This document shows, piece by piece, positions 1 to 42,669 of a DNA stretch of 42,669 nucleotides (within the stretch, counting starts at the first letter, position 1; every line of letters starts with the position of its first letter). The position numbers and the translations under genes are program-made. The notes beneath the pieces were generated by a model. The model was not told where the DNA came from. It searched no databases and saw nothing but the letters and a program-made list of their open reading frames with translations. Source of the DNA: a virus; the IMG/VR virus record IMGVR_UViG_3300037311_000008, positions 1 through 42,669 of that record. The stretch is one strand, 5' to 3'.

Positions 1-111
1 GAAGATGAGCTTGATTGGAACATTAACCCAAGCAGACAGTTTCTTTACTTTACAGACTTTAATGAAGCAGATCGCGCTAACTTAAATCTTGCCACTGACT
101 CCGCTGGCGGC
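1..111. repeat. Terminal direct repeat, copy 1 (identical to 42559..42669)
   Basis: Read directly: gaagatgagcttgattgg...gactccgctggcggc occurs at both window ends (111 nt, no mismatch seen). This indicates a circular or terminally redundant molecule. Confidence 0.95.
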
Positions 112-693
112 ACTGGCCACATTATGACAAACGACTCCACTTATGGAGCGAACACCACAGAGAATGCTTTCGGGTGCTTTGGAATGGTCACTGGCACTGG
201 AACAACTGCAAGAGCAGCAATGTATGGCTCAGGCATTCTTGTTGTCGGGAACAATAGAATAAAAACAGGAGCACGACTTGTGGTCGATCAGCTCTCTGTA
301 GCTGGAACTCCATATACACTTTATTTTGGCATTGGAGATCAATTCGGTTCAGCAGATCAAGACAATGGAGTTTATTTCCGATACACGCATTCAGTAAATA
401 GCGGATTATGGGAAGGTGTTGTTGCGGCTGGGGGCGTGAGATCAGCCGTTAACCTGACCGTAGGACCGACAGCATCTGTTTATCAGAAGCTCGAAATAGA
501 TATTAACGAAGCAGGAACTGAAGCTCAATTTTATATTGATGGAACTCTTCGCGGAACCATCAGCTCTGGTCTTCCTGGGGCTGGGCAATTTACACGTTTC
601 TTCTGGAAGATTGCAAAGTCAGCAGGAACAGGCTCTCCTTCGTATACTTGCGATTGGTTTTATATGAAGACTTTAAGGACTACAGACCGATGA
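1..693 (+). CDS. Tail fibre / receptor-binding protein, C-terminal part of a wrap-around gene (N-terminal part at 42298..42669)
   Basis: Frame 1 is open from nt 1 and continues the GTG-started ORF at 42298. Removing the duplicated 111 nt gives 42298..42669 + 112..693 = 317 aa. The C-terminal ~190 aa (..YQKLEIDINEAGTEAQFYIDGTLRG..) resembles a ConA/LamG-like beta-sandwich. The ORF-track entry 124..693 is only the part after an internal Met. Confidence 0.8.
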   Translation, partial: EDELDWNINPSRQFLYFTDFNEADRANLNLATDSAGGTGHIMTNDSTYGANTTENAFGCFGMVTGTGTTARAAMYGSGILVVGNNRIKTGARLVVDQLSVAGTPYTLYFGIGDQFGSADQDNGVYFRYTHSVNSGLWEGVVAAGGVRSAVNLTVGPTASVYQKLEIDINEAGTEAQFYIDGTLRGTISSGLPGAGQFTRFFWKIAKSAGTGSPSYTCDWFYMKTLRTTDR

Positions 694-944
694 TGAGAAA
701 GTACATAATAGTAAAAGAGAATGTCGTTAAAAAAGTCATTGTGTGTGATGACTCAACTCGCGTTGACCTTGCTCCAGAAGAGACGATTCATAAGGCTGAT
801 AAACTTAAGATCAAGGCAGGAGATTTCTTCTTCGTTGAGCCAGCAAAGCAGTCTCAAGAAGTTGAGCCTGTTATCGCTCTTCCTATTGGCGTGAACAAAA
901 AAACAAAGTGGCAGAAGTTTAAAGACTTCTTTCGGGGGAAATAA
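690..944 (+). CDS. Small fibre-associated protein (84 aa), paralogue of 41762..41962
   Basis: ATG at 690 overlaps the fibre stop (ATGA), with AAGGA 11 nt upstream. The N-terminus KYIIVKENVVKKVIVCDD parallels RVAVVFKNKIVKIGVVSD of the 66-aa ORF at 41762. Function unknown; the position suggests a fibre assembly or accessory role. Confidence 0.6.
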   Translation: MMRKYIIVKENVVKKVIVCDDSTRVDLAPEETIHKADKLKIKAGDFFFVEPAKQSQEVEPVIALPIGVNKKTKWQKFKDFFRGK

Positions 945-946
945 CT

Positions 947-1555
947 ATGTCATTTACAAAAACAAAAATATCAAACTTGGCTCTTTCTCATCTTGGCTCT
1001 TCAAAGACTATTGCGAACTTCGAGACTGAGAGATCAGCAGAAGCTAATGCCTGCCGTGAATACTTTGACACTGCTGTTGAAGAAGTGCTTCAGGGCTTTC
1101 ACTGGCCATTCGCTTCTAAGATTGCAGCACTTGCTTTGATCGAAGAACAGCCTTCTGCTGAATGGGGTTATGCTTATCAATACCCTACAGATTGTCTCGA
1201 TATCAGACGCATACTAAGTGGAACTCGGAATGATTCTAAAGACAGCGAAATTCAATATCGAATCTTTGGCGATAATGACGGAAAGCAGATTCACACTGAC
1301 AAAGATCAGGCTGAAGTAGAATATACCGTGAAACTAACAGACCCTTCCCGATTTCCTGCCGACTTTGCAATGGCTCTTTCATTTCTCCTTGCTGCTTATA
1401 TTGCGGCGAGAATAACTGGCGGAGACCCATTTAAAAAAGGACCGCAAGCTTATAATATGTTTCTTGCAAAGATGCCAAAGGCTCAAGCTCGCCAAGCCAA
1501 CGAAGCAAAGTATGACCGCGAACCCGAGAGCGAGTTCGAGAGAGCGAGACGCTAG
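947..1555 (+). CDS. Head-tail adaptor / tail tubular protein A-like (T7 gp11-like position and size)
   Basis: 202 aa. The N-terminus MSFTKTKISNLALSHLGSSKTIANFETERSAEANACREYFD..FHWPFA matches my memory of podovirus adaptor proteins. Synteny also fits: adaptor, nozzle, 3 internal proteins, fibre, as in T7 gp11-gp17. Confidence 0.55.
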   Translation: MSFTKTKISNLALSHLGSSKTIANFETERSAEANACREYFDTAVEEVLQGFHWPFASKIAALALIEEQPSAEWGYAYQYPTDCLDIRRILSGTRNDSKDSEIQYRIFGDNDGKQIHTDKDQAEVEYTVKLTDPSRFPADFAMALSFLLAAYIAARITGGDPFKKGPQAYNMFLAKMPKAQARQANEAKYDREPESEFERARR

Positions 1556-2115
1556 TGAAGCCAGTTCTTGCGATGTTCGATAATTTCTTTAATGAGCCGA
1601 AGCTGATTCTAGGAGCGGTCAGAAACTGTTCCTATTCCGATGTTGTGAATCCTGTTGATGGGGTTACATATCCAGGCATTTGTCTTGAAGTTCCTGAGCT
1701 TGTTCGAGAAACATTCATCGCACAATTATCTTCTCTTCTTGGTTACAACATAGAACCGAATTTTATCTTTGCTCGCAGAATGCCTGAAGGAGTTAAGAAC
1801 CCACATCAGGTCCATAGCGACATCAGCATGGGAAAGTATTCTGCTCATGTGTACGTTAATTTATTGTGGCCTGAAGGAGCCGGGACAGGATTCTACTCTC
1901 ATGATACTGAAGGACATCAGCAGACATTCTCAACAAAGATTGAGAACTTATCTTATTCGGGCTTTGATAAGTGGAGCAAGACGCTTTTCTGCCAAGGGAA
2001 ATATAACAGATGCCTCATTCACGACGCATCTTTCTTCCACTGTGCAGAACCAGCAGAAGGATTCGGTCAACATAAATATAACGCGAGAACAGTATTAACC
2101 TGTTTTTTTAACTAA
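1555..2115 (+). CDS. 2OG-Fe(II) oxygenase-like (double-stranded beta-helix) protein
   Basis: GTG start overlaps the upstream TAG by 1 nt. Candidate facial triad H87-x-D89 (QVHSDIS) and H162 (YNRCLIHDASFFHCAEP), with distal R178 (NARTV). The block SAHVYVNLLWPEGAGTGFYSHD resembles the DUF6445-type oxygenase family as I recall it. Confidence 0.6.
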   Translation: MKPVLAMFDNFFNEPKLILGAVRNCSYSDVVNPVDGVTYPGICLEVPELVRETFIAQLSSLLGYNIEPNFIFARRMPEGVKNPHQVHSDISMGKYSAHVYVNLLWPEGAGTGFYSHDTEGHQQTFSTKIENLSYSGFDKWSKTLFCQGKYNRCLIHDASFFHCAEPAEGFGQHKYNARTVLTCFFN

Positions 2116-2125
2116 GGAGAATAAA

Positions 2126-2434
2126 ATGAAGATGGCATCAATGGAGAAGTCGCAAGTTCAGAAAGTTGAAAACCAAGCTGTTGCTTGCGAGCCTGAGAAA
2201 TATCCCTATGGGCTTCGCATTCATCTCGATCATGAGACTGTTAAGAAGTTAGGACTTAAGACATTGCCTGGAGTTAAACAAAAATTCTACATCGAAGCTA
2301 TGGCTGAAGTGTGTGATGTACACGCGCATGAATCTGAAGGCGAAGAGAGAATCTCTATCGGCCTACAGATTTGTGAAATGGGAATGGAACCAGAAAAGAA
2401 GATGAGCGCATCAACACTTTACGAGGAGAAATAA
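2126..2434 (+). CDS. Small acidic conserved phage protein (YPYGLRI motif), function unknown
   Basis: 102 aa with AAGGAG RBS. The motif EKYPYGLRIHLDHETVKKLGLKTLPGV...ISIGLQICEMG recurs in virion-module proteins of other phages from memory. The family name is not recalled with certainty. Confidence 0.6.
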   Translation: MKMASMEKSQVQKVENQAVACEPEKYPYGLRIHLDHETVKKLGLKTLPGVKQKFYIEAMAEVCDVHAHESEGEERISIGLQICEMGMEPEKKMSASTLYEEK

Positions 2435-2644
2435 ATGTCAATTAAGAGACTGTCAAAAAAGTATGAGCCTACATTGCACGTTCACAGATACATTGTTGTT
2501 CTTGTGAAAGATGGCAACAAAAAATATAAATACGCAGTGAACTTAAAAGAAGTTCAGAAGTTCAAAGACTCTGCTTGCAAAGGCACAGTCATTGAAGTCT
2601 TCAAGGCACAGCACAATTTTGTTGCTGGATTCTATAAGGAGTAG
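2435..2644 (+). CDS. Hypothetical protein (69 aa, basic)
   Basis: The ORF starts 1 nt after the upstream stop, in the same orientation as the operon. No recognisable motif. Confidence 0.5.
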   Translation: MSIKRLSKKYEPTLHVHRYIVVLVKDGNKKYKYAVNLKEVQKFKDSACKGTVIEVFKAQHNFVAGFYKE

Positions 2645-2647
2645 TCA

Positions 2648-5266
2648 ATGAGTTTATTGTCACAGAGAAATTTAGCAGGCGGCGAATTAGCTCCAGCTCT
2701 CTATGCGAGAGTTGACACTATTAAGTATCAAACTGGAGTTCGCAAGGCTCGCAATGTGACAATTATTCGTTCTGGCGGAATGCAGAACAGACCAGGAACT
2801 CGCTTCATCGGAGAAGCAAAGCAGACAGGGATATCGACTTCTCCGCGCCTTATACCTTTCGTTTTTAACGCCGATCAAACTTATATGCTTGAGTTCGGCG
2901 ATGAGTATATGAGAGTTATCCGAAACGGAGCCTACATTCTTGGCGCGACAAAAAACATCACAGGAGCGACACAAGCTTCTCAAGTTGTTATAACGTCAAC
3001 AGCTCACGGCTACTCTAATGGTCAAGAAATTTATATTTCAGACATCGACGGAATGATTGAACTTAATGGTCAGAACTATCTTGTTAGTGATGTAACTGCC
3101 AACACATATAAATTAAAATACTTAGATGGAAGCTATGTCAACTCGACTGGCTTCACAGCTTATTCTGCGAATGGATTGTCTGCTGTGATTTATGAGATTG
3201 CAACTCCTTATTCTGTTGATGAATTGATGGATATTCAATTCGCTCAGAGTGGCGATATCATAACAATAGTGCATCCTAATTATTTCCCTTATGATCTTTC
3301 ACGTTTAGATCATGATGACTGGACTCTCGCGCCGAAGGTTCTTGAGCCATTGATAGGTATTCCTGCGAGTGTGAGCTTTACTGATGGAACAGGAACTCCT
3401 GTCATTTATAATTATCAATATCGAGTCTGCGCGGTCGATGCCGACACATACGAAGAAGGATTCTCTGGAGACTCTGCGACTCTTTCTGGAATCAACGAAC
3501 CAACATCAACACAGGTTCACACTGTCACATGGTCTTCGGTCGCAGGCGCGGCTTATTATAATATATATGTTGTTCGCTCTGGAAACATTGGCTTTGTTGG
3601 CTCTTCCACTACTACAACATTTATTAACTACGGAATCACTCCTGATTTTACAAAAACTCCCCCCATTGTTGACACATACTTCACTCCAGCAGAAGATCAA
3701 ATAAGACCTTCGTGCGTGAATTATGCTCAACAAAGATTGATCTTCGGAAATAATAATTATGTAGCAGGAACCCTTCAGCCGGAAGAGATAAGAACGTCTC
3801 GAACTGGTTTATATAATAACTTTTCAACTTCGATTCCACGTCAAGATTCTGATGGAATCAGATTTAGAATGGCAGGAAGACAGGTCAATGAGATCAGACA
3901 CATCCTTGATCTTAACCGTCTTGTCATTATGACTTCTGGCGGAGAGTTTACAATCGAAGGCGGAAATGGCGGAGTTCTAACTCCAAGCGATATTAACGTG
4001 AGACAATATTCTTATCATGGTTCATCTAAGAGACCGCCGATTGTCATTGATTCAAATGCAATTTTTGTTCAGGCGCGTGGTTCTATCGTTCGAGACTTTG
4101 GCTTCGACTATACTGTAGACGGATACAAGGGGAATGATTTAACTGTCTTCTCAACTCATCTATTTGATGGATATGAGATTTTAGACTGGGCTTATCAGAA
4201 GACACCTAACTCTGTTGTGTGGGCTGTGCGCGACGATGGGAAACTTATTTCTCTAACGTATATTCGAGAGCATCAAATATGGGGATGGACTCAACACGAC
4301 ACTGATGGCTTTGTTGAGCGAGTTAGTGTTATTCCAGAAGGTATAGAAGACACTTTATATATGGTCGTTCGCAGAAATGTAAACGGTCGAGAAGTGAAGT
4401 ATGTCGAAGCAATGGCGACTCGTTTTATTTCTGATGTAAAAGATATGGTCTTTATGGATTCCGCTCTATCTTATGACGGAAGAAATACAGACACAGGCCA
4501 TAATTTAAAAATAACTAATCTCGGCGGCTCATGGCTTGCTCTTGAGAATGTGGCAGTGGAATCAAGCGTTGCCATGTTTAATGCAGCAAGTGTCGGCCAG
4601 AAGCTTCAGATCACAAGCGCAGATGGAACGTCTTATGTAGTGTGTGAGATTGTCAGTATCTTCGATTCGCAGAATGCTGTTGTATCTCCAGACCGAGATG
4701 TGGCTTCTCCACTAAGAGCAATTAACACGACGAACTGGGTTCGCGCAGTTAGAACTATAAAAGGTCTTCGACATCTTGAAGGAAAGAACGTCTCTCTTCT
4801 GTGCGACGGCGATGTGGTCGGAAGTCCGAACAATCCTGATAACGTAGTTGTGACTGTAGCTAATGGACAGATAACTCTTGATGATGCTTATGGGGTCATT
4901 CATATAGGTCTGCCATATATTTCAGACATCGAGACTTTATCCATTGATTCGGCTAACTCTGAGTCTTTAGTGAATAAAAAGATTCTTATAAATCAAGTAT
5001 GGCTTCAGGTCGAAAAGACTCGCGGAATGTGGGCAGGGACTACTCCTGTGTCTGATAGTGCCGCAACAGCTATTGACGGATTGATTGAATTTAAGCTTAG
5101 AGATGATGAGAACTATGATGACCCTGTGGCTTTAAAGACTGGCGTGATGGACGTTGCCACAGAGTCAACTTTCAATGACAATGGGAGAGTGTTCTTAAGA
5201 CAAATTGACCCATTGCCAATGACGGTTTTAGGAATACATCCAGCAGGCGATATTCCAATTAGATAA
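2648..5266 (+). CDS. Tail tubular protein B / nozzle-like protein (T7 gp12-like position and size)
   Basis: 872 aa, directly upstream of the three internal-protein genes. The N-terminus MSLLSQRNLAGGELAPALYARVD..RLIPFVFNADQTYMLEFGDEYMRV resembles podovirus tail-tube proteins from memory. Nested ORFs in other frames are ignored. Confidence 0.6.
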   Translation: MSLLSQRNLAGGELAPALYARVDTIKYQTGVRKARNVTIIRSGGMQNRPGTRFIGEAKQTGISTSPRLIPFVFNADQTYMLEFGDEYMRVIRNGAYILGATKNITGATQASQVVITSTAHGYSNGQEIYISDIDGMIELNGQNYLVSDVTANTYKLKYLDGSYVNSTGFTAYSANGLSAVIYEIATPYSVDELMDIQFAQSGDIITIVHPNYFPYDLSRLDHDDWTLAPKVLEPLIGIPASVSFTDGTGTPVIYNYQYRVCAVDADTYEEGFSGDSATLSGINEPTSTQVHTVTWSSVAGAAYYNIYVVRSGNIGFVGSSTTTTFINYGITPDFTKTPPIVDTYFTPAEDQIRPSCVNYAQQRLIFGNNNYVAGTLQPEEIRTSRTGLYNNFSTSIPRQDSDGIRFRMAGRQVNEIRHILDLNRLVIMTSGGEFTIEGGNGGVLTPSDINVRQYSYHGSSKRPPIVIDSNAIFVQARGSIVRDFGFDYTVDGYKGNDLTVFSTHLFDGYEILDWAYQKTPNSVVWAVRDDGKLISLTYIREHQIWGWTQHDTDGFVERVSVIPEGIEDTLYMVVRRNVNGREVKYVEAMATRFISDVKDMVFMDSALSYDGRNTDTGHNLKITNLGGSWLALENVAVESSVAMFNAASVGQKLQITSADGTSYVVCEIVSIFDSQNAVVSPDRDVASPLRAINTTNWVRAVRTIKGLRHLEGKNVSLLCDGDVVGSPNNPDNVVVTVANGQITLDDAYGVIHIGLPYISDIETLSIDSANSESLVNKKILINQVWLQVEKTRGMWAGTTPVSDSAATAIDGLIEFKLRDDENYDDPVALKTGVMDVATESTFNDNGRVFLRQIDPLPMTVLGIHPAGDIPIR

Positions 5267-5275
5267 GGAGGAAAG

Positions 5276-5824
5276 ATGGCAGCAATAGGAATGGCGGTCG
5301 GAGCCGGAATCGGCGCGATGAACTCAATTTCAAATGCCTATGCTCAGTCACAGGCAATCAAAGCGCGAGCTACTTATCAGGCTACTATCGCAAAGATTAA
5401 CACTGAGATGTCTACAATGCAGGCGGAAGACTCAATTCGCCGTGGTGACATTGACGCTAGAAACTATCAGAAAGAAGTCGATCAGATGATTGGCTCTCAG
5501 CGCGTGGCGTATGCAGCTCAAGGGGTCGATGTGGACTTTGGTTCTGCCGCCGCAATTCAGGAAGAAACCAGAATGCAAGGCGCGATTGATGCTTTAAAGA
5601 TTCGCAATAATGCGTGGAGAGAAGCATGGGGTTATCGAGTGGAAGCTAACAATTCTACTTTCGCAGGAGAGTTCGCAAAGATCGAAGGCAAGAGCGCAGC
5701 TAAGCAGACTTTGTTGACAGGCGGAATGCAGGCTCTAAGTTATGGAGTGCAGGCTGCAAGCTACGCATCAAATTCAACGATGTTCGCTCCTACGAAGAAA
5801 AGCTCTGCCGGATACCAGAATTAA
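5276..5824 (+). CDS. Internal virion / ejection protein (T7 gp14-like position), N-terminal Gly/Ala membrane helix
   Basis: 182 aa with AAGGAGG RBS. MAAIGMAVGAGIGAMNSISNAYAQSQAIKARA is followed by helical repeats. The N-terminus is paralogous to 32987..33346. Confidence 0.6.
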   Translation: MAAIGMAVGAGIGAMNSISNAYAQSQAIKARATYQATIAKINTEMSTMQAEDSIRRGDIDARNYQKEVDQMIGSQRVAYAAQGVDVDFGSAAAIQEETRMQGAIDALKIRNNAWREAWGYRVEANNSTFAGEFAKIEGKSAAKQTLLTGGMQALSYGVQAASYASNSTMFAPTKKSSAGYQN

Positions 5825-5834
5825 GGGGGAATAG

Positions 5835-7517
5835 ATGCCAACAGTTCCAACACTAAACAGGCCAGTTCAAGATGCAGCTCTTCCTAATGCAAGAGTCAAA
5901 GACCTGACAAGCGTCGAGACCTTTGGCGGCGGCGAGAGAGTCGCTGCTGGCTTTCGCGCTTCCACTCAGCTCGCTCAGCAGGGCGCTGAGATCATAGAGA
6001 ATGAAGCCAAGAGAGCAGATCAAATTCAGCTAACTCAAGCTTATGCTGATGCGATGAAGGCTAAGAATGATCTTATGTATAACCCGAAGAGTGGCGCAGT
6101 CACTCGAAAGGGTCGTGATTCGTTTGGTGCTATGGAAGAGTATCTTCCGCAATTCGATCAAAGAATGCAGGAGATTGAAGACCGCCTTGGGAATGATCGA
6201 CAAAAAGGACTCTTTGCTGAGATAAAAACAAAACAGAAAGTTGATTTTGACGGCGATCTTCAGAGACACATTTTTAAAGAATCTCAAGAATACGATGCGG
6301 AGACATTAAAATATGGTCTCGATGCCGCTCGAGAAGATGCGCTTTTAAACTATCAGACTCCTGGAAAAGTAGGCGAAAGCATCTTTGCTCAAAAAGCTTT
6401 AGTGATGAACCATGCTAAGAACAATGGTCGATCTCCTGAGTGGACTGAGATGACATTGAAGAAGATTGAAAGCGACACACATAAGGATGTGATGGAGCGA
6501 ATGCTTGCTAACGGCGAAGACATGAAAGCCAGCATTTACTTTCAAACTGTAAAAGAATCTTTAACTGGAGACACAGCCACTGCACTTGAGAAGTCTTTAG
6601 AAGAAGGTTCTTTGCGTGGAAACTCTCAGCGCATTGTTGATGGGCTTGTTCAAAAACATGGTTCCTTGACTTCGGCCATGAGAGAAGTTCGTCAGATCGA
6701 AGACCCAAAGCTAAGAGACTACACACAAGATAGACTCAAGTCTGAGTTCTCTTTGCGTGAAGCTGAAAAGAAGAACTATATTGAGAACCTTGAACGAGGA
6801 GCTTATGACATCGTTGATAAAACTGGAGACCTTCGGCAGATTCCGCCGTCTCAATGGTCACAGTTCGATGGGGGAACTCGAGCGGCTTTAAAGAGATACG
6901 CTGAAGAAAAGCGTGGCGGCGGTTCTATTAAGACCGACATGGAAACATATTATAATTTGAAAGAGCTTGCTGGCGACCCTGCCACTAGGAAAGAATTTGA
7001 GAATCTTAATCTAATGAAGTTTAAAGATAAGCTTTCAGATGCAGATATGAAATCTTTTATCTCAGCTCAAACTGGCTCGAAGTCTGGAGATGGGAAAGCT
7101 AAGAAAGAGCTTGATGGCTGGCGCACAGATACGCAGATTGTTACTGATGCTTATTCAGCAATGGGCCTTGATAAAAAGTCGAAGTCTGGAAAAGAGAAAT
7201 ATCAGCAGTTTGCTAATCGTGTTGAGCAAGAGCAGATTGCAATGCAAGAGAAGCTTGGAAGAAAACTCAACAATACAGAGATGCAAGAAATAACTGACAA
7301 GCTTAAGATTCAAGTCATCACTGAAAAGGGATTCTTTTTTGATACAAAGAAGCGACTTTTTGAAGTTGACCCTAATGCTGGAGAATACGAAGTAACAGAA
7401 GTTCCACCAAAGGACCGCATGGAAATTGAGCGCGTTCTTCGCAAGTACAACAAGCCAGTGACTGAATCAGCTATCCTTGAGCTATTTACAAAGGGTTTAA
7501 ATAATGTCTCTAAATAA
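5835..7517 (+). CDS. Internal virion / ejection protein (T7 gp15-like position)
   Basis: 560 aa, highly charged and predicted helical. It lies between the small internal protein and the giant protein. No enzymatic motif seen. Confidence 0.55.
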   Translation: MPTVPTLNRPVQDAALPNARVKDLTSVETFGGGERVAAGFRASTQLAQQGAEIIENEAKRADQIQLTQAYADAMKAKNDLMYNPKSGAVTRKGRDSFGAMEEYLPQFDQRMQEIEDRLGNDRQKGLFAEIKTKQKVDFDGDLQRHIFKESQEYDAETLKYGLDAAREDALLNYQTPGKVGESIFAQKALVMNHAKNNGRSPEWTEMTLKKIESDTHKDVMERMLANGEDMKASIYFQTVKESLTGDTATALEKSLEEGSLRGNSQRIVDGLVQKHGSLTSAMREVRQIEDPKLRDYTQDRLKSEFSLREAEKKNYIENLERGAYDIVDKTGDLRQIPPSQWSQFDGGTRAALKRYAEEKRGGGSIKTDMETYYNLKELAGDPATRKEFENLNLMKFKDKLSDADMKSFISAQTGSKSGDGKAKKELDGWRTDTQIVTDAYSAMGLDKKSKSGKEKYQQFANRVEQEQIAMQEKLGRKLNNTEMQEITDKLKIQVITEKGFFFDTKKRLFEVDPNAGEYEVTEVPPKDRMEIERVLRKYNKPVTESAILELFTKGLNNVSK

Positions 7518-10500
7518 GTACGAAGATTTATTGCTACAAGAGAAAGATCAATCTCTCAATCCTGCTGCTGCGCCAAAGGTCGCAGACGGTCCTTATGAGT
7601 CTGCTCTTCAGGAAGAGAGCGCAGGGCTGAAGTCGAACATCGCTCAGTCGATGGAATACGCTAGGGAGAAAGAGCCTACTCGAATGGAGAAGGCTTTGAA
7701 GATGGCTAAGGATGTCGGACTTGATGTCGGCACTGTTGAGAGAAACATGGAGACCATAGAGAAGAAGACGCGCTTTGCTGGCGTGGACTATGAGGCTATG
7801 GTTCGAGACACTCCTGGGGTCGCAAAGTTTATGGGAACTCCTGAGAATGCAGCTTTCGCTCAGAATGATATTGCATCAATGGGTCGCATTGAAAAAGCTG
7901 TCGGCTTTGTTCCAAAGCGCGACACTCCTAAGCCTATGGTCCAGTTTGGCGGAGAGATGGCTCAGGCTGGCGAGACTGGCTGGAACAATTTAAAATCAAG
8001 CATGGCTGGGCTTATGATCGCCTTTGGAAAAGGTGATAGGGATATGATTGTCGCTCAGGCTGAGATGAATAAAAGAGCCAAAGAGCTGTCTGATAAAAGA
8101 CCTGACTACTCGAAAGAGTTCAATGCTGTCATGGCCGAAGAAGGCGGAGATGTTAATAAGGCGTGGAATAAATTTAAGAACGGATTTACTCAATGGTCTG
8201 AAGGAAAGAAGCTTGAGGCTTTAAAGTCGATTGTTGTCGGAGATGTGGAAATGGTCGCAGAAGGTCTTGACCTTCTTCGCCACGCAGTCACTCGACCTAG
8301 AGGATTGACTTATTCAATTTCTGAGAACGCAGTGAATGCAGCTCCTTCTATCGGTCTTGGCGCAGCAGGCGTTCTGACTGGACCCTATGCCGTAGTAGCG
8401 ACCCCTGCTGGCGCGTTCGCTGGCAGTGCTGTCAGTGAGGTCGGTTCTGTTATCAACTCGGCCTTTGAACAGCGCGGCGTTGATATCACTGACCCAGATC
8501 AGCTTGAGGCTGCTTATAAAGACCCAGACCTAATGAAAGAAGTACGCGCTCAAGCCTTGAGAAAGGGTTTAACCACAGCAGCAGTCGATGGATTGTTCGC
8601 CGCTTTCGGCGGTCAGTTTGTTTCTAAAGCTGCAAAGGGTGCGAGTATTGCGAAGAAGACAACTGCCTTTGCTAAGGATGTGGCTGTCGAATCTGCTGGC
8701 GAAGTTGTCGGCGAGTTCTCAGGCCAGATCGCAGAACAGAAGGGCGATCTTTCTAAGGTCGATCTTGGTTCAGCCATTCAAGAAGGTATCACTTCCTTAG
8801 GTCAATCGACCATTCAGGCAGCGTCTTCAGCATCAGCCAAAAAAGCCTTTGCTGCTAGAAAGCTTTTTAATAAAGACCCGATGAAAGCAACAGATGAGCT
8901 TCTTCAAAAAACAGATCAGTCAATGGAGACTTTGCAGAATGCGGTCGCTCTTGATGAGATGGGAAAAGCCATCAAAGAAACAAAGAGTTTAAAGAATATT
9001 CCTGAAAAGATTTCTGAGCTTGTTGAAGCCGCGACTGGCGGTCAAGGCGCTGCCGCCGTTTACTTTCAGGCAGATGACTTTGATAGTTATTGGAATAAGA
9101 AGGGCGCGAACCCTTTAGAGAAAGCTGCTGAGATCATGGGAGATAACGGCAAGGCTTATCAAGAAGCGAAAGACGCTGGCGGCGTTATCGAAGTTCCGCT
9201 TGAGAAGTATGCGGCAAGCGTTGGTGTGACTGAAGACTTTGACGGCTTATTGCCAGTAACTCGCACAACTCCAGACGGAATGAGCCTTGAAGAAGCTAAG
9301 GAACACATGGCTTCTCTTCCGGGTTTAATGAAACAGATTGCAGAAGAAGCTACGCAAGTTAATCAAGAAGTGGCTCCTCAAGAGCAAGCCATTGAGCAGA
9401 AAGCTCGAGGGGTTAAAGATATAGTTCAAGAAAGGCTTGTTGCTGCTGGAAGACCTACACGCGAAGCCAAGTATGCGGCGGAGCTTGTTGAAAGATCATT
9501 TACAAATATCGGTCAGAGAATGGGATTCTCTCCTGAACAGTTCGTTGAGTTCGCAGACAAATATCTTCCTAAGATAAATCAGCCTACAAATGAAGAGCAA
9601 GTTCAAGAGCAGGAAGTCATGTTCAATCAATCAGTCAAGGCTCAATTCTATTCTAAGCTTGAATCAACTGTTGAGCAGAAGATGGGCGGAGCCGCAAGTT
9701 CTCAGCAGCTTGAAGGAATGCTCAGAGACATAAAGCCAGAAGAGATGAAGTGGTCTGGACTCGGTGACTTCTTAAAAACTAAAGAGAAATTTACAAAGCA
9801 GGAAGTTGTGGACTTCTTGCGAGCGAACGCTTTGAAGATTGAAGAAGTAACTAAAGGAGTTGAGACTCCTGCATTAACTGAGCAGGAGCAAGCGCGGCTT
9901 GATGAGCTTTACACTATAGATCAAGGAGACATGACCGACGCTCAAGTGAATGAAATGCTGATGCTTGAGAAGAAGCTTGATAGGGCTGCGCAGAATAAGC
10001 CGCGAACAAAATATGAAAAGTATAAACTTCCTGGCGGAGATAACTACAGAGAACTTCTCTTTACTCTCCCCCCAAGAGCTGTCACAACTGCCACGGCTGA
10101 AGAGATTGGCTCTATAGACACATGGGAGTTCAAAGAAAGAAAAGCTTTTAAACAGGCTCCAAAGCAAGAAGTTGAATCTAACGAAGAGTACGCAAAGGCG
10201 AAGAAGAAACTCGCGAAGGATGTTAAGAAGCAATATCCTGAGATGAAGCCGAAGGAAATCTCAAAGACTATTGATGATGTCATGGAGTCTTTCGAGATGA
10301 GAGAAGGCGAAGACATCTCTGGACTCGACACAACTCCAGAGCTAATGACTAAGTTTAAGGAGCTAAAGACTCTTTATAGATCACTTCGCAATCCATATCC
10401 AAACGAAAAGACTTATCGAAAAGATATTCGAGGAAGACGCTTTCTTTTAGTTGACACAGGTATTCCGCCGAAAGCTGGTCAAGAGTTCACTGGCGTTTAC

Positions 10501-13500
10501 TTTGGCGGAACACATAAGAATCCAAAGGGAATGCAGTTTAATACTGTCGAAGAAGCTCTCGCTTATCTTCCTGAAATGATTGCGGAAGAAGAAGCTAGAG
10601 ATAACTCAGAGAACTACAAGTCATCTCACTGGGATGAAACAAATGTTCTTGCTCATACTCGACTCACTGACCGAACAGATGCTGATGGAAACAAGGTTCT
10701 CCATATTGAAGAGATTCAATCTGACTGGCATCAAGATGGAAGAAAGAAGGGTTATCGCTCTGACTTAAAATCAAGCAAAGAAGAGATTGACCTACTTTCT
10801 GAAGAGATGAAATCTCTTGTCGAGAAATACAATCCTATGTCTCTCGACAATCCAGAGAGAAAGCCTCTAGTCGAAAAATATAAAGAACTCCAAAAAAGAA
10901 AGGGAGAGCTTGAAGAGATTGAATATAATAGTTCACGCGCAGTTCAAGATGCTCCATTCAGAAAGACGTGGCATGAGTTCGTCTTCAAGCGAATGGTTAT
11001 AGAAGCAGTAAACAAAGGCTATTCTAAAATCACATGGTCAACTGGCGAACAGAATGCAGCTTTATATTCATTGGAGAAGCAAGTCGATCATGTTGATGTT
11101 GTTTATAATAAAGACGGAACTTATGACGCTGAAGCAATGAAAGACGGCGACCCAGTTTCAAGTAAAGCGAACATCAAGCAGTCTGAACTAGAAGGATTGT
11201 TCGGAAAAGAACTTGCTCAAAAAATCATAGATAAAGAAGGCGAAGAAGACTCCGAAGGAACTTTTAGATATGAAGGCGATGATTTAAAAGTCGGCGGCGA
11301 AGGAATGAAAGGATTCTATGATAAGATTCTTGTAGACTTCGCCAATAAGTTCGGGAAGAAGTACGGCGCGAGAGTTGAAGAAATACAATTCGGAAAGCCA
11401 GATCAATTAAGAGTAACTCGCATGGGAGATAAGTACGCCATTGTCAACTCTGCTGGCAAAGTTCTTCATTCATACGGTTCAAGAGTAGCGGCTGCTGCTG
11501 CCTATGAAGAGTTATCTGGCGGCGGAGATTCAGTTAATTATTCGATGAAGGCTCATTCTCTTGAGATCACTCCAGCTCTAAGAGACGCAGCTTTAACTGA
11601 AGGCTTTGCTCTATATCAAGGCGGAGCAGACAATCCTCTAGGTCAAGTGAAGTTCGGGAAAGATGGAATCAACATTGATCTTCTTCGAGGAGCTAACCCT
11701 TCGACATTCATTCATGAGATGGGTCACGTCTATCTTGAAATGATGAAAGACCTTGCTGGAAAAGCAGAAGCTCCTGAACAAGTGAAAGAAGACTTTAAGA
11801 AGGTTCTAAATTTCCTTGGCGTTGATAGCGCAGAAAAGATCGGAGTCGAACAGCATGAGCTTTTCGCTCGCGGCTTTGAAGCATACTTGAGAGAAGGGAA
11901 AGCTCCAACAGAAGGATTGAGAAAAGCCTTTGCTAACTTTAAAGCATGGCTGATGACGGTTTATAAAACATTGACTCAGCTTCGAGTTGAACTGACTGAT
12001 GAAGTTCGCGGAGTCTTTGATAGACTTGTGGCTTCTGATGAAGAGATCGCCGAAGCTTTAAACCAAGTCACAGCAGACCTTGATCTTTCAAAGCTTGATG
12101 TTCCGACAAAGAAGCAAGAAGAACATCTTCAGGCTATCGCAGAATGGAAAGTCGCAGCCGAAGAGAATCTGACTCAGAAGTTGATGTCTGACTATGATCG
12201 CGCTCAGGCTTCTCAGTATAAAGAAAGAAGAAGCGTTGTTGAATCTCAAGTGGAGAAAGAAGCGAATCAGCTCATAGTCTACAAAGCTATTTCTCTGTTG
12301 AAAGACGGAACTCTTCCTGATGGGTCTCCGCTTCCGCAAGGAGTATCTTCATTCAAGCTTGAGCGATCTTCTATTGAGAACCTATTCTCGAAAGAAGTTG
12401 TGGCTCGCCTTCCATCAAGAACTGTTGCTCCATTAAAGTCTGGCGGCGGAGTTGATGTTAGAGTGGCAGCGTCTATGCTTGGCTTTGAAGACGCAGATCA
12501 GATGATTCAAGCTTTGTCGAACTCTATTCCGAAACAAGACTACATAAAAGCGCAGACCGATGAGCGCATGAAGAACGAATATCCTGACCTTTATGACGAT
12601 GACAGAGACCGTTTAAAAGCCGAGGCCATGAGTTATGTGCATGATGAGATGGGCGCGAAGGTCAAGAGAATGCAGCTTGAAATGATTGCAGAGAAAGCGA
12701 TGCCTGTTCTTAAAGAAGGAATCAGAAACGTAGCTCGCAGACTTCCATCAGATCGACAAGTCAAAGCTCAGGCCATGAAGATTGTTGGCTCTAAGCAAGT
12801 TCGAGATGTGAAGCCGATTGTATTTTTGAGAGCTGAAAGAAAAGCTGCGAAGGATGCTGGTATCGCTCTTGCTCGCGGAGACTTTGAAGCGGCTTATAAG
12901 TTTAAAGAGAAAGAGCTTTTCAACTTTGAGCTTTACAGAGCTTCAATCAATTTCAATAACGAATACAAGAAGCGTCTTCAGAAGGCGAAGAAGATATTCA
13001 AGTCTGATGAGAAGATGGCAAAGACTCATGACATGGATTTAATAAATGCCGCTCGCGCCATGTTCGCAGAGTATGGAATCGGGAAGCAAGGCAAGACTCC
13101 AGATGAGTTCCTAAGCAAGATGAGAAGCTATGACCCAGAGACCTATGAAATGATCTCAGGCTTGATCGAGTCTTCAATGGTTAAAGCTAACTCACTTGAG
13201 GAGATGAGTGTCGATGACTTCTTCGCCTTTACTGATGCGGCTTTCGCGGTCGTTGATCTTGCTAAGACTTCAATGGAACATATTGTTGATGGCAAGGCTT
13301 TAAACAGAGAAGATGTCATCAATGATCTTTCTAACACTCTTGGCGAGAAGACAAAATCATCTGAGCGCGTAGGCTTTGACCGCAAGGCTACAAAATGGGA
13401 AGAGACAAAGATGGCTCTTCTCGGGGTTAAGGCGCATCTCACTCGCGTTGAACAACTGACTGAAGCTCTCGGCGGAAACTTCAAGAAGATGTTCTATCAG

Positions 13501-15483
13501 CCAGTCTCTGATGCGATTGTCAATTATAAGATGAAAAGAAAAGAGAAGATTAGAAAGTGGAGAGACCTGACTCTTGAATACTCCAAAGAGCAGCCTGATG
13601 TGTTCAAAGAAAAGAATATAAAGGCGGAAGAGCTGGCTCGCACAGACGCTGATGGGGTCAAGAGATTCTACACATTCAAAACCAAAGGCGATCTTATTGG
13701 CGCACTTCTCCATGTTGGAAACGAGAGCAACAAGAAGAAGCTTCTCGCTGGTCGTAAATGGGGAACCATGAATGACGATGGAACTATCAACTCGCAAGCG
13801 TGGGATTCTTTTATCAAGAGAATGCACGACGAAGGAGTTCTTGTTAAAGCCGACTGGGATTATATACAGTCAGTCTGGGATTTAATGGAAGAGATGAAGC
13901 CAGATTCTCAGAAGGCTCATAAACAAATGTATGGATATTATTTCAGTGAGATCACAGCAGAGTCTGTCGTGACTCCGTTTGGAGCCTATCGCGGCGGCTA
14001 TGTTCCAGCAAAGGCTGACCCATTCTTATCTGAAGATGGCAGAATAAGAAACGACAAGGACGCTTTCGAGAAGCTCAATAACACATTCATGTTCCCGACA
14101 ACAGGGCGCGGCTTCACTAAGAAACGTGTTGAGCATTATGCTACGCCACTCTCGATTGATCTTAAGCTTGTTGGAAAGCACATCGACCAGTCGATGAGAT
14201 TTACATACATTGAACCAACAGTGAAATCTGTTGCTCGAATTGTTAATGACAAAGGCTTTAGAGAAACTATGTCTCTTTTTGATTCAACAATGGCTTCGGA
14301 AATTTTTATTCCTTGGCTTCAGAGAGCAGCACAGCAGAAGGTCACAACTCCAGGCTCATCTCGCGGTATGGATTTATTCTGGTCTCGCTTGAGAGCGAAT
14401 GCTGGAATGAATGCAATGTTTTTAAACGTGACGAACGCGCTCCAACAGTTCACAGGCTGGTCTATTTCTATGCTGAAGGTGTCGCCAAAGCATTTAAGAA
14501 GCGGCTTCTGGACCTATTTTAAATCTCCGAAAGCGTCGGCGAACATGGTCGCAGAGAAGTCTGCTTTCATGAAGAGCCGTCTTGATGGGGAGATGAATGA
14601 GTTAATGCAAGAAATGGATGAGCTTCTATCTGACCCGAACAAATATGACCAGTTTAAAGTCTTCGCTCAGAAGAACGCCTATATTCTGCAAAGCGGCTTT
14701 CAAAACTGTGTTGATGTGGTGACGTGGATTGGAGCCTATGACCAGTCAGTTTCACAGGGTATGGATGAGAAGACGGCAGTTCGAGAAGCTGATGCTGCTG
14801 TCAGAACAACACAAGGCTCATTGAATGCCGAGGATGTTTCTCGCTTTGAAGTCGGAACTCCGTTCTTTAGAGTGTTCTCAATGTTCTATTCATACTTTAA
14901 CAATCTCGCCAATACTCTTGCCACTGAAGGATATTATAAAGCGATCAGAGACATGGGCTTACGCAAGGGCGCAGGCAGAGCGATGTTCGTTTATATGTTT
15001 GGCTTCGCTATTCCTGCCGTGATGAGTGAAGTTATTGTGCGAGCTATGTCAGGAAAAGACTGGGATGAAGATGATGATGACGATGTTCTTGATGACTTCG
15101 CAGGCATCTTCTTTGGCTCTCAGTTTAGAACAGGAACGGCGCTTCTCCCTGTTGTCGGCACAACGGCTGCTCTGGTTTATAACCAGTTCGACGATGCTGT
15201 GTATAATGACAGACTATCAACATCTCCAGCCATCTCTTCTCTTGAGTCTGCCGTTGTTGGAAACGCGAAGACGGTTCAGGCAATTTTTGATGAAGATAAA
15301 GATGTCAGTCCTAAGAGAGCGACTAGAGACTTTTTAAGCGCCGTCGGACTCATGACAGGTATCCCAACAGGGCAGCTCGGAAAGACAACAGGTTACTTGA
15401 TAGACGTGTCTGAAGGGAAGGCTGAACCAGCAGGGCCAGTCGATGCAGTTCGAGGAGCAGTCACAGGGAAGTCGCCGCGATGA
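7504..15483 (+). CDS. Giant internal/ejected polyvalent protein (2,659 aa) with HEXXH zincin-like core and C-terminal membrane segments
   Basis: Uninterrupted 7,980-nt ORF in the T7 gp16-like position. HEMGH at nt 11713-11727 with downstream HELFARGFEAYLREGKAPT. Block HTRLTDRTDADGNKVLHIEEIQSDWHQDGRKKGY (EEIQSDWHQ at nt 10708-10734). Gly/Ala hydrophobic segments at about nt 8340-8640. Two hydrophobic helices flank DWDEDDDDDVLDDF at about nt 14960-15180. Confidence 0.85.
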   Translation: MSLNKYEDLLLQEKDQSLNPAAAPKVADGPYESALQEESAGLKSNIAQSMEYAREKEPTRMEKALKMAKDVGLDVGTVERNMETIEKKTRFAGVDYEAMVRDTPGVAKFMGTPENAAFAQNDIASMGRIEKAVGFVPKRDTPKPMVQFGGEMAQAGETGWNNLKSSMAGLMIAFGKGDRDMIVAQAEMNKRAKELSDKRPDYSKEFNAVMAEEGGDVNKAWNKFKNGFTQWSEGKKLEALKSIVVGDVEMVAEGLDLLRHAVTRPRGLTYSISENAVNAAPSIGLGAAGVLTGPYAVVATPAGAFAGSAVSEVGSVINSAFEQRGVDITDPDQLEAAYKDPDLMKEVRAQALRKGLTTAAVDGLFAAFGGQFVSKAAKGASIAKKTTAFAKDVAVESAGEVVGEFSGQIAEQKGDLSKVDLGSAIQEGITSLGQSTIQAASSASAKKAFAARKLFNKDPMKATDELLQKTDQSMETLQNAVALDEMGKAIKETKSLKNIPEKISELVEAATGGQGAAAVYFQADDFDSYWNKKGANPLEKAAEIMGDNGKAYQEAKDAGGVIEVPLEKYAASVGVTEDFDGLLPVTRTTPDGMSLEEAKEHMASLPGLMKQIAEEATQVNQEVAPQEQAIEQKARGVKDIVQERLVAAGRPTREAKYAAELVERSFTNIGQRMGFSPEQFVEFADKYLPKINQPTNEEQVQEQEVMFNQSVKAQFYSKLESTVEQKMGGAASSQQLEGMLRDIKPEEMKWSGLGDFLKTKEKFTKQEVVDFLRANALKIEEVTKGVETPALTEQEQARLDELYTIDQGDMTDAQVNEMLMLEKKLDRAAQNKPRTKYEKYKLPGGDNYRELLFTLPPRAVTTATAEEIGSIDTWEFKERKAFKQAPKQEVESNEEYAKAKKKLAKDVKKQYPEMKPKEISKTIDDVMESFEMREGEDISGLDTTPELMTKFKELKTLYRSLRNPYPNEKTYRKDIRGRRFLLVDTGIPPKAGQEFTGVYFGGTHKNPKGMQFNTVEEALAYLPEMIAEEEARDNSENYKSSHWDETNVLAHTRLTDRTDADGNKVLHIEEIQSDWHQDGRKKGYRSDLKSSKEEIDLLSEEMKSLVEKYNPMSLDNPERKPLVEKYKELQKRKGELEEIEYNSSRAVQDAPFRKTWHEFVFKRMVIEAVNKGYSKITWSTGEQNAALYSLEKQVDHVDVVYNKDGTYDAEAMKDGDPVSSKANIKQSELEGLFGKELAQKIIDKEGEEDSEGTFRYEGDDLKVGGEGMKGFYDKILVDFANKFGKKYGARVEEIQFGKPDQLRVTRMGDKYAIVNSAGKVLHSYGSRVAAAAAYEELSGGGDSVNYSMKAHSLEITPALRDAALTEGFALYQGGADNPLGQVKFGKDGINIDLLRGANPSTFIHEMGHVYLEMMKDLAGKAEAPEQVKEDFKKVLNFLGVDSAEKIGVEQHELFARGFEAYLREGKAPTEGLRKAFANFKAWLMTVYKTLTQLRVELTDEVRGVFDRLVASDEEIAEALNQVTADLDLSKLDVPTKKQEEHLQAIAEWKVAAEENLTQKLMSDYDRAQASQYKERRSVVESQVEKEANQLIVYKAISLLKDGTLPDGSPLPQGVSSFKLERSSIENLFSKEVVARLPSRTVAPLKSGGGVDVRVAASMLGFEDADQMIQALSNSIPKQDYIKAQTDERMKNEYPDLYDDDRDRLKAEAMSYVHDEMGAKVKRMQLEMIAEKAMPVLKEGIRNVARRLPSDRQVKAQAMKIVGSKQVRDVKPIVFLRAERKAAKDAGIALARGDFEAAYKFKEKELFNFELYRASINFNNEYKKRLQKAKKIFKSDEKMAKTHDMDLINAARAMFAEYGIGKQGKTPDEFLSKMRSYDPETYEMISGLIESSMVKANSLEEMSVDDFFAFTDAAFAVVDLAKTSMEHIVDGKALNREDVINDLSNTLGEKTKSSERVGFDRKATKWEETKMALLGVKAHLTRVEQLTEALGGNFKKMFYQPVSDAIVNYKMKRKEKIRKWRDLTLEYSKEQPDVFKEKNIKAEELARTDADGVKRFYTFKTKGDLIGALLHVGNESNKKKLLAGRKWGTMNDDGTINSQAWDSFIKRMHDEGVLVKADWDYIQSVWDLMEEMKPDSQKAHKQMYGYYFSEITAESVVTPFGAYRGGYVPAKADPFLSEDGRIRNDKDAFEKLNNTFMFPTTGRGFTKKRVEHYATPLSIDLKLVGKHIDQSMRFTYIEPTVKSVARIVNDKGFRETMSLFDSTMASEIFIPWLQRAAQQKVTTPGSSRGMDLFWSRLRANAGMNAMFLNVTNALQQFTGWSISMLKVSPKHLRSGFWTYFKSPKASANMVAEKSAFMKSRLDGEMNELMQEMDELLSDPNKYDQFKVFAQKNAYILQSGFQNCVDVVTWIGAYDQSVSQGMDEKTAVREADAAVRTTQGSLNAEDVSRFEVGTPFFRVFSMFYSYFNNLANTLATEGYYKAIRDMGLRKGAGRAMFVYMFGFAIPAVMSEVIVRAMSGKDWDEDDDDDVLDDFAGIFFGSQFRTGTALLPVVGTTAALVYNQFDDAVYNDRLSTSPAISSLESAVVGNAKTVQAIFDEDKDVSPKRATRDFLSAVGLMTGIPTGQLGKTTGYLIDVSEGKAEPAGPVDAVRGAVTGKSPR

Positions 15484-15538
15484 GCCAAGTGATGTATTTT
15501 AAAAGATTTACACTAAACTTTTTACACAAGGGGAAATT

Positions 15539-17068
15539 ATGTCAATAGCATTGAACGATAGAAGAAATGACTACACTGGCAACAACACGACAATTCAATT
15601 CTCTTATGACTATCGCATTCTTGCTGAAGACTATTTGAAGGTTGTTGTCACTGATCTTGATGGAGTCGAAACTGTTTTGACTCTCAATACAGACTACACT
15701 GTGGCAGGCGTAGGCTCTTTGTCTGGCGGCTACGTTGAACTTGTCGATGCTAACCAAGCGTGGCTTCACGCATCTCTTAATGGCTTGAAGACTGGTTATA
15801 CAATAACTATTAACGGTCAGACTCCAGTGACTCAAACGACCGACATTAGAAACCAAGGTCCTTACTATCCATCTCTTCATGAAGACGCGCTTGATAAACT
15901 AACCATGATTGCTCAAGAGCTTGTTGCTACTGTGAAACGCGCTCCGCTCTTTAGATATGCGACAGGCGTTGTTGATCGCGTGTTCCCGAACCCAGACCCA
16001 GGAAAAGCAATTATATGGGGTCCGACAGGACAGCTTGAGAACACAGAAGTTGATATCAATGCTATAGATCAGGCCGTTAGCGATACGACAGCAAGTGCTG
16101 CTGCTGCTCTAGCTTCTGAGACGGCTGCTGCCGCGAGCGAAACTGCCGCCGCCGCTAGTGCGTTGGCTGCCGATGCGAGCGCAGATGCTGCTGCTGTATC
16201 CGAAGCGAACGCTGCTGCTGCCGCTGCTGGCGGAAATATAATTAAATACGCAGACTATGGTTCTGTTTTGAATGCTGACCTGACTATTCCTAATACGTCG
16301 GCAACATATTCAATCATCCCAATAAACTCCCCTGCCGCATCAAGAACAATAACTCTTCCTCTTGCTAACACATATCCTAGAGGACGTGTGTTCTTTATTG
16401 TTGATGTTGGCGGAAACGCTGGCGGCTTCCCTATCACTGTTCAGAGATCAGGCTCAGACACAATAGAAGGTTCGACATCTGTTTCAATCAATGCCGCAAG
16501 AATGGGAAGAACATTCACCTCAAATGGAGTTGATGGATGGCTTGTTTCCACAATTAAACAGCAAGAAGTAGGCAGTGCTCAGCTTGCTGATAACGCCGTA
16601 ACTACTGCAAAGATTGGAGCTAACGCTGTCACTCAGGCAAAGAGAGCAGCTCTAGGTCAGCAAGTTAGTTCAAGCTCTGGTTCATTCTCAACTACAAGCA
16701 CAAGCTTAATAGATATCACTAACTTATCTGTGACCATAACAACAACTGGCCGTCCAGTTTATATATGCTTGGTGCCGTCATTGACCGCTGCAAGCAGAGT
16801 GGCTGCGAACAGATCGACAACAGCACTTGTCGCGCAGGCAGAAATAACATTTGTTCGAGATGCAACAACTGTATTTGTGTGCGACATGAGTATTGATGCT
16901 TCAAGTTTAAGTTCTACTTCTGCATATCTCTCAATGCCTACATCTATGTTTAGCCAGATAGATACGCCAGCAGCAGGAACATACGTTTACAAGGCTCGCA
17001 CTAGAGCTTTAACTACAAGCACAACTGTCTCTGTTACTGAGGCGCGTTTATTTGTTTACGAATTATAA
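15539..17068 (+). CDS. Tail fibre (T7 gp17-like position)
   Basis: 509 aa. An N-terminal domain is followed by an Ala-rich coiled segment SAAAALASETAAAASETAAAASALAADASADAAAVSEANAAAAAA (nt ~16090-16230) and a Ser/Thr-rich beta C-terminus. It follows the ejection proteins as in T7. Confidence 0.75.
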   Translation: MSIALNDRRNDYTGNNTTIQFSYDYRILAEDYLKVVVTDLDGVETVLTLNTDYTVAGVGSLSGGYVELVDANQAWLHASLNGLKTGYTITINGQTPVTQTTDIRNQGPYYPSLHEDALDKLTMIAQELVATVKRAPLFRYATGVVDRVFPNPDPGKAIIWGPTGQLENTEVDINAIDQAVSDTTASAAAALASETAAAASETAAAASALAADASADAAAVSEANAAAAAAGGNIIKYADYGSVLNADLTIPNTSATYSIIPINSPAASRTITLPLANTYPRGRVFFIVDVGGNAGGFPITVQRSGSDTIEGSTSVSINAARMGRTFTSNGVDGWLVSTIKQQEVGSAQLADNAVTTAKIGANAVTQAKRAALGQQVSSSSGSFSTTSTSLIDITNLSVTITTTGRPVYICLVPSLTAASRVAANRSTTALVAQAEITFVRDATTVFVCDMSIDASSLSSTSAYLSMPTSMFSQIDTPAAGTYVYKARTRALTTSTTVSVTEARLFVYEL

Positions 17069-17080
17069 AGGAGTCCACTG

Positions 17081-17383
17081 ATGTTAAGTGCATTTCTGCA
17101 ATGGTTATTCAGTTTCAAGTTCACACAGAACACAAGTGCGGCGGTCGTTGGAACTGCGATCACAGCCGCGCCACTTTTCGGAATCTTAGATAAAAAGATC
17201 ACAGATGAGATTCAACAAGTTAAGGTTGAGATAAGTCAGAAGGCGACTATTGTTTCTGTGCAACATCAAGATGAGGTTCTTCAGTTAGAAATAACTGATC
17301 TCATCAAAACATTAAACAAGATTGAAAAGAATCAAGAAATAACTAACAGTCAATTATGGCAGTTAGTAAACAAAGGGAGATAA
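17081..17383 (+). CDS. Single-TM coiled-coil protein, holin candidate
   Basis: 100 aa. Hydrophobic AAVVGTAITAAPLFGIL is followed by a heptad-like helix. It is the first gene of the lysis cluster, with RBS AAGGAG. Confidence 0.4.
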   Translation: MLSAFLQWLFSFKFTQNTSAAVVGTAITAAPLFGILDKKITDEIQQVKVEISQKATIVSVQHQDEVLQLEITDLIKTLNKIEKNQEITNSQLWQLVNKGR

Positions 17384-17385
17384 GT

Positions 17386-17601
17386 ATGGCACAAAAGCCG
17401 GACATTAAAAAAGCAGGACTAAAGATTCTCGAGAAGTCTTCTCTTGAAACTGTGGACCAGATCATTAAACCTTATGCTAAATACTACGCCGAAGAAAAGG
17501 GCGGCGCTGTTGGCGCAGTATTGGCTCCATTTATTGATGAGCTAACAGAGTACATCAAGAAGGAAGTTGTCGATAAGATCGACGGCGAAGATAACATCTA
17601 A
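17386..17601 (+). CDS. Hypothetical soluble protein (71 aa)
   Basis: Start moved to the ATG at 17386 (RBS AAGGGAGA at 17373-17380, just after the upstream stop) instead of the ORF-track start at 17356. Confidence 0.5.
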   Translation: MAQKPDIKKAGLKILEKSSLETVDQIIKPYAKYYAEEKGGAVGAVLAPFIDELTEYIKKEVVDKIDGEDNI

Positions 17602-17939
17602 TGAAGCACAAGCTGTTTACAGCGAAGCTCGGAGCCGCCAAGGTTGTTGCCTTGGCAGGACTTTCGTTCGGTCCTTTTAATTGGATTCTTTTTATTATTG
17701 CGGAACGAATCTTCAATGTCCTTGCCAATAACGGAATACAGCTCATCAATATGGGCCTGATTAACTGGGACACAGATCAAGACCAGAAGGCTTATGAGTC
17801 TGCGATAGAAGAAGCTTATGAGGCTTTAGAGAAGAAGAAGACTTTTACAAAGGAAGAACTCGATGCGATTGATAAAAAAGTTATTGCTGCTTTCGATAAG
17901 TTCGTTGTCTTTGATAAGCTGCGCGACGGAAATACCTGA
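17601..17939 (+). CDS. i-spanin candidate (N-terminal TM plus helical periplasmic domain); holin is an alternative
   Basis: 112 aa, TAATG-coupled start. TM AAKVVALAGLSFGPFNWILFIIA is followed by a charged helical region DQDQKAYESAIEEAYEALEKKK. Its 3' end carries the overlapping lipoprotein gene. Confidence 0.45.
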   Translation: MKHKLFTAKLGAAKVVALAGLSFGPFNWILFIIAERIFNVLANNGIQLINMGLINWDTDQDQKAYESAIEEAYEALEKKKTFTKEELDAIDKKVIAAFDKFVVFDKLRDGNT

Positions 17940-18216
17940 CTTTAGAATAGACCTAACTCTTCCAGGTAGCGAAGATTGCTATGGGAAATATGTTGTCAGC
18001 CAGAAGTCGGAGCGTCTCACTAAAGACAATCCAGAGTGTATCAAGCGAAAGAGAAAAGCCTTAAGCATAGCGCCTGACCAGTATTCAATTTTAAAAAAAG
18101 CGACATACAAAAATTGTATTTATTCAAAGTGCAAGCAGGCCGTCGAAGTCATTGATGATCTTATTCTCACCATAGATAAAGCTGTCGAGACAGTTTATGG
18201 CGGAAAAGTTAAATGA
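17863..18216 (+). CDS. Lipoprotein (o-spanin candidate; superinfection-exclusion lipoprotein is an alternative)
   Basis: MRLIKKLLLLSISSLSLISC has a signal peptide and lipobox (L-I-S-C). It has its own RBS AAGGAAG at 17850-17856. It overlaps the preceding gene by 77 nt in another frame, as in overlapped Rz/Rz1 pairs. Confidence 0.55.
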   Translation: MRLIKKLLLLSISSLSLISCATEIPDFRIDLTLPGSEDCYGKYVVSQKSERLTKDNPECIKRKRKALSIAPDQYSILKKATYKNCIYSKCKQAVEVIDDLILTIDKAVETVYGGKVK

Positions 18217-18299
18217 TGATTTATATTATAAAACTGATAGAAGTATTATTCACACTTTCAGCTTTCGCATTTGTTGTGTGGCTGATGATAAAATACTAG
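18213..18299 (+). CDS. 28-aa hydrophobic micro-protein (not in ORF track)
   Basis: Hand translation gives MMIYIIKLIEVLFTLSAFAFVVWLMIKY. The ATG overlaps the upstream TGA (ATGATG), and the stop is 9 nt before the endolysin GTG. It is a single TM helix. Confidence 0.4.
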   Translation: MMIYIIKLIEVLFTLSAFAFVVWLMIKY

Positions 18300-18308
18300 G
18301 GGGAAGAA

Positions 18309-19514
18309 GTGGCTCGATATAAAATTTCAGAATTAAAAAATGCGGTCGATCTTATTAAAGAGTTCGAGGGTCTTTATTTAAAGGCATACCTTGACCCAGT
18401 AGGAATCCCGACAATAGGATGGGGAACAATCCGTTATCCTGATGATAGTCCAGTAAAGATTGGCGATGTCATCTCTAAAGAAAGAGCCGATACTCTTCTT
18501 GAATATGAAGTGACAAAGTTCATAAACTGGGTCGATCAACTTGTTAAAGTTCCAGTAAACCCGAACCAGTTCGGCGCACTTGTTTCTTTCGCGTACAATG
18601 TGGGCGCTGACATTGACACAGATGTTATTGCTGAAGGTCTTGGAGATTCGACTCTGCTTAAGAAACTCAATGCTGGAGACTATAACGGCGCATCTCTTGA
18701 GTTCGCAAAGTGGAACAAGGCAGGCGGCAAAGTTTTAAAAGGTCTTGTCAGAAGAAGAGAAGCTGAGCGAAAGCTCTTTGTTACTCCAGCGGCAGGCGGC
18801 AATCCTGTTGTTGATACGAAAGAACCAGAGATCGAAACGCCAAACTGGTTTGAGCCATTCAAAAAATGGATTCTTGCTTTAGTCGATGCGGTCTTTGGAA
18901 AGAAAGGCGAAAGCAGTGCTGTTGCTGAGCCGCCGCCTGATGACTTAGCATCTATGATTTTGAAGCAGAACCCTACTATCAGTCGCGCTGCTTTACTTTA
19001 TTCTCTTAAGTTTAAAGACCATGAGAAAGTTAAGAATAAAAAATATCTTTCAATTCTTGATGCGAACAAGCCTGACTATCAATCGCGCTTCCACTTCATT
19101 GACATGAAGACCTTTGTATCAAGAAATGAACTTGCGGCTCATGGCTCAGGTTCAGATAAGAACAAAGACAACATTGCTGAATCATTCTCAAATGTTCCCG
19201 GAAGCTATCAATCATCTCTCGGTCCTATGGTCTTTGCTGAGAACTATGTGTCTGGAAAGAAGAAGACTGGCGACAGAAGTGCTTTTCAAATATCAAGACG
19301 CATTGATGGATTGATTAAAGGTCTCAATGATAAGGTCAGAGCGAGAGCTATTGTGTTCCACGACGGCTTCTATGTGACTCCAGAAAGAGCAAAGATCAAG
19401 AGCGTTGGAGATTCTCAAGGCTGTATAGTTCTTTACTATCCTGTCATTAAAGAGATCAATCCTTTAGTTGAGGGGTCTTTACTTGTGATTTATCATAGCT
19501 CTTTAGAGTCTTGA
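18309..19514 (+). CDS. Bifunctional endolysin: GH24 (T4-type) muramidase plus C-terminal YkuD-like L,D-transpeptidase-fold domain
   Basis: GTG start with RBS GGGGGAAG. The N-terminus EFEGLYLKAYLDPVGIPTIGWGT carries the GH24 E/D/T triad. The C-terminus HGSGSDKNKDNIAESFSNVPGSYQSSLGPMVFAENYVSGKK...RARAIVFHDGFYV...GDSQGC matches the YkuD_2-type pattern, with His351 at nt 19359-19361 and Cys372 at nt 19422-19424. Confidence 0.8.
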   Translation: MARYKISELKNAVDLIKEFEGLYLKAYLDPVGIPTIGWGTIRYPDDSPVKIGDVISKERADTLLEYEVTKFINWVDQLVKVPVNPNQFGALVSFAYNVGADIDTDVIAEGLGDSTLLKKLNAGDYNGASLEFAKWNKAGGKVLKGLVRRREAERKLFVTPAAGGNPVVDTKEPEIETPNWFEPFKKWILALVDAVFGKKGESSAVAEPPPDDLASMILKQNPTISRAALLYSLKFKDHEKVKNKKYLSILDANKPDYQSRFHFIDMKTFVSRNELAAHGSGSDKNKDNIAESFSNVPGSYQSSLGPMVFAENYVSGKKKTGDRSAFQISRRIDGLIKGLNDKVRARAIVFHDGFYVTPERAKIKSVGDSQGCIVLYYPVIKEINPLVEGSLLVIYHSSLES

Positions 19515-19687
19515 TTTATCTCTCCGCTTCCGTTGCATTTATCACAGTGGACAGCTTCGGCTGTTCCGCATGATTCACATTCAACAAAGCCTGCTCCATC
19601 GCATTCATCACACTCAATAGTCTCAGGCTCCTTTGCATTCCAAGGAGCGTTGGGGTCGTTCTCTGAGCCTTCAGGATAGTTAATCAT
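19493..19687 (-). CDS. DnaJ-type Cys-rich zinc-finger protein (64 aa)
   Basis: CDECDGAGF..CESCG..CDKCNGSGE gives CxxCxGxG repeats. This is the last gene of the leftward operon. Its 3' end overlaps the endolysin 3' end by 22 nt, convergently. Confidence 0.65.
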   Translation of the reverse strand: MINYPEGSENDPNAPWNAKEPETIECDECDGAGFVECESCGTAEAVHCDKCNGSGEINQDSKEL

Positions 19688-19911
19688 TTCCAGATGTTCT
19701 TTACTTTCGGCATAGCAATCTTCAATAACCCACTCTTGTCGGCAGCTTTGCTGATTTCTCTTGCTCTGTTAATGAGTCCGATAGCATACCCATGTGCAGA
19801 CGTTGGCTCTTCGCCAGATTGAATCATCTTCATCAATGTCTCTCCTGTTGGGTCGCAAGTTATCTTGACCTTATCTCCAGGTAAGTCTTCGATTGTTATA
19901 GTCACCTTCAT
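19684..19911 (-). CDS. Hypothetical protein (75 aa)
   Basis: Start placed at the ATG at 19911 (MKVTITIEDL..). It is preceded by TGGGGG and overlaps the stop of the 30-aa micro-ORF (ATGA). The ORF-track start at 19923 is possible but less well supported. Confidence 0.55.
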   Translation of the reverse strand: MKVTITIEDLPGDKVKITCDPTGETLMKMIQSGEEPTSAHGYAIGLINRAREISKAADKSGLLKIAMPKVKNIWK

Positions 19912-20000
19912 ATTAACCCCCATATATACATAAAAGAAAAAGAAATATAGACCGCAACAATAGCGATCAGAAGTAGTTGTGCTTTAGTATCTATCTTCAT
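19908..20000 (-). CDS. 30-aa hydrophobic micro-protein (not in ORF track)
   Basis: Hand translation of the minus strand gives MKIDTKAQLLLIAIVAVYISFSFMYIWGLI. ATGA overlaps the recT stop at its 5' end and the next gene's start at its 3' end. Confidence 0.45.
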   Translation of the reverse strand: MKIDTKAQLLLIAIVAVYISFSFMYIWGLI

Positions 20001-20935
20001 ACAGTATCTTCTCCAAGTGCGCGGTCAAGATCATTGCCTTCATCAGCATCAAAGATCGCTGGCCTGTCAATCTCTTCCTCTGGTTCAGGCTCTGGTTCTG
20101 GCGCAGCTTTAGGTGTCACATCCTTGGCTTTCACTGCGTCCTTCAGGCGAGAGCTTGTCTTCTTGGCGATAGGCTCAGCGGCTTGCTCGCTTCCTGATGT
20201 CAGTGTTGGCAGTGAAGATGCAGTCTTTGCGGCCACAACTTTCTCTTGAGGGTCTGGCATGAATAGGTCATCATCTCTTCGGATTGTTTCTTCAACATCT
20301 GTGGACATCGGAAGGCGCTTTGAAAGTCTGCGAATAGCTGTCTTCTTAAACATCTCTTCAGCAAACGGTCCACTCCAAGGGCCAGAGTCTTTAGATCGAC
20401 TCACGTTTTTAACATCAGAGACTTGCTTCTCGGTCATAACTTCAACATAGATCGCGCCGTCTTTAGTCTTAGCTAAAGCGTACACTCCGATGCGCTTCCC
20501 ACGGTCTCCGAACATATTAGGTCTATGCGAGATGTGCTCTCCATCTGCGTCTATATAATAATTAAACTCATCGTTCTCATAAACAATCTGCGATGTGATG
20601 CTTGATAGCTCGCCAGAGTTTCTGACTTTCTTCAAGATGCCGCCGACCATTGGCATATATTGAGCTTGCTTTCCGCTTTTTGAATTGAATGTCACAATGG
20701 CTGCCTCTCTTCCGTCTGGGAGTAGGCCGTCCTGTGCCGCTCTCATGCAGGCAGCAAAGACTGATGGCTTTGAGCATTCCGCAATCGCTGGAGATTGGCT
20801 GATCGCTGTGAGAAGAACGCGAGTGAACTTTTCAACTGGAATGTGTGGAGGGAGAGCTGCTTTGAATTGCGAATCCATCTTCTGAAGAGAACCTTTTAGC
20901 TCATCTACTGGACTCAGTGCTTTAGTTGTTGTCAT
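19997..20935 (-). CDS. recT: RecT-family single-strand annealing recombinase
   Basis: 312 aa. SVFAACMRAAQDGLLPDGREAAIV..YMPMVGGILKKVRNSGE..VYALAKTKDGAIYVEVMTEKQV..MFKKTAIRRLSKRLP is the typical RecT core. The tail is an acidic PEPEPEPEEE stretch. Confidence 0.85.
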   Translation of the reverse strand: MTTTKALSPVDELKGSLQKMDSQFKAALPPHIPVEKFTRVLLTAISQSPAIAECSKPSVFAACMRAAQDGLLPDGREAAIVTFNSKSGKQAQYMPMVGGILKKVRNSGELSSITSQIVYENDEFNYYIDADGEHISHRPNMFGDRGKRIGVYALAKTKDGAIYVEVMTEKQVSDVKNVSRSKDSGPWSGPFAEEMFKKTAIRRLSKRLPMSTDVEETIRRDDDLFMPDPQEKVVAAKTASSLPTLTSGSEQAAEPIAKKTSSRLKDAVKAKDVTPKAAPEPEPEPEEEIDRPAIFDADEGNDLDRALGEDTV

Positions 20936-20936
20936 A

Positions 20937-21530
20937 TTATATTCCTTTCAATGCAGATAGATCAAAGAACTTCCTGCCGTGAGTCTTAGTTCCTGCCCAT
21001 CCTTTAAAACAAATGTGTTCAAATAACATCTTCTCTCTCTTCACATCAGCAAGGCAGTAGGAAACGACCTTCGCCTTCTTTCCATTAGACCACCATTGAG
21101 GGGCAAGTTCGCCGTGGCCTGTCTTCATCTGCGCTTTGCCGAAAGTAAATTCTAAATGGTCATCAAGCTTTAAGCCTGTAGGGAATCTATCTGGCTCTTT
21201 CCAGCCGCAAGCCTTCCGAGATTCGAGAAGCATATCGTAGCAGACCATATCTTTTCTTAGCTTTGTTGTCTTTGATACCGCATCGACAAGCTTGTTGTCA
21301 AAGCCAAGGATATTAAAGCCAACGACAACGGCTGCTGTATTCATGCGAACGACAAGTTCCTCAACATCTTCCTCAAAAAAAACATGATAGTCGTCGGTCA
21401 TGTAGTCATACAGAGCGGCGACGCTTAATCCCATCTTGTCATAAGTTGACCATGTTATTTCTTTTCCATCTATCTCTTTAACAATCTCGCAGTCATAAAC
21501 TACGATGTTCTTTCCCTTTAGTTGTGACAT
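20937..21530 (-). CDS. DEDD (DnaQ-like) 3'-5' exonuclease
   Basis: 197 aa with RBS AAGGGGAAAG. Exo I is VVYDCEI, Exo II is VGFNILGFDNKLVD, and the C-terminal motif is YCLADVKRE. Confidence 0.7.
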   Translation of the reverse strand: MSQLKGKNIVVYDCEIVKEIDGKEITWSTYDKMGLSVAALYDYMTDDYHVFFEEDVEELVVRMNTAAVVVGFNILGFDNKLVDAVSKTTKLRKDMVCYDMLLESRKACGWKEPDRFPTGLKLDDHLEFTFGKAQMKTGHGELAPQWWSNGKKAKVVSYCLADVKREKMLFEHICFKGWAGTKTHGRKFFDLSALKGI

Positions 21531-21699
21531 CTTTCCCCTTCTTTGCTGGTCTTCTTATTATATTTTTGTTTCTCTTTTCGCGCTTCTCTTCCTGTCGGCA
21601 TCCATAGCAAAGCCTTGCGTATCCTGCTCCGCCTTCCATGTACTCGCCACACTGCGAGCACAGATCGCCTTCAATCATCATGTCTGCAATTTCTCCCAT
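21493..21699 (-). CDS. Zn-ribbon protein with basic tail (68 aa)
   Basis: CSQCGEYMEGGAGYARLCYGC is followed by a Lys/Arg-rich tail. It overlaps the downstream exonuclease start by 38 nt. Confidence 0.5.
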   Translation of the reverse strand: MGEIADMMIEGDLCSQCGEYMEGGAGYARLCYGCRQEEKREKRNKNIIRRPAKKGKDVTTKGKEHRSL

Positions 21700-21701
21700 A
21701 A

Positions 21702-22610
21702 CTAGCCTTTCTTTGTCTTAGACCAGTTCACTCTGAACTGTCGGAAGCTTGCTCTTGTGTATGCCTCAATAAAACTCTCTGCCGTTGTACTTGCTGTGAT
21801 CGAGAATCCTTGACCTTGAACCTTTGATGCGTCTCCGATCTTCATAAGTATCTGACTCTTGATCGCATCCTTCTGCTCCTTCGCAGACTTCTCTGCTGAC
21901 GATGCGAGCGCGTATTCATGCGCGAGAATATCAATCTCACTGTCAGCTTCAATGACCTTCCCTGGCTCCGCTTGCTTATATAGCTGAGCGATGAACTCTG
22001 CGTCTTTAATAAAGTCAGGAGTCGGCGGAGTATTAGATTCGATTCTCTTCCAGAACTCATGAGACTTTTCAAGGATGCGAGTGTGAACTTCTTCATCTGG
22101 GAATCTTTGGAGAAGGCTCACTTTATTGCCGCCAACAAGTGCGCCGATGTACGCAACACTTCTTCCGCTGACAAGAAGCTGATGCTGCACTTGCATCTCG
22201 ATATGAAGTGGAGCTTCGATCTCTCCGTTATCAACAATCCATCCGTCTCTAAAGATCAAAGCATCGACGTTTTTGATTTCTAGCAGACCATGAGGCTCCA
22301 TGAAGAAGTCAAAGCTTGAGCCGATATGAGCATCTGGGATTCTCATGTATCCGTCAAAGCGATCAACTTCAAAGCCATTGTCTTTCGCTATACCTAAAGC
22401 AATAGCATCTTGAAGCCTTGTTCCCCATTTCATTCTTTCGTTCTCTTCAAAGTCATCGACTGTTCCGGCTATCTTCTTATGGAACAACTCGAACTCTGTG
22501 GCGTATGGAGATAGGCCGAATAGAGCTGACACTTCTGTTGAAGTTATGTCCTTAGTTCTAGCCTGAAGCCACTCTGTTCTGTCTTTAACTGCAATTGATT
22601 CTCTGTTCAT
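21702..22610 (-). CDS. YqaJ / lambda-Exo-type PD-(D/E)XK recombination exonuclease
   Basis: 302 aa. The N-terminus is WLQARTKDITSTEVSALFGLSPYATEFELFHKK. Catalytic-type motifs are GSSFDF...LLEIKNV...VQHQL. Confidence 0.8.
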   Translation of the reverse strand: MNRESIAVKDRTEWLQARTKDITSTEVSALFGLSPYATEFELFHKKIAGTVDDFEENERMKWGTRLQDAIALGIAKDNGFEVDRFDGYMRIPDAHIGSSFDFFMEPHGLLEIKNVDALIFRDGWIVDNGEIEAPLHIEMQVQHQLLVSGRSVAYIGALVGGNKVSLLQRFPDEEVHTRILEKSHEFWKRIESNTPPTPDFIKDAEFIAQLYKQAEPGKVIEADSEIDILAHEYALASSAEKSAKEQKDAIKSQILMKIGDASKVQGQGFSITASTTAESFIEAYTRASFRQFRVNWSKTKKG

Positions 22611-22685
22611 CGCTTGCTCCCTGTCTTTCTGCCATTGCCTTCTCTCTTTTTGCCATTTATTCTAGTGTGTGGCTTTCCTATTTTT

Positions 22686-23204
22686 TTACTCGGTCCTTTT
22701 CCCATTTGTTCTCCATAATTTATTTAAAAGTTCTTTGATTGGTTTAAGTTTTAATGTCGGTATTCCGTAAACTATTTCTTTGTACTGTGCCCCAATGAGC
22801 TTGTTCTCACACTTCATAACAAAATGTCCATCTTGCCATCCTACAATTTCAACCCAAGGCTTATGACTATATGAGCAGAATATGTATTGTCTTCTCGGCT
22901 CGCATCTTTCGTTCAGCATCAACCTTGCTTTTCTCCAAGGTAGAGGCGTTCCTTTTACTTCCACGGAAGCCACGTCTCCATTAAGCCTTGATTTAAAATC
23001 AAGACCGTTCCATTGGTCTTTATATCCAAGAAACTTTGCAACAGCCAGCTCGCATCTTGCTCCAAGAATCAATGCTCCAAGCCTGTCTTGCGGAACAGTA
23101 AACTCTTTAGTGGTCTTCTCGTCGCTATTTTTAAGAGCCGCTTGAGCGCATGACAGCACAAGCTTCTCTTCATCCGGGTTAAGTGGCACAAGATATGTCT
23201 GCAT
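22686..23204 (-). CDS. PD-(D/E)XK nuclease-fold protein
   Basis: 172 aa. GARCELAVAKFLG ... NGDVASVEVKGT gives an E / D / E-x-K arrangement. Specific family unknown. Confidence 0.5.
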   Translation of the reverse strand: MQTYLVPLNPDEEKLVLSCAQAALKNSDEKTTKEFTVPQDRLGALILGARCELAVAKFLGYKDQWNGLDFKSRLNGDVASVEVKGTPLPWRKARLMLNERCEPRRQYIFCSYSHKPWVEIVGWQDGHFVMKCENKLIGAQYKEIVYGIPTLKLKPIKELLNKLWRTNGKRTE

Positions 23205-23424
23205 CTGTGCCCTTTTTAACTCTTGCTTTATAAACTGTGTTTAAATATTCAACTACAACAGGAATGTCTTTGTATGGAAGATAACCATTAACTACATCAA
23301 GAACAACGTGTGACATTTTACCGTCATCGTCTAAGTCAATCTCCCGAAGCGATATGCCTTGATTTATGTTAAGTTCAAAGTCTCCTGATCCGTTCTTAAT
23401 TATCTTCTTGTACTTCTTACTCAC
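23179..23424 (-). CDS. Hypothetical early protein (81 aa)
   Basis: ORF in operon orientation. Its 3' end overlaps the next gene by 26 nt. No motif recognised. Confidence 0.45.
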   Translation of the reverse strand: MSKKYKKIIKNGSGDFELNINQGISLREIDLDDDGKMSHVVLDVVNGYLPYKDIPVVVEYLNTVYKARVKKGTDADISCAT

Positions 23425-23426
23425 TG

Positions 23427-23663
23427 CTAGGCCTCTACTTTAAATGGTGTTATTTTATTTATAAATTCTATGAGCTTGGTTTCTTGATATGGATAAGAGC
23501 CGTAGTAGTTCACAATAACATCATAAAGGCCGTCTTTCTGAAAAATATATGCGGCTTCAAGTTGAAGCACAGCTCCACTCAGCATATTTAATTGAACAAG
23601 AAACAAGTCCAATCTGTCTTGAGGTATAGTAAAACATCTTTGCCTATTTATAGCTCTACTCAT
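23427..23663 (-). CDS. Hypothetical early protein (78 aa)
   Basis: ORF in operon orientation, tightly packed against its neighbours. Confidence 0.45.
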   Translation of the reverse strand: MSRAINRQRCFTIPQDRLDLFLVQLNMLSGAVLQLEAAYIFQKDGLYDVIVNYYGSYPYQETKLIEFINKITPFKVEA

Positions 23664-23866
23664 AAATAATGTTGCTCATCCATATTAAATTTATACTCTT
23701 CATTCTTTAGTTTATCCCGACATGAAGAGCAGCACATTGAAGGCTTCTGCACGTTCGGTCTAAATCTTTTCTTGCACTTCGCGCATTCAAGCGTTCTGCA
23801 TTTAGAGCAAGTGCCAGAGTGATGAACTGACTTGAGCGGTTCTCCGCACTTAAGACAGTCTCCCAT
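23660..23866 (-). CDS. Cys-rich Zn-ribbon protein (68 aa)
   Basis: CLKCGE...CSKCRTLECAKCKK...CCSSCR gives several CxxC pairs. It has a 4-nt overlap with the downstream gene. Confidence 0.5.
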   Translation of the reverse strand: MGDCLKCGEPLKSVHHSGTCSKCRTLECAKCKKRFRPNVQKPSMCCSSCRDKLKNEEYKFNMDEQHYL

Positions 23867-23912
23867 CCAGCCACATTTATATTTCTTCTTCTCAGTGTTT
23901 ACTGTTGCCGCT

Positions 23913-24194
23913 TCAACTGTTCCCCCTTGAAACTTTCGGGCTACACACGACGGTCTTCACAATTCTATGAAGCTCATCGAATGCTGCTTCCCCATCTTTA
24001 TTATTCAACTCAATGAACCCGACCTTTAGATTCAAGAGCATAAGTTCTGCGACCATAACTTTTATGACAGTCCCTTCGACTGCATTAGAATATGTTTCGC
24101 TGATTTCTTCATTCACTTCTCGGCCTATGGCGTTCGCCGACTTAAGGCACTGGTGCATCTGCTCTGCTGTTAAAACCATTTCTATCTTGACCAT
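23913..24194 (-). CDS. Hypothetical early protein (93 aa)
   Basis: ORF in operon orientation. No motif recognised. Confidence 0.45.
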   Translation of the reverse strand: MVKIEMVLTAEQMHQCLKSANAIGREVNEEISETYSNAVEGTVIKVMVAELMLLNLKVGFIELNNKDGEAAFDELHRIVKTVVCSPKVSRGNS

Positions 24195-24199
24195 GATGT

Positions 24200-24421
24200 T
24201 TAGTTATCCTTTGCCTTCTCAACGAGTCCGTCTTTTATTTTAATGAGCAAGTCTCTCTGTTTAAAAGAAAGCTCTCCAACAACTCGATGTGTGTTCTCAA
24301 GAACAAACTTCTCACATGAAGACCAGTAACCGCTATCTGCTGCCAATTCTGAAAGCAAAGACTTGGAGCATTGCGTGAACAAAAATTCAGCAACGGTCTG
24401 TTCACTTGGGTCTTTTTCCAT
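24200..24421 (-). CDS. Hypothetical early protein (73 aa), first gene of the leftward operon
   Basis: RBS GGGGGAG lies 3 nt upstream of the ATG at 24421. The protein is acidic. Confidence 0.5.
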   Translation of the reverse strand: MEKDPSEQTVAEFLFTQCSKSLLSELAADSGYWSSCEKFVLENTHRVVGELSFKQRDLLIKIKDGLVEKAKDN

Positions 24422-24514
24422 AACTCCCCCTGTTATTAAATAGTGAATGTGCTGAATAACTTAACATCTGAAATTATTGCAAGCAGTTTGTTGTGCGTTA
24501 AAATAAAAACAATT

Positions 24515-24542
24515 TTGACTGGATGTTTTTTTTACATAACAT
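24515..24542 (+). promoter_or_regulatory. Sigma70-like rightward early promoter in the divergent control region
   Basis: TTGACT (24515-24520), a 16-nt spacer, then TAACAT (24537-24542), about 35 nt upstream of the TTG start at 24578. An AT-rich 156-nt gap separates the divergent operons. A leftward promoter is expected here but only weak candidates were seen. Confidence 0.5.
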
Positions 24543-24577
24543 AAGCAGCTCATCAATCATCTAAAGGGGAAGCAGCT

Positions 24578-24829
24578 TTGAAATTAAATCCAGCAGAATA
24601 TGTGATCGCAGCCTTTGGCGGTGTTCGTCCATTAGCAAGGCTTCTAGGTATTGCTCCTAGTGCAGTTTGTATGTGGAGAACAAAGCCTGAGCGCATGGGG
24701 ACTATACCTACTAAAAAGCATAAGCAGATTCTTGAGCACGCAAAGAAATTAAAAATAGATGTAACTCCAGAAGATTTAATTCTTGGCCGTAAAATAAAAC
24801 AAAATAAAAAAACGAAAGGCAACAAATGA
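24578..24829 (+). CDS. Cro/YdaS-like helix-turn-helix regulator
   Basis: TTG start with RBS AAAGGGGA 7 nt upstream. GGVRPLARLLGIAPSAVCMWRTK is an HTH of the Cro/YdaS type, followed by a basic tail. This is the first gene of the rightward operon. Confidence 0.65.
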   Translation: MKLNPAEYVIAAFGGVRPLARLLGIAPSAVCMWRTKPERMGTIPTKKHKQILEHAKKLKIDVTPEDLILGRKIKQNKKTKGNK

Positions 24830-25188
24830 GTGAAACAGTTTCCACTATTAAACAAGTCTCTCTTGAATCTATCGCTGACGGCGTGGCAAGTGAGCTATTC
24901 TCCTATGAGATTCAGAAGATCGCTCGCAACATTGCAGACAAGAACACAGCTCCCATTGCGGCTCGCTCTCTGACTTTGAAGTTTGACTTCAAGCCTGATG
25001 AGAGCAGAGAAGAAGTAAAAGTCACAGTGTCTGCAAAGACAAGTCTTGCTCCAGTTAAAGGATATACAAAGACAATCTTTACAGGACAGAAGGACCGCCA
25101 GCCTGCGCTTTTCTCTCACGACACTAAGCAGATTGATATGTTCACAGACAATAGTGGCATCACTCCAATGAAAGCGAGTCAACAATGA
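24826..25188 (+). CDS. Hypothetical protein (120 aa)
   Basis: Coupled by 4-nt overlaps at both ends. No motif recognised. Confidence 0.5.
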   Translation: MSETVSTIKQVSLESIADGVASELFSYEIQKIARNIADKNTAPIAARSLTLKFDFKPDESREEVKVTVSAKTSLAPVKGYTKTIFTGQKDRQPALFSHDTKQIDMFTDNSGITPMKASQQ

Positions 25189-25937
25189 TGGATAGAGAAT
25201 CAATCGAATATGTAAAGGATGTCATCGCGGCAGCCACTGAGAACCACATTCAGATTGTGGACGGCGAACACTTCTATGTAAACGGAAGCAAGGCTGAGCA
25301 AGTTTCATTCAGAGTTCCTGAGACGCTTGATCTTTTCTCGCTCACTCAAGTTGTGAACTACATTCAACTTCACATGGCGGAAGACAACGGAAAAGTCTAT
25401 GTGAATGTTAAGTTTTTCGACAAGGTCGATGTGTATTTAGAAGGACTCAATAAGAATGGGAAACGCAATCACATTGCGTCTGCTCATTTCAATGATGTCT
25501 TTAAGAAGTACAGCGATGGAACTTATCTCACTCAAGAAGAGTTCACTATTCAGATGTTGAGCCGCTTCTCTCCTGACCTTCAGCGCGATGAAGTGTTGAA
25601 GCTTGTGAACTCAATCAAAACTGGCGAAAGCATCACAACAAACGACGATGGCTTTAGTCAGAATGTTGAAGTTAAAGCTGGCGTTGCTCTTGTGAAAGAA
25701 GTTTCCCTTAAAAATAAGTGGCGACTTGTTCCATACAAAACTTTTCCAGAAGTTGAGCAGCCGTCAATCGACTACATCCTTCGCGTTCAGAAGGGAACCG
25801 ACACGCCAAGAGTCGCGCTCTTTGAATGCGACGGCGGCAGATGGCAAGTGGAGATGACTGCCAAGGTTCGCGAGTGGCTGATTCAGCAGCTTAAAGTTAA
25901 ACTCGCAGAGCGTTTTGAGTTCGTTACAGTATTATAG
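25185..25937 (+). CDS. Hypothetical protein (250 aa), possibly DUF2303-like
   Basis: Coupled to the upstream gene. Its size and position next to replication genes recall DUF2303/YfdQ-like proteins, but I cannot verify this from motifs. Confidence 0.5.
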   Translation: MMDRESIEYVKDVIAAATENHIQIVDGEHFYVNGSKAEQVSFRVPETLDLFSLTQVVNYIQLHMAEDNGKVYVNVKFFDKVDVYLEGLNKNGKRNHIASAHFNDVFKKYSDGTYLTQEEFTIQMLSRFSPDLQRDEVLKLVNSIKTGESITTNDDGFSQNVEVKAGVALVKEVSLKNKWRLVPYKTFPEVEQPSIDYILRVQKGTDTPRVALFECDGGRWQVEMTAKVREWLIQQLKVKLAERFEFVTVL

Positions 25938-26058
25938 ATAGGCCATGATTCAGGGGGAAGTTTGCTGCCCGTCCTTTAAAAACATTTCTCTCTCAACTTA
26001 GATCAACTTCTAGGAGAGAAGTGTCTTCCCTTTGAATCATTTTATTGTGGGGGAAGAG

Positions 26059-26616
26059 ATGGATGAGCAGGAAAGAAAAGCTCGCGGCAAAGCAGCCATT
26101 GAGCGATACATGAAACGGCAAGAGCCAAAGGTTCAAGGTCCGAAACGCAAGAACGAAAAGCCAGAGAAGGAAGTCGAGAAGGCTTGTCTGAAATGGATGC
26201 GTGAGCGTGGCTGGAATGTGCAGATATACGAATCAAAGGCTGTCTATTCTGAATCGGCTGGCAGATACATAAGCCAGAACATGAAGGCGGGGAACACCGA
26301 CTGCATGGGGACGCTTCCTAATGGCATCGGAGTTTATGTTGAGTTTAAAGCGAAGGGTCGCAGATCGCAGTTCGCATCTTTTAAAAACCACAGACAGCAA
26401 GAGTTCGTTCAACAGAAGATCGAAGCTGGCGGCTTTGCCTGTGTCGTTGATTCTCCTGATCTCCTTGAGTCTATCTTTGAACATTGGATGCAGCTCAGGA
26501 TGCAAGAGAACTCGCAGCTTGAACACACGTTCAAAGCTTCCAAAGAATACCTGATGAGCCAAGTGCCAAAGCGAACACGCGAAGAGTACGATGAGCCATT
26601 GTTCGGAGATGATTAA
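26059..26616 (+). CDS. VRR-NUC domain nuclease (Holliday-junction-resolvase-like)
   Basis: Start placed at the ATG at 26059 (RBS GGGGGAAG), not the TTG at 26032. EKACLKWMRERGW...GNTDCMGTLPNGIGVYVEFKAKGRRSQ...QQEFVQQKIEAGGFACVV matches the VRR-NUC D...E-x-K...Q pattern. Confidence 0.7.
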   Translation: MDEQERKARGKAAIERYMKRQEPKVQGPKRKNEKPEKEVEKACLKWMRERGWNVQIYESKAVYSESAGRYISQNMKAGNTDCMGTLPNGIGVYVEFKAKGRRSQFASFKNHRQQEFVQQKIEAGGFACVVDSPDLLESIFEHWMQLRMQENSQLEHTFKASKEYLMSQVPKRTREEYDEPLFGDD

Positions 26617-26817
26617 ATGGGCCTTTTTGTAACGCGCAGAGAGCAGGAGTCTCTCGTTCTTATTTTTGAGGGGAAGGTTATTGAGTTTCAAGTCTCTTGG
26701 ATAAAGCCTTCTTCCGTTAGCATTAAGATCGACGCTCCTCAAGAAGTGCAGATATTTAGAAAAGAATTATTGGATAGCAAAGACAAGGAGTCTTTAGGTA
26801 TGGGTGACGATGAGTGA
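26617..26817 (+). CDS. csrA: CsrA/RsmA-family RNA-binding regulator homologue
   Basis: MGLFVTRREQESLVLIFEGKVIEFQVSWIKPSSVSIKIDAPQEVQIFRKELLD aligns by eye with E. coli CsrA [48 protein letters not shown]. Shared elements are L-x-TRR, E-x-L, V-x-I-x-I/V-x-AP-x-EV-x-I/V-x-R-x-E. 66 aa against 61 aa. Confidence 0.7.
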   Translation: MGLFVTRREQESLVLIFEGKVIEFQVSWIKPSSVSIKIDAPQEVQIFRKELLDSKDKESLGMGDDE

Positions 26818-29236
26818 GATTGACTTTTCTGGGCTGGCTCACAGCCTATTATTCCGCGTTCGAGAGCTATGTGCTGAGTGGCTTCCTGGCGGCAAGGTCG
26901 TTGGCAATGAATACACTTGTGCGAATATCAATGGCGGAGAAGGTTCATCTTTTAAGGTCAATCTCAATACTGGGAAATGGGCAGACTTTGCGGCAGGACT
27001 TAAAGGCGGAGACCTTATCAGTCTCTATGCTGCGATCAAGAACACGTCGCAGATCGAGGCGGCGAAAAGCCTTCAAGGATTCGCGCAGAACAAGAACACG
27101 CAGAGCCGGAAACCAAAGGTCGAACCGAACACAGAACTCCTTTCAGTTCCGCCAGTAGGCGCAGATAAGCCTTCTTTCGATCACTTCAAGCATGGCAAGG
27201 CCACTGCCGTATGGACCTATAAAGATCAGGAAGGTTCTACACTATTCTATGTCTCGCGCCATGCAGCCGCTGATGGCAACAAAGAGTTCACTCCGCATTC
27301 ATGGTCAAAGACATCTAAGAGATGGGTCAGAAAGATGTGGCCTCGACCTCGACCTTTATATGGCCTCGAATACCTCAAAGCTAAGCCTACGTTCAACGTC
27401 ATGCTGGTCGAAGGTGAGAAGGCCGCCGACGCTGCTCGCGCTTTATGTGGCGACAACTACGTTGTTTTGAGCTGGCCTGCTGGCTCGAATGCTGTGGGCC
27501 TTGTCGATCTAACCCCGATCTATGGCCGAAAGGTTCTGCTCTGGCCGGACGATGATAAGAAGGTCTACACGCTTGATAAGAACATTGGACGCGAGAATAT
27601 CGGTCAGCCGAAGCCTGAGTATGAGCAGCCTGGTTATATGGCAATGGCTTATATTGCAGATAAGCTTGTCGATCACTGCCCAGAAGTGAAGATCATAAGG
27701 GTTTACGACTTCGATAAGCCTGATGGATGGGATGCTGCCGATGCTGTGGCTGAAGGCTGGACTTATCAGAAGTGGAAGGCGTGGGCTAAAGATCGCGTGA
27801 AGCTATGGCCGAAGAAGACTAAAGCAGTTAAGGCCGAAGTCATGCCTGAGCCGCCGCCGCATACCGATGCCGACTTTAGGGCTGAGATTGAAGTTATGGT
27901 CACAGAGCCATCGCCTGAAGTTTCTGTTGATATTCAACAGATGTGGACTGAGCTTGGCTTGTCTGTGACTAAAGGCAAAGGGGGAAAGATGGAACCCCTT
28001 TCTAATTACGACAACGTAGTTCGCGTCCTTGAACACGCTCCTGAATTCAAAGGTCATATCTGGTATGACGAATTCTATATGTCGATCATGACCGACTGGC
28101 GTGGAGAGACAAGAGTATGGCGCGAGCGCGATAGGCTTTTATTGTATCTTGCTATTCAAAGAGAGTACGGACTTTCAAAAATATCAGAGACCCAAGTGGC
28201 GACAGCCATCCAAGCGTATGCGTTTCTCGATCTTAGAAATGAACCTAAGGACTGGATGCAGTCTTTAACTTGGGATGGAACAAAGCGAGTCGATGACTTC
28301 TTGATGACTCACATGGGCTGCACACAAGAGCCAGAGTCTTATCTTAAAGCAATCAGCTCAAACTTCTGGGTCGCAATGGCTGCAAGAACCTATGAGCCTG
28401 GCTGCAAGTTTGACAACATGGTTATTCTCGAAGGCAATCAGGGCAAAGGGAAATCGACCGCGCTCAATATCATAGGTGACAAGTGGTTCACTGAAACCAA
28501 TGAAGACCCTCGAAACAAAGACTTCTATCTCGTTCTGCGCGGAGCTTTGCTTGTCGAGATTGCTGAGCTTGATTCCTTTTCAAAGGCTGAACTTAATACC
28601 GTGAAGAAAGTGATGAGCTGTCGCGAAGACAGATACCGCGCTCCGTATGGTCACTATGTTGAGAGCCATCCAAGGCGCTGCGTATTCATGGGAACAACGA
28701 ATCAGGACGACTATTTAAGAGACTCTTCAGGCGCTCGCAGGTTCTGGCCTGCAACGACTGGCGAGATCAATCTTGAGAAGATTAAGGCCGACCGCGAGCA
28801 GCTCTTTGCTGAAGCTGTGTGGAAATATAAGAACGGATTTCCATACTGGGAAGTGCCTGATGCGGAAGCTAAAGGGGTTCAAGATGAGCGATATAATGAT
28901 GACCCTTGGACTGAAATTGTTCAGACATTTTTGAGTGGAATTCGCACTATAAAATTGGACTCTATTTTGACCGATTGTCTTGAAATTGACAAAGCGCATA
29001 TAGACCATAGAGCCTCTCTTCGGTGCCGTAACATTTTGAAAAGGAGCGGTTACAAATCAAGGATTGTGCGTGTTGACAAGCTTGTTTATCGGGCATGGGA
29101 GAATATTTCTGTTGATGGAGATGACTATGAACTCAGAAAGATAAAGTCTTCGATGGGCCATCAATCTCTGCTCGCAGAACAAAATGGTCGTTTTAACAGT
29201 TACAACGGTTACAAGAGTAACAGAATAGATGAGTAA
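26804..29236 (+). CDS. Primase/helicase (P4-type N-terminus, Toprim, VirE/D5-like P-loop NTPase)
   Basis: 810 aa. NGGEGSSFKVNLNTGKWADFAAGLKGGDLISLYA is a P4-primase-like N-terminus. VMLVEGEKAADAA..WPDDD is the Toprim motif and VILEGNQGKGKST is Walker A. The start is GTG 26804 or ATG 26810, and either overlaps the csrA-like stop. Confidence 0.85.
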   Translation: MTMSEIDFSGLAHSLLFRVRELCAEWLPGGKVVGNEYTCANINGGEGSSFKVNLNTGKWADFAAGLKGGDLISLYAAIKNTSQIEAAKSLQGFAQNKNTQSRKPKVEPNTELLSVPPVGADKPSFDHFKHGKATAVWTYKDQEGSTLFYVSRHAAADGNKEFTPHSWSKTSKRWVRKMWPRPRPLYGLEYLKAKPTFNVMLVEGEKAADAARALCGDNYVVLSWPAGSNAVGLVDLTPIYGRKVLLWPDDDKKVYTLDKNIGRENIGQPKPEYEQPGYMAMAYIADKLVDHCPEVKIIRVYDFDKPDGWDAADAVAEGWTYQKWKAWAKDRVKLWPKKTKAVKAEVMPEPPPHTDADFRAEIEVMVTEPSPEVSVDIQQMWTELGLSVTKGKGGKMEPLSNYDNVVRVLEHAPEFKGHIWYDEFYMSIMTDWRGETRVWRERDRLLLYLAIQREYGLSKISETQVATAIQAYAFLDLRNEPKDWMQSLTWDGTKRVDDFLMTHMGCTQEPESYLKAISSNFWVAMAARTYEPGCKFDNMVILEGNQGKGKSTALNIIGDKWFTETNEDPRNKDFYLVLRGALLVEIAELDSFSKAELNTVKKVMSCREDRYRAPYGHYVESHPRRCVFMGTTNQDDYLRDSSGARRFWPATTGEINLEKIKADREQLFAEAVWKYKNGFPYWEVPDAEAKGVQDERYNDDPWTEIVQTFLSGIRTIKLDSILTDCLEIDKAHIDHRASLRCRNILKRSGYKSRIVRVDKLVYRAWENISVDGDDYELRKIKSSMGHQSLLAEQNGRFNSYNGYKSNRIDE

Positions 29237-29388
29237 TATTATGTATGTAACACTTGTAACACTTGTAACACATGGTTTTATATATACACAGGAATGCCTG
29301 CTTTTATAAAAGATTTCTTTGATTTCAGGCAAAGAGTGTTTCTATAGACTTTATAGAAATAGGTGTTACGAGGTGTTACACTGTTACA
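29199..29388. repeat. Iteron/palindrome cluster (candidate replication origin or operator array)
   Basis: Nine copies of the GTTACA/TGTAAC core lie in 190 nt. GTTACAA occurs twice (29199, 29208) and GTAACAG once (29217). TGTAACAC occurs three times at 9-nt spacing (29246-29271). The inverted set is GTGTTAC(G/A) twice plus CTGTTACA (29363-29388). Between them are GCCTG..CAGGC (29296-29330) enclosing the 12-nt palindrome CTTTTATAAAAG (29301-29312), and TTTCTATA-5 nt-TATAGAAA (29339-29359). Confidence 0.7.
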
Positions 29389-29472
29389 AAATAAAAATGA
29401 ATGCTTTTAAAATAAACTCTTGACACAACTGTTGAGTGAAACAAATGCGCGATGCGCTAGAAGGAGAAAAGA

Positions 29473-29697
29473 ATGGAAGTAAAAGGATACAAAACTCAGT
29501 CGCCGGAAGCTGTGGCTTTGGTTAATAAGTTCAAAGAACTTGAACAGAAGCTTGGCGAGCTTTACATTGAAGCTCAAGGCTCTGGCTTGTGTGACACTCG
29601 GATGCTTGCCATCGGGAAGACGGAAGCTCAAACTGCCTTCATGTGGCTGAACCGTTCAGTGTTCCAGCCGCAAGACTTTTTTGTTAAGGGGGAATAA
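29473..29697 (+). CDS. Small conserved phage protein (74 aa), tentatively N4 gp49/Sf6 gp66 (Acb2-like) family
   Basis: RBS AAGGAG. KGYKTQSPEAVALVNKFKELEQKLGELY...DTRMLAIGKTEAQTAFMWLNRSVFQPQDFF matches a widespread pattern I recall (GY+xLSxEE..N.IK....D.RW.AIAKT.LQ.GFMW..RA...P..F). The family assignment is from memory only. Confidence 0.4.
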   Translation: MEVKGYKTQSPEAVALVNKFKELEQKLGELYIEAQGSGLCDTRMLAIGKTEAQTAFMWLNRSVFQPQDFFVKGE

Positions 29698-29979
29698 ATG
29701 AAAGACTCAACTCCAATTTTAATCGGCAGACTTGTTGATAAGAACGACGGCTCCAAAGGAATGCACATTGTAGTGTGGTGTCCTGTATGTAACATCGAAC
29801 ACACTCACGGCTGGCCGGAAGAGTCTTATAACAATATGCTTGAGCATCGAGTGGCTCACTGTGCTTCTGGTCCTTTGACAGACACAGGCTACTACATCAT
29901 GCCGCGAGCAGTGCAGGCGAAGCTGTTGTCAATAGAAGCTCAATCCGCGAAACCAGAAAAGAAAGCGAAGAAGAAATAA
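29698..29979 (+). CDS. Hypothetical Cys/His-rich protein (93 aa) with basic tail
   Basis: WCPVCNIEHTHGW...EHRVAHC suggests metal binding. RBS AAGGGGGAATAA. TAATG-coupled to terS. Confidence 0.5.
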   Translation: MKDSTPILIGRLVDKNDGSKGMHIVVWCPVCNIEHTHGWPEESYNNMLEHRVAHCASGPLTDTGYYIMPRAVQAKLLSIEAQSAKPEKKAKKK

Positions 29980-30626
29980 TGGCGAAGAAGAAGCGAGCAA
30001 AGCCTGAAGAGTCGAAGGAGCTTGCGATACAGGAACCCAAAGACCCCGAAAGGTTCTTGTCTGTTCCTGCGAAAGAGCGCACGTTCGATCAGATCATTGG
30101 CGACCCGATGACTATTGAGACAATCTGTATCAATGTCACTGAAGGCGGCTCGCTGGTCTCGCTTGCAAAGCTCTGGCAAGTTCCATATTCAAAGCTGTTG
30201 AAATGGGTCAGGGCTGATGCCACTCGCAATCAATCTTATGAGCAGGCGTTGAAAGATCGCGATGAATGGACGAAAGAAACTATGTTGCTCGAGCTGAGAA
30301 CTCTTTCAATGAGCGATCTCAGGGAAGCGTTCGATGACAATGGCAAGCTCAAGCATCCGAAAGAGTGGCCTGACTCGTTCGCGAAAGTCGTTGGCTCACT
30401 GGAAGTCTTCGAGGAGTTCAAAGGTCACGGTCAGGACCGCGAATATATTGGCGACACTAAGAAGCTCAAGATGTGGGATAAGCTCAAAGCAATCGAACTC
30501 ATCGGCAAGACCATTGCCGCATTCACAGATAAGAAAGAACACTCAGGCAGCATGACCTTGGAGCAGCTACTCCTTGGCAGCTACACGCCGGAAGAGTTAG
30601 CGAAAGGGAAGAATCATGGCACTTAA
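29979..30626 (+). CDS. terS: Terminase small subunit
   Basis: 215 aa, directly upstream of the large terminase region. The C-terminal block KKLKMWDKLKAIELIGKTIAAFTDKKEHSG is typical of Terminase_2-type small subunits as I recall them. Confidence 0.7.
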   Translation: MAKKKRAKPEESKELAIQEPKDPERFLSVPAKERTFDQIIGDPMTIETICINVTEGGSLVSLAKLWQVPYSKLLKWVRADATRNQSYEQALKDRDEWTKETMLLELRTLSMSDLREAFDDNGKLKHPKEWPDSFAKVVGSLEVFEEFKGHGQDREYIGDTKKLKMWDKLKAIELIGKTIAAFTDKKEHSGSMTLEQLLLGSYTPEELAKGKNHGT

Positions 30627-30867
30627 ATCAACAATCGAAGCTCAAGCTGAATCAAAGAAGATCATGGGCGTTAAGTGGAAGCCGAAGGATGGCCTTGTCT
30701 GGTCTCCCCTCAACAAGTATCCGATGAACGCGAAGTGCTTCTGTGGCAGTGGCATCAAGTTCAAGAAGTGCCATCGCGATCAGGTCAAGATGGCAGTGAG
30801 TCCTGAAGAAGCGGCAGAACTAAAGAAGTATGTCGATCACATCAAAGAGAATGAGCTGAACAGATGA
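30616..30867 (+). CDS. SEC-C motif (CxCxSGxKxKxCH) metal-binding protein
   Basis: CFCGSGIKFKKCH. It overlaps terS by 11 nt and terL by 4 nt. Confidence 0.65.
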   Translation: MALKSTIEAQAESKKIMGVKWKPKDGLVWSPLNKYPMNAKCFCGSGIKFKKCHRDQVKMAVSPEEAAELKKYVDHIKENELNR

Positions 30868-32399
30868 GCTTCACGTTAAGCCAAGCGCAGATAAGAAAGT
30901 ACAGGCACAGTGTCCACGCCTTTGCAGCAGAGCAGTTCGGTATGACTCCTGACCCTTGGCAGTCTGAGTTTTTTGATGCTGTGGTGTCAAACGACCCTCA
31001 AGATATGCGCATCAGCCTTCAAGCTTGCGTGGGTCCAGGGAAGACAGCGGCACTTGCCATTGTTGGCTGGTGGTTCCTATCCGTTTGGGGGAAGCCTGGC
31101 AATCATCCTAAAGGTGCTGCCGTATCAGTCACACATGATAACTTGAAAGATAACTTATGGCCTGAACTCCAGAAGTGGAGATCGAAGTCTCGCTTTATCA
31201 TGGAGACATTCGAGTGGACCAAAGAACGAGTCTTTGCCAAAGCACATCCCGAAACGTGGTTCATATCTGCTCGAAGCTACAGCAAGACCGCTGACCCCGA
31301 AGAGCAAGGTCGAACCCTTTCAGGTCTCCACTCGGACTACGTTATCGCGCTAGTCGATGAGTCAGGTGAGATTCCGCCAGCAGTGATGAAGGCAGCAGAG
31401 CAGGCTCTTTCAACAAAGCCAGTGTTCGGGAAGATCATTCAAGCCGGGAACCCCTCATCCCTTGAAGGCGCACTGTATCAAGCGGCAACGGTCTTGGCTC
31501 ACCTTTGGCGTGTCATCCGAATCACAGGCGACCCCGAAGACCCTAAGCGTTCTCCGCGCATCGACAAAGCGTGGGCTGAGCAGCAGATCAAGACCTATGG
31601 CAGAGATAACCCTTGGGTCATGTATTCGATTCTGGGCCTGTTTCCGCCTTCCTCAATCAATTCTCTGCTAGGTCCTGATGAAGTGAGAGCTGCCATGTCG
31701 CGGCACCTCAGACCAGATGCTTATAATTGGAGCCAGAAACGGCTTGGCGTTGACGTGGCAAGGTTCGGCGATGACCGAACAATCATCTTCCCAAGACAGG
31801 GCTTGGCATCATTCAAGCCAGTGGAAATGCGGAACGCCAGATCAAATGAGATCGCAGCTCGAGTCATGATGGCAAAGAAGAACTGGCGATCAGAGACTGA
31901 GTTCGTTGATGGCACAGGCGGCTTCGGTTCAGGAGTTGTCGATTCCCTGATTCAAGCTGGCTTCAGTCCGTTTGAGATCAACTTCAGCGGCAAGGCAACA
32001 GACCCCCGATACTTCAACAAACGAGCTGAGATTCACTTTCAATTAGCTGAATGGGTCAAGCGCGGCGGTGCGCTTCCTAATATTCCAGAGCTGCTGAGAG
32101 AACTGACAGCTCCGACCTACACGCTTCAGAACGGAAAGCTTCGAGTTGAGGATAAGGACCAGATCAAGAAGCGACTTGGATTCTCGCCTGACTTGGCTGA
32201 TGCCTTGGCTCTGACCTTTGCTCATCCCGATCAGCCAGCGACAGATTCACTGGAAGGTATCATCAGGAACTCAAAACAGCAGAAAGCTGAGAGTGACTAT
32301 GACCCATTGAAACGGTTCGATGAGGAGCAGAAGCGAGTGACATTGCTTGAAAAGAACGGCCATCAATACGAGTATGACCCCTTAAAAGGTATGAAATAA
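30864..32399 (+). CDS. terL: Terminase large subunit
   Basis: 511 aa. Walker A is ACVGPGKTAAL and Walker B is IALVDESGE. Nuclease-domain motifs are LGVDVARFGDDRT and SPDLADALALTF. Confidence 0.9.
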   Translation: MSFTLSQAQIRKYRHSVHAFAAEQFGMTPDPWQSEFFDAVVSNDPQDMRISLQACVGPGKTAALAIVGWWFLSVWGKPGNHPKGAAVSVTHDNLKDNLWPELQKWRSKSRFIMETFEWTKERVFAKAHPETWFISARSYSKTADPEEQGRTLSGLHSDYVIALVDESGEIPPAVMKAAEQALSTKPVFGKIIQAGNPSSLEGALYQAATVLAHLWRVIRITGDPEDPKRSPRIDKAWAEQQIKTYGRDNPWVMYSILGLFPPSSINSLLGPDEVRAAMSRHLRPDAYNWSQKRLGVDVARFGDDRTIIFPRQGLASFKPVEMRNARSNEIAARVMMAKKNWRSETEFVDGTGGFGSGVVDSLIQAGFSPFEINFSGKATDPRYFNKRAEIHFQLAEWVKRGGALPNIPELLRELTAPTYTLQNGKLRVEDKDQIKKRLGFSPDLADALALTFAHPDQPATDSLEGIIRNSKQQKAESDYDPLKRFDEEQKRVTLLEKNGHQYEYDPLKGMK

Positions 32400-32478
32400 T
32401 TTCAGCATGACACTATGTATTAACGCGCCTTTCCCCTCTTAAAACGAATATAAGTGCCTGTTATAAAAAAGTGAACAT

Positions 32479-32506
32479 TTGACAAAAAATATCCTTGACT
32501 TAGACT
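32479..32506 (+). promoter_or_regulatory. Sigma70-like promoter ahead of the head-gene operon
   Basis: TTGACA (32479-32484), a 16-nt spacer, then TAGACT (32501-32506), in the 127-nt gap after terL. A second TTGACT is at 32495-32500. Confidence 0.5.
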
Positions 32507-32526
32507 AAAGGCTTCTGGGGGAACCT

Positions 32527-32985
32527 TTGTCAAAATCATGTGTAGTACGTCCGGCAAAGACAGAAGACATCGACTGGCTCATCATTGAATGCGCTGAGTT
32601 CGGTCGCTTTTTTGATTCAAAGATTCCCCTTTATAATGAAGAGCATCTCAGGTCTGTCGTCATACCGACTCTTATCGAGTCTCACTTGTTTCTCGTTGCG
32701 GAAGTGCGCGGCGAGAAGGCTGGCTTCATCGCTGGCTTATACACATCTCACTTCCTTAACCCACAGATCACAACTCTGACTGAGATTCTCTTCTGGGTTA
32801 CACCTAAGCTTCGCGGTTCACGCGCAGCCATTATGCTTATTGAAGCCTATACACAATGGGGGAAGCTCAATGCTGACTGGGTTAGCATGACAGTCGAGAG
32901 CGAATCACAACTCAATGAAAAGTCTATCCTCAAGCGCGGCTTCAAGTTCAAAGAGAAATCTTATTTTATGGAAGTAGGAGCTTAA
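32527..32985 (+). CDS. GNAT-family N-acetyltransferase
   Basis: TTG start with RBS GGGGGA. 152 aa. AGFIAGLY...ILFWVTPKLRGSRAAIMLIEAY (acetyl-CoA motif A-like R-G-x-x-A-A) and ILKRGFKFKEKSYFMEV are typical of the GNAT fold. Confidence 0.65.
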   Translation: MSKSCVVRPAKTEDIDWLIIECAEFGRFFDSKIPLYNEEHLRSVVIPTLIESHLFLVAEVRGEKAGFIAGLYTSHFLNPQITTLTEILFWVTPKLRGSRAAIMLIEAYTQWGKLNADWVSMTVESESQLNEKSILKRGFKFKEKSYFMEVGA

Positions 32986-32986
32986 C

Positions 32987-33346
32987 ATGGCAGCAGTATC
33001 AACATTCATCGCAGTCGGAGCAATCGCAGCAGTCGGAGCAGCGGCCTATGGCTCTATCTCTCAAGCTCAGGAAGCAAAGAAAGCTCGCAAAGCTGGAGAA
33101 GCGGCAGCAGCTCAGCAGTACGCACAACAAGAACAACTGATGAACGAAGAGAAAGAACAGCGCCGAAGACAAGAAGAACGAGAAGCGAACGCCGCTGCGA
33201 CAGTTACTGGCAATCAAAACCGAGACGCTTCTAAACGTCGAGGCATGGGCGCTGGCTCAGGCGGCGTGAAAGATAACGTATTAACTTCCCCCCTCGGCGT
33301 TCAAGGTCAAGCCAACACTGGCGGCAAGAGCGTCTTAGGTGTGTAA
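32987..33346 (+). CDS. Small virion-module protein with N-terminal Gly/Ala membrane helix (119 aa)
   Basis: MAAVSTFIAVGAIAAVGAAAYGSISQAQEAKKARKA is paralogous to the N-terminus of 5276..5824. It is followed by a charged coil and a Gly-rich tail. Confidence 0.55.
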   Translation: MAAVSTFIAVGAIAAVGAAAYGSISQAQEAKKARKAGEAAAAQQYAQQEQLMNEEKEQRRRQEEREANAAATVTGNQNRDASKRRGMGAGSGGVKDNVLTSPLGVQGQANTGGKSVLGV

Positions 33347-35104
33347 ATGAATAAAAACTTATACGAGTCAAAGAAACACATGGATGAACTGCTCAGGTCT
33401 CAATTAGAGCTTGAGCGAGCTACATTCATCAGCCACTGGTCGGAGCTTGGACAGTATATCTTTCCACGCCGTCCACGCTTCAGCATTGAAGATGTGAATA
33501 AAGGCGACCGAAGAAATGACTCGATCATAGATTCGACTGCGACTTATGCAGCAAGAACTCTCGCATCAGGAATGATGAGTGGAGTAACATCTCCAGCTCG
33601 ACCTTGGTTCAGACTTGCGATGCCAGACCCTGGAATGCAAGAGAACTCCAATATAAAAATGTGGCTCTATACAGTGAGCCAAAGAATGAGCGCGATCTTT
33701 CTGCGCTCCAATCTTTACAACGTCCTTCCAATTATTTACGGCGACATGGGAACTTTCGGAACAGCTTGTATGTTCGTTGAAGAAGACTTCGACGGCGATG
33801 TGATGAGGTTCTATCCTTTCGCTATTGGCGAGTATGCGATCTCGAACAACTCAAAACTAAAGGTCGATACTTTCATCAGAGAATTCAAGCTCACCACACG
33901 TCAACTCATTGAGAAGTTCGGCGAGTTCGATGACAATAATAAGATAAAGAACTGGGATATCTTTTCGGCAACAGTCAAAAACAACTACGAGAATGGCCAC
34001 TTGGAAGCCTATGTTGACGTTTGTCATGTGGTTAAACCGAATCCTATGTATCATCCAAAGAAAGCGCAGATTGATTCCAAGTCGAAGAAGTACATCTCAA
34101 AGTATTATGAGCGTGGGAAAGACGGCTCGAAGTATCGCGCTCCACAAGATGACATCTATCTTCGCGAAGCAGGATATGACTATTTCCCTGTTCTTGCTCC
34201 ACGTTGGGAAGTGAACGGCGAAGATGCTTATGGAACAAACTGTCCAGGCATGATCGCACTTGGCGATATTAAACAGCTTCAACTTGGCGAGCGTCGCATG
34301 ATGCAAGCTATTGAGAAGATGGTTAACCCCCCAATGACTGCGCCAACAGCGATGAAGCAATCGAAGACTTCAATCCTTCCAGGCGATGTGACCTATGTTG
34401 ACGTTAGAGACAATCAACAAGGCTTCCGTCCAGCTCATGAAGTGAATCCAAGAGTTCAAGAGCTTGCGTTCAAGCAGCAGGAAGTTCAACGTCGCATTCA
34501 ACGTGCGTACTTTGAAGACTTGTTCTTGATGCTTGCAAGTTCTACTCGCCGAGAAATCACAGCTCGAGAGATTGAAGAGCGACATGAAGAGAAGCTTCTG
34601 GCCTTAGGTCCAGTTCTTGAGCAGTTAAATCAAGACTTGCTTGACCCTTTAATTGAGATCGCTTTTCAGATCGCGCTTCGACAAAACCTATTTCCGCCGC
34701 CGCCTGAAGAGCTTCAAGGTTCTCAGCTTAAAGTGGAATACATCTCTGTGATGGCTCAGGCTCAGAAGCTTGTCGGTATCGCAGGGCTTGAGAGATTCGC
34801 AGGATTCGCTCAAGGAGTTGTCGCAGTTAATCCTGAAGCTCTTGATAAAATCGACGTTGACCAGATGCTTGATGTTTATAGCGATGCAGTTTCGATTGCT
34901 CCGAACATTGTTCGTAGTGATGAGGAAGTGGCAGAGATCAGACAAGCAAGAGCGCAGGCTCAGGCACAACAACAAAGAATGCAGCAGCTTCAAGAAGGTG
35001 CGAATGCTGCGAAGACTTTCTCGCAAGCTAGTACGACAGGAGACAATGCTCTATCTCGTATGATCGAAGGTGCGAAAGCGAACCAATTAGTTGAGGGCGC
35101 ATGA
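33347..35104 (+). CDS. Portal protein (T7 gp8 head-to-tail connector type)
   Basis: 585 aa. RRNDSIIDSTATYAARTLASGMMSGVTSPARPWFRL is the hallmark N-terminal block of the podovirus connector family. It lies upstream of the scaffold and capsid genes. Confidence 0.9.
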   Translation: MNKNLYESKKHMDELLRSQLELERATFISHWSELGQYIFPRRPRFSIEDVNKGDRRNDSIIDSTATYAARTLASGMMSGVTSPARPWFRLAMPDPGMQENSNIKMWLYTVSQRMSAIFLRSNLYNVLPIIYGDMGTFGTACMFVEEDFDGDVMRFYPFAIGEYAISNNSKLKVDTFIREFKLTTRQLIEKFGEFDDNNKIKNWDIFSATVKNNYENGHLEAYVDVCHVVKPNPMYHPKKAQIDSKSKKYISKYYERGKDGSKYRAPQDDIYLREAGYDYFPVLAPRWEVNGEDAYGTNCPGMIALGDIKQLQLGERRMMQAIEKMVNPPMTAPTAMKQSKTSILPGDVTYVDVRDNQQGFRPAHEVNPRVQELAFKQQEVQRRIQRAYFEDLFLMLASSTRREITAREIEERHEEKLLALGPVLEQLNQDLLDPLIEIAFQIALRQNLFPPPPEELQGSQLKVEYISVMAQAQKLVGIAGLERFAGFAQGVVAVNPEALDKIDVDQMLDVYSDAVSIAPNIVRSDEEVAEIRQARAQAQAQQQRMQQLQEGANAAKTFSQASTTGDNALSRMIEGAKANQLVEGA

Positions 35105-35415
35105 AGAAGAACGAAGTAAAGAACGCAGCAGATGAAAAGAAGATTGCAGAAGTCGGAGAGAAAGAAGACCGCGAGCGCGAGATGCAGCTTGCAGACCTTC
35201 GTTTTATTCTCGGCTCTCCGCAAGGAAGAAGATTCATCTGGAGATTGTTAGGTCACTGTCGCGTGTTCTCTTCTATCTTTAACCACAGTGGAAGCATGAC
35301 CTATTATAATTCTGGAATGCAAGATGTCGGTCACTTTGTACAGGCTGAAGTGATCGAAGCAAAGAGAGAAGCCTATTTTGAAATGATGAGAGAGAACGAG
35401 AAAGGGAACAAATAA
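35101..35415 (+). CDS. Bbp19-like small head-module protein
   Basis: 104 aa, ATGA-coupled to the portal gene. RFILGSPQGRRFIWRLLGHCRVFSSIFNHSGSMTYYNSGMQDVGHFV resembles BPP-1 Bbp19-type proteins, which sit between portal and scaffold. Confidence 0.6.
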   Translation: MKKNEVKNAADEKKIAEVGEKEDREREMQLADLRFILGSPQGRRFIWRLLGHCRVFSSIFNHSGSMTYYNSGMQDVGHFVQAEVIEAKREAYFEMMRENEKGNK

Positions 35416-36113
35416 TGTCCGAACCAACAACGACCGAACAGACGCATGAATCACAAACAAGTGCTGATGTTCTGTATAGCGAAACTCCTGCGACTCCAGC
35501 TCCAACAGAGCCAGCCGCAACAGTACCGCCAGCAGAACCAGCTACTCCGAACGCTGAGCCTGCAAAGCCTACTGAGGAAGCAGCCGCAACGGACCCACAG
35601 AAAACCGACGATAAGAGCAAAGACAATGTTGACCAGACTAAGGACAAAAACTCTAAGCCAGAGAAGTATGACCTGAAGCTGCCAGACAAATCTCCAGTCG
35701 AACCCAGTCGAATTGCGGAAATTGAAGCCGAGGCTAAGGCTCAAGGACTCACGCAAGAACAGGCTCAAGGGTTAGTAGACAGAGAACATAAAGTCGTTAG
35801 CAATCTTATCGAGACTCACGCCAAGCGCGTTGAAGGCTGGTTAAGTGAAGCCACATCTGACAAAGAAATTGGCGGCACTGAAATCAATCGCAACATCGAA
35901 TTAGCAAAGCGTGTGGTCGATACATACGGCTCACCATTGTTTAAGCAATATCTGGAAACGTCTGGTCTCGGCCAGCATCCTGAGATGCTTAGACTTTTCG
36001 TTCGCATCGGAAAGGCATCAGGCGAAGACCGTTTAGTGGCAGGCTCGAAAGGGATTGCTGCGAAACCGAAGTCGGCTGCTGACCTACTTTTCGGAGACGA
36101 ATCTAACCAATAA
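35415..36113 (+). CDS. Scaffolding protein
   Basis: 232 aa with a Pro/Ala/Glu-rich N-terminus followed by helical segments. It lies between the portal and major capsid genes. Confidence 0.7.
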   Translation: MSEPTTTEQTHESQTSADVLYSETPATPAPTEPAATVPPAEPATPNAEPAKPTEEAAATDPQKTDDKSKDNVDQTKDKNSKPEKYDLKLPDKSPVEPSRIAEIEAEAKAQGLTQEQAQGLVDREHKVVSNLIETHAKRVEGWLSEATSDKEIGGTEINRNIELAKRVVDTYGSPLFKQYLETSGLGQHPEMLRLFVRIGKASGEDRLVAGSKGIAAKPKSAADLLFGDESNQ

Positions 36114-36130
36114 TTTAAAAGGAGTTTAAC

Positions 36131-37141
36131 ATGGCAGTATTAGGACAAAACGTATTAACTTTAATGGACTGGGCTAAACGCCTTGACCCAAACGGCAAGA
36201 CAGCAGCCGTTGTTGAGTTGTTGTCACAGACAAACGAGATTCTCACAGACATGAAATGGATGGAAGGTAACTTGCCAACAGGTCACAGAACGACTGTTCG
36301 CACAGGTCTTCCTACTGTTTACTGGCGCTTATTGAACCAAGGGGTTCAACCTTCTAAGTCTACAACGACTCAGATTGATGAAGGCGTTGGTATGCTAGAA
36401 GCATGGTCTGAAATCGACGTTGACCTTGCGGCATTAAACGGAAACACAAATGATTTCCGTCTTAGCGAAGCGAACGCTTTCGTTGAGTCAATGAACATCG
36501 AGATGGCACAGACTACTTTCTACGGAAACAGCGGCGTGGCTCCTGAAGAGTTCAACGGACTTTCAGTTCGTTACTCTCAGAAGTCTGGCGCAGCTAACGG
36601 CAAGAACATCATTCTTGGCGGCGGCGCTGGTTCTGATAACACGTCAATCTGGTTATGCGTATGGGGCGCGAACAGCATTCATGGAATCTTCCCTAAAGGT
36701 TCTAAAGCTGGTCTTGTTCATGAGAACAAAGGCAAGCAAGTTGTTCATAACGCTGGCGGCGTAGCAGGCGCGAAGATGGACGCATATCAAGACAAGTGGC
36801 AGTGGAAGTGCGGTATCGCTCTTCGCGACTGGCGCTTTGTTTCTCGTATGGCTAACATCGACGTGTCGAACCTTGTTGCGAAATCTTCTGCTGCTGACCT
36901 TATCGAAGGTATGGTGAAGATGATGCACGCAATCGGTCCTGCACAGCTTCGTATGGGAACTCCAGTGTTCTATATGAACAGAACTGTGTTCCAGATGTTA
37001 GACATTCAACGTCGTGACGATGTTGTAACTGGCGGCGGTCTACAGTTCTCGAACGTGGACGGTCAAGTTCAGTACACATTCCGTGGCATTCCTGTTCGCG
37101 TGTGTGACGCGATCTTGGAAACAGAAGGTCTTGTATCCTAA
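36131..37141 (+). CDS. Major capsid protein (HK97 fold, BPP-1 Bbp17-like)
   Basis: 336 aa with a strong AAGGAG RBS. It follows the scaffold gene and is followed by a hairpin terminator. NLPTGHRTTVRTGLPTVYWRLLNQGV resembles this capsid family from memory. Confidence 0.85.
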   Translation: MAVLGQNVLTLMDWAKRLDPNGKTAAVVELLSQTNEILTDMKWMEGNLPTGHRTTVRTGLPTVYWRLLNQGVQPSKSTTTQIDEGVGMLEAWSEIDVDLAALNGNTNDFRLSEANAFVESMNIEMAQTTFYGNSGVAPEEFNGLSVRYSQKSGAANGKNIILGGGAGSDNTSIWLCVWGANSIHGIFPKGSKAGLVHENKGKQVVHNAGGVAGAKMDAYQDKWQWKCGIALRDWRFVSRMANIDVSNLVAKSSAADLIEGMVKMMHAIGPAQLRMGTPVFYMNRTVFQMLDIQRRDDVVTGGGLQFSNVDGQVQYTFRGIPVRVCDAILETEGLVS

Positions 37142-37151
37142 CTAAGTTAGG

Positions 37152-37183
37152 GCCAGAGTTCGCTCTGGCTCTTCTCAATTTTT
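37152..37183 (+). terminator. Rho-independent terminator/attenuator after the major capsid gene
   Basis: GCCAGAG-TTCG-CTCTGGC (37152-37169; 7-bp stem, UUCG loop), followed by the T-rich CTTCTCAATTTTT. Confidence 0.55.
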
Positions 37184-37209
37184 AACCAATTTAATTAAAG
37201 GAGTTTATT

Positions 37210-37644
37210 ATGATTATGGACGTTCAAAACAGATTCAGCAATGCTCAGGCGATCACTGCAACAGCAGCTTCAACTGACATCGTTGATCTTGGAATCACTG
37301 GCAGAAACGTAGGCGTTGGAGAAGACGTGTATCTTGTTGCTCAAGTTGTATCTGCATTCACAGATACAGGCAGTGACTCAACTGTTACTGTTACGGCAGA
37401 GACAGATGACAACACAGGTATGTCTTCAGCGACTACAGTGGCAACACTTGGAACTTTCGCAGCATTGTCTGCTGTTGGAAGTCGCCTTGTTATCAAGCTT
37501 CCTATCGCTAACCTTGAGCGATACTTGGGTCTTCGCTACACAGTATCAGGTGGAAACTTGACTACTGGAGCGATCACTGCCTTCTTAACTAAAGACATCG
37601 ACGCTTATAAGTCATACGCTGACAACAGCGCATTTACTTCATAA
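37210..37644 (+). CDS. Capsid cement/decoration protein (BPP-1 Bbp16-like)
   Basis: 144 aa with AAGGAG RBS. NAQAITATAASTDIVDLG..DVYLVAQVVSAFTDTGSDSTVTVTAETDDN..YLGLRYTVSGGNLTTGAITAFL is a jelly-roll cement-type pattern, directly after the capsid gene. Confidence 0.65.
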   Translation: MIMDVQNRFSNAQAITATAASTDIVDLGITGRNVGVGEDVYLVAQVVSAFTDTGSDSTVTVTAETDDNTGMSSATTVATLGTFAALSAVGSRLVIKLPIANLERYLGLRYTVSGGNLTTGAITAFLTKDIDAYKSYADNSAFTS

Positions 37645-37667
37645 GCTGAGTAACAAAGGAGTATATC

Positions 37668-37886
37668 ATGAGAGTGCAAGCAATCGAGTTAGGCTACTAC
37701 GCCGAGAGACGCATGAGACCGGGTCAAGTGTTCACACTTTCCAGTCGCGATCATTTCTCCGAGAAATGGATGAAGTCTCTTGAAGGCAAAGCTGTGAAAG
37801 GCCAGAAGCCTAGCAAGAAAGACACTCATTCCGATGACATCGAAGAGCAAGAGCCGCAAGGCACTGGCGATCAAGACGTTATCTAG
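37668..37886 (+). CDS. Small conserved head-module protein (72 aa)
   Basis: RBS AAGGAG. LGYYAERRMRPGQVFTLSSRDHFSEKWMKSL resembles a recurring phage motif (G.vF.l....FS..WM). Function unknown. Confidence 0.55.
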   Translation: MRVQAIELGYYAERRMRPGQVFTLSSRDHFSEKWMKSLEGKAVKGQKPSKKDTHSDDIEEQEPQGTGDQDVI

Positions 37887-37894
37887 GAATAGAA

Positions 37895-37928
37895 GGCGGG
37901 CTTGAGCGATTGAGCCTGCCGCTTTCTT
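37895..37928 (+). terminator. Possible terminator after the head operon
   Basis: GGCGGGCTT / GAGCCTGCC hairpin (37895-37920, includes G-U pairs), followed by GCTTTCTT. The T-tract is weak. Confidence 0.35.
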
Positions 37929-37938
37929 GTGGAGAAAT

Positions 37939-38265
37939 ATGAAAAGGCAGTCAGATGAAGTCTATTTATTGAAAGATGAGACGACGACAGGAGCAGGAAC
38001 TCCTCATCGTCCTTGGGGCGCTAAGCGTTCTTTTCTCGTATTCGGTCAGACAACATCTGGAAGCGGAGCTGCTCAAGTGCAGATCGAATTCTCCAATAGT
38101 CGAAGCGGTCCGTTTGTCACTGGCATTATCTTCAATCTAACTCTGAGTGATTCATCAGTCGATGCAGATGGGGAAACAACAGACGCGCCTTGGGTTTATG
38201 TGCGAGCGAATGTTGTGTCCATCTCAGGAACTGGCGCATCACTGAGCGTTACAATGGGAAGCTAA
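37939..38265 (+). CDS. Small beta-rich virion protein, paralogue A (108 aa) of 41959..42297
   Basis: Start moved to the ATG at 37939 (RBS GGAGA), so that both paralogues begin with MKRQ. Shared blocks are G.TTSGSGAA.V.I..SN, LTL, DA.W.YVRA.V.SISGTGAS..V.MG. Confidence 0.7.
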   Translation: MKRQSDEVYLLKDETTTGAGTPHRPWGAKRSFLVFGQTTSGSGAAQVQIEFSNSRSGPFVTGIIFNLTLSDSSVDADGETTDAPWVYVRANVVSISGTGASLSVTMGS

Positions 38266-38268
38266 GCC

Positions 38269-38850
38269 GTGGGAAAAGTTGTCTATCGCGGAATAACTGG
38301 AACTCCCGGAAATGAAACGGAGTTTTATCCGAACTTTGCGAGCTTCCCTGTAGTCGGTCAAGGCGGCGTTTTGTATGTCGATCAGGGAACAGGGAATATG
38401 TATCTCTGGGATGGCATCATGTACGACCAGACAGCAGGCGGTGGCGGCGGTCCTTCAGATACTGATGGCCTGCCAGAAGGAACGACGAACCTTTACTACA
38501 CAGATGCGAGAGTCGAGACTGTGATAGGAGCCGCTTCTGTAAACGACTTGGCTGATGTGTTCGCAAGATTCCCGAATGAAGGAGATATTCTTTATTATAC
38601 TTCGGGAAGCTGGAACAATACGCCGATAGAGGATGTGGTTATGAAGCAATATAAATTATTGATGGACGATGTTTCTGCAACGGTCTCTTATATTGGCGAA
38701 GCTCTTCCGGGTTCGGATGTGGCTGACCCTGCATGGAGAATCAAGAAACTCGACACATCTTCTGACCCAGAAGTTCAAGTGACATGGGCAGACGGAACAG
38801 CAGATTTTGACAAAGTATGGAATGACAGAGCAACATATACTTATTCTTAA
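38269..38850 (+). CDS. Short tail fibre / appendage protein (193 aa)
   Basis: GTG start 3 nt after the upstream stop, as in the paralogous cassette. YPNFASFPVVGQGGVLYVDQGTGNMYLWDG parallels HPNFASFPVTGTSGILYIDTGLNDLYLWTG. TDGLPEGTTNLYYTDARV is a fibre-type motif. The C-terminus is YIGEALPGSDVADPAWRIKKL...VTWADGTADFDKVWNDRATYTY. Confidence 0.7.
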   Translation: MGKVVYRGITGTPGNETEFYPNFASFPVVGQGGVLYVDQGTGNMYLWDGIMYDQTAGGGGGPSDTDGLPEGTTNLYYTDARVETVIGAASVNDLADVFARFPNEGDILYYTSGSWNNTPIEDVVMKQYKLLMDDVSATVSYIGEALPGSDVADPAWRIKKLDTSSDPEVQVTWADGTADFDKVWNDRATYTYS

Positions 38851-38861
38851 AGGGGGAATAA

Positions 38862-39269
38862 ATGTCGTTTAGTAACACAGCCGAGACAGCAGTTCTCGAA
38901 CAAGTCTTTAAAGGAACAGCACTTCCTTGGAACGCCAATACAGATTTATGGATTGCACTTCACACAGCAGACCCCGGCGAAGCTGGCTCCGCCGTAACAA
39001 GTGAGACTTCCTATGGCGGATATGCTCGCGTTGCTCTTGATAGAGCTACAGAGATAACAGTATCGGGAGCAGTCGTTTCTAACACAGCACTTGCTCAGTT
39101 CCCACAGTGTTCTTCTGGAACAGCGACAATCACTCACGCTTCGATTGTAACAACAGCATCAGGAGCTGGAACAATCATCGCAAGAGCTGCATTGAATACT
39201 TCGATTCCAGTATCAACAGGGATTCAGCCACAGTTCGCAGCGAACGCTTTATCATTCACTCTGGACTAA
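38862..39269 (+). CDS. Conserved virion-associated protein (135 aa)
   Basis: RBS AAGGGGGAATAA. TAVLEQVFKGTALPWNANTDLWIALHTADPGEAGS..ETSYGGYARVAL matches a common phage family of unknown function that I recall from tail-fibre neighbourhoods. Confidence 0.55.
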   Translation: MSFSNTAETAVLEQVFKGTALPWNANTDLWIALHTADPGEAGSAVTSETSYGGYARVALDRATEITVSGAVVSNTALAQFPQCSSGTATITHASIVTTASGAGTIIARAALNTSIPVSTGIQPQFAANALSFTLD

Positions 39270-39272
39270 TTG

Positions 39273-40130
39273 ATGAGCATTCAGAGCTTTGGAGATATTT
39301 CTTCAGCTTTAGAGAATGGCAGAGAATGGCGCAGTTATGTGACAAAGCTAACTACGCCAGCCGCTGCTGCTGCCGGGTTCTTCGTTGACTTGAATCAGTC
39401 ATCAGGAGTTCCGAAGTATAACCCATTGTCAGGAACAGAGTTGACGGCGACCCCTTTAAACAACTCTGGAAACTTTGGAGTCTATCCCGGAAACTATATT
39501 CCCGGCATGAAAAAGTATCTTCAACGATGGCAAGGTTTATGCTCAGGAACAGGAGCAGCTCCTTCGCTTGTGTATCTGTGCGACTATCTCATGTACTACA
39601 CTTTGATTGACGGAGATTCTGTTGATCTTCAAGAGATGGATAACACGCTTTCTCTTCCTCGATACACAACTGGAGCAGGAGTTCGCGCGGCTTTCGTAGG
39701 GCTTGCTCCTTCATCTATTTATGCAGTTCTCACGATGAACTACATCAATCAAGACGGAGTGGCGAAAAGTTCTCAGGCTCGCATGGCTCCATGTACGAAC
39801 ATCGGAAACATGGCAACGATGGGAGATATAAACGGAACGAACGGAGCAATATCTCCATTCTTTCCACTCGCAAGTGGAGACTCAGGAATCAGGTCAGTGA
39901 CAAGTGTTCAGCTTGCAGGAGCCACTGGCGGCTTCTTCTGTCTTGTTCTTGTGAAGCCGATTGCTGAACTCAATATCATAGAGATAGATGTTCCGGCAGA
40001 GAAAGTCTTTGGACTCGACAAATATGTTCTCCCTGAAATTGTTGAGGGCGCACACTTAAATTTTATGATGCTAAGAAACGCAACGAACGCTGCTGCATTT
40101 AGATCAGAACTAACTTTTATAAACGTATAG
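39273..40130 (+). CDS. Virion (tail/fibre-associated) protein, tandem paralogue 1
   Basis: 285 aa from the ATG at 39273. It shares LVYLCDYLMYY/LMLVDMQCYY, LPRYTTGAGVRAAFV/LRYVNGVGVRAYFV, YINQDG/YTNQAG, PFFPLASGDSGIRSV/PFLPLASGDTGVQSV and LVKPI/LARPI with the next gene. Confidence 0.6.
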   Translation: MSIQSFGDISSALENGREWRSYVTKLTTPAAAAAGFFVDLNQSSGVPKYNPLSGTELTATPLNNSGNFGVYPGNYIPGMKKYLQRWQGLCSGTGAAPSLVYLCDYLMYYTLIDGDSVDLQEMDNTLSLPRYTTGAGVRAAFVGLAPSSIYAVLTMNYINQDGVAKSSQARMAPCTNIGNMATMGDINGTNGAISPFFPLASGDSGIRSVTSVQLAGATGGFFCLVLVKPIAELNIIEIDVPAEKVFGLDKYVLPEIVEGAHLNFMMLRNATNAAAFRSELTFINV

Positions 40131-40139
40131 GAGACACAC

Positions 40140-41009
40140 ATGGGCTTTTCATCAATGGATGATTTTATTCAGGAGACAACAGTCAACGGCAAGTTCTGGC
40201 GAGCAGACTGGAACAAGATAACAGGAGCTGCTGCTTATGCTGCTGGTCGTTGGTATGACTTCAGTCCACTCAACGGAACCCCTGTTGCGAACGCGTGGAC
40301 TGGAACAGCTCTTGCGTGTCAGAACGTGAGCAATACAAACGGCTTCAGTCTGTGGCATGGCGGAAACGTCTCAGCAGATACAAAGCATCTTCTCAACGCG
40401 GCGGCAGTGACTGCTGTTGCGACTGGCGTTCCTGCTCAACTGATGCTTGTTGATATGCAGTGCTACTATCCCGGAATCAGTGTCAACTCAGGAACTGCTC
40501 AGACTTTGACTGGAACCCCGACTCTTCGTTATGTGAACGGCGTAGGTGTGAGAGCATACTTTGTTATCACAACAACTTCAGGAGCTACGGCTCACAACAT
40601 CGCGCTTTCCTATACGAACCAAGCAGGAACAGCAGGACGAACTTTGCCTGTCACAACTTCGATGACAGCTTCTGCGATCACTCCACACATTGCTCACTCA
40701 GGAACGGCAGCTAACAACTACGGTCCTTTTCTCCCTCTGGCCTCTGGAGACACAGGCGTTCAGTCAGTTCAGACTTTGACTTTCTCGGCAGCTTCCGGCG
40801 CAGGGGTCGGAGCTTTGGTTCTGGCAAGACCTATCATGAGCATACCGATCACAACGGCAGCGATTGCAAGCGAGAGAGACTTTGTAAACCAGCTTCCTTC
40901 TTTTCCACGCATTCCAGACGGAGCGTGTTTAACTTGGCTTTACTTTGCTGGAGCGGCAACGGCTGCATCAACTAACTTCTATGGGTCGAATGACTTTGGA
41001 TGGGGTTAA
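40140..41009 (+). CDS. Virion (tail/fibre-associated) protein, tandem paralogue 2
   Basis: 289 aa. See the shared blocks listed for 39273..40130. Confidence 0.6.
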   Translation: MGFSSMDDFIQETTVNGKFWRADWNKITGAAAYAAGRWYDFSPLNGTPVANAWTGTALACQNVSNTNGFSLWHGGNVSADTKHLLNAAAVTAVATGVPAQLMLVDMQCYYPGISVNSGTAQTLTGTPTLRYVNGVGVRAYFVITTTSGATAHNIALSYTNQAGTAGRTLPVTTSMTASAITPHIAHSGTAANNYGPFLPLASGDTGVQSVQTLTFSAASGAGVGALVLARPIMSIPITTAAIASERDFVNQLPSFPRIPDGACLTWLYFAGAATAASTNFYGSNDFGWG

Positions 41010-41012
41010 TAA

Positions 41013-41765
41013 GTGGCTTTAACGAGAAACGTGAGAAACATTTATCAGAATCCGCTCAGAACTTCTGGCGGCTTTCTGGCTCATGAAGTCGGCGGCTCTA
41101 TAAAAGGCGGTCTTCGCAATCGCTTTTATGGAGCTTTCAATCAGAGATTCGGCGGCTGGCCTCAAGGTTATCTGCATGGAAGCTCTGTTGTTCTCCCTCA
41201 AAAAGCTGGAGCTATGAGTTCTCAGACAATAGCTCAGCTTATTATTGCAGGCGCAGGAACGCTGACCCCTGCTCAGCCGATGGACGGAAGTTCAACAATA
41301 ACTTTAAGTGTTGTGAACGCTCAACTTGATCAGATTGTTTCTGCTGTGGCTAACGGAACTCTTTCTCTCACGGCAGCTTCCGCTCTGCTTGCGGCGGCAG
41401 CATCTGGAGAAGCATCTTCAACGATGACTTTGACAAAGCTTGACGCTTTATGTGGTGCCATCTTCTCAGTGACTGCCGATGGAACTCTCACTCTTTCCCC
41501 TGATGTTTCATTGACTGCCACGGCGAACATGGAAGCAGAAGGCGGCGGTCCTACGCCACTCAGTCCTGAAGGATTGGCTCAAGCTGTATGGGAAGCGCAG
41601 ATCGCTTTATATAACGACGCTGGTTCAACTGGAGAAGCTCTCGCGAACGCAGGCTCAGCAGGCAATCCTTGGGATGCGCTGACCGCATCGAACAATGACC
41701 CTGGAACATTCGGGGAGCTTGTGCAGAAACTGCTCACAGTCGCTAAATTCTTGGGGTTAAAATGA
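41013..41765 (+). CDS. Virion protein with internal GTL(T/S)L-type repeats (250 aa)
   Basis: GTG start. Three related segments are AGTLTPAQPMDGSSTITLSV, NGTLSLTAASALL and ADGTLTLSPDVSLTATA. The C-terminus SPEGLAQAVWEAQIALYNDAGSTGEALANAG..FGELVQKLLTVAKFLGL resembles fibre/appendage tails seen in other phages. Confidence 0.55.
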   Translation: MALTRNVRNIYQNPLRTSGGFLAHEVGGSIKGGLRNRFYGAFNQRFGGWPQGYLHGSSVVLPQKAGAMSSQTIAQLIIAGAGTLTPAQPMDGSSTITLSVVNAQLDQIVSAVANGTLSLTAASALLAAAASGEASSTMTLTKLDALCGAIFSVTADGTLTLSPDVSLTATANMEAEGGGPTPLSPEGLAQAVWEAQIALYNDAGSTGEALANAGSAGNPWDALTASNNDPGTFGELVQKLLTVAKFLGLK

Positions 41766-41962
41766 CGAGAGTAGCCGTTGTCTTTAAGAATAAAATAGTT
41801 AAAATCGGAGTAGTCAGTGACGTTGATAGATTAAAGGCTGCACTTCAAAAAGGATGCGAAGTCTTTGAGATAGGAAACAAAGACCTAAAGCTTGGCTCAT
41901 CATGGTCAATGTTTCCAACAGTCAGAAAGTTCTCGCGCTGGCTTTCAGGGGGTTCTAAATGA
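41762..41962 (+). CDS. Small fibre-associated protein (66 aa), paralogue of 690..944
   Basis: ATGA-coupled at both ends. The N-terminus RVAVVFKNKIVKIGVVSD is like KYIIVKENVVKKVIVCDD. Confidence 0.55.
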   Translation: MTRVAVVFKNKIVKIGVVSDVDRLKAALQKGCEVFEIGNKDLKLGSSWSMFPTVRKFSRWLSGGSK

Positions 41963-42297
41963 AGAGACAAATAAGCTCAGTCGTTCTGCTCTCTGGAGCT
42001 ACAACTACACAGTCGGGTCAACGTCATACGGCATGGGATGCAAAGCTAACCTTTCAAGCTGTTGGAAGAACGACATCAGGTTCAGGAGCTGCTGCTGTTG
42101 ACATACAAGTTTCTAACGTAACTAATCCAACACAAGACTCTCATTGGCTCACTGCCATGACAATATCTCTAACTCTTGGTTCAGCGACTGATGCAGGCGA
42201 CGGTCAAGAGTTCGATGCTAAGTGGAGATATGTGAGAGCCAGAGTCGCTTCAATCTCTGGCACAGGCGCGTCTGTTGACGTGTACATGGGGGGATAA
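41959..42297 (+). CDS. Small beta-rich virion protein, paralogue B (112 aa) of 37939..38265
   Basis: MKRQISSVVLL...GRTTSGSGAAAVDIQVSN...AKWRYVRARVASISGTGASVDVYMGG. I estimate ~40-45% identity to paralogue A by eye. Confidence 0.7.
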   Translation: MKRQISSVVLLSGATTTQSGQRHTAWDAKLTFQAVGRTTSGSGAAAVDIQVSNVTNPTQDSHWLTAMTISLTLGSATDAGDGQEFDAKWRYVRARVASISGTGASVDVYMGG

Positions 42298-42669
42298 GTG
42301 GCTGTTACAAACTATCCTTTAATTTCAGGCGTAGGAAACGGCGGCGGCTCATCTGGGAACTCTGTTCATCCTAACTTCGCAAGCTTTCCTGTGACTGGAA
42401 CTTCAGGCATTCTTTACATCGACACAGGACTGAACGACCTTTATCTGTGGACTGGAACTGTGTATGAGCTGCAATCTTCCACTGGCGGCGGAACATGGGG
42501 AAGTATCACAGGAACTCTCAGTTCTCAGACCGATCTTCAAACTGCGCTAAACGCAAAGGAAGATGAGCTTGATTGGAACATTAACCCAAGCAGACAGTTT
42601 CTTTACTTTACAGACTTTAATGAAGCAGATCGCGCTAACTTAAATCTTGCCACTGACTCCGCTGGCGGC
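42298..42669 (+). CDS. Tail fibre / receptor-binding protein, N-terminal part (continues at nt 112 after circular closure)
   Basis: GTG at 42298, immediately after the TAA of the upstream gene (RBS GGGGGGA). It is open to the window end, and 42559 is in frame with nt 1. Fibre-type motifs: HPNFASFPVTGTSGILYIDTGLNDLYLWTG and TGTLSSQTDLQTALNAK. Confidence 0.8.
   Translation, partial: MAVTNYPLISGVGNGGGSSGNSVHPNFASFPVTGTSGILYIDTGLNDLYLWTGTVYELQSSTGGGTWGSITGTLSSQTDLQTALNAKEDELDWNINPSRQFLYFTDFNEADRANLNLATDSAGG
42559..42669. repeat. Terminal direct repeat, copy 2 (identical to 1..111)
   Basis: Read directly; see copy 1. Confidence 0.95.

Follow-up and report, generated by a model that had tools for sequence, protein, structure and literature searches.

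A polyvalent-type protein of the Bbp10 family with a 660-aa EIQSDW module in its variable slot: a putative gp16-class ejection protein of a podophage

The DNA analysed here (the window) comprises the 42,669 nt of a virus record of IMG/VR (IMGVR_UViG_3300037311_000008), and its two ends consist of an exact 111-nt terminal direct repeat, indicating that it represents a complete genome of 42,558 unique bp. The gene under study belongs to the following row of virion genes:

2648-5266, tubular tail B/nozzle gene, upstream of the gene under study
5276..5824, + strand, gp14-like internal virion protein of 182 aa (PF24072 T7_gp14, E = 1.3e-6; phrog_418)
5835..7517, + strand, internal protein of 560 aa in the gp15/IVP-C position (partial matches to PHROGs 10475 and 1044)
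7504..15483, + strand, whole gene (open reading frame and translation) of the 2,659-aa internal virion (ejection) protein, assigned to the IVP-D/gp16 class and to phrog_9880 (Bbp10 family)
15539-17068, fibre gene with a T7 gp17-type N-terminus, directly after the gene under study

The reading frame at 7504-15483 is single and open throughout (2,659 codons plus stop), starts with an ATG that has AAGGG 9-10 nt before it, shares 14 nt with the end of the preceding gene and takes up 18.75% of the 42,558-bp podophage genome, in agreement with the uninterrupted 2,659-aa frame and the share of 19% given in the initial annotation. The position of a gp16 gene, also claimed there, is borne out by the order nozzle, T7_gp14-family protein, 560-aa protein, 2,659-aa protein and fibre, which is matched in the phages UFJF_PfDIW6 and BPP-1. 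The 182-aa neighbour exceeds the cut-off of PF24072 (28.9 bits against 27) and phrog_418 is itself an internal virion protein family. No near-identical DNA was found among 50,697 phage records, a PDB sequence search with the whole protein returned noise only (an influenza HA2 coiled coil at E ~0.1), and PADLOC and NCBIfam gave zero matches for every segment of the protein.

The product carries a new cargo on an already published kind of protein, the phrog_9880 family represented by Bbp10 of BPP-1. It matches phrog_9880 over its full length (E = 0), and the family HMM covers Bbp10 from end to end (E = 0, aa 37-622 and aa 754-2039); BLASTP against Bbp10 yielded E = 3e-42 and 5e-40, with 27-29% identity in the HExxH module and the helical body. 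The family, whose backbone is common to the window protein, also includes proteins of the Pseudomonas phages UFJF_PfDIW6 and AF, Xanthomonas phage CP2 and Limnohabitans phage DC33. Its members are about 2,000-2,230 aa long and are found on 40-45 kb contigs; the longest among the 120 best family matches has 2,235 aa, compared with 2,659 aa here. Conservation within the family is confined to two regions, aa 1-715 and aa 1380-2659. The backbone thus delimited consists of an N-terminal part with an LPD22 domain, an HExxH...E module and a helical body of about 1,150 aa that ends in one transmembrane-grade helix and an acidic patch. The parts of the protein are as follows:

7504..9648, + strand, conserved N-terminal part (aa 1-715), common to most family members
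7642..7899, + strand, LPD22 domain (aa 47-132), Pfam PF18834
8347..8622, + strand, Gly/Ala-rich, weakly hydrophobic segments (aa 282-373), from KD19 maxima
9646..11628, + strand, cargo cassette or EIQSDW module (aa 715-1375), in the variable slot of the family; block A at aa 715-856, a lineage-specific helical insert also present in the relative P0134 at aa 857-1035, block B at aa 1036-1296 and block C at aa 1300-1375
11629..12033, + strand, zincin-like HExxH module of the backbone (about aa 1376-1510), conserved family-wide; HEMGH at aa 1404-1408 (nt 11713-11727), followed by E1412, and HELFARGFEAY at aa 1451-1461
12034..15480, + strand, alpha-helical ejection body (aa 1511-2659), conserved across the family
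13990..14019, + strand, RGGYVPAKAD (aa 2163-2172), the motif with the highest conservation in the body
14788..15105, + strand, best match to the T7 gp16-family profile (about aa 2429-2534), which takes in the hydrophobic helix and acidic patch as well as the FFRVFSMFYSYFN motif
14980..15051, + strand, strongly hydrophobic helix by KD19 (aa 2493-2516), a candidate inner-membrane anchor
15058..15099, + strand, acidic patch DWDEDDDDDVLDDF (aa 2519-2532), from family conservation

All seven peptide blocks quoted in the initial annotation were located in this protein, namely KWSGLGDFL... (aa 749-772), YKLPGGDNYRELLFTLP (aa 840-856), HTRLTD...EIQSDW... (aa 1051-1084), GMKGFYDKIL... (aa 1267-1288), FIHEMGHVYLEMM (aa 1402-1414), HELFARGFEAYLREGKAPT (aa 1451-1469) and DWDEDDDDDVLDDF (aa 2519-2532).

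The N-terminal part corresponds to positions 17-652 of the phrog_9880 profile (E = 5e-41). Its LPD22 domain (E = 6.2e-11, 42.8 bits against a cut-off of 28.6) was also detected in 17 of 22 family members scanned. The segments downstream of LPD22 had been described as Gly/Ala-rich and hydrophobic; the composition holds (Ala 19% and Gly 10% over aa 271-470) whereas the hydrophobicity is weak, with KD19 maxima of 1.33 (aa 282-300) and 1.14 (aa 355-373). T7 gp16 has comparable G/A-rich stretches, which is a resemblance only. The N-terminal part and the HExxH module are separated by a slot with a median length of about 204 aa and a maximum of 340 aa in 68 relatives, compared with about 678 aa in the window protein; the enzyme-like 660-aa EIQSDW module in this slot makes the protein about 500 aa longer than any relative seen. 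Bbp10 (2,052 aa), whose gene likewise lies between an IVP-C-like gene and the fibre gene, has a slot of about 130 aa without the EIQSDW module. Pfam domains in the slot of the relatives include ART-PolyVal, PBECR1/2/3, LPD3, GNAT, Zeta_toxin, DUF3990 and DUF6861; the slot therefore holds different small effector domains from one relative to another (ADP-ribosyltransferase, PBECR RNases, GNAT, Zeta-toxin kinase and LPD3). The earlier description of a polyvalent-type protein agrees with the LPD22 match above the Pfam cut-off and with the ART-PolyVal, PBECR1/2/3, LPD3, GNAT and Zeta-toxin domains of the relatives, and the chain itself joins several unrelated, separable domains, i.e., LPD22, the EIQSDW module and the HExxH module (the last being separable in the protein P0490).

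The helical body has 703 homologues, and tblastn matches include Bbp10, phage AF, CP2 and Caulobacter phages. Its predicted model has a pLDDT of 81.4 and 70% helix. In the motif RGGYVPAKAD, the residues G2164, G2165, Y2166, P2168 and D2172 are invariant or nearly so, and the motif is colinear with KGTY(V/I)PxxYD of the gp16 family (E = 0.03). The relationship to gp16 was assessed with hhalign, using core-only alignments with reversed controls and a profile of 110 gp16 sequences obtained from a search of the representative library. The best match pairs aa ~2429-2534 of the window protein with aa 1086-1182 of a gp16 (P0361) at E = 4.7e-5 to 6.5e-5, with a probability of 64-68% (below the usual 90%) and a score of 56-58 over 37-92 columns that include the hydrophobic helix, whereas reversed sequences scored 18-19; weaker colinear matches were found at E = 0.03. 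A 2-column hhalign match produced by full-length family alignments was discarded as an artefact. Of the two hydrophobic helices proposed earlier near the C-terminus, the first is transmembrane-grade (KD19 = 1.89 over aa 2494-2512, some 150 residues from the C-terminus and part of a predicted helix spanning aa 2486-2516, positions 1102-1132 of the model), whereas the second reaches only 1.12. In the acidic patch that follows, 55-86% of family members have acidic residues at aa 2521-2527, and 68-73% have them at aa 2530-2531. Extensive alpha-helix and putative C-terminal membrane-spanning helices are universal in gp16-like proteins (PMC8954989). Foldseek of the model of aa 1385-2584 against the PDB returned nothing at E < 0.1, with no gp16 among the best 50 of 55 matches and no similarity to N4 gp50 structures above noise; as the prediction is of a monomer and gp16 changes its fold from one state to another, the missing gp16 match is a weak negative.

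In comparison with T7 gp16, the window protein has the same gene position, is also extensively alpha-helical, has, like gp16, a hydrophobic helix some 140-165 residues away from the C-terminus and contains a colinear G-x-Y-V/I-P-x-x-x-D motif. On the other hand, the two sequences show no detectable global similarity, the window protein is double the size of gp16 and lacks its N-terminal lytic transglycosylase, and LPD22, the cargo slot and the HExxH module are all absent from gp16. Bbp10 was classed as a homologue of T7 gp16 (IVP-D) by Hardies et al. (2016, Table 2, PMC4819975). Synteny, membership of the Bbp10 family along the full length and the hhalign profile match thus support, at the level of sequence, the earlier claim that the 7504-15483 product is an IVP-D or gp16-class ejection protein.

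The conserved C-terminal half has HEMGH at its N-terminal edge, and the module that contains this motif is always directly downstream of the variable slot in the family. H1404, E1405 and H1408 are invariant in 113 of 113 members, as are E1452 and A1455, and E1459 is present in 112; at position 1412, 87 of the 113 have E, 14 have H and 4 have D, giving the signature HExxHxxx[E/H/D]. HEMGH is placed in a predicted helix (15-35 of the model) and E1452 and E1459 on a downstream helix (64-80). Residues 1370-1837 align with aa 766-1273 of Bbp10 (E = 3e-42), where the HEXXH is found at aa 797, and aa 700-1000 of Bbp10 are one of the seeds of the zincin-like CLCA_X family (Lenart et al., 2013, PMC3650047). 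The HExxH module is thus, as judged from these alignments, homologous to the CLCA_X seed region of Bbp10. Its signature resembles that of CLCA_X, HExxHxxxD (PMC3650047), and it differs from CLCA_X by an acidic residue that is Glu in 87 of 113 members and by an extra invariant helix, H-E-x-x-A-x-x-x-E. No Pfam peptidase family was found on the HExxH segment at E up to 10, the sole match being a weak one to LPD1 (E = 0.075), and MPTase-PolyVal gave no match to the whole protein (E up to 1), to the segment (E up to 10) or in 22 family members. Given the 12 MPTase clades described by Iyer et al. (2017), one Pfam model may not cover them all. A zincin fold was absent among the Foldseek-PDB matches, and the beta-hairpin upstream of HEMGH was modelled at low confidence only. 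Of the profile matches anticipated for this protein, an LPD domain (LPD22) was therefore obtained, whereas a zincin or peptidase profile or fold match was not. Additionally, the "HEMGH zincin core" of the initial annotation stands as a conserved site but not in its union with the central EIQSDW and GFYD blocks: HEMGH belongs to the backbone, and those blocks, which are present in 45 of 120 homologues that themselves carry an HExxH nowhere, are a separable cargo.

The location of the HExxH module fits a processing activity in cis, as it follows the slot directly on its 3' side and in P0490 the same module stands immediately upstream of a genuine gp16 body (phrog_342, E = 7e-81); processing in cis has also been argued to be a general logic of polyvalent proteins (Iyer et al., 2017). 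Alternatively, the module might be an effector or maturation protease acting on other proteins (of the host envelope or defence, or of the virion core), or a structural metal site that packaging or ejection requires, rather than a self-processing peptidase. This appears somewhat unlikely, although several observations speak for it. HExxH...E is invariant in 113 of 113 members whatever the cargo, including Bbp10 with its slot of about 130 aa, and no muralytic domain was found in the internal proteins of this phage. The virion RNA polymerase (vRNAP) of N4, which has an analogous HExxH domain (C1), is packaged unprocessed (PMC5512222), and its C1 region is needed for encapsidation (PMC5512222, PMC13434306). 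Invariance even next to the minimal slot of Bbp10, together with the unprocessed N4 protein, suggests that self-cleavage to release a cargo is not the sole possible role of the module.

The EIQSDW cargo is the new part of the 7504-15483 product. Sequence searches recovered homologues of the module in at least 263 clusters, and 24 matches in BFVD, all from uncultured phages, whereas it occurs in only 5 of 50,697 isolated-phage records. Across 82 sequences sharing only 30-45% identity about 20 polar, Gly and aromatic residues are invariant, among them R1053, E1069, E1070, Q1072, S1073, D1074, H1076, Q1077, Y1272 and D1273. The AlphaFold model that contains the module (aa 700-1400, pLDDT 80.6) includes long helical hairpins, with low confidence for the insert at aa 857-1035. 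The module is found alone or with ART-PolyVal, ddrB-ParB, Acb1/2H, Zeta toxin, MuF_C and GGDEF partners, and one standalone version (P0052) is encoded among the internal-virion genes of a marine podophage. Searches with it against Pfam, PHROGs, NCBIfam, PADLOC, PDB sequences and Foldseek-PDB were all negative, and a full-text search returned no mention of "EIQSDW". The proposal that blocks of this kind recur in polyvalent proteins consequently holds for the partner domains and not for the module itself, which is missing from Pfam, PHROGs, NCBIfam and PADLOC. Weak Foldseek-PDB matches of both models to GNAT, GHKL and ABC-transporter structures were regarded as noise (TM < 0.1). A reading of D1056...E1070-x-Q1072 as a PD-(D/E)xK nuclease site was ruled out by the probable hairpin geometry of this region in the model and by the lack of a nuclease fold match. 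Tentatively, and with rather less than even confidence, the module (aa 715-1375) may represent an undescribed enzyme family with a new fold, carried in the capsid and injected with the DNA as an early effector (e.g., against host defence or nucleotide signalling), the Bbp10-type backbone being a plug-in delivery chassis of which N4 vRNAP would be the best-known special case.

It is improbable that the central 660 aa are instead a structural expansion, such as a spacer or an extra tunnel or hub domain. The long helical hairpins and the low-confidence helical insert at aa 857-1035 would suit such a role, and no enzymatic family or known fold was assigned to the region; nevertheless, the module occurs alone and in many other architectures with effector partners, keeps its roughly 20 invariant residues in 82 sequences of only 30-45% identity and sits where the relatives carry recognised enzymes, and a slot of just 130-340 aa is enough for family members to function.

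Regarding cell-wall degradation, the initial annotation reported no lytic-transglycosylase motif, and indeed none was detectable in the 7504-15483 product; a muralytic domain was likewise not detected in this protein, in the gp14-like protein or in the 560-aa protein. The latter has no Pfam, NCBIfam or PDB match, and its similarity to the "endolysin" PHROGs 10475 (700 positions) and 1044 (900 positions) is confined to positions 1-273 and 1-220, respectively, in their N-terminal non-catalytic part; it was ruled out as a lysozyme carrier. This differs from BPP-1, where the neighbour Bbp11 has a transglycosylase. A new periplasmic cell-wall-degrading domain in the EIQSDW module, replacing the transglycosylase of T7 gp16 or Bbp11, would account for this absence from the three internal proteins, given that the syntenic Bbp11 has such a domain, and would agree with the invariant acidic residues of the module, with weak Glyco_hydro_46 matches somewhere in the sequence of 4 of 60 module proteins (best E = 0.0096) and with a match of the P0052 module region to a PHROG of 2,564 positions labelled "endolysin". 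Such a role is nonetheless very improbable: Foldseek found no lysozyme, transglycosylase or amidase fold for the module although these abound in the PDB, the slot enzymes of the relatives have cytoplasmic targets, and the "endolysin" label probably goes back to a different domain of this very large family. Finally, an artefactual fusion of genes by a sequencing or assembly error, suggested by a length beyond that of all 120 best family matches, can practically be discarded, as the frame is uninterrupted, the annotations of BPP-1 and UFJF_PfDIW6 show proteins of about 2,050 aa as one ORF each, the junction of cargo, HExxH module and body is colinear in independent metagenomic relatives of 36-45% identity (P0134, at 42% over aa 865-2656, and P0001, P0003 and P0127, which also cross all three parts), the N-terminal part is colinear in P0125, P0146 and others, and P0121, from an independent metagenome, repeats aa 1599-2659 with 100% identity.

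Taken together, the protein is best read, with a probability of about 0.72, as an IVP-D (gp16-class) ejection protein built on a conserved delivery chassis with a swappable slot. According to this explanation, the capsid core would hold a few copies alongside the gp14-like protein and the 560-aa protein and, during infection, these copies would be ejected through the tail. The helical body and its hydrophobic helix would then insert at the inner membrane and complete the DNA conduit, as proposed for T7 gp16, while the cargo would enter the cytoplasm together with the leading DNA. The metallopeptidase-like module next to the cargo may cut the chain and thereby free or activate the cargo, or may otherwise mature the protein, and the cargo would act on a host nucleic-acid, nucleotide or defence target.

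A comparable arrangement is known in N4 vRNAP (gp50), which comprises a hydrophobic N-terminal domain, the enzyme, the HExxH domain C1 and an alpha-helical C2 domain of about 1,100 aa without structural relatives (PMC13434306). Internal virion proteins host domains bound for the cytoplasm, among them N4 vRNAP, and the C-terminal domain of gp50 is regarded as an IVP-D homologue (Hardies et al., 2016, PMC4819975). The parts of gp50 and of the window protein follow the same order, but the cargo of gp50 is an RNA polymerase instead of the EIQSDW module, and genome type and gene order also differ. Homology with the N4 C-terminal domain was not significant in hhalign comparisons with seven N4-like domains (E = 0.04-0.11, score 28-32, reversed control 23), the matches being colinear and pairing HExxH with HExxH. 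No RNA polymerase family was detected in the window protein with Pfam, PHROGs or NCBIfam, and a Foldseek match to mini-vRNAP was dismissed as noise (E = 0.11, TM 0.07). The polyvalent proteins of Iyer et al. (2017) are also multidomain, combine LPD domains and zincin-like HExxH domains with effectors and are encoded among virion late genes, and their typical effector partners occur in the relatives of the window protein. Conversely, the cargo module of the window is not among the polyvalent-protein domains in Pfam, and the main text of Iyer et al. (2017) describes no IVP-D chassis with a fixed slot for this backbone.

In short-tailed phages, proteins have to be driven into the cell before the DNA. 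In the Bbp10 family, the largest ejection protein appears to double as a carrier that offers one fixed position to many enzymes, beside a conserved protease-like site. This chassis model is a concrete, testable account of how phages may deliver first-strike effectors, and the backbone is a possible scaffold for engineered protein delivery. The EIQSDW cargo is common in metagenomes (at least 263 clusters and 24 BFVD models) and almost absent from cultured phages, and its presence in a defined virion protein, as predicted here, would be a good entry point to its role.

The open reading frame at 7504-15483 (+) is an unbroken frame of 2,659 codons, as the initial annotation had described, and all of the peptide blocks quoted there were located in its product. 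The window begins and ends with the same 111 nt in direct orientation (1-111 and 42559-42669), an exact repeat that reflects terminal redundancy or else an overlap in the assembly; the podophage genome is thus complete, at 42,558 unique bp, and the gene takes up 18.75% of it (19% in the earlier estimate). PHROG and Pfam matches bear out the gene order proposed at that stage (nozzle, internal proteins, ORF, fibre); portal, capsid and terminase genes lie elsewhere in the genome, and its replication and recombination genes are of a temperate style.

Genes of the internal-virion row and of replication and recombination
Upstream of the ORF, first in the row: tubular tail A and tubular tail B (nozzle), phrog_394 and phrog_376
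After the nozzle gene: 182-aa protein, above the Pfam cut-off for the T7_gp14 family
5835-7517 (+): 560-aa internal protein in the gp15/IVP-C position, directly before the ORF
After the ORF: fibre gene, its N-terminus matching numerous families of fibres and spikes of the T7 gp17 type
19997-20935 (-): RecT-like annealing protein, within a leftward-transcribed block (19997-24194)
21702-22610 (-): RecE-like exonuclease, within the same block
26804-29236: primase-helicase

The RecT-like and RecE-like block and the primase-helicase, with no RNA or DNA polymerase detected among the large ORFs of the genome, point to a podophage of the BPP-1/UFJF_PfDIW6 type, possibly temperate, rather than to a T7-like lytic phage.

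The protein consists of four parts rather than one block around a zincin core: the HEMGH motif, which had been grouped with the central blocks, belongs with the C-terminal half and not with the EIQSDW module.

Parts of the 2,659-aa protein
aa 1-715: part i, N-terminal, conserved in the family
aa 47-132: LPD22 (Pfam E = 6e-11)
aa 715-1375: part ii, the separable EIQSDW module (blocks A, B and C plus an insert)
aa 715-856: block A
aa 857-1035: lineage-specific insert
aa 1036-1296: block B, bearing EIQSDW and GGEGMKGFYD
aa 1300-1375: block C
aa ~1376-1510: part iii, the HExxH module
aa ~1511-2659: part iv, the body, 70% helical

An LPD profile match, the lack of which would have counted against the initial annotation, was obtained with LPD22, above Pfam's cut-off. 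The Gly/Ala-rich segments reported in the N-terminal part are present, although their hydrophobicity is weak (KD 1.14-1.33). Similarly, of the two hydrophobic helices described around a C-terminal acidic patch, a single transmembrane-grade helix was found (aa 2494-2512, KD 1.89), with the patch, which is conserved in the family, on its C-terminal side.

The protein, with its helical body and hydrophobic helix, belongs to the family of Bbp10 of Bordetella phage BPP-1, a family of the class of T7 gp16 (internal virion protein D, or IVP-D). Bbp10, with 2,052 aa, is a member along its whole length (aa 37-622 and 754-2039 are covered by the family HMM), its gene occupies the same position as the window gene, and it has been described as a gp16 homologue on HMM-HMM evidence (Hardies et al., 2016, PMC4819975). 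Single-sequence comparison with gp16 returned only a short motif (RGGYVPAKAD versus HKGTYVPHVYD, E = 0.028). When core-only family alignments were compared by hhalign with a gp16 profile of 110 sequences (drawn from a representative library at 50% identity), aa ~2429-2534, which comprise the FFRVFSMFYSYFN motif, the hydrophobic helix and the acidic patch, matched gp16 aa 1086-1182 with a probability of 64-68% (E = 4.7e-5 to 6.5e-5), at a score of 56-58 against only 18-19 for reversed-sequence controls; further colinear matches, the GxYxPxxxD motif among them, were seen at E = 0.03. P0490, a metagenomic protein of 2,126 aa, bridges the two families, since its window-type HExxH module (aa 1116-1269, phrog_9880 E = 9e-20) adjoins, on the C-terminal side, a genuine T7 gp16 body (aa 1340-2120, phrog_342 E = 7e-81), an architecture that shows the module to be portable between very different IVP-D bodies. 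At its N-terminus P0490 additionally bears a glucosaminidase-like domain, a weak match that falls short of Pfam's cut-off (E = 4e-4). Foldseek of the body model against the PDB gave no match, with no gp16 entry among the best 50 of 55 hits; this negative carries little weight, as gp16 changes its fold from state to state and 3Di information is scant in helical models. We consider it quite probable (roughly 80%) that the protein is an IVP-D-class ejection protein, very distant from T7 gp16 itself; family membership, synteny and the hhalign match thus support the earlier proposal of an ejection-type protein in the gp16 place.

A search with the C-terminal half retrieved 703 proteins, most of them 2,000-2,230 aa in length and encoded on 40-45-kb contigs, and phrog_9880 matches the whole window protein end to end. 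Relatives have aa 1-715 and aa 1380-2659 in common with it whereas the middle differs; on the phrog_9880 profile the N-terminal part falls at positions 17-652 and the HExxH module at positions 951-1095. The architecture is modular, with a fixed slot that houses interchangeable effector domains: ART-PolyVal, PBECR1/2/3, LPD3, GNAT acetyltransferases, Zeta toxin, and DUF3990 or DUF6861 in relatives. The unaligned slot has a median of ~204 aa and a maximum of 340 in 68 relatives, compared with ~678 aa here, and this larger cargo explains the extra length of the protein (2,659 aa versus a family maximum of 2,235). The fusion of cargo and backbone is not an artefact: one metagenomic protein (P0134) aligns colinearly with aa 865-2656 (42% identity), three others (P0001, P0003 and P0127) each span cargo, HExxH module and body, and an independent data set supplied P0121, in which aa 1599-2659 recur unchanged. 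These relatives argue against an ORF split by a sequencing error.

For the cargo, the EIQSDW module, at least 263 clusters of homologues were found, and 45 of its 120 best homologues carry blocks A and B without HExxH anywhere. Across 82 sequences with only 29-43% identity to the window, ten residues (R1053, E1069, E1070, Q1072, S1073, D1074, H1076, Q1077, Y1272 and D1273) do not vary, as is typical of an active site or a site that binds a ligand. The structure predicted by AlphaFold is confident (pLDDT 80.6, 372 residues above 90). The module matched nothing in Pfam (60 members were scanned as well), PHROGs, NCBIfam, PADLOC or a profile search of PDB sequences, and with Foldseek on the PDB the best E was only 0.12. 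The BFVD gave 24 significant matches, all from uncultured phages, the informative names being of polyvalent type (ART-PolyVal-like, LT_GEWL, 'Large polyvalent protein associated domain'), and partner domains in other proteins include ART-PolyVal, ddrB-ParB, 2H/Acb1, Zeta toxin, MuF_C, GGDEF and inteins. The claim that such blocks recur in polyvalent proteins therefore stands for the partners, although the module itself matches no catalogued family in Pfam, PHROGs, NCBIfam or PADLOC. It may coincide with an LPD that Iyer et al. defined but Pfam did not take up; a full-text literature search found nothing for the EIQSDW motif. Identification as a PD-(D/E)xK nuclease, a GNAT or a muralytic enzyme was considered and found no support. 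In a T7-like marine podophage the module occurs in a separate gene of the internal-virion row (P0052, 920 aa, 8001-10763 of marine metagenome contig L001), behind an undescribed N-terminal part, in the order capsid, tubular A, tubular B, 192 aa, 628 aa, P0052, 1,038 aa and fibre; this contig is seen in many ocean samples. Only 5 of 50,697 isolated-phage records carry the module, the best match being PP438435.1 (69202-71793) from the 209-kb jumbo cyanophage Dfl-JY45 of Dolichospermum, which covers 72% of it at 33% identity, indicating that it is not restricted to podophages.

An invariant HExxH...E site adjoins the slot. H1404, E1405 and H1408, as well as E1452 and A1455, are present in 113/113 family members and E1459 in 112/113, 87 members have Glu, 14 have His and 4 have Asp at the position four residues past the second His, and the predicted model places HExxH and the downstream Glu residues on consecutive helices. 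The sole HExxH of Bbp10 (aa 797) aligns with that of the window (E = 3e-42) and falls inside aa 700-1000, a seed of CLCA_X, a zincin-like family with the consensus HExxHxxxD related by profile methods to the CLCA_N metalloproteases (Lenart et al., 2013, PMC3650047). The zincin-like motif noted from the sequence is thus well supported as a conserved zincin-type metal site, although the zincin profile match looked for was not obtained: no Pfam peptidase model matched, nor any zincin fold by Foldseek against the PDB. The sole Pfam match in the module is a weak one to LPD1 (E = 0.075, profile positions 13-27) on the invariant HELFARGFEAYL helix (aa 1451-1465, nt 11854-11898), which raises the possibility that LPD1 is no domain in its own right but the helix that supplies metal ligands in a zincin-like domain. 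Protease activity, and a substrate for it, are presumed. A processing role, proposed for MPTases in polyvalent proteins (Iyer et al., 2017), would suit the module's constant place right after the slot; the module may instead have a non-processing role, with which the invariance of HExxH even in minimal-slot members and the packaging of N4 vRNAP unprocessed are compatible.

The three internal proteins yielded no virion-associated cell-wall hydrolase. The 560-aa protein matches only about the N-terminal third of 'endolysin'-labelled PHROG families (positions 1-273 of 700 and 1-220 of 900) and, unlike its syntenic counterpart Bbp11 of BPP-1 (L013 47-2209), which carries a transglycosylase, has no detectable muralytic domain. 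The phage also encodes a 401-aa lysis enzyme (18309-19514, +) in which a Phage_lysozyme domain (aa 17-153, E = 1.5e-42) is fused to the catalytic domain of an L,D-transpeptidase, YkuD_2 (aa 226-395, E = 4e-28); such a combination is uncommon in endolysins.

By analogy with T7, N4 and φRIO-1 (PMC8954989, PMC13434306, PMC4819975), the capsid core would carry the protein, which would be ejected via the tail; at the inner membrane its C-terminal body would insert and complete the conduit for the DNA, and the cargo would reach the cytoplasm, where the cargos of relatives (ART, RNases, UNAG kinase, acetyltransferases) have their targets; the metallopeptidase-like module may free or mature the cargo. 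N4 vRNAP has its parts in the same order (hydrophobic N-terminal domain, cargo, HExxH C1, helical C2); sequence homology between the two proteins was tested and was not significant. The concept itself had appeared before, in three publications: IVP-D proteins host domains destined for the cytoplasm (Hardies et al., 2016), polyvalent proteins combine MPTases and LPDs (Iyer et al., 2017), and the HExxH of Bbp10 was recognized as zincin-like (Lenart et al., 2013). New here are the large, uncatalogued and enzyme-like cargo, the greatest protein size on record for the family, and figures that describe a single fixed slot shared by many cargos.

Follow-up and report, generated by a model that had tools for sequence, protein, structure and literature searches.

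Why would a phage lysozyme carry a domain of the L,D-transpeptidase (LDT) fold? Proteins of this fold normally build 3-3 cross-links and attach outer-membrane proteins, and L,D-cross-linked walls matter in β-lactam bypass, in stationary phase and in stress-hardened envelopes. Most endolysins directed at Gram-negative hosts consist of one enzymatic domain, and there is demand for new enzymatic modules from which enzybiotics can be built. The question is raised by a gene in the IMG/VR virus record IMGVR_UViG_3300037311_000008, whose 42,669 nt form the window, that is, the whole stretch of DNA analysed here.

The endolysin gene, its cassette and the lysozyme domain

The gene spans positions 18309..19514 on the plus strand (the strand of all features given below), starts with GTG, ends with a stop codon at 19512-19514 and encodes 401 aa. 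A Shine-Dalgarno-like GGGGGAAG (18299..18306) lies directly 5′ of the GTG, and the position of this start is matched by an equivalent first residue in homologues. Promoter and terminator scans around the gene gave nothing above shuffled expectation. As the identical 401-aa protein is encoded on a second, independently assembled contig of 42,588 bp from another dataset, and some 25 related clusters have the same architecture, an artefact of assembly can be excluded as the source of the fusion. The initial annotation had placed the ORF at the coordinates, strand and length found in the ORF list and had read its product as a GH24 muramidase joined to a YkuD-type domain. This assignment holds: the motifs quoted in its support (EFEG, YLDPVG, TIGWGT, HGSGSD, FSNVPGSYQSSLG, IVFHDGFYV and GDSQGC) are all found in the protein, and the proposed Pfam scan matched both PF00959 and PF13645 far beyond chance.

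What speaks for a role in lysis is the position of the gene. The genome is that of a complete, circular, temperate-type podovirus of the epsilon15/BPP-1-like kind, roughly 42.6 kb long, in which the tail fibre is followed by four small ORFs (two with transmembrane (TM) segments, one a lipoprotein) and then by the endolysin gene, which closes the late operon. Because small membrane and lipoprotein ORFs precede it at the end of this operon, we take the product to be the endolysin, as had been proposed from the sequence. The layout of the cassette is shared with L001 and L040. It comprises a 100-aa protein whose single TM segment (aa 19-37) is accompanied by a coiled-coil-like tail (17081..17383), a conserved small ORF of 81 aa (17356..17601; 56.5% identical to the syntenic ORF of L040), a 112-aa membrane protein that is hydrophobic at about aa 5-42 and has a charged helical C-terminus (17601..17939; 47.5% identity to its syntenic counterpart in L040), and a 117-aa lipoprotein with a signal sequence and the lipobox LISC, Cys20 (17863..18216; 55.6% identity to the syntenic L040 ORF), the gene of which overlaps the preceding one by 77 nt. 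Judging by hydropathy, the 100-aa and the 112-aa protein are each candidates for the holin or the i-spanin, and the lipoprotein is a candidate o-spanin; these holin and spanin candidates had no PHROG matches, and their roles were assigned by topology. The presence of a lipoprotein gene in the cassette makes a diderm host probable. Along all 401 aa of the endolysin, no TM segment, signal peptide or SAR sequence rises above the hydropathy threshold, and in the lack of a signal or SAR sequence its export is predicted to be holin-dependent.

Beyond the cassette, deposited phage relatives reach only about 48% portal identity, and the search for portal relatives yielded metagenome sequences throughout. 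Bdellovibrio phage phi1422 was considered as a whole-genome relative and dismissed, only two ORFs giving a match. The phage genome contains no tRNA genes that we could find, and no prophage copy was detected among 185,579 reference genomes.

The N-terminal GH24 / Phage_lysozyme domain covers aa 17-153 (18357..18767) and matches the endolysin family phrog_7 as well as the complete PF00959 profile (positions 1-125 of 125; E=1.5e-42; 145.3 bits against a curated cut-off of 22.3 bits). Its catalytic triad, Glu-x8-Asp-x5-Thr, is formed by E20 (18366-18368), D29 (18393-18395) and T35 (18411-18413); across 23 homologues E20 and T35 never vary and D29 hardly does (conserved in at least 90%). The closest PDB structures are hydrolytic muramidases, the Acinetobacter-phage type included: 9kbq, 6et6, 8b2s, P22 2anv and R21 3hdf. 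We also considered a lytic transglycosylase of the lambda type and rejected it, given the E-D-T triad, the hydrolases as nearest structures and the absence of lambda R from the matches. The domain is thus assigned to the hydrolytic T4/P22-type branch of GH24, with muramidase activity predicted. A hydrolase-type N-domain, in turn, weakens for this protein the simple idea that its partner relieves the inhibition of a transglycosylase by L,D cross-links.

The YkuD_2 module, its helix and its partners

The two domains are joined by a linker containing Pro and Gly (aa 159-178; 18783..18842), whose length varies among homologues, an amphipathic helix (aa 179-196; 18843..18896) and a second linker (aa 197-209; 18897..18935) that was modelled at low confidence (pLDDT 64-74). 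The helix, with the core WFEPFKKWILALVDAVFG (aa 180-197, 18 residues), had been called amphipathic in the initial annotation. AlphaFold2 indeed models aa 179-196 as helical at a pLDDT of about 88, and the core is moderately amphipathic (muH 0.41, mean hydrophobicity 0.45, net charge 0), its moment being reached or exceeded by 2% of WFEPFKKWILALVDAVFG shuffles. Its TPxWFEPFK motif recurs in three distinct architectures, and most members with the reversed domain order have an equivalent helix at the N-terminus. A signal peptide, SAR or TM segment can be discarded on hydropathy, which is below threshold everywhere, and on the charged residues in the helix; a cationic peptide that permeabilises the outer membrane was likewise rejected, the net charge being 0. 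The helix that accompanies the YkuD_2 module probably either parks the protein on the surface of a membrane or keeps the domains at a fixed distance as a spacer.

The C-terminal domain (aa 210-401; 18936..19511) matches PF13645, YkuD_2, over aa 226-395 (profile positions 11-169 of 169; E=4.1e-28; 98.4 bits against a curated cut-off of 27 bits), and the canonical YkuD family, PF03734, gave no match in the endolysin even at E<=10. His351 (19359-19361) and Cys372 (19422-19424) stand 21 residues apart, as had been noted from the sequence. Compared with the canonical motif H-x(15-18)-[S/T]-H-G-C-h-R, the endolysin reads H-x17-S-Q-G-C-I-V: Gln replaces the second His, and the Arg two residues past the Cys is absent. 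All PF13645 invariants, on the other hand, are retained (R260, N295, G305, G334, N340, R346, H351, Y355, G367, G371 and C372). The AlphaFold model is confident for the C-terminal module (pLDDT 94; pTM 0.81), and its top 13 Foldseek matches in the PDB are all of the LDT fold (probability 0.54-1.00, the first ten at 1.00; TM 0.30-0.40), with the L,D-carboxypeptidases Bd1075 and Pgp2 within the top five. The significant fold matches are LDT-fold enzymes only, yet they are distant ones (TM 0.34-0.40, 10-16% identity). PDB searches with the sequence of the C-terminal half or with a family profile returned nothing meaningful, leaving no template that would place Asp368 (19410-19412) relative to a substrate.

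How well is the putative active site preserved? The His351/Cys372 pair is kept in 24 of 25 GH24-fused members, the exception being a truncated sequence, and in every one of the 42 other multi-domain and 149 standalone members; R260, N295, G305, R346 and G371 are likewise kept in the PF13645 members compared. What sets the lysin-linked forms apart lies four residues before the Cys. There, 22 of 24 complete GH24-fused members have Asp and 119 of 149 standalone secreted or lipoprotein relatives have Arg (Asp in 3/149), a contrast that is confounded by phylogeny because the Asp-type forms are essentially a single clade in the tree. Compared with the usual cellular form of YkuD_2, the endolysin therefore stands out as lacking a signal peptide, being fused to a lysozyme and having Asp in place of the Arg of G-R-S-x-G-C.

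The module also travels. GH24 and YkuD_2 are fused in about 25 metagenomic clusters, in both domain orders, and YkuD_2 has further partners: GH108 plus PG_binding_3, glucosaminidase plus Amidase_2, and PG_binding_1. It thus behaves as an enzymatic part of a lysin does, being found beside dedicated binding domains. The lysin of a syntenic sister phage has another domain in place of GH24, but retains the unit of helix and YkuD_2 at about 63% identity. Since the two domain orders are intermixed in the tree, and one Arg-type member resembles an independent fusion, the GH24-YkuD_2 pairing has been assembled repeatedly. Sister lysins carry an alternative C-terminal domain, phrog_3000. We asked whether it, too, has the LDT fold: a profile-profile comparison was negative; in a fold search its best match (E=0.29) was not significant and LdtMt1, Csd6, DpaA and Tlde1a were among the top 26, so that kinship with the LDT fold is suggestive only.

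Possible roles of the YkuD_2 domain

What, then, could the second domain do? At a probability of about 0.5, we favour a two-enzyme, holin-dependent endolysin for a Gram-negative host, in which the GH24 lysozyme is combined with a hydrolytic, L,D-specific peptidase of the YkuD_2 type. The GH24 domain (E20/D29/T35) would hydrolyse the MurNAc-GlcNAc glycan bond. In the YkuD_2 domain, which is intact and probably active, Cys372 with His351 would attack the carbonyl at the L-centre of the third stem-peptide residue (meso-DAP) to form a thioester, and in the lysin-linked clade water may resolve it. The domain would thus most likely act as an endopeptidase on 3-3 cross-links and/or as a carboxypeptidase on tetrapeptides, and not as a transpeptidase that forms cross-links. 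For YkuD_2, we infer activity, hydrolysis and the bond cut alike. Hydrolysis has precedents within the YkuD fold: DpaA, Csd6, Pgp2 and Tlde1 are examples, and Ldts of C. difficile have an endopeptidase activity (PMC12729407; bioRxiv 10.1101/2020.02.18.954545). For PF13645 itself, our literature search returned no member with demonstrated enzymatic activity, and the only functional mention of a member is a survival phenotype of Legionella lpg1697 (PMC10117105). Against hydrolysis it can be said that conservation of the dyad fits transpeptidase or exchange chemistry just as well, and that a hydrolytic GH24 domain alone should be able to dissolve a Gram-negative sacculus, so that it is not evident what would select for a second activity.

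A transpeptidase or exchange reaction in the manner of Tlde1, which would swap or remove the terminal D-Ala of tetrapeptides or make aberrant links and thereby sabotage wall repair, draws on the conservation of the complete catalytic apparatus of the family, on nearest cellular relatives that are presumed transpeptidases and on the toxicity of Tlde1-type effectors through carboxypeptidase and exchange reactions (bioRxiv 10.1101/2020.02.18.954545). We consider it unlikely. Lysis is over within seconds to minutes of holin triggering, to which slow remodelling would add little; new cross-links would oppose it; and the clade-specific change from Arg to Asp suggests a departure from the cellular function. 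The same change could be read as the mark of a DpaA-like amidase that cuts the meso-DAP bond to outer-membrane proteins (a Braun-type lipoprotein or a β-barrel), unhooking the outer membrane and assisting the spanins. DpaA has the YkuD fold, is purely hydrolytic and is set apart from the transpeptidases by a lost active-site Arg (PMC12729407); the lysin clade, too, swaps a family-typical Arg near the Cys for Asp, and a Lys or amine leaving group could be accommodated by an acidic residue. Moreover, it is the outer membrane that has to be breached last when a Gram-negative cell is lysed, and the present host is probably diderm. However, the Arg lost in DpaA sits elsewhere in the motif, after the Cys, and the cassette seems to encode a spanin-like pair of its own, which makes tether cutting rather unlikely in our view.

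Might the domain not be an enzyme at all? One enzymatic and one binding domain are the usual make-up of modular endolysins, and LdtPae1 has a catalytically dead YkuD copy that was proposed to bind peptidoglycan (PMC10434034); YkuD_2 could accordingly bind stem peptides and anchor the lysozyme, its catalytic residues being kept for binding or by inertia. Yet the dead copy of LdtPae1 has lost its Cys, and here Cys, His and all invariants are kept across 30-65% divergence; the module is, furthermore, already found together with dedicated PG_binding_1 and PG_binding_3 domains. Because the dyad and the family invariants persist in every complete member and the module co-occurs with wall-binding domains, catalysis is favoured over binding, and we regard a pure binder as improbable. 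Far less probable still is a regulatory part, in which helix and YkuD_2 would control the timing or the location of lysozyme action, for instance through membrane tethering or through auto-inhibition before holin triggering. A helix that is conserved across architectures with differing C-terminal domains, and whose hydrophobicity and moment fit a surface-seeking helix, would agree with such a role, but this leaves unexplained both the strict conservation of the Cys/His site and the occurrence of YkuD_2 with other lysin enzymes and binding domains.

Within the favoured hydrolytic reading, a more specific proposal is tentative and we would not bet on it: the Asp-type clade may be a phage-specific hydrolase turned from wall-building to wall-cutting, which removes L,D (3-3) cross-links and/or covalent outer-membrane tethers. 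With just these modifications bacteria harden their envelope, and a protective effect against certain phage endolysins was recently shown (PMC11390936). Synergy would then be the reason why fusions to glycan-cutting domains recur in either order. If true, this would be the first phage counter-measure to wall hardening by L,D cross-links and the first lytic enzyme of the YkuD fold, and the clade-specific change from Arg to Asp offers a concrete candidate residue for a switch between synthesis and hydrolysis. More generally, the YkuD_2 family represents a compact, well-folded, cysteine-based lysin module. Should it cleave 3-3 or protein-attachment bonds, it would constitute a new lytic specificity, a tool to probe L,D-cross-linked walls and a direct answer to a question posed by Alvarez et al. 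2024, namely if predatory enzymes able to deal with L,D-cross-linked peptidoglycan can arise from predator-prey dynamics; should it only bind, the protein would be an ordinary variant of a modular lysin.

Comparison with known lysins and LDT-fold proteins

Two-enzyme modular endolysins are known, such as staphylococcal CHAP + Amidase_2 and streptococcal endopeptidase + glucosaminidase lysins, and are typical of Gram-positive hosts. Like these, the present endolysin combines a glycan-cutting and a peptide-directed domain, joined by a linker in one polypeptide and encoded in a lysis cassette; unlike most of them, it belongs to a phage that apparently infects a diderm. LDT-superfamily domains have already been catalogued in phage lysins: PhaLP lists a rare enzymatic class 'YkuD' with 10 occurrences (PF03734/cd16913/PF10908; PMC8310338), but PF13645 is not among the listed accessions. 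The lysozyme-YkuD_2 fusion is absent from 50,697 deposited phage genomes, no record covering at least 80% of the protein. Both results agree with the initial annotation, in which this pairing was not known from characterised endolysins. The only match to the C-terminal half in the phage database, OQ658363, was rejected as a lysin, being a cellular gene amid host housekeeping genes beside a Pf prophage in a mis-bounded record; PF13645 is carried by none of the deposited phages. Our literature search found no biochemically characterised YkuD-type lysin domain; phage entries named 'LD-endopeptidase' were set aside, as they refer to CwlK-type M15 annotations.

Among proteins of the same fold, DpaA/LdtF (the Lpp-PG amidase), Csd6, Pgp2, Bd1075 and the T6SS effector Tlde1 are hydrolytic and use Cys/His chemistry at the L-centre of meso-DAP. 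They are, however, PF03734 or PF10908 members and cellular or secreted-toxin proteins, whereas the phage domain belongs to PF13645 and is only presumed to hydrolyse. Closer by family are the cellular YkuD_2 proteins (Legionella lpg1697, lipoproteins of Bdellovibrionales), which share all invariants with the phage domain. They occur unfused, at a length of about 200-280 aa, and bear a secretion or lipoprotein signal as well as the motif GRSxGC; the phage form, in contrast, is fused to a lysin, has the amphipathic helix instead of a signal peptide and reads GD[ST]xGC. In reference genomes, its closest matches reach no more than 38-44% identity. Finally, a GH24 domain and an LDT-fold domain likewise meet in one protein in cyanobacterial 'glycoside hydrolase family proteins' (P0056, P0066, P0095, P0110). 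There, in cyanobacterial genomes and MAGs, PF00959 is combined with PF03734 (+ PF01471), that is, with canonical YkuD and PG_binding_1, and this pairing appears independent and convergent.

Endolysin gene and its lysis-gene setting

The ORF at 18309..19514 (+) encodes a 401-aa endolysin with a GTG start, which lies two bases downstream of a Shine-Dalgarno-like GGGGGAAG and whose residue is matched by an equivalent start in homologues. The initial annotation had read this protein as a GH24 muramidase fused to a YkuD-type L,D-transpeptidase-fold domain, and our analysis supports both observation and interpretation: the ORF is present as described, every quoted motif was found—with His351 and Cys372 spaced 21 residues apart—and a Pfam scan returned PF00959 (Phage_lysozyme; aa 17-153, 145 bits, curated cut-off 22.3) and PF13645 (YkuD_2; aa 226-395, 98 bits, curated cut-off 27). 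Among PHROGs, phrog_7 (endolysin) recognised the protein, in its N-terminal half only, and NCBIfam gave lysozyme-family matches only, all sub-threshold. The identical protein recurs, at a permuted position, on a 42,588-bp contig that was assembled independently in a second dataset (SRR13020431); the fusion is therefore no assembly chimera. Since window positions 1-111 and 42559-42669 overlap exactly (111 bp), the window is a complete circular assembly of ~42,558 bp, and the SRR13020431 assembly is the same phage, permuted.

The genome has an epsilon15/BPP-1-like podovirus backbone, comprising a portal with 48% identity to the phiV10 and epsilon15 portals, a tail protein, a 2,659-aa virion protein, a tail fibre, RecT, a RecE-like exonuclease and a primase-helicase. 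Since integrases and repressors occur in its relatives, the group is temperate. The lysin gene is the final gene of the rightward late operon. Before it come the tail fibre and then four short ORFs: 17081..17383 (a single TM segment and a coiled-coil-like tail), 17356..17601 (without predicted feature), 17601..17939 (a membrane protein) and 17863..18216, which overlaps the preceding gene and encodes a lipoprotein with a LISC lipobox. The latter three share 47–57% identity with syntenic sister-phage ORFs, and by topology only we infer candidate holin and spanins among these neighbours. No stretch of the 401-aa lysin is hydrophobic enough to act as a signal or SAR sequence; this, together with its position at the end of the late operon, identifies the protein as a canonical, holin-dependent endolysin.

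Elsewhere in the genome, the gene at 5835-7517 (+) encodes a 560-aa protein whose N-terminal ~270 aa match 'endolysin' PHROGs (phrog_10475, phrog_1044), directly upstream of the gene for the 2,659-aa protein (7504-15483 (+); phrog_9880). Both probably belong to the virion, with roles in wall degradation and ejection, which would give the phage a second, entry-stage muralytic enzyme. A convergent gene at 19493-19687 (-), also called on the independent assembly, shares 22 nt with the 3′ end of the lysin gene and encodes a 64-aa protein with DnaJ-like CxxC zinc-finger repeats (ECDECDGAGFVECESCG...CDKCNGSG).

Domains, catalytic residues and modular behaviour

In the GH24 domain, E20 and T35 never vary and D29 hardly does among 23 homologues; the three residues form the Glu-x8-Asp-x5-Thr triad characteristic of hydrolytic T4/P22-type muramidases. 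The nearest solved structures are muramidases of the Acinetobacter-phage, P22 and P21 type, with the lambda R transglycosylase absent among the closest.

For the C-terminal module, structure prediction of aa 175-401 from a 34-sequence alignment gave a model (mean pLDDT 94, pTM 0.81) composed of a helix (aa 179-196, pLDDT ~88), a low-confidence linker, a two-helix sub-domain and a beta-rich core. In a Foldseek search of the PDB, the top 13 matches were all L,D-transpeptidase-fold enzymes (LdtMt1, M. smegmatis LDT, Bd1075, Pgp2, LdtMt2, LdtMt5, Ldtfm, LdtGo), albeit distant ones (TM-scores 0.30–0.40, identity 10–16%). No PDB sequence matched the C-terminal half, whether searched with the single sequence or the family profile, and the viral predicted-structure library contained no comparable lysin. 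Based on the model, we consider the fold assignment secure, with a close solved structure lacking. The helix is uncharged and amphipathic (muH 0.41, mean hydrophobicity 0.45), properties that would suit either a helix lying on a membrane surface or a spacer in the structure.

When all 216 retrieved homologues were aligned to the family profile, His351 and Cys372 were both present in 24 of 25 GH24-fused proteins, all 42 other multi-domain proteins and all 149 standalone ones; the family-invariant R260, N295, G305, R346 and G371 were likewise retained. The exception, P0009 (334 aa), ends prematurely ahead of the YkuD_2 His and Cys, perhaps because the copy is decaying or through a frameshift or assembly error. 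Position 368 lies four residues ahead of the Cys; here GH24-fused proteins mostly carry Asp (22, versus two with Arg) and standalone proteins Arg (119, versus three with Asp), other multi-domain proteins being split (20 Arg, 18 Asp). This striking contrast is not phylogenetically independent, as the Asp-type proteins make up essentially one clade.

The module occurs in two fusion orders, lysozyme followed by YkuD_2, as here, and the reverse. The ~18-residue helix ahead of YkuD_2 is internal in the former and at the extreme N-terminus in most, not all, reversed members, occupying the place of the signal peptide of cellular YkuD_2 relatives. Helix and YkuD_2 also follow a different ~200-aa N-terminal domain (P0008, P0012-P0014, P0016, P0029; 5001-6293 in L040), which in the fully syntenic sister phage L040 stands in GH24's place. 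This domain has no Pfam or PHROG match, and just one relative has been deposited, annotated 'peptidoglycan-binding protein' in a Bradyrhizobium phage (34% identity); in JGI these proteins are called 'lysozyme family protein'. More distant partners are GH108 with PG_binding_3, glucosaminidase with Amidase_2, and PG_binding_1. In a neighbour-joining tree without bootstrap, the cellular proteins fall outside a single clade of lysin-linked modules, within which both orders interleave, and one Arg-type fusion clusters with cellular proteins; together, this implies that the pairing was assembled repeatedly.

Conversely, the lysozyme and its TPxWFEPFK helix also precede another ~195-aa C-terminal domain (phrog_3000, an unknown-function family) in sister lysins P0021, P0022, P0023, P0028, P0030, P0031, P0035-37 and P0046 (alignments A5, A6). 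That domain shows an invariant His and an invariant Cys of its own (motifs GMHNGSVPH and N[IV]HRGG..SS[LI]GC). Profile comparison with YkuD_2 was negative and the fold search not significant, with LdtMt1, Csd6, DpaA and Tlde1a within its top 26; it may be another highly divergent Cys/His wall peptidase. A standalone homologue (36% identity) is gp76 of Bdellovibrio phage phi1422 (44812-45345), the last gene past the tail fibres in a record without annotated endolysin, and may be that phage's unrecognised lysin.

Likely reaction of the YkuD_2 domain

What reaction might this domain catalyse? In enzymes of the YkuD fold, a thioester arises at the L-centre carbonyl of stem residue three, and what resolves the thioester sets the outcome. 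That the active-site inventory stays whole across 30–65% divergence, that the module occurs alongside dedicated binding domains and that it is an interchangeable partner of glycan-cutting domains all argue that the domain works as an enzyme and is not a binding module. The only non-catalytic YkuD copy described no longer has its Cys (PMC10434034), whereas the lysin retains Cys372. Purely hydrolytic members of the fold exist (DpaA, Csd6, Pgp2, Bd1075, Tlde1), C. difficile Ldts have endopeptidase activity too (PMC12729407), and hydrolysis would be the outcome that makes sense for a lysin. Given this and the evidence for a working enzyme, we favour an L,D-specific peptidase, at a probability of roughly one in two. 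Its most lysis-useful reaction would be cutting 3-3 cross-links; cleavage of outer-membrane tethers instead is an attractive alternative.

An L,D-specific peptidase in a lysin would touch on the work of Alvarez et al., who found that transglycosylase-type endolysins (lambda, P2) are inhibited by L,D-cross-links, which also lower plaque formation, that lysozyme-type endolysins (T4, P1) are unaffected, and who asked whether predators can evolve to handle L,D-cross-linked walls (PMC11390936). The lysin and its YkuD_2 family are a candidate answer. However, its GH24 domain is of the hydrolytic, uninhibited type, which weakens this selective logic. The architecture poses a concrete, testable mechanistic question.

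Rarity and distribution

That the pairing is unlike characterised endolysins, as initially proposed, was borne out: of 50,697 deposited phage records, not one covers at least 80% of the lysin. The C-terminal half alone matched one, OQ658363.1 ('Pseudomonas phage sp.'), which holds a pseudouridine synthase, a PhaG-like transacylase and the YkuD_2 gene beside Pf prophage genes. Lying among host housekeeping genes, this YkuD_2 gene is cellular, and the record boundaries appear to run into the chromosome. Older and newer surveys name YkuD as a rare lysin domain, and in PhaLP a small 'YkuD' class accounts for 10 occurrences in lytic proteins of phages (PF03734, cd16913, PF10908; not PF13645). In the literature, we found no biochemical characterisation of any YkuD-type lysin domain, nor any PF13645 protein shown to be enzymatically active, the sole functional mention being a Legionella survival phenotype. 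The lysin is a real, rare, undescribed endolysin architecture.

PF00959 and PF13645 are combined in ~25 clusters of a 5.8-billion-protein collection, all metagenomic and many on 30–46 kb contigs. With the module as query, an exhaustive HMMER search of 1.84 billion cluster representatives yielded 1,880 proteins at E<=1e-3, of which the closest ~30 are nearly all multi-domain (330–560 aa), followed by standalone proteins (200–280 aa). Pattern-based scans of IMG/VR confirmed three loci and no more, so the family is rare. Among 185,579 reference genomes there was no prophage copy; all matches were standalone YkuD_2 genes for secreted proteins or lipoproteins (identity <=44%). They are the module's closest cellular relatives, ~19 of the 36 loci (L002-L037) coming from Bdellovibrio and relatives, predators that remodel prey walls. 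This share may reflect search-pattern bias or the true evolutionary source of the module. Five cyanobacterial proteins (P0056, P0066, P0095, P0110, P0115) join GH24 to a canonical YkuD domain (PF03734) and PG_binding_1, a lysozyme/LDT-fold pairing separate from that of the phage lysin and apparently convergent.

Follow-up and report, generated by a model that had tools for sequence, protein, structure and literature searches.

A strongly diverged CsrA/RsmA family protein encoded directly before the primase gene of an uncultured podovirus

The window analysed here, a viral DNA stretch of 42,669 nucleotides (IMG/VR record IMGVR_UViG_3300037311_000008), is a complete 42.6-kb podovirus contig in which one gene codes for a CsrA/RsmA family member of strongly diverged sequence. 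This assignment is based on profile, structure, motif and selection evidence. The csrA-like gene is located at 26617..26817 on the + strand and is composed of an ATG start and 66 codons followed by TGA (MGLFVTRREQESLVLIFEGKVIEFQVSWIKPSSVSIKIDAPQEVQIFRKELLDSKDKESLGMGDDE). Taken as a whole, the data identify the gene product as a genuine CsrA at family level, which probably acts through GGA-directed RNA binding in the replication phase.

With the Pfam CsrA profile PF02599, whose gathering score is 27, the 66-aa protein reaches 41.3 bits (E 1.5e-10), and its residues 3-54 are aligned on profile positions 2-50 of 53. This match, which lies above the cut-off and covers nearly the whole domain, bears out the first-pass annotation of the sequence, which had proposed a CsrA homologue aligned along its length and had named this profile search as the check. 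In addition, the protein matches PHROG 9500 'CsrA-like regulator' (E 1.6e-4, 22.6 bits). The eight best matches in a phmmer search of all PDB sequences are all CsrA/RsmA, each of them weak (E about 0.01-0.5) because the window protein is short and diverged.

Both conserved sequence motifs of the family are retained. The β1 strand carries L3-F4-V5-T6-R7-R8 (L-x-V-T-R-R) and the β5 region carries A40-P41-Q42-E43-V44-Q45-I46-F47-R48-K49-E50 (A-P-x-E-V-x-I-x-R-x-E), in which R48 is aligned with R44 of E. coli CsrA. The β1 L-x-TRR, the β5/helix motif and the R44-equivalent arginine, all previously noted by eye, are thus present. The RNA-contact residues of the family, recognised by mutagenesis and in the RsmE–RNA structure (L2, L4, R6 and R7 in β1 and V40, V42, R44 and I47 in β5 and the helix, E. 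coli numbering), correspond to L3, V5, R7 and R8 and to V44, I46, R48 and L51 in the window protein. No variation is seen among 21 subclade sequences at L3, R7, R48 and E50, and very little at A40 and P41. Position 42 (equivalent to E. coli K38) is variable and occupied by Q, H or E.

The AlphaFold2 monomer model, calculated from the 21 subclade sequences, has a mean pLDDT of 85. It contains three strands (residues 12-17, 20-30 and 33-39) and a helix (residues 49-54), with β1 and β5 extended and unpaired; together these make up the five strands and short terminal helix of the family. Unpaired outer segments are consistent with strand swapping, where a single chain of the dimer lacks its partner in the model. 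When the model was compared with the PDB by Foldseek, ranks 1-12 were all occupied by CsrA/RsmA/RsmE chains (probability 1.00, TM 0.57-0.79, rmsd about 2 Å), including the RsmE–RNA structure 2JPP. An NMR model of E. coli CsrA follows at rank 13 (about 0.45), and the scores collapse beyond it. The window protein shares its Pfam family, size and predicted fold with E. coli CsrA (1Y00), P. aeruginosa RsmA (1VPZ) and P. fluorescens RsmE (2JPP), and the β1 L-x-(L/V)-T-R-R and β5 V-x-(V/I)-x-R-x-E-(I/L) patterns of these bacterial proteins are both kept, including the R44 equivalent. It differs from them in that its sheet is longer by three residues and its C-terminal tail is acidic, in scoring less than half of the NCBIfam equivalog cut-offs, and in being phage-encoded within a replication operon.

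The distance from known CsrAs is considerable. The window protein shares 35% identity with E. coli CsrA, and the three extra residues are found where 'VLIFEGKVI' stands in place of 'MIGDEV', in agreement with the earlier remark that the central strands are diverged. The NCBIfam CsrA equivalogs NF002469 and TIGR00202 scored 33.7 (cut-off 73) and 28.8 (cut-off 70.1), so that both failed, whereas E. coli CsrA, scored in the same run, reached 122.4 and 106.1. From its sequence alone, the protein is a family member to which functional equivalence is not assignable. Among 1.84 billion cluster representatives, only 24 proteins were found at E <= 1e-3, none of them more than 52% identical, and the three-residue excess (the 'LIFEGKVIEF' segment) is common to the relatives from this exhaustive search. 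The nearest database representatives P0007, P0010, P0012, P0016, P0020, P0025 and P0026 are 119-180 aa long and contain two tandem CsrA domains; such proteins might represent the CsrA dimer joined naturally into one chain. A tblastn search with the window CsrA against 50,697 phage records gave no match at E <= 0.01 and megablast against the same records gave nothing, nor did IMG/VR scans with primase and CsrA as queries or a first metagenome scan for relatives return any match. A second metagenome scan recovered only ordinary bacterial CsrAs, some of them adjoining FliW.

ORF 26617-26817 is a real gene under purifying selection. Copies were found in independent metagenome assemblies, four of them near-identical (97% at the amino-acid level) and one, in locus L004, 73% identical. 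Compared with L004, dN/dS is 0.18 for the gene as a whole and 0.12 for codons 1-40, where the two copies have diverged, and the differences at codon positions 1/2/3 amount to 14/4/26. The reading frame is intact in 9/9 loci having csrA. A putative Shine-Dalgarno sequence, GGAGA, can be read at 26605..26609 (+), 7 nt 5' of the csrA ATG and within the 3' end of the upstream gene; equivalent purine-rich sites are also found in L004 and in two more distant loci, L028 and L032. An antisense ORF overlapping csrA (26233-26742) is long in the window and broken in L004. The shortness of csrA and its absence from some sister phages might suggest a chance ORF or a decaying remnant without function, a reading against which stand the profile match, the low dN/dS (0.12-0.18) together with the third-position bias, the intact gene in all nine carrier loci and the lack of conservation of the antisense ORF. 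The profile match and the selection data effectively refute it already, and we assign it a negligible probability.

The similarity between the window and L004 changes abruptly within csrA. The 5' two-thirds of the gene are 68% identical, whereas the DNA of the 3' third is near-perfectly identical, and 3' of ~26735 the two loci remain ~99% identical through the primase gene. A mosaic recombination joint is thus located inside csrA, at ~26735 in the window and ~830 in L004. The gene 5' of csrA is a 194-aa nuclease candidate in the window and an unrelated gene for a 189-aa unknown protein in L004. Conservation of the csrA 3'-end DNA was also considered as a sign of a regulatory element and was rejected, since it reflects the recombination boundary and the ~99% identity runs on through the primase gene.

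The window comprises the entire contig, and an exact 111-nt terminal direct repeat (1-111 and 42559-42669) indicates a complete or circularly assembled genome. The structural module is related to those of epsilon15, phiV10 and BPP-1 and includes tail tubular and internal virion proteins; the portal is 48% identical to its counterparts in phiV10 and other epsilon15-like coliphages. The internal-virion/ejection region codes for a protein of 2,659 aa (7504-15483, +) in which an LPD22 polyvalent domain was recognised (42.8 bits). The recombination module on the - strand (19997-22610) contains a RecT-like annealing protein (PHROG 148), a RecE-like exonuclease (PHROG 434) and a weak match to an exonuclease subunit. 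No integrase or repressor was recognised in the window, which would fit either a lytic or a temperate, non-integrating phage. In addition, a Gly-rich, tail-fibre-like ORF appears to extend from about 42300 across the contig end into 124-693, and the listed ORF 124-693 is probably just its C-terminal part.

The csrA gene lies in a rightward operon. It opens with a Cro-like gene (24578), which is followed by two genes of unknown function, the candidate endonuclease gene, csrA itself and the gene for a primase/VapE helicase. The Cro-like gene (24578-24829, +) encodes 83 aa and matches PF14549 with 28.9 bits, which is below the cut-off, as well as PHROGs 409 and 35. Sigma-70-like promoter candidates, each a consensus match at 9/12 positions, are located at 24477..24542 (+), and no convincing terminator was found in 24578-29236. 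These promoter-like sites and the missing terminator suggest that csrA is probably co-transcribed with the rightward early/replication operon.

The gene preceding csrA (26059..26616, +) encodes a candidate PD-(D/E)xK-type endonuclease. Its ORF opens at TTG 26032, and ATG 26059, which follows GGGGGAAGAG, is the likelier start; the purine-rich stretch GGGGGAAGAG can pair with CUUCCC at 26023-26030 in a predicted fold (z -1.34). The first-pass annotation had identified this gene as VRR-NUC, an assignment that we do not retain, as the protein has no Pfam match (PF08774 included) at E <= 1 and none in NCBIfam or the PDB. The two indications of a candidate nuclease are a match to PHROG 93 'endonuclease' (E 8.8e-11) and a D...E-F-K (D...EFK) motif visible in the protein. 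The gene following csrA (26810..29236, +) encodes the primase/VapE-type helicase, which matches PF05272 with 232.6 bits and several primase/helicase PHROGs.

A portal protein search placed the window in a large clade of uncultured phages with genomes of about 42-44 kb, from which six sister genomes were inspected. The csrA gene is located directly before the primase gene in L001-L004, despite the unrelated upstream gene in L004. In L028 and L032 (portal 75% identical), a 77-78-aa CsrA-domain gene occupies the same place directly before the primase gene, and its stop and the primase start share the sequence GTGA. The L028/L032 CsrA is very unlike that of the window, with about 30% identity, barely alignable, and with a 7-residue insertion in another hairpin. 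Pairwise BLASTP of the window CsrA against the L028 CsrA gave no alignment, and the relationship between them is based on profile matches and a MAFFT alignment. L029, L033 and L034 possess a homologous primase and no csrA, and L030 has a different early region; the absences were confirmed by a custom CsrA HMM. In bacterial genome assemblies, where 43 relatives at greater distance were scanned, the same HMM detected no csrA within 10 kb of the portal gene. Moreover, csrA was not found beside the primase gene in the nearest isolated phages by primase, namely Ralstonia YO041_1, Acidovorax Aval and Ralstonia phiRSP. Within the clade, csrA is therefore an accessory cassette, placed before the primase gene in two lineages and absent in others.

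Other features of these early regions vary as well. The ~420-aa N-terminal half of the primase is 49% identical between the window (26810-29236) and L028 (1986-4475) or L032 (3591-6056), whereas the C-terminal module is D5_N/DUF5906 in L028 and L032 and VapE-like in the window, representing a domain swap within the clade. Near the operon start, five sister genomes carry a gene of the Acb2/Tad1-hairpin family (L028 703-1098, L029 1645-1998, L032 2285-2719, L033 1212-1451 and L034 759-1118), a family of anti-CBASS/anti-Thoeris sponges. In the window, the Cro-like gene (24578-24829) is found at about this position, and the 120-aa ORF 24826-25188 shows no similarity to the Acb2/Tad1-hairpin protein of L034. 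A scan of genomes with the primase as query, performed as a host search, gave no match. In a portal-profile scan of genomes no match exceeded 58% identity; the matches came from various MAGs and from Proteobacteria, Caldimonas and Herminiimonas among them.

The csrA gene is tightly packed between its neighbours. Its ATG at 26617 follows immediately on the TAA (26614-26616) of the upstream ORF, and its TGA (26815-26817) lies within the start of the primase gene. The primase start is best placed at ATG 26810 (MSEIDF...) and not at GTG 26804, because the primase N-terminus aligns from residue 1 with the L028 primase and because the gene caller picked the equivalent ATG in the near-identical L001. 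The two genes accordingly overlap by 8 nt, ATGAGTGA, with the primase ATG 5 nt ahead of the csrA stop. The junctions earlier described, a csrA start 1 nt after the upstream stop and a csrA stop overlapping the primase start, hold in full. Since the ATG abuts the preceding stop and the stop lies inside the primase start, csrA is probably translated in step with its neighbours.

The further proposal that csrA is translationally coupled to the primase gene stands only as far as the overlap itself. In L029 and L034, which lack csrA, the primase start overlaps the stop of a different upstream gene (ATGAGTGA or ATGA), and therefore the coupling belongs to the primase start and not to a csrA–primase link; a dedicated coupling of the two genes was rejected on this ground. 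The same observation bears on the idea that the CsrA fold has been re-used as a primase accessory, binding RNA primers or single-stranded nucleic acid. Two lineages with CsrAs that can barely be aligned both retain the position before the primase gene, and the N-terminal domain of their primases is 49% identical, which would fit such a role. However, the primase start overlaps whichever gene is upstream, csrA or not, relatives with the same VapE-type primase exist without csrA, and csrA has other contexts in other phages (after the holin gene in PTXU04, in early regions in F116 and Vibrio phages). We regard a primase accessory as highly improbable, and a regulator of translation remains the preferred reading.

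Candidate RNA targets were sought in the window itself. GGGGGA-type ribosome-binding sites precede 7/58 candidate genes on both strands; 12 of the 58 genes are preceded by AGGAG, and for 32 a GGA of some kind occurs at -20 to -4. It had been suggested that the phage CsrA may time the late genes, many of which were said to carry GGGGGA-type sites. The sites do exist, but early and late genes have them alike, and they are ordinary Shine-Dalgarno variants. The Rfam scan of the window found no family reaching its gathering score and no Csr/Rsm-type sRNA. The single GGA-dense stretch in apparently non-coding DNA (42326-42575, 9 GGA in 200 nt) was considered as a CsrB-like sponge RNA and rejected, as Rfam was empty and the stretch codes for the start of the Gly-rich ORF. 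Likewise, no FliW was found among the window proteins scanned against Pfam or PHROGs. The absence of a FliW- or CsrB-type antagonist concerns the Csr/Rsm system and not the assignment to the protein family.

Three hairpins presenting GGA in the loop are predicted near csrA, and they remain candidate sites. The first, ACUUCU-AGGAG-AGAAGU (26006..26022, +), is located in the gap before the nuclease gene, in a local fold of z -1.34. The second, GAGAG-CAGGAGU-CUCUC (26639..26655, +), falls in csrA codons 8-13 (fold z +0.85) and is not conserved in L004, which has CAAGAG there. The third, AAAGAC-AAGGA-GUCUUU (26779..26795, +), exposes its GGA in a loop of 5 nt, and 15 nt separate its end from the primase ATG. 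This structure is present in both the MFE and the centroid folds, with a z of -0.67 that is not significant. This hairpin is identical in L004, where the whole stretch is about 100% identical anyway, and absent in L028 and L032. Genome-wide, GGA-loop hairpins number 16 on the + strand and 9 on the - strand, compared with 13.7 +/- 3.3 and 8.0 +/- 3.0 in dinucleotide shuffles. An enrichment of such hairpins as CsrA targets was rejected, as their genome-wide count equals that of the shuffles and they are neither conserved nor unusually stable.

In another reading CsrA would act in cis, binding its own polycistronic mRNA and thereby setting the amounts of CsrA and primase. The sites for such dosage control would be the GGA in the csrA Shine-Dalgarno sequence and the AAGGA-loop hairpin just 5' of the primase start, which is part of the MFE fold. 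E. coli CsrA represses its own translation and provides a precedent, and the region 25938-26830 contains three GGA-loop hairpins where 0.39 are expected, a number reached in 0.6% of shuffles. This region, however, was chosen after the hairpins had been seen, and the local excess is not significant because it was picked post hoc from about 48 windows of that size. In addition, the hairpins are missing from L028 and L032 and the 5' hairpin also from L004, the fold z-scores are unremarkable, and the csrA-less sisters use an identical primase start overlap. Control in cis thus appears rather improbable, and the reading we favour has CsrA acting mainly on host mRNAs.

The following course of events would agree with these observations. 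The csrA gene would be transcribed with the early/replication operon and translated in step with its neighbours, and the product, by analogy with the family, would form an interdigitated CsrA homodimer. In each of its two RNA-binding faces, β1 of one chain would be combined with β5 and the beginning of the helix from its partner, and through these faces the dimer would recognise GGA motifs within or close to ribosome-binding sites. In this way the translation or stability of host mRNAs, mainly, and possibly also of phage mRNAs, would be altered in the replication phase. That the protein dimerises and binds RNA, which targets it has and how the phage would profit are inferences. That the window CsrA is an RNA-binding post-transcriptional regulator seems fairly likely; for any particular target our confidence is much lower.

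Mimicry or poisoning of the host Csr/Rsm network is a reasonable hypothesis, raised in the first-pass annotation and voiced for phage homologues before (PMC7366521, PMC8450108). In its antagonistic form, the phage protein would form inactive heterodimers with host CsrA or would soak up CsrB/RsmZ-type sRNAs, and so shift the host network. The binding surfaces of CsrA are built from both chains, as in the RsmE–RNA structure 2JPP, so that the sites of a heterodimer would be altered. Two observations speak against an antagonist. The 35% identity and the 3-residue insertion in the sheet make co-folding with a host chain doubtful, and the RNA-contact residues are under purifying selection although a pure poison would not need them. 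We consider antagonism very unlikely, and an active regulator better describes the window CsrA.

A specialisation in anti-defence, in which phage CsrA would mainly repress host defence mRNAs such as cas operons early in infection, deserves separate mention. In Serratia, three CRISPR-Cas systems are repressed by RsmA, which binds to cas mRNAs, and the authors of that work suggested that homologues in phages might serve as anti-CRISPR factors (PMC8450108). The position of csrA in an early operon, which in the sisters includes the Acb2/Tad1-hairpin family gene, is in line with this proposal. It would be a special case of the main explanation and not an alternative mechanism, and as the chief role of the window CsrA we hold it to be possible but unlikely.

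Phage csrA genes are already catalogued, and the window provides a further, unusually diverged example. Sobrero and Valverde (2020) reported csrA in 30/2,517 phage genomes and drew attention to its occurrence on mobile elements (PMC7366521). Campa et al. (2021) searched GenBank and IMG/VR with PF02599 and found many phage RsmA homologues, proposed to manipulate host physiology, CRISPR-Cas included (PMC8450108). In our phage collection, 88 records have a CsrA detectable by E. coli CsrA, mostly at 57-69% identity, and none of these 88 matches the window CsrA at E <= 0.01; its best match to any phage CsrA is 35% identical with an E of 5. The host-like phage CsrAs, with 57-69% identity to E. coli CsrA, look like recent host captures, and the window CsrA differs from them in this respect. 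Their genes (RsmM-type, P. aeruginosa F116 and H66; Vibrio 431E46.1 and VvAW1) are located in early or DNA-metabolism regions, like that of the window, with csrA of F116 and the Vibrio phages in early regions. The closest parallel to the arrangement in the window is found in VvAW1, where csrA overlaps the upstream exonuclease gene in a recombination module.

In sequence character, the window protein resembles the short, diverged podovirus CsrA-fold proteins represented by PHROG 9500, Escherichia PTXU04 gp28 and gp47 of Bcep22/DC1/JC1. Their genomic settings are different. In PTXU04 the gene for gp28 is on the other strand, after those for holin and endolysin. In JC1 the gene for gp47 has the portal gene on one side and the capsid gene on the other, and its product may be virion-associated, as CsrA possibly is in the Bcep22-like phages (PMC9144972). 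Pairwise BLASTP of the window CsrA against PTXU04 gp28 gave no alignment, and the likeness between them is in motifs only; as for the L028 CsrA, the relationship is based on profile matches and a MAFFT alignment. PTXU04 also encodes a 2,198-aa polyvalent protein three genes from csrA, as the window encodes its 2,659-aa LPD22 protein; this co-occurrence of csrA with a giant polyvalent protein may be coincidence. A fitness effect has been measured for one phage CsrA only, PTXU04 gp28, whose knock-down led to smaller plaques in a 2025 study (PMC11879866).

The function of phage CsrAs is almost unstudied, the sole published knock-down having revealed a plaque-size defect only. The window adds to this field a very diverged csrA lineage that is missed by ordinary BLAST against phage genomes, a natural set of csrA-positive and csrA-negative sisters with a common operon architecture, and a defined position of csrA in a replication operon, fixed ahead of the primase gene. 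As the evidence stands, the window enlarges a known theme and does not begin another. A bolder reading, which we rate as rather unlikely, is that the clade maintains its own fast-evolving csrA lineage, retained as a cassette before the primase gene in two lineages with CsrAs of about 30% identity, and freed from host sRNA/FliW control or directed to phage-specific RNA targets such as the AAGGA-loop hairpin. If this were true, csrA would be a replication-phase viral translational switch and would do more than supply an extra dose of host CsrA.
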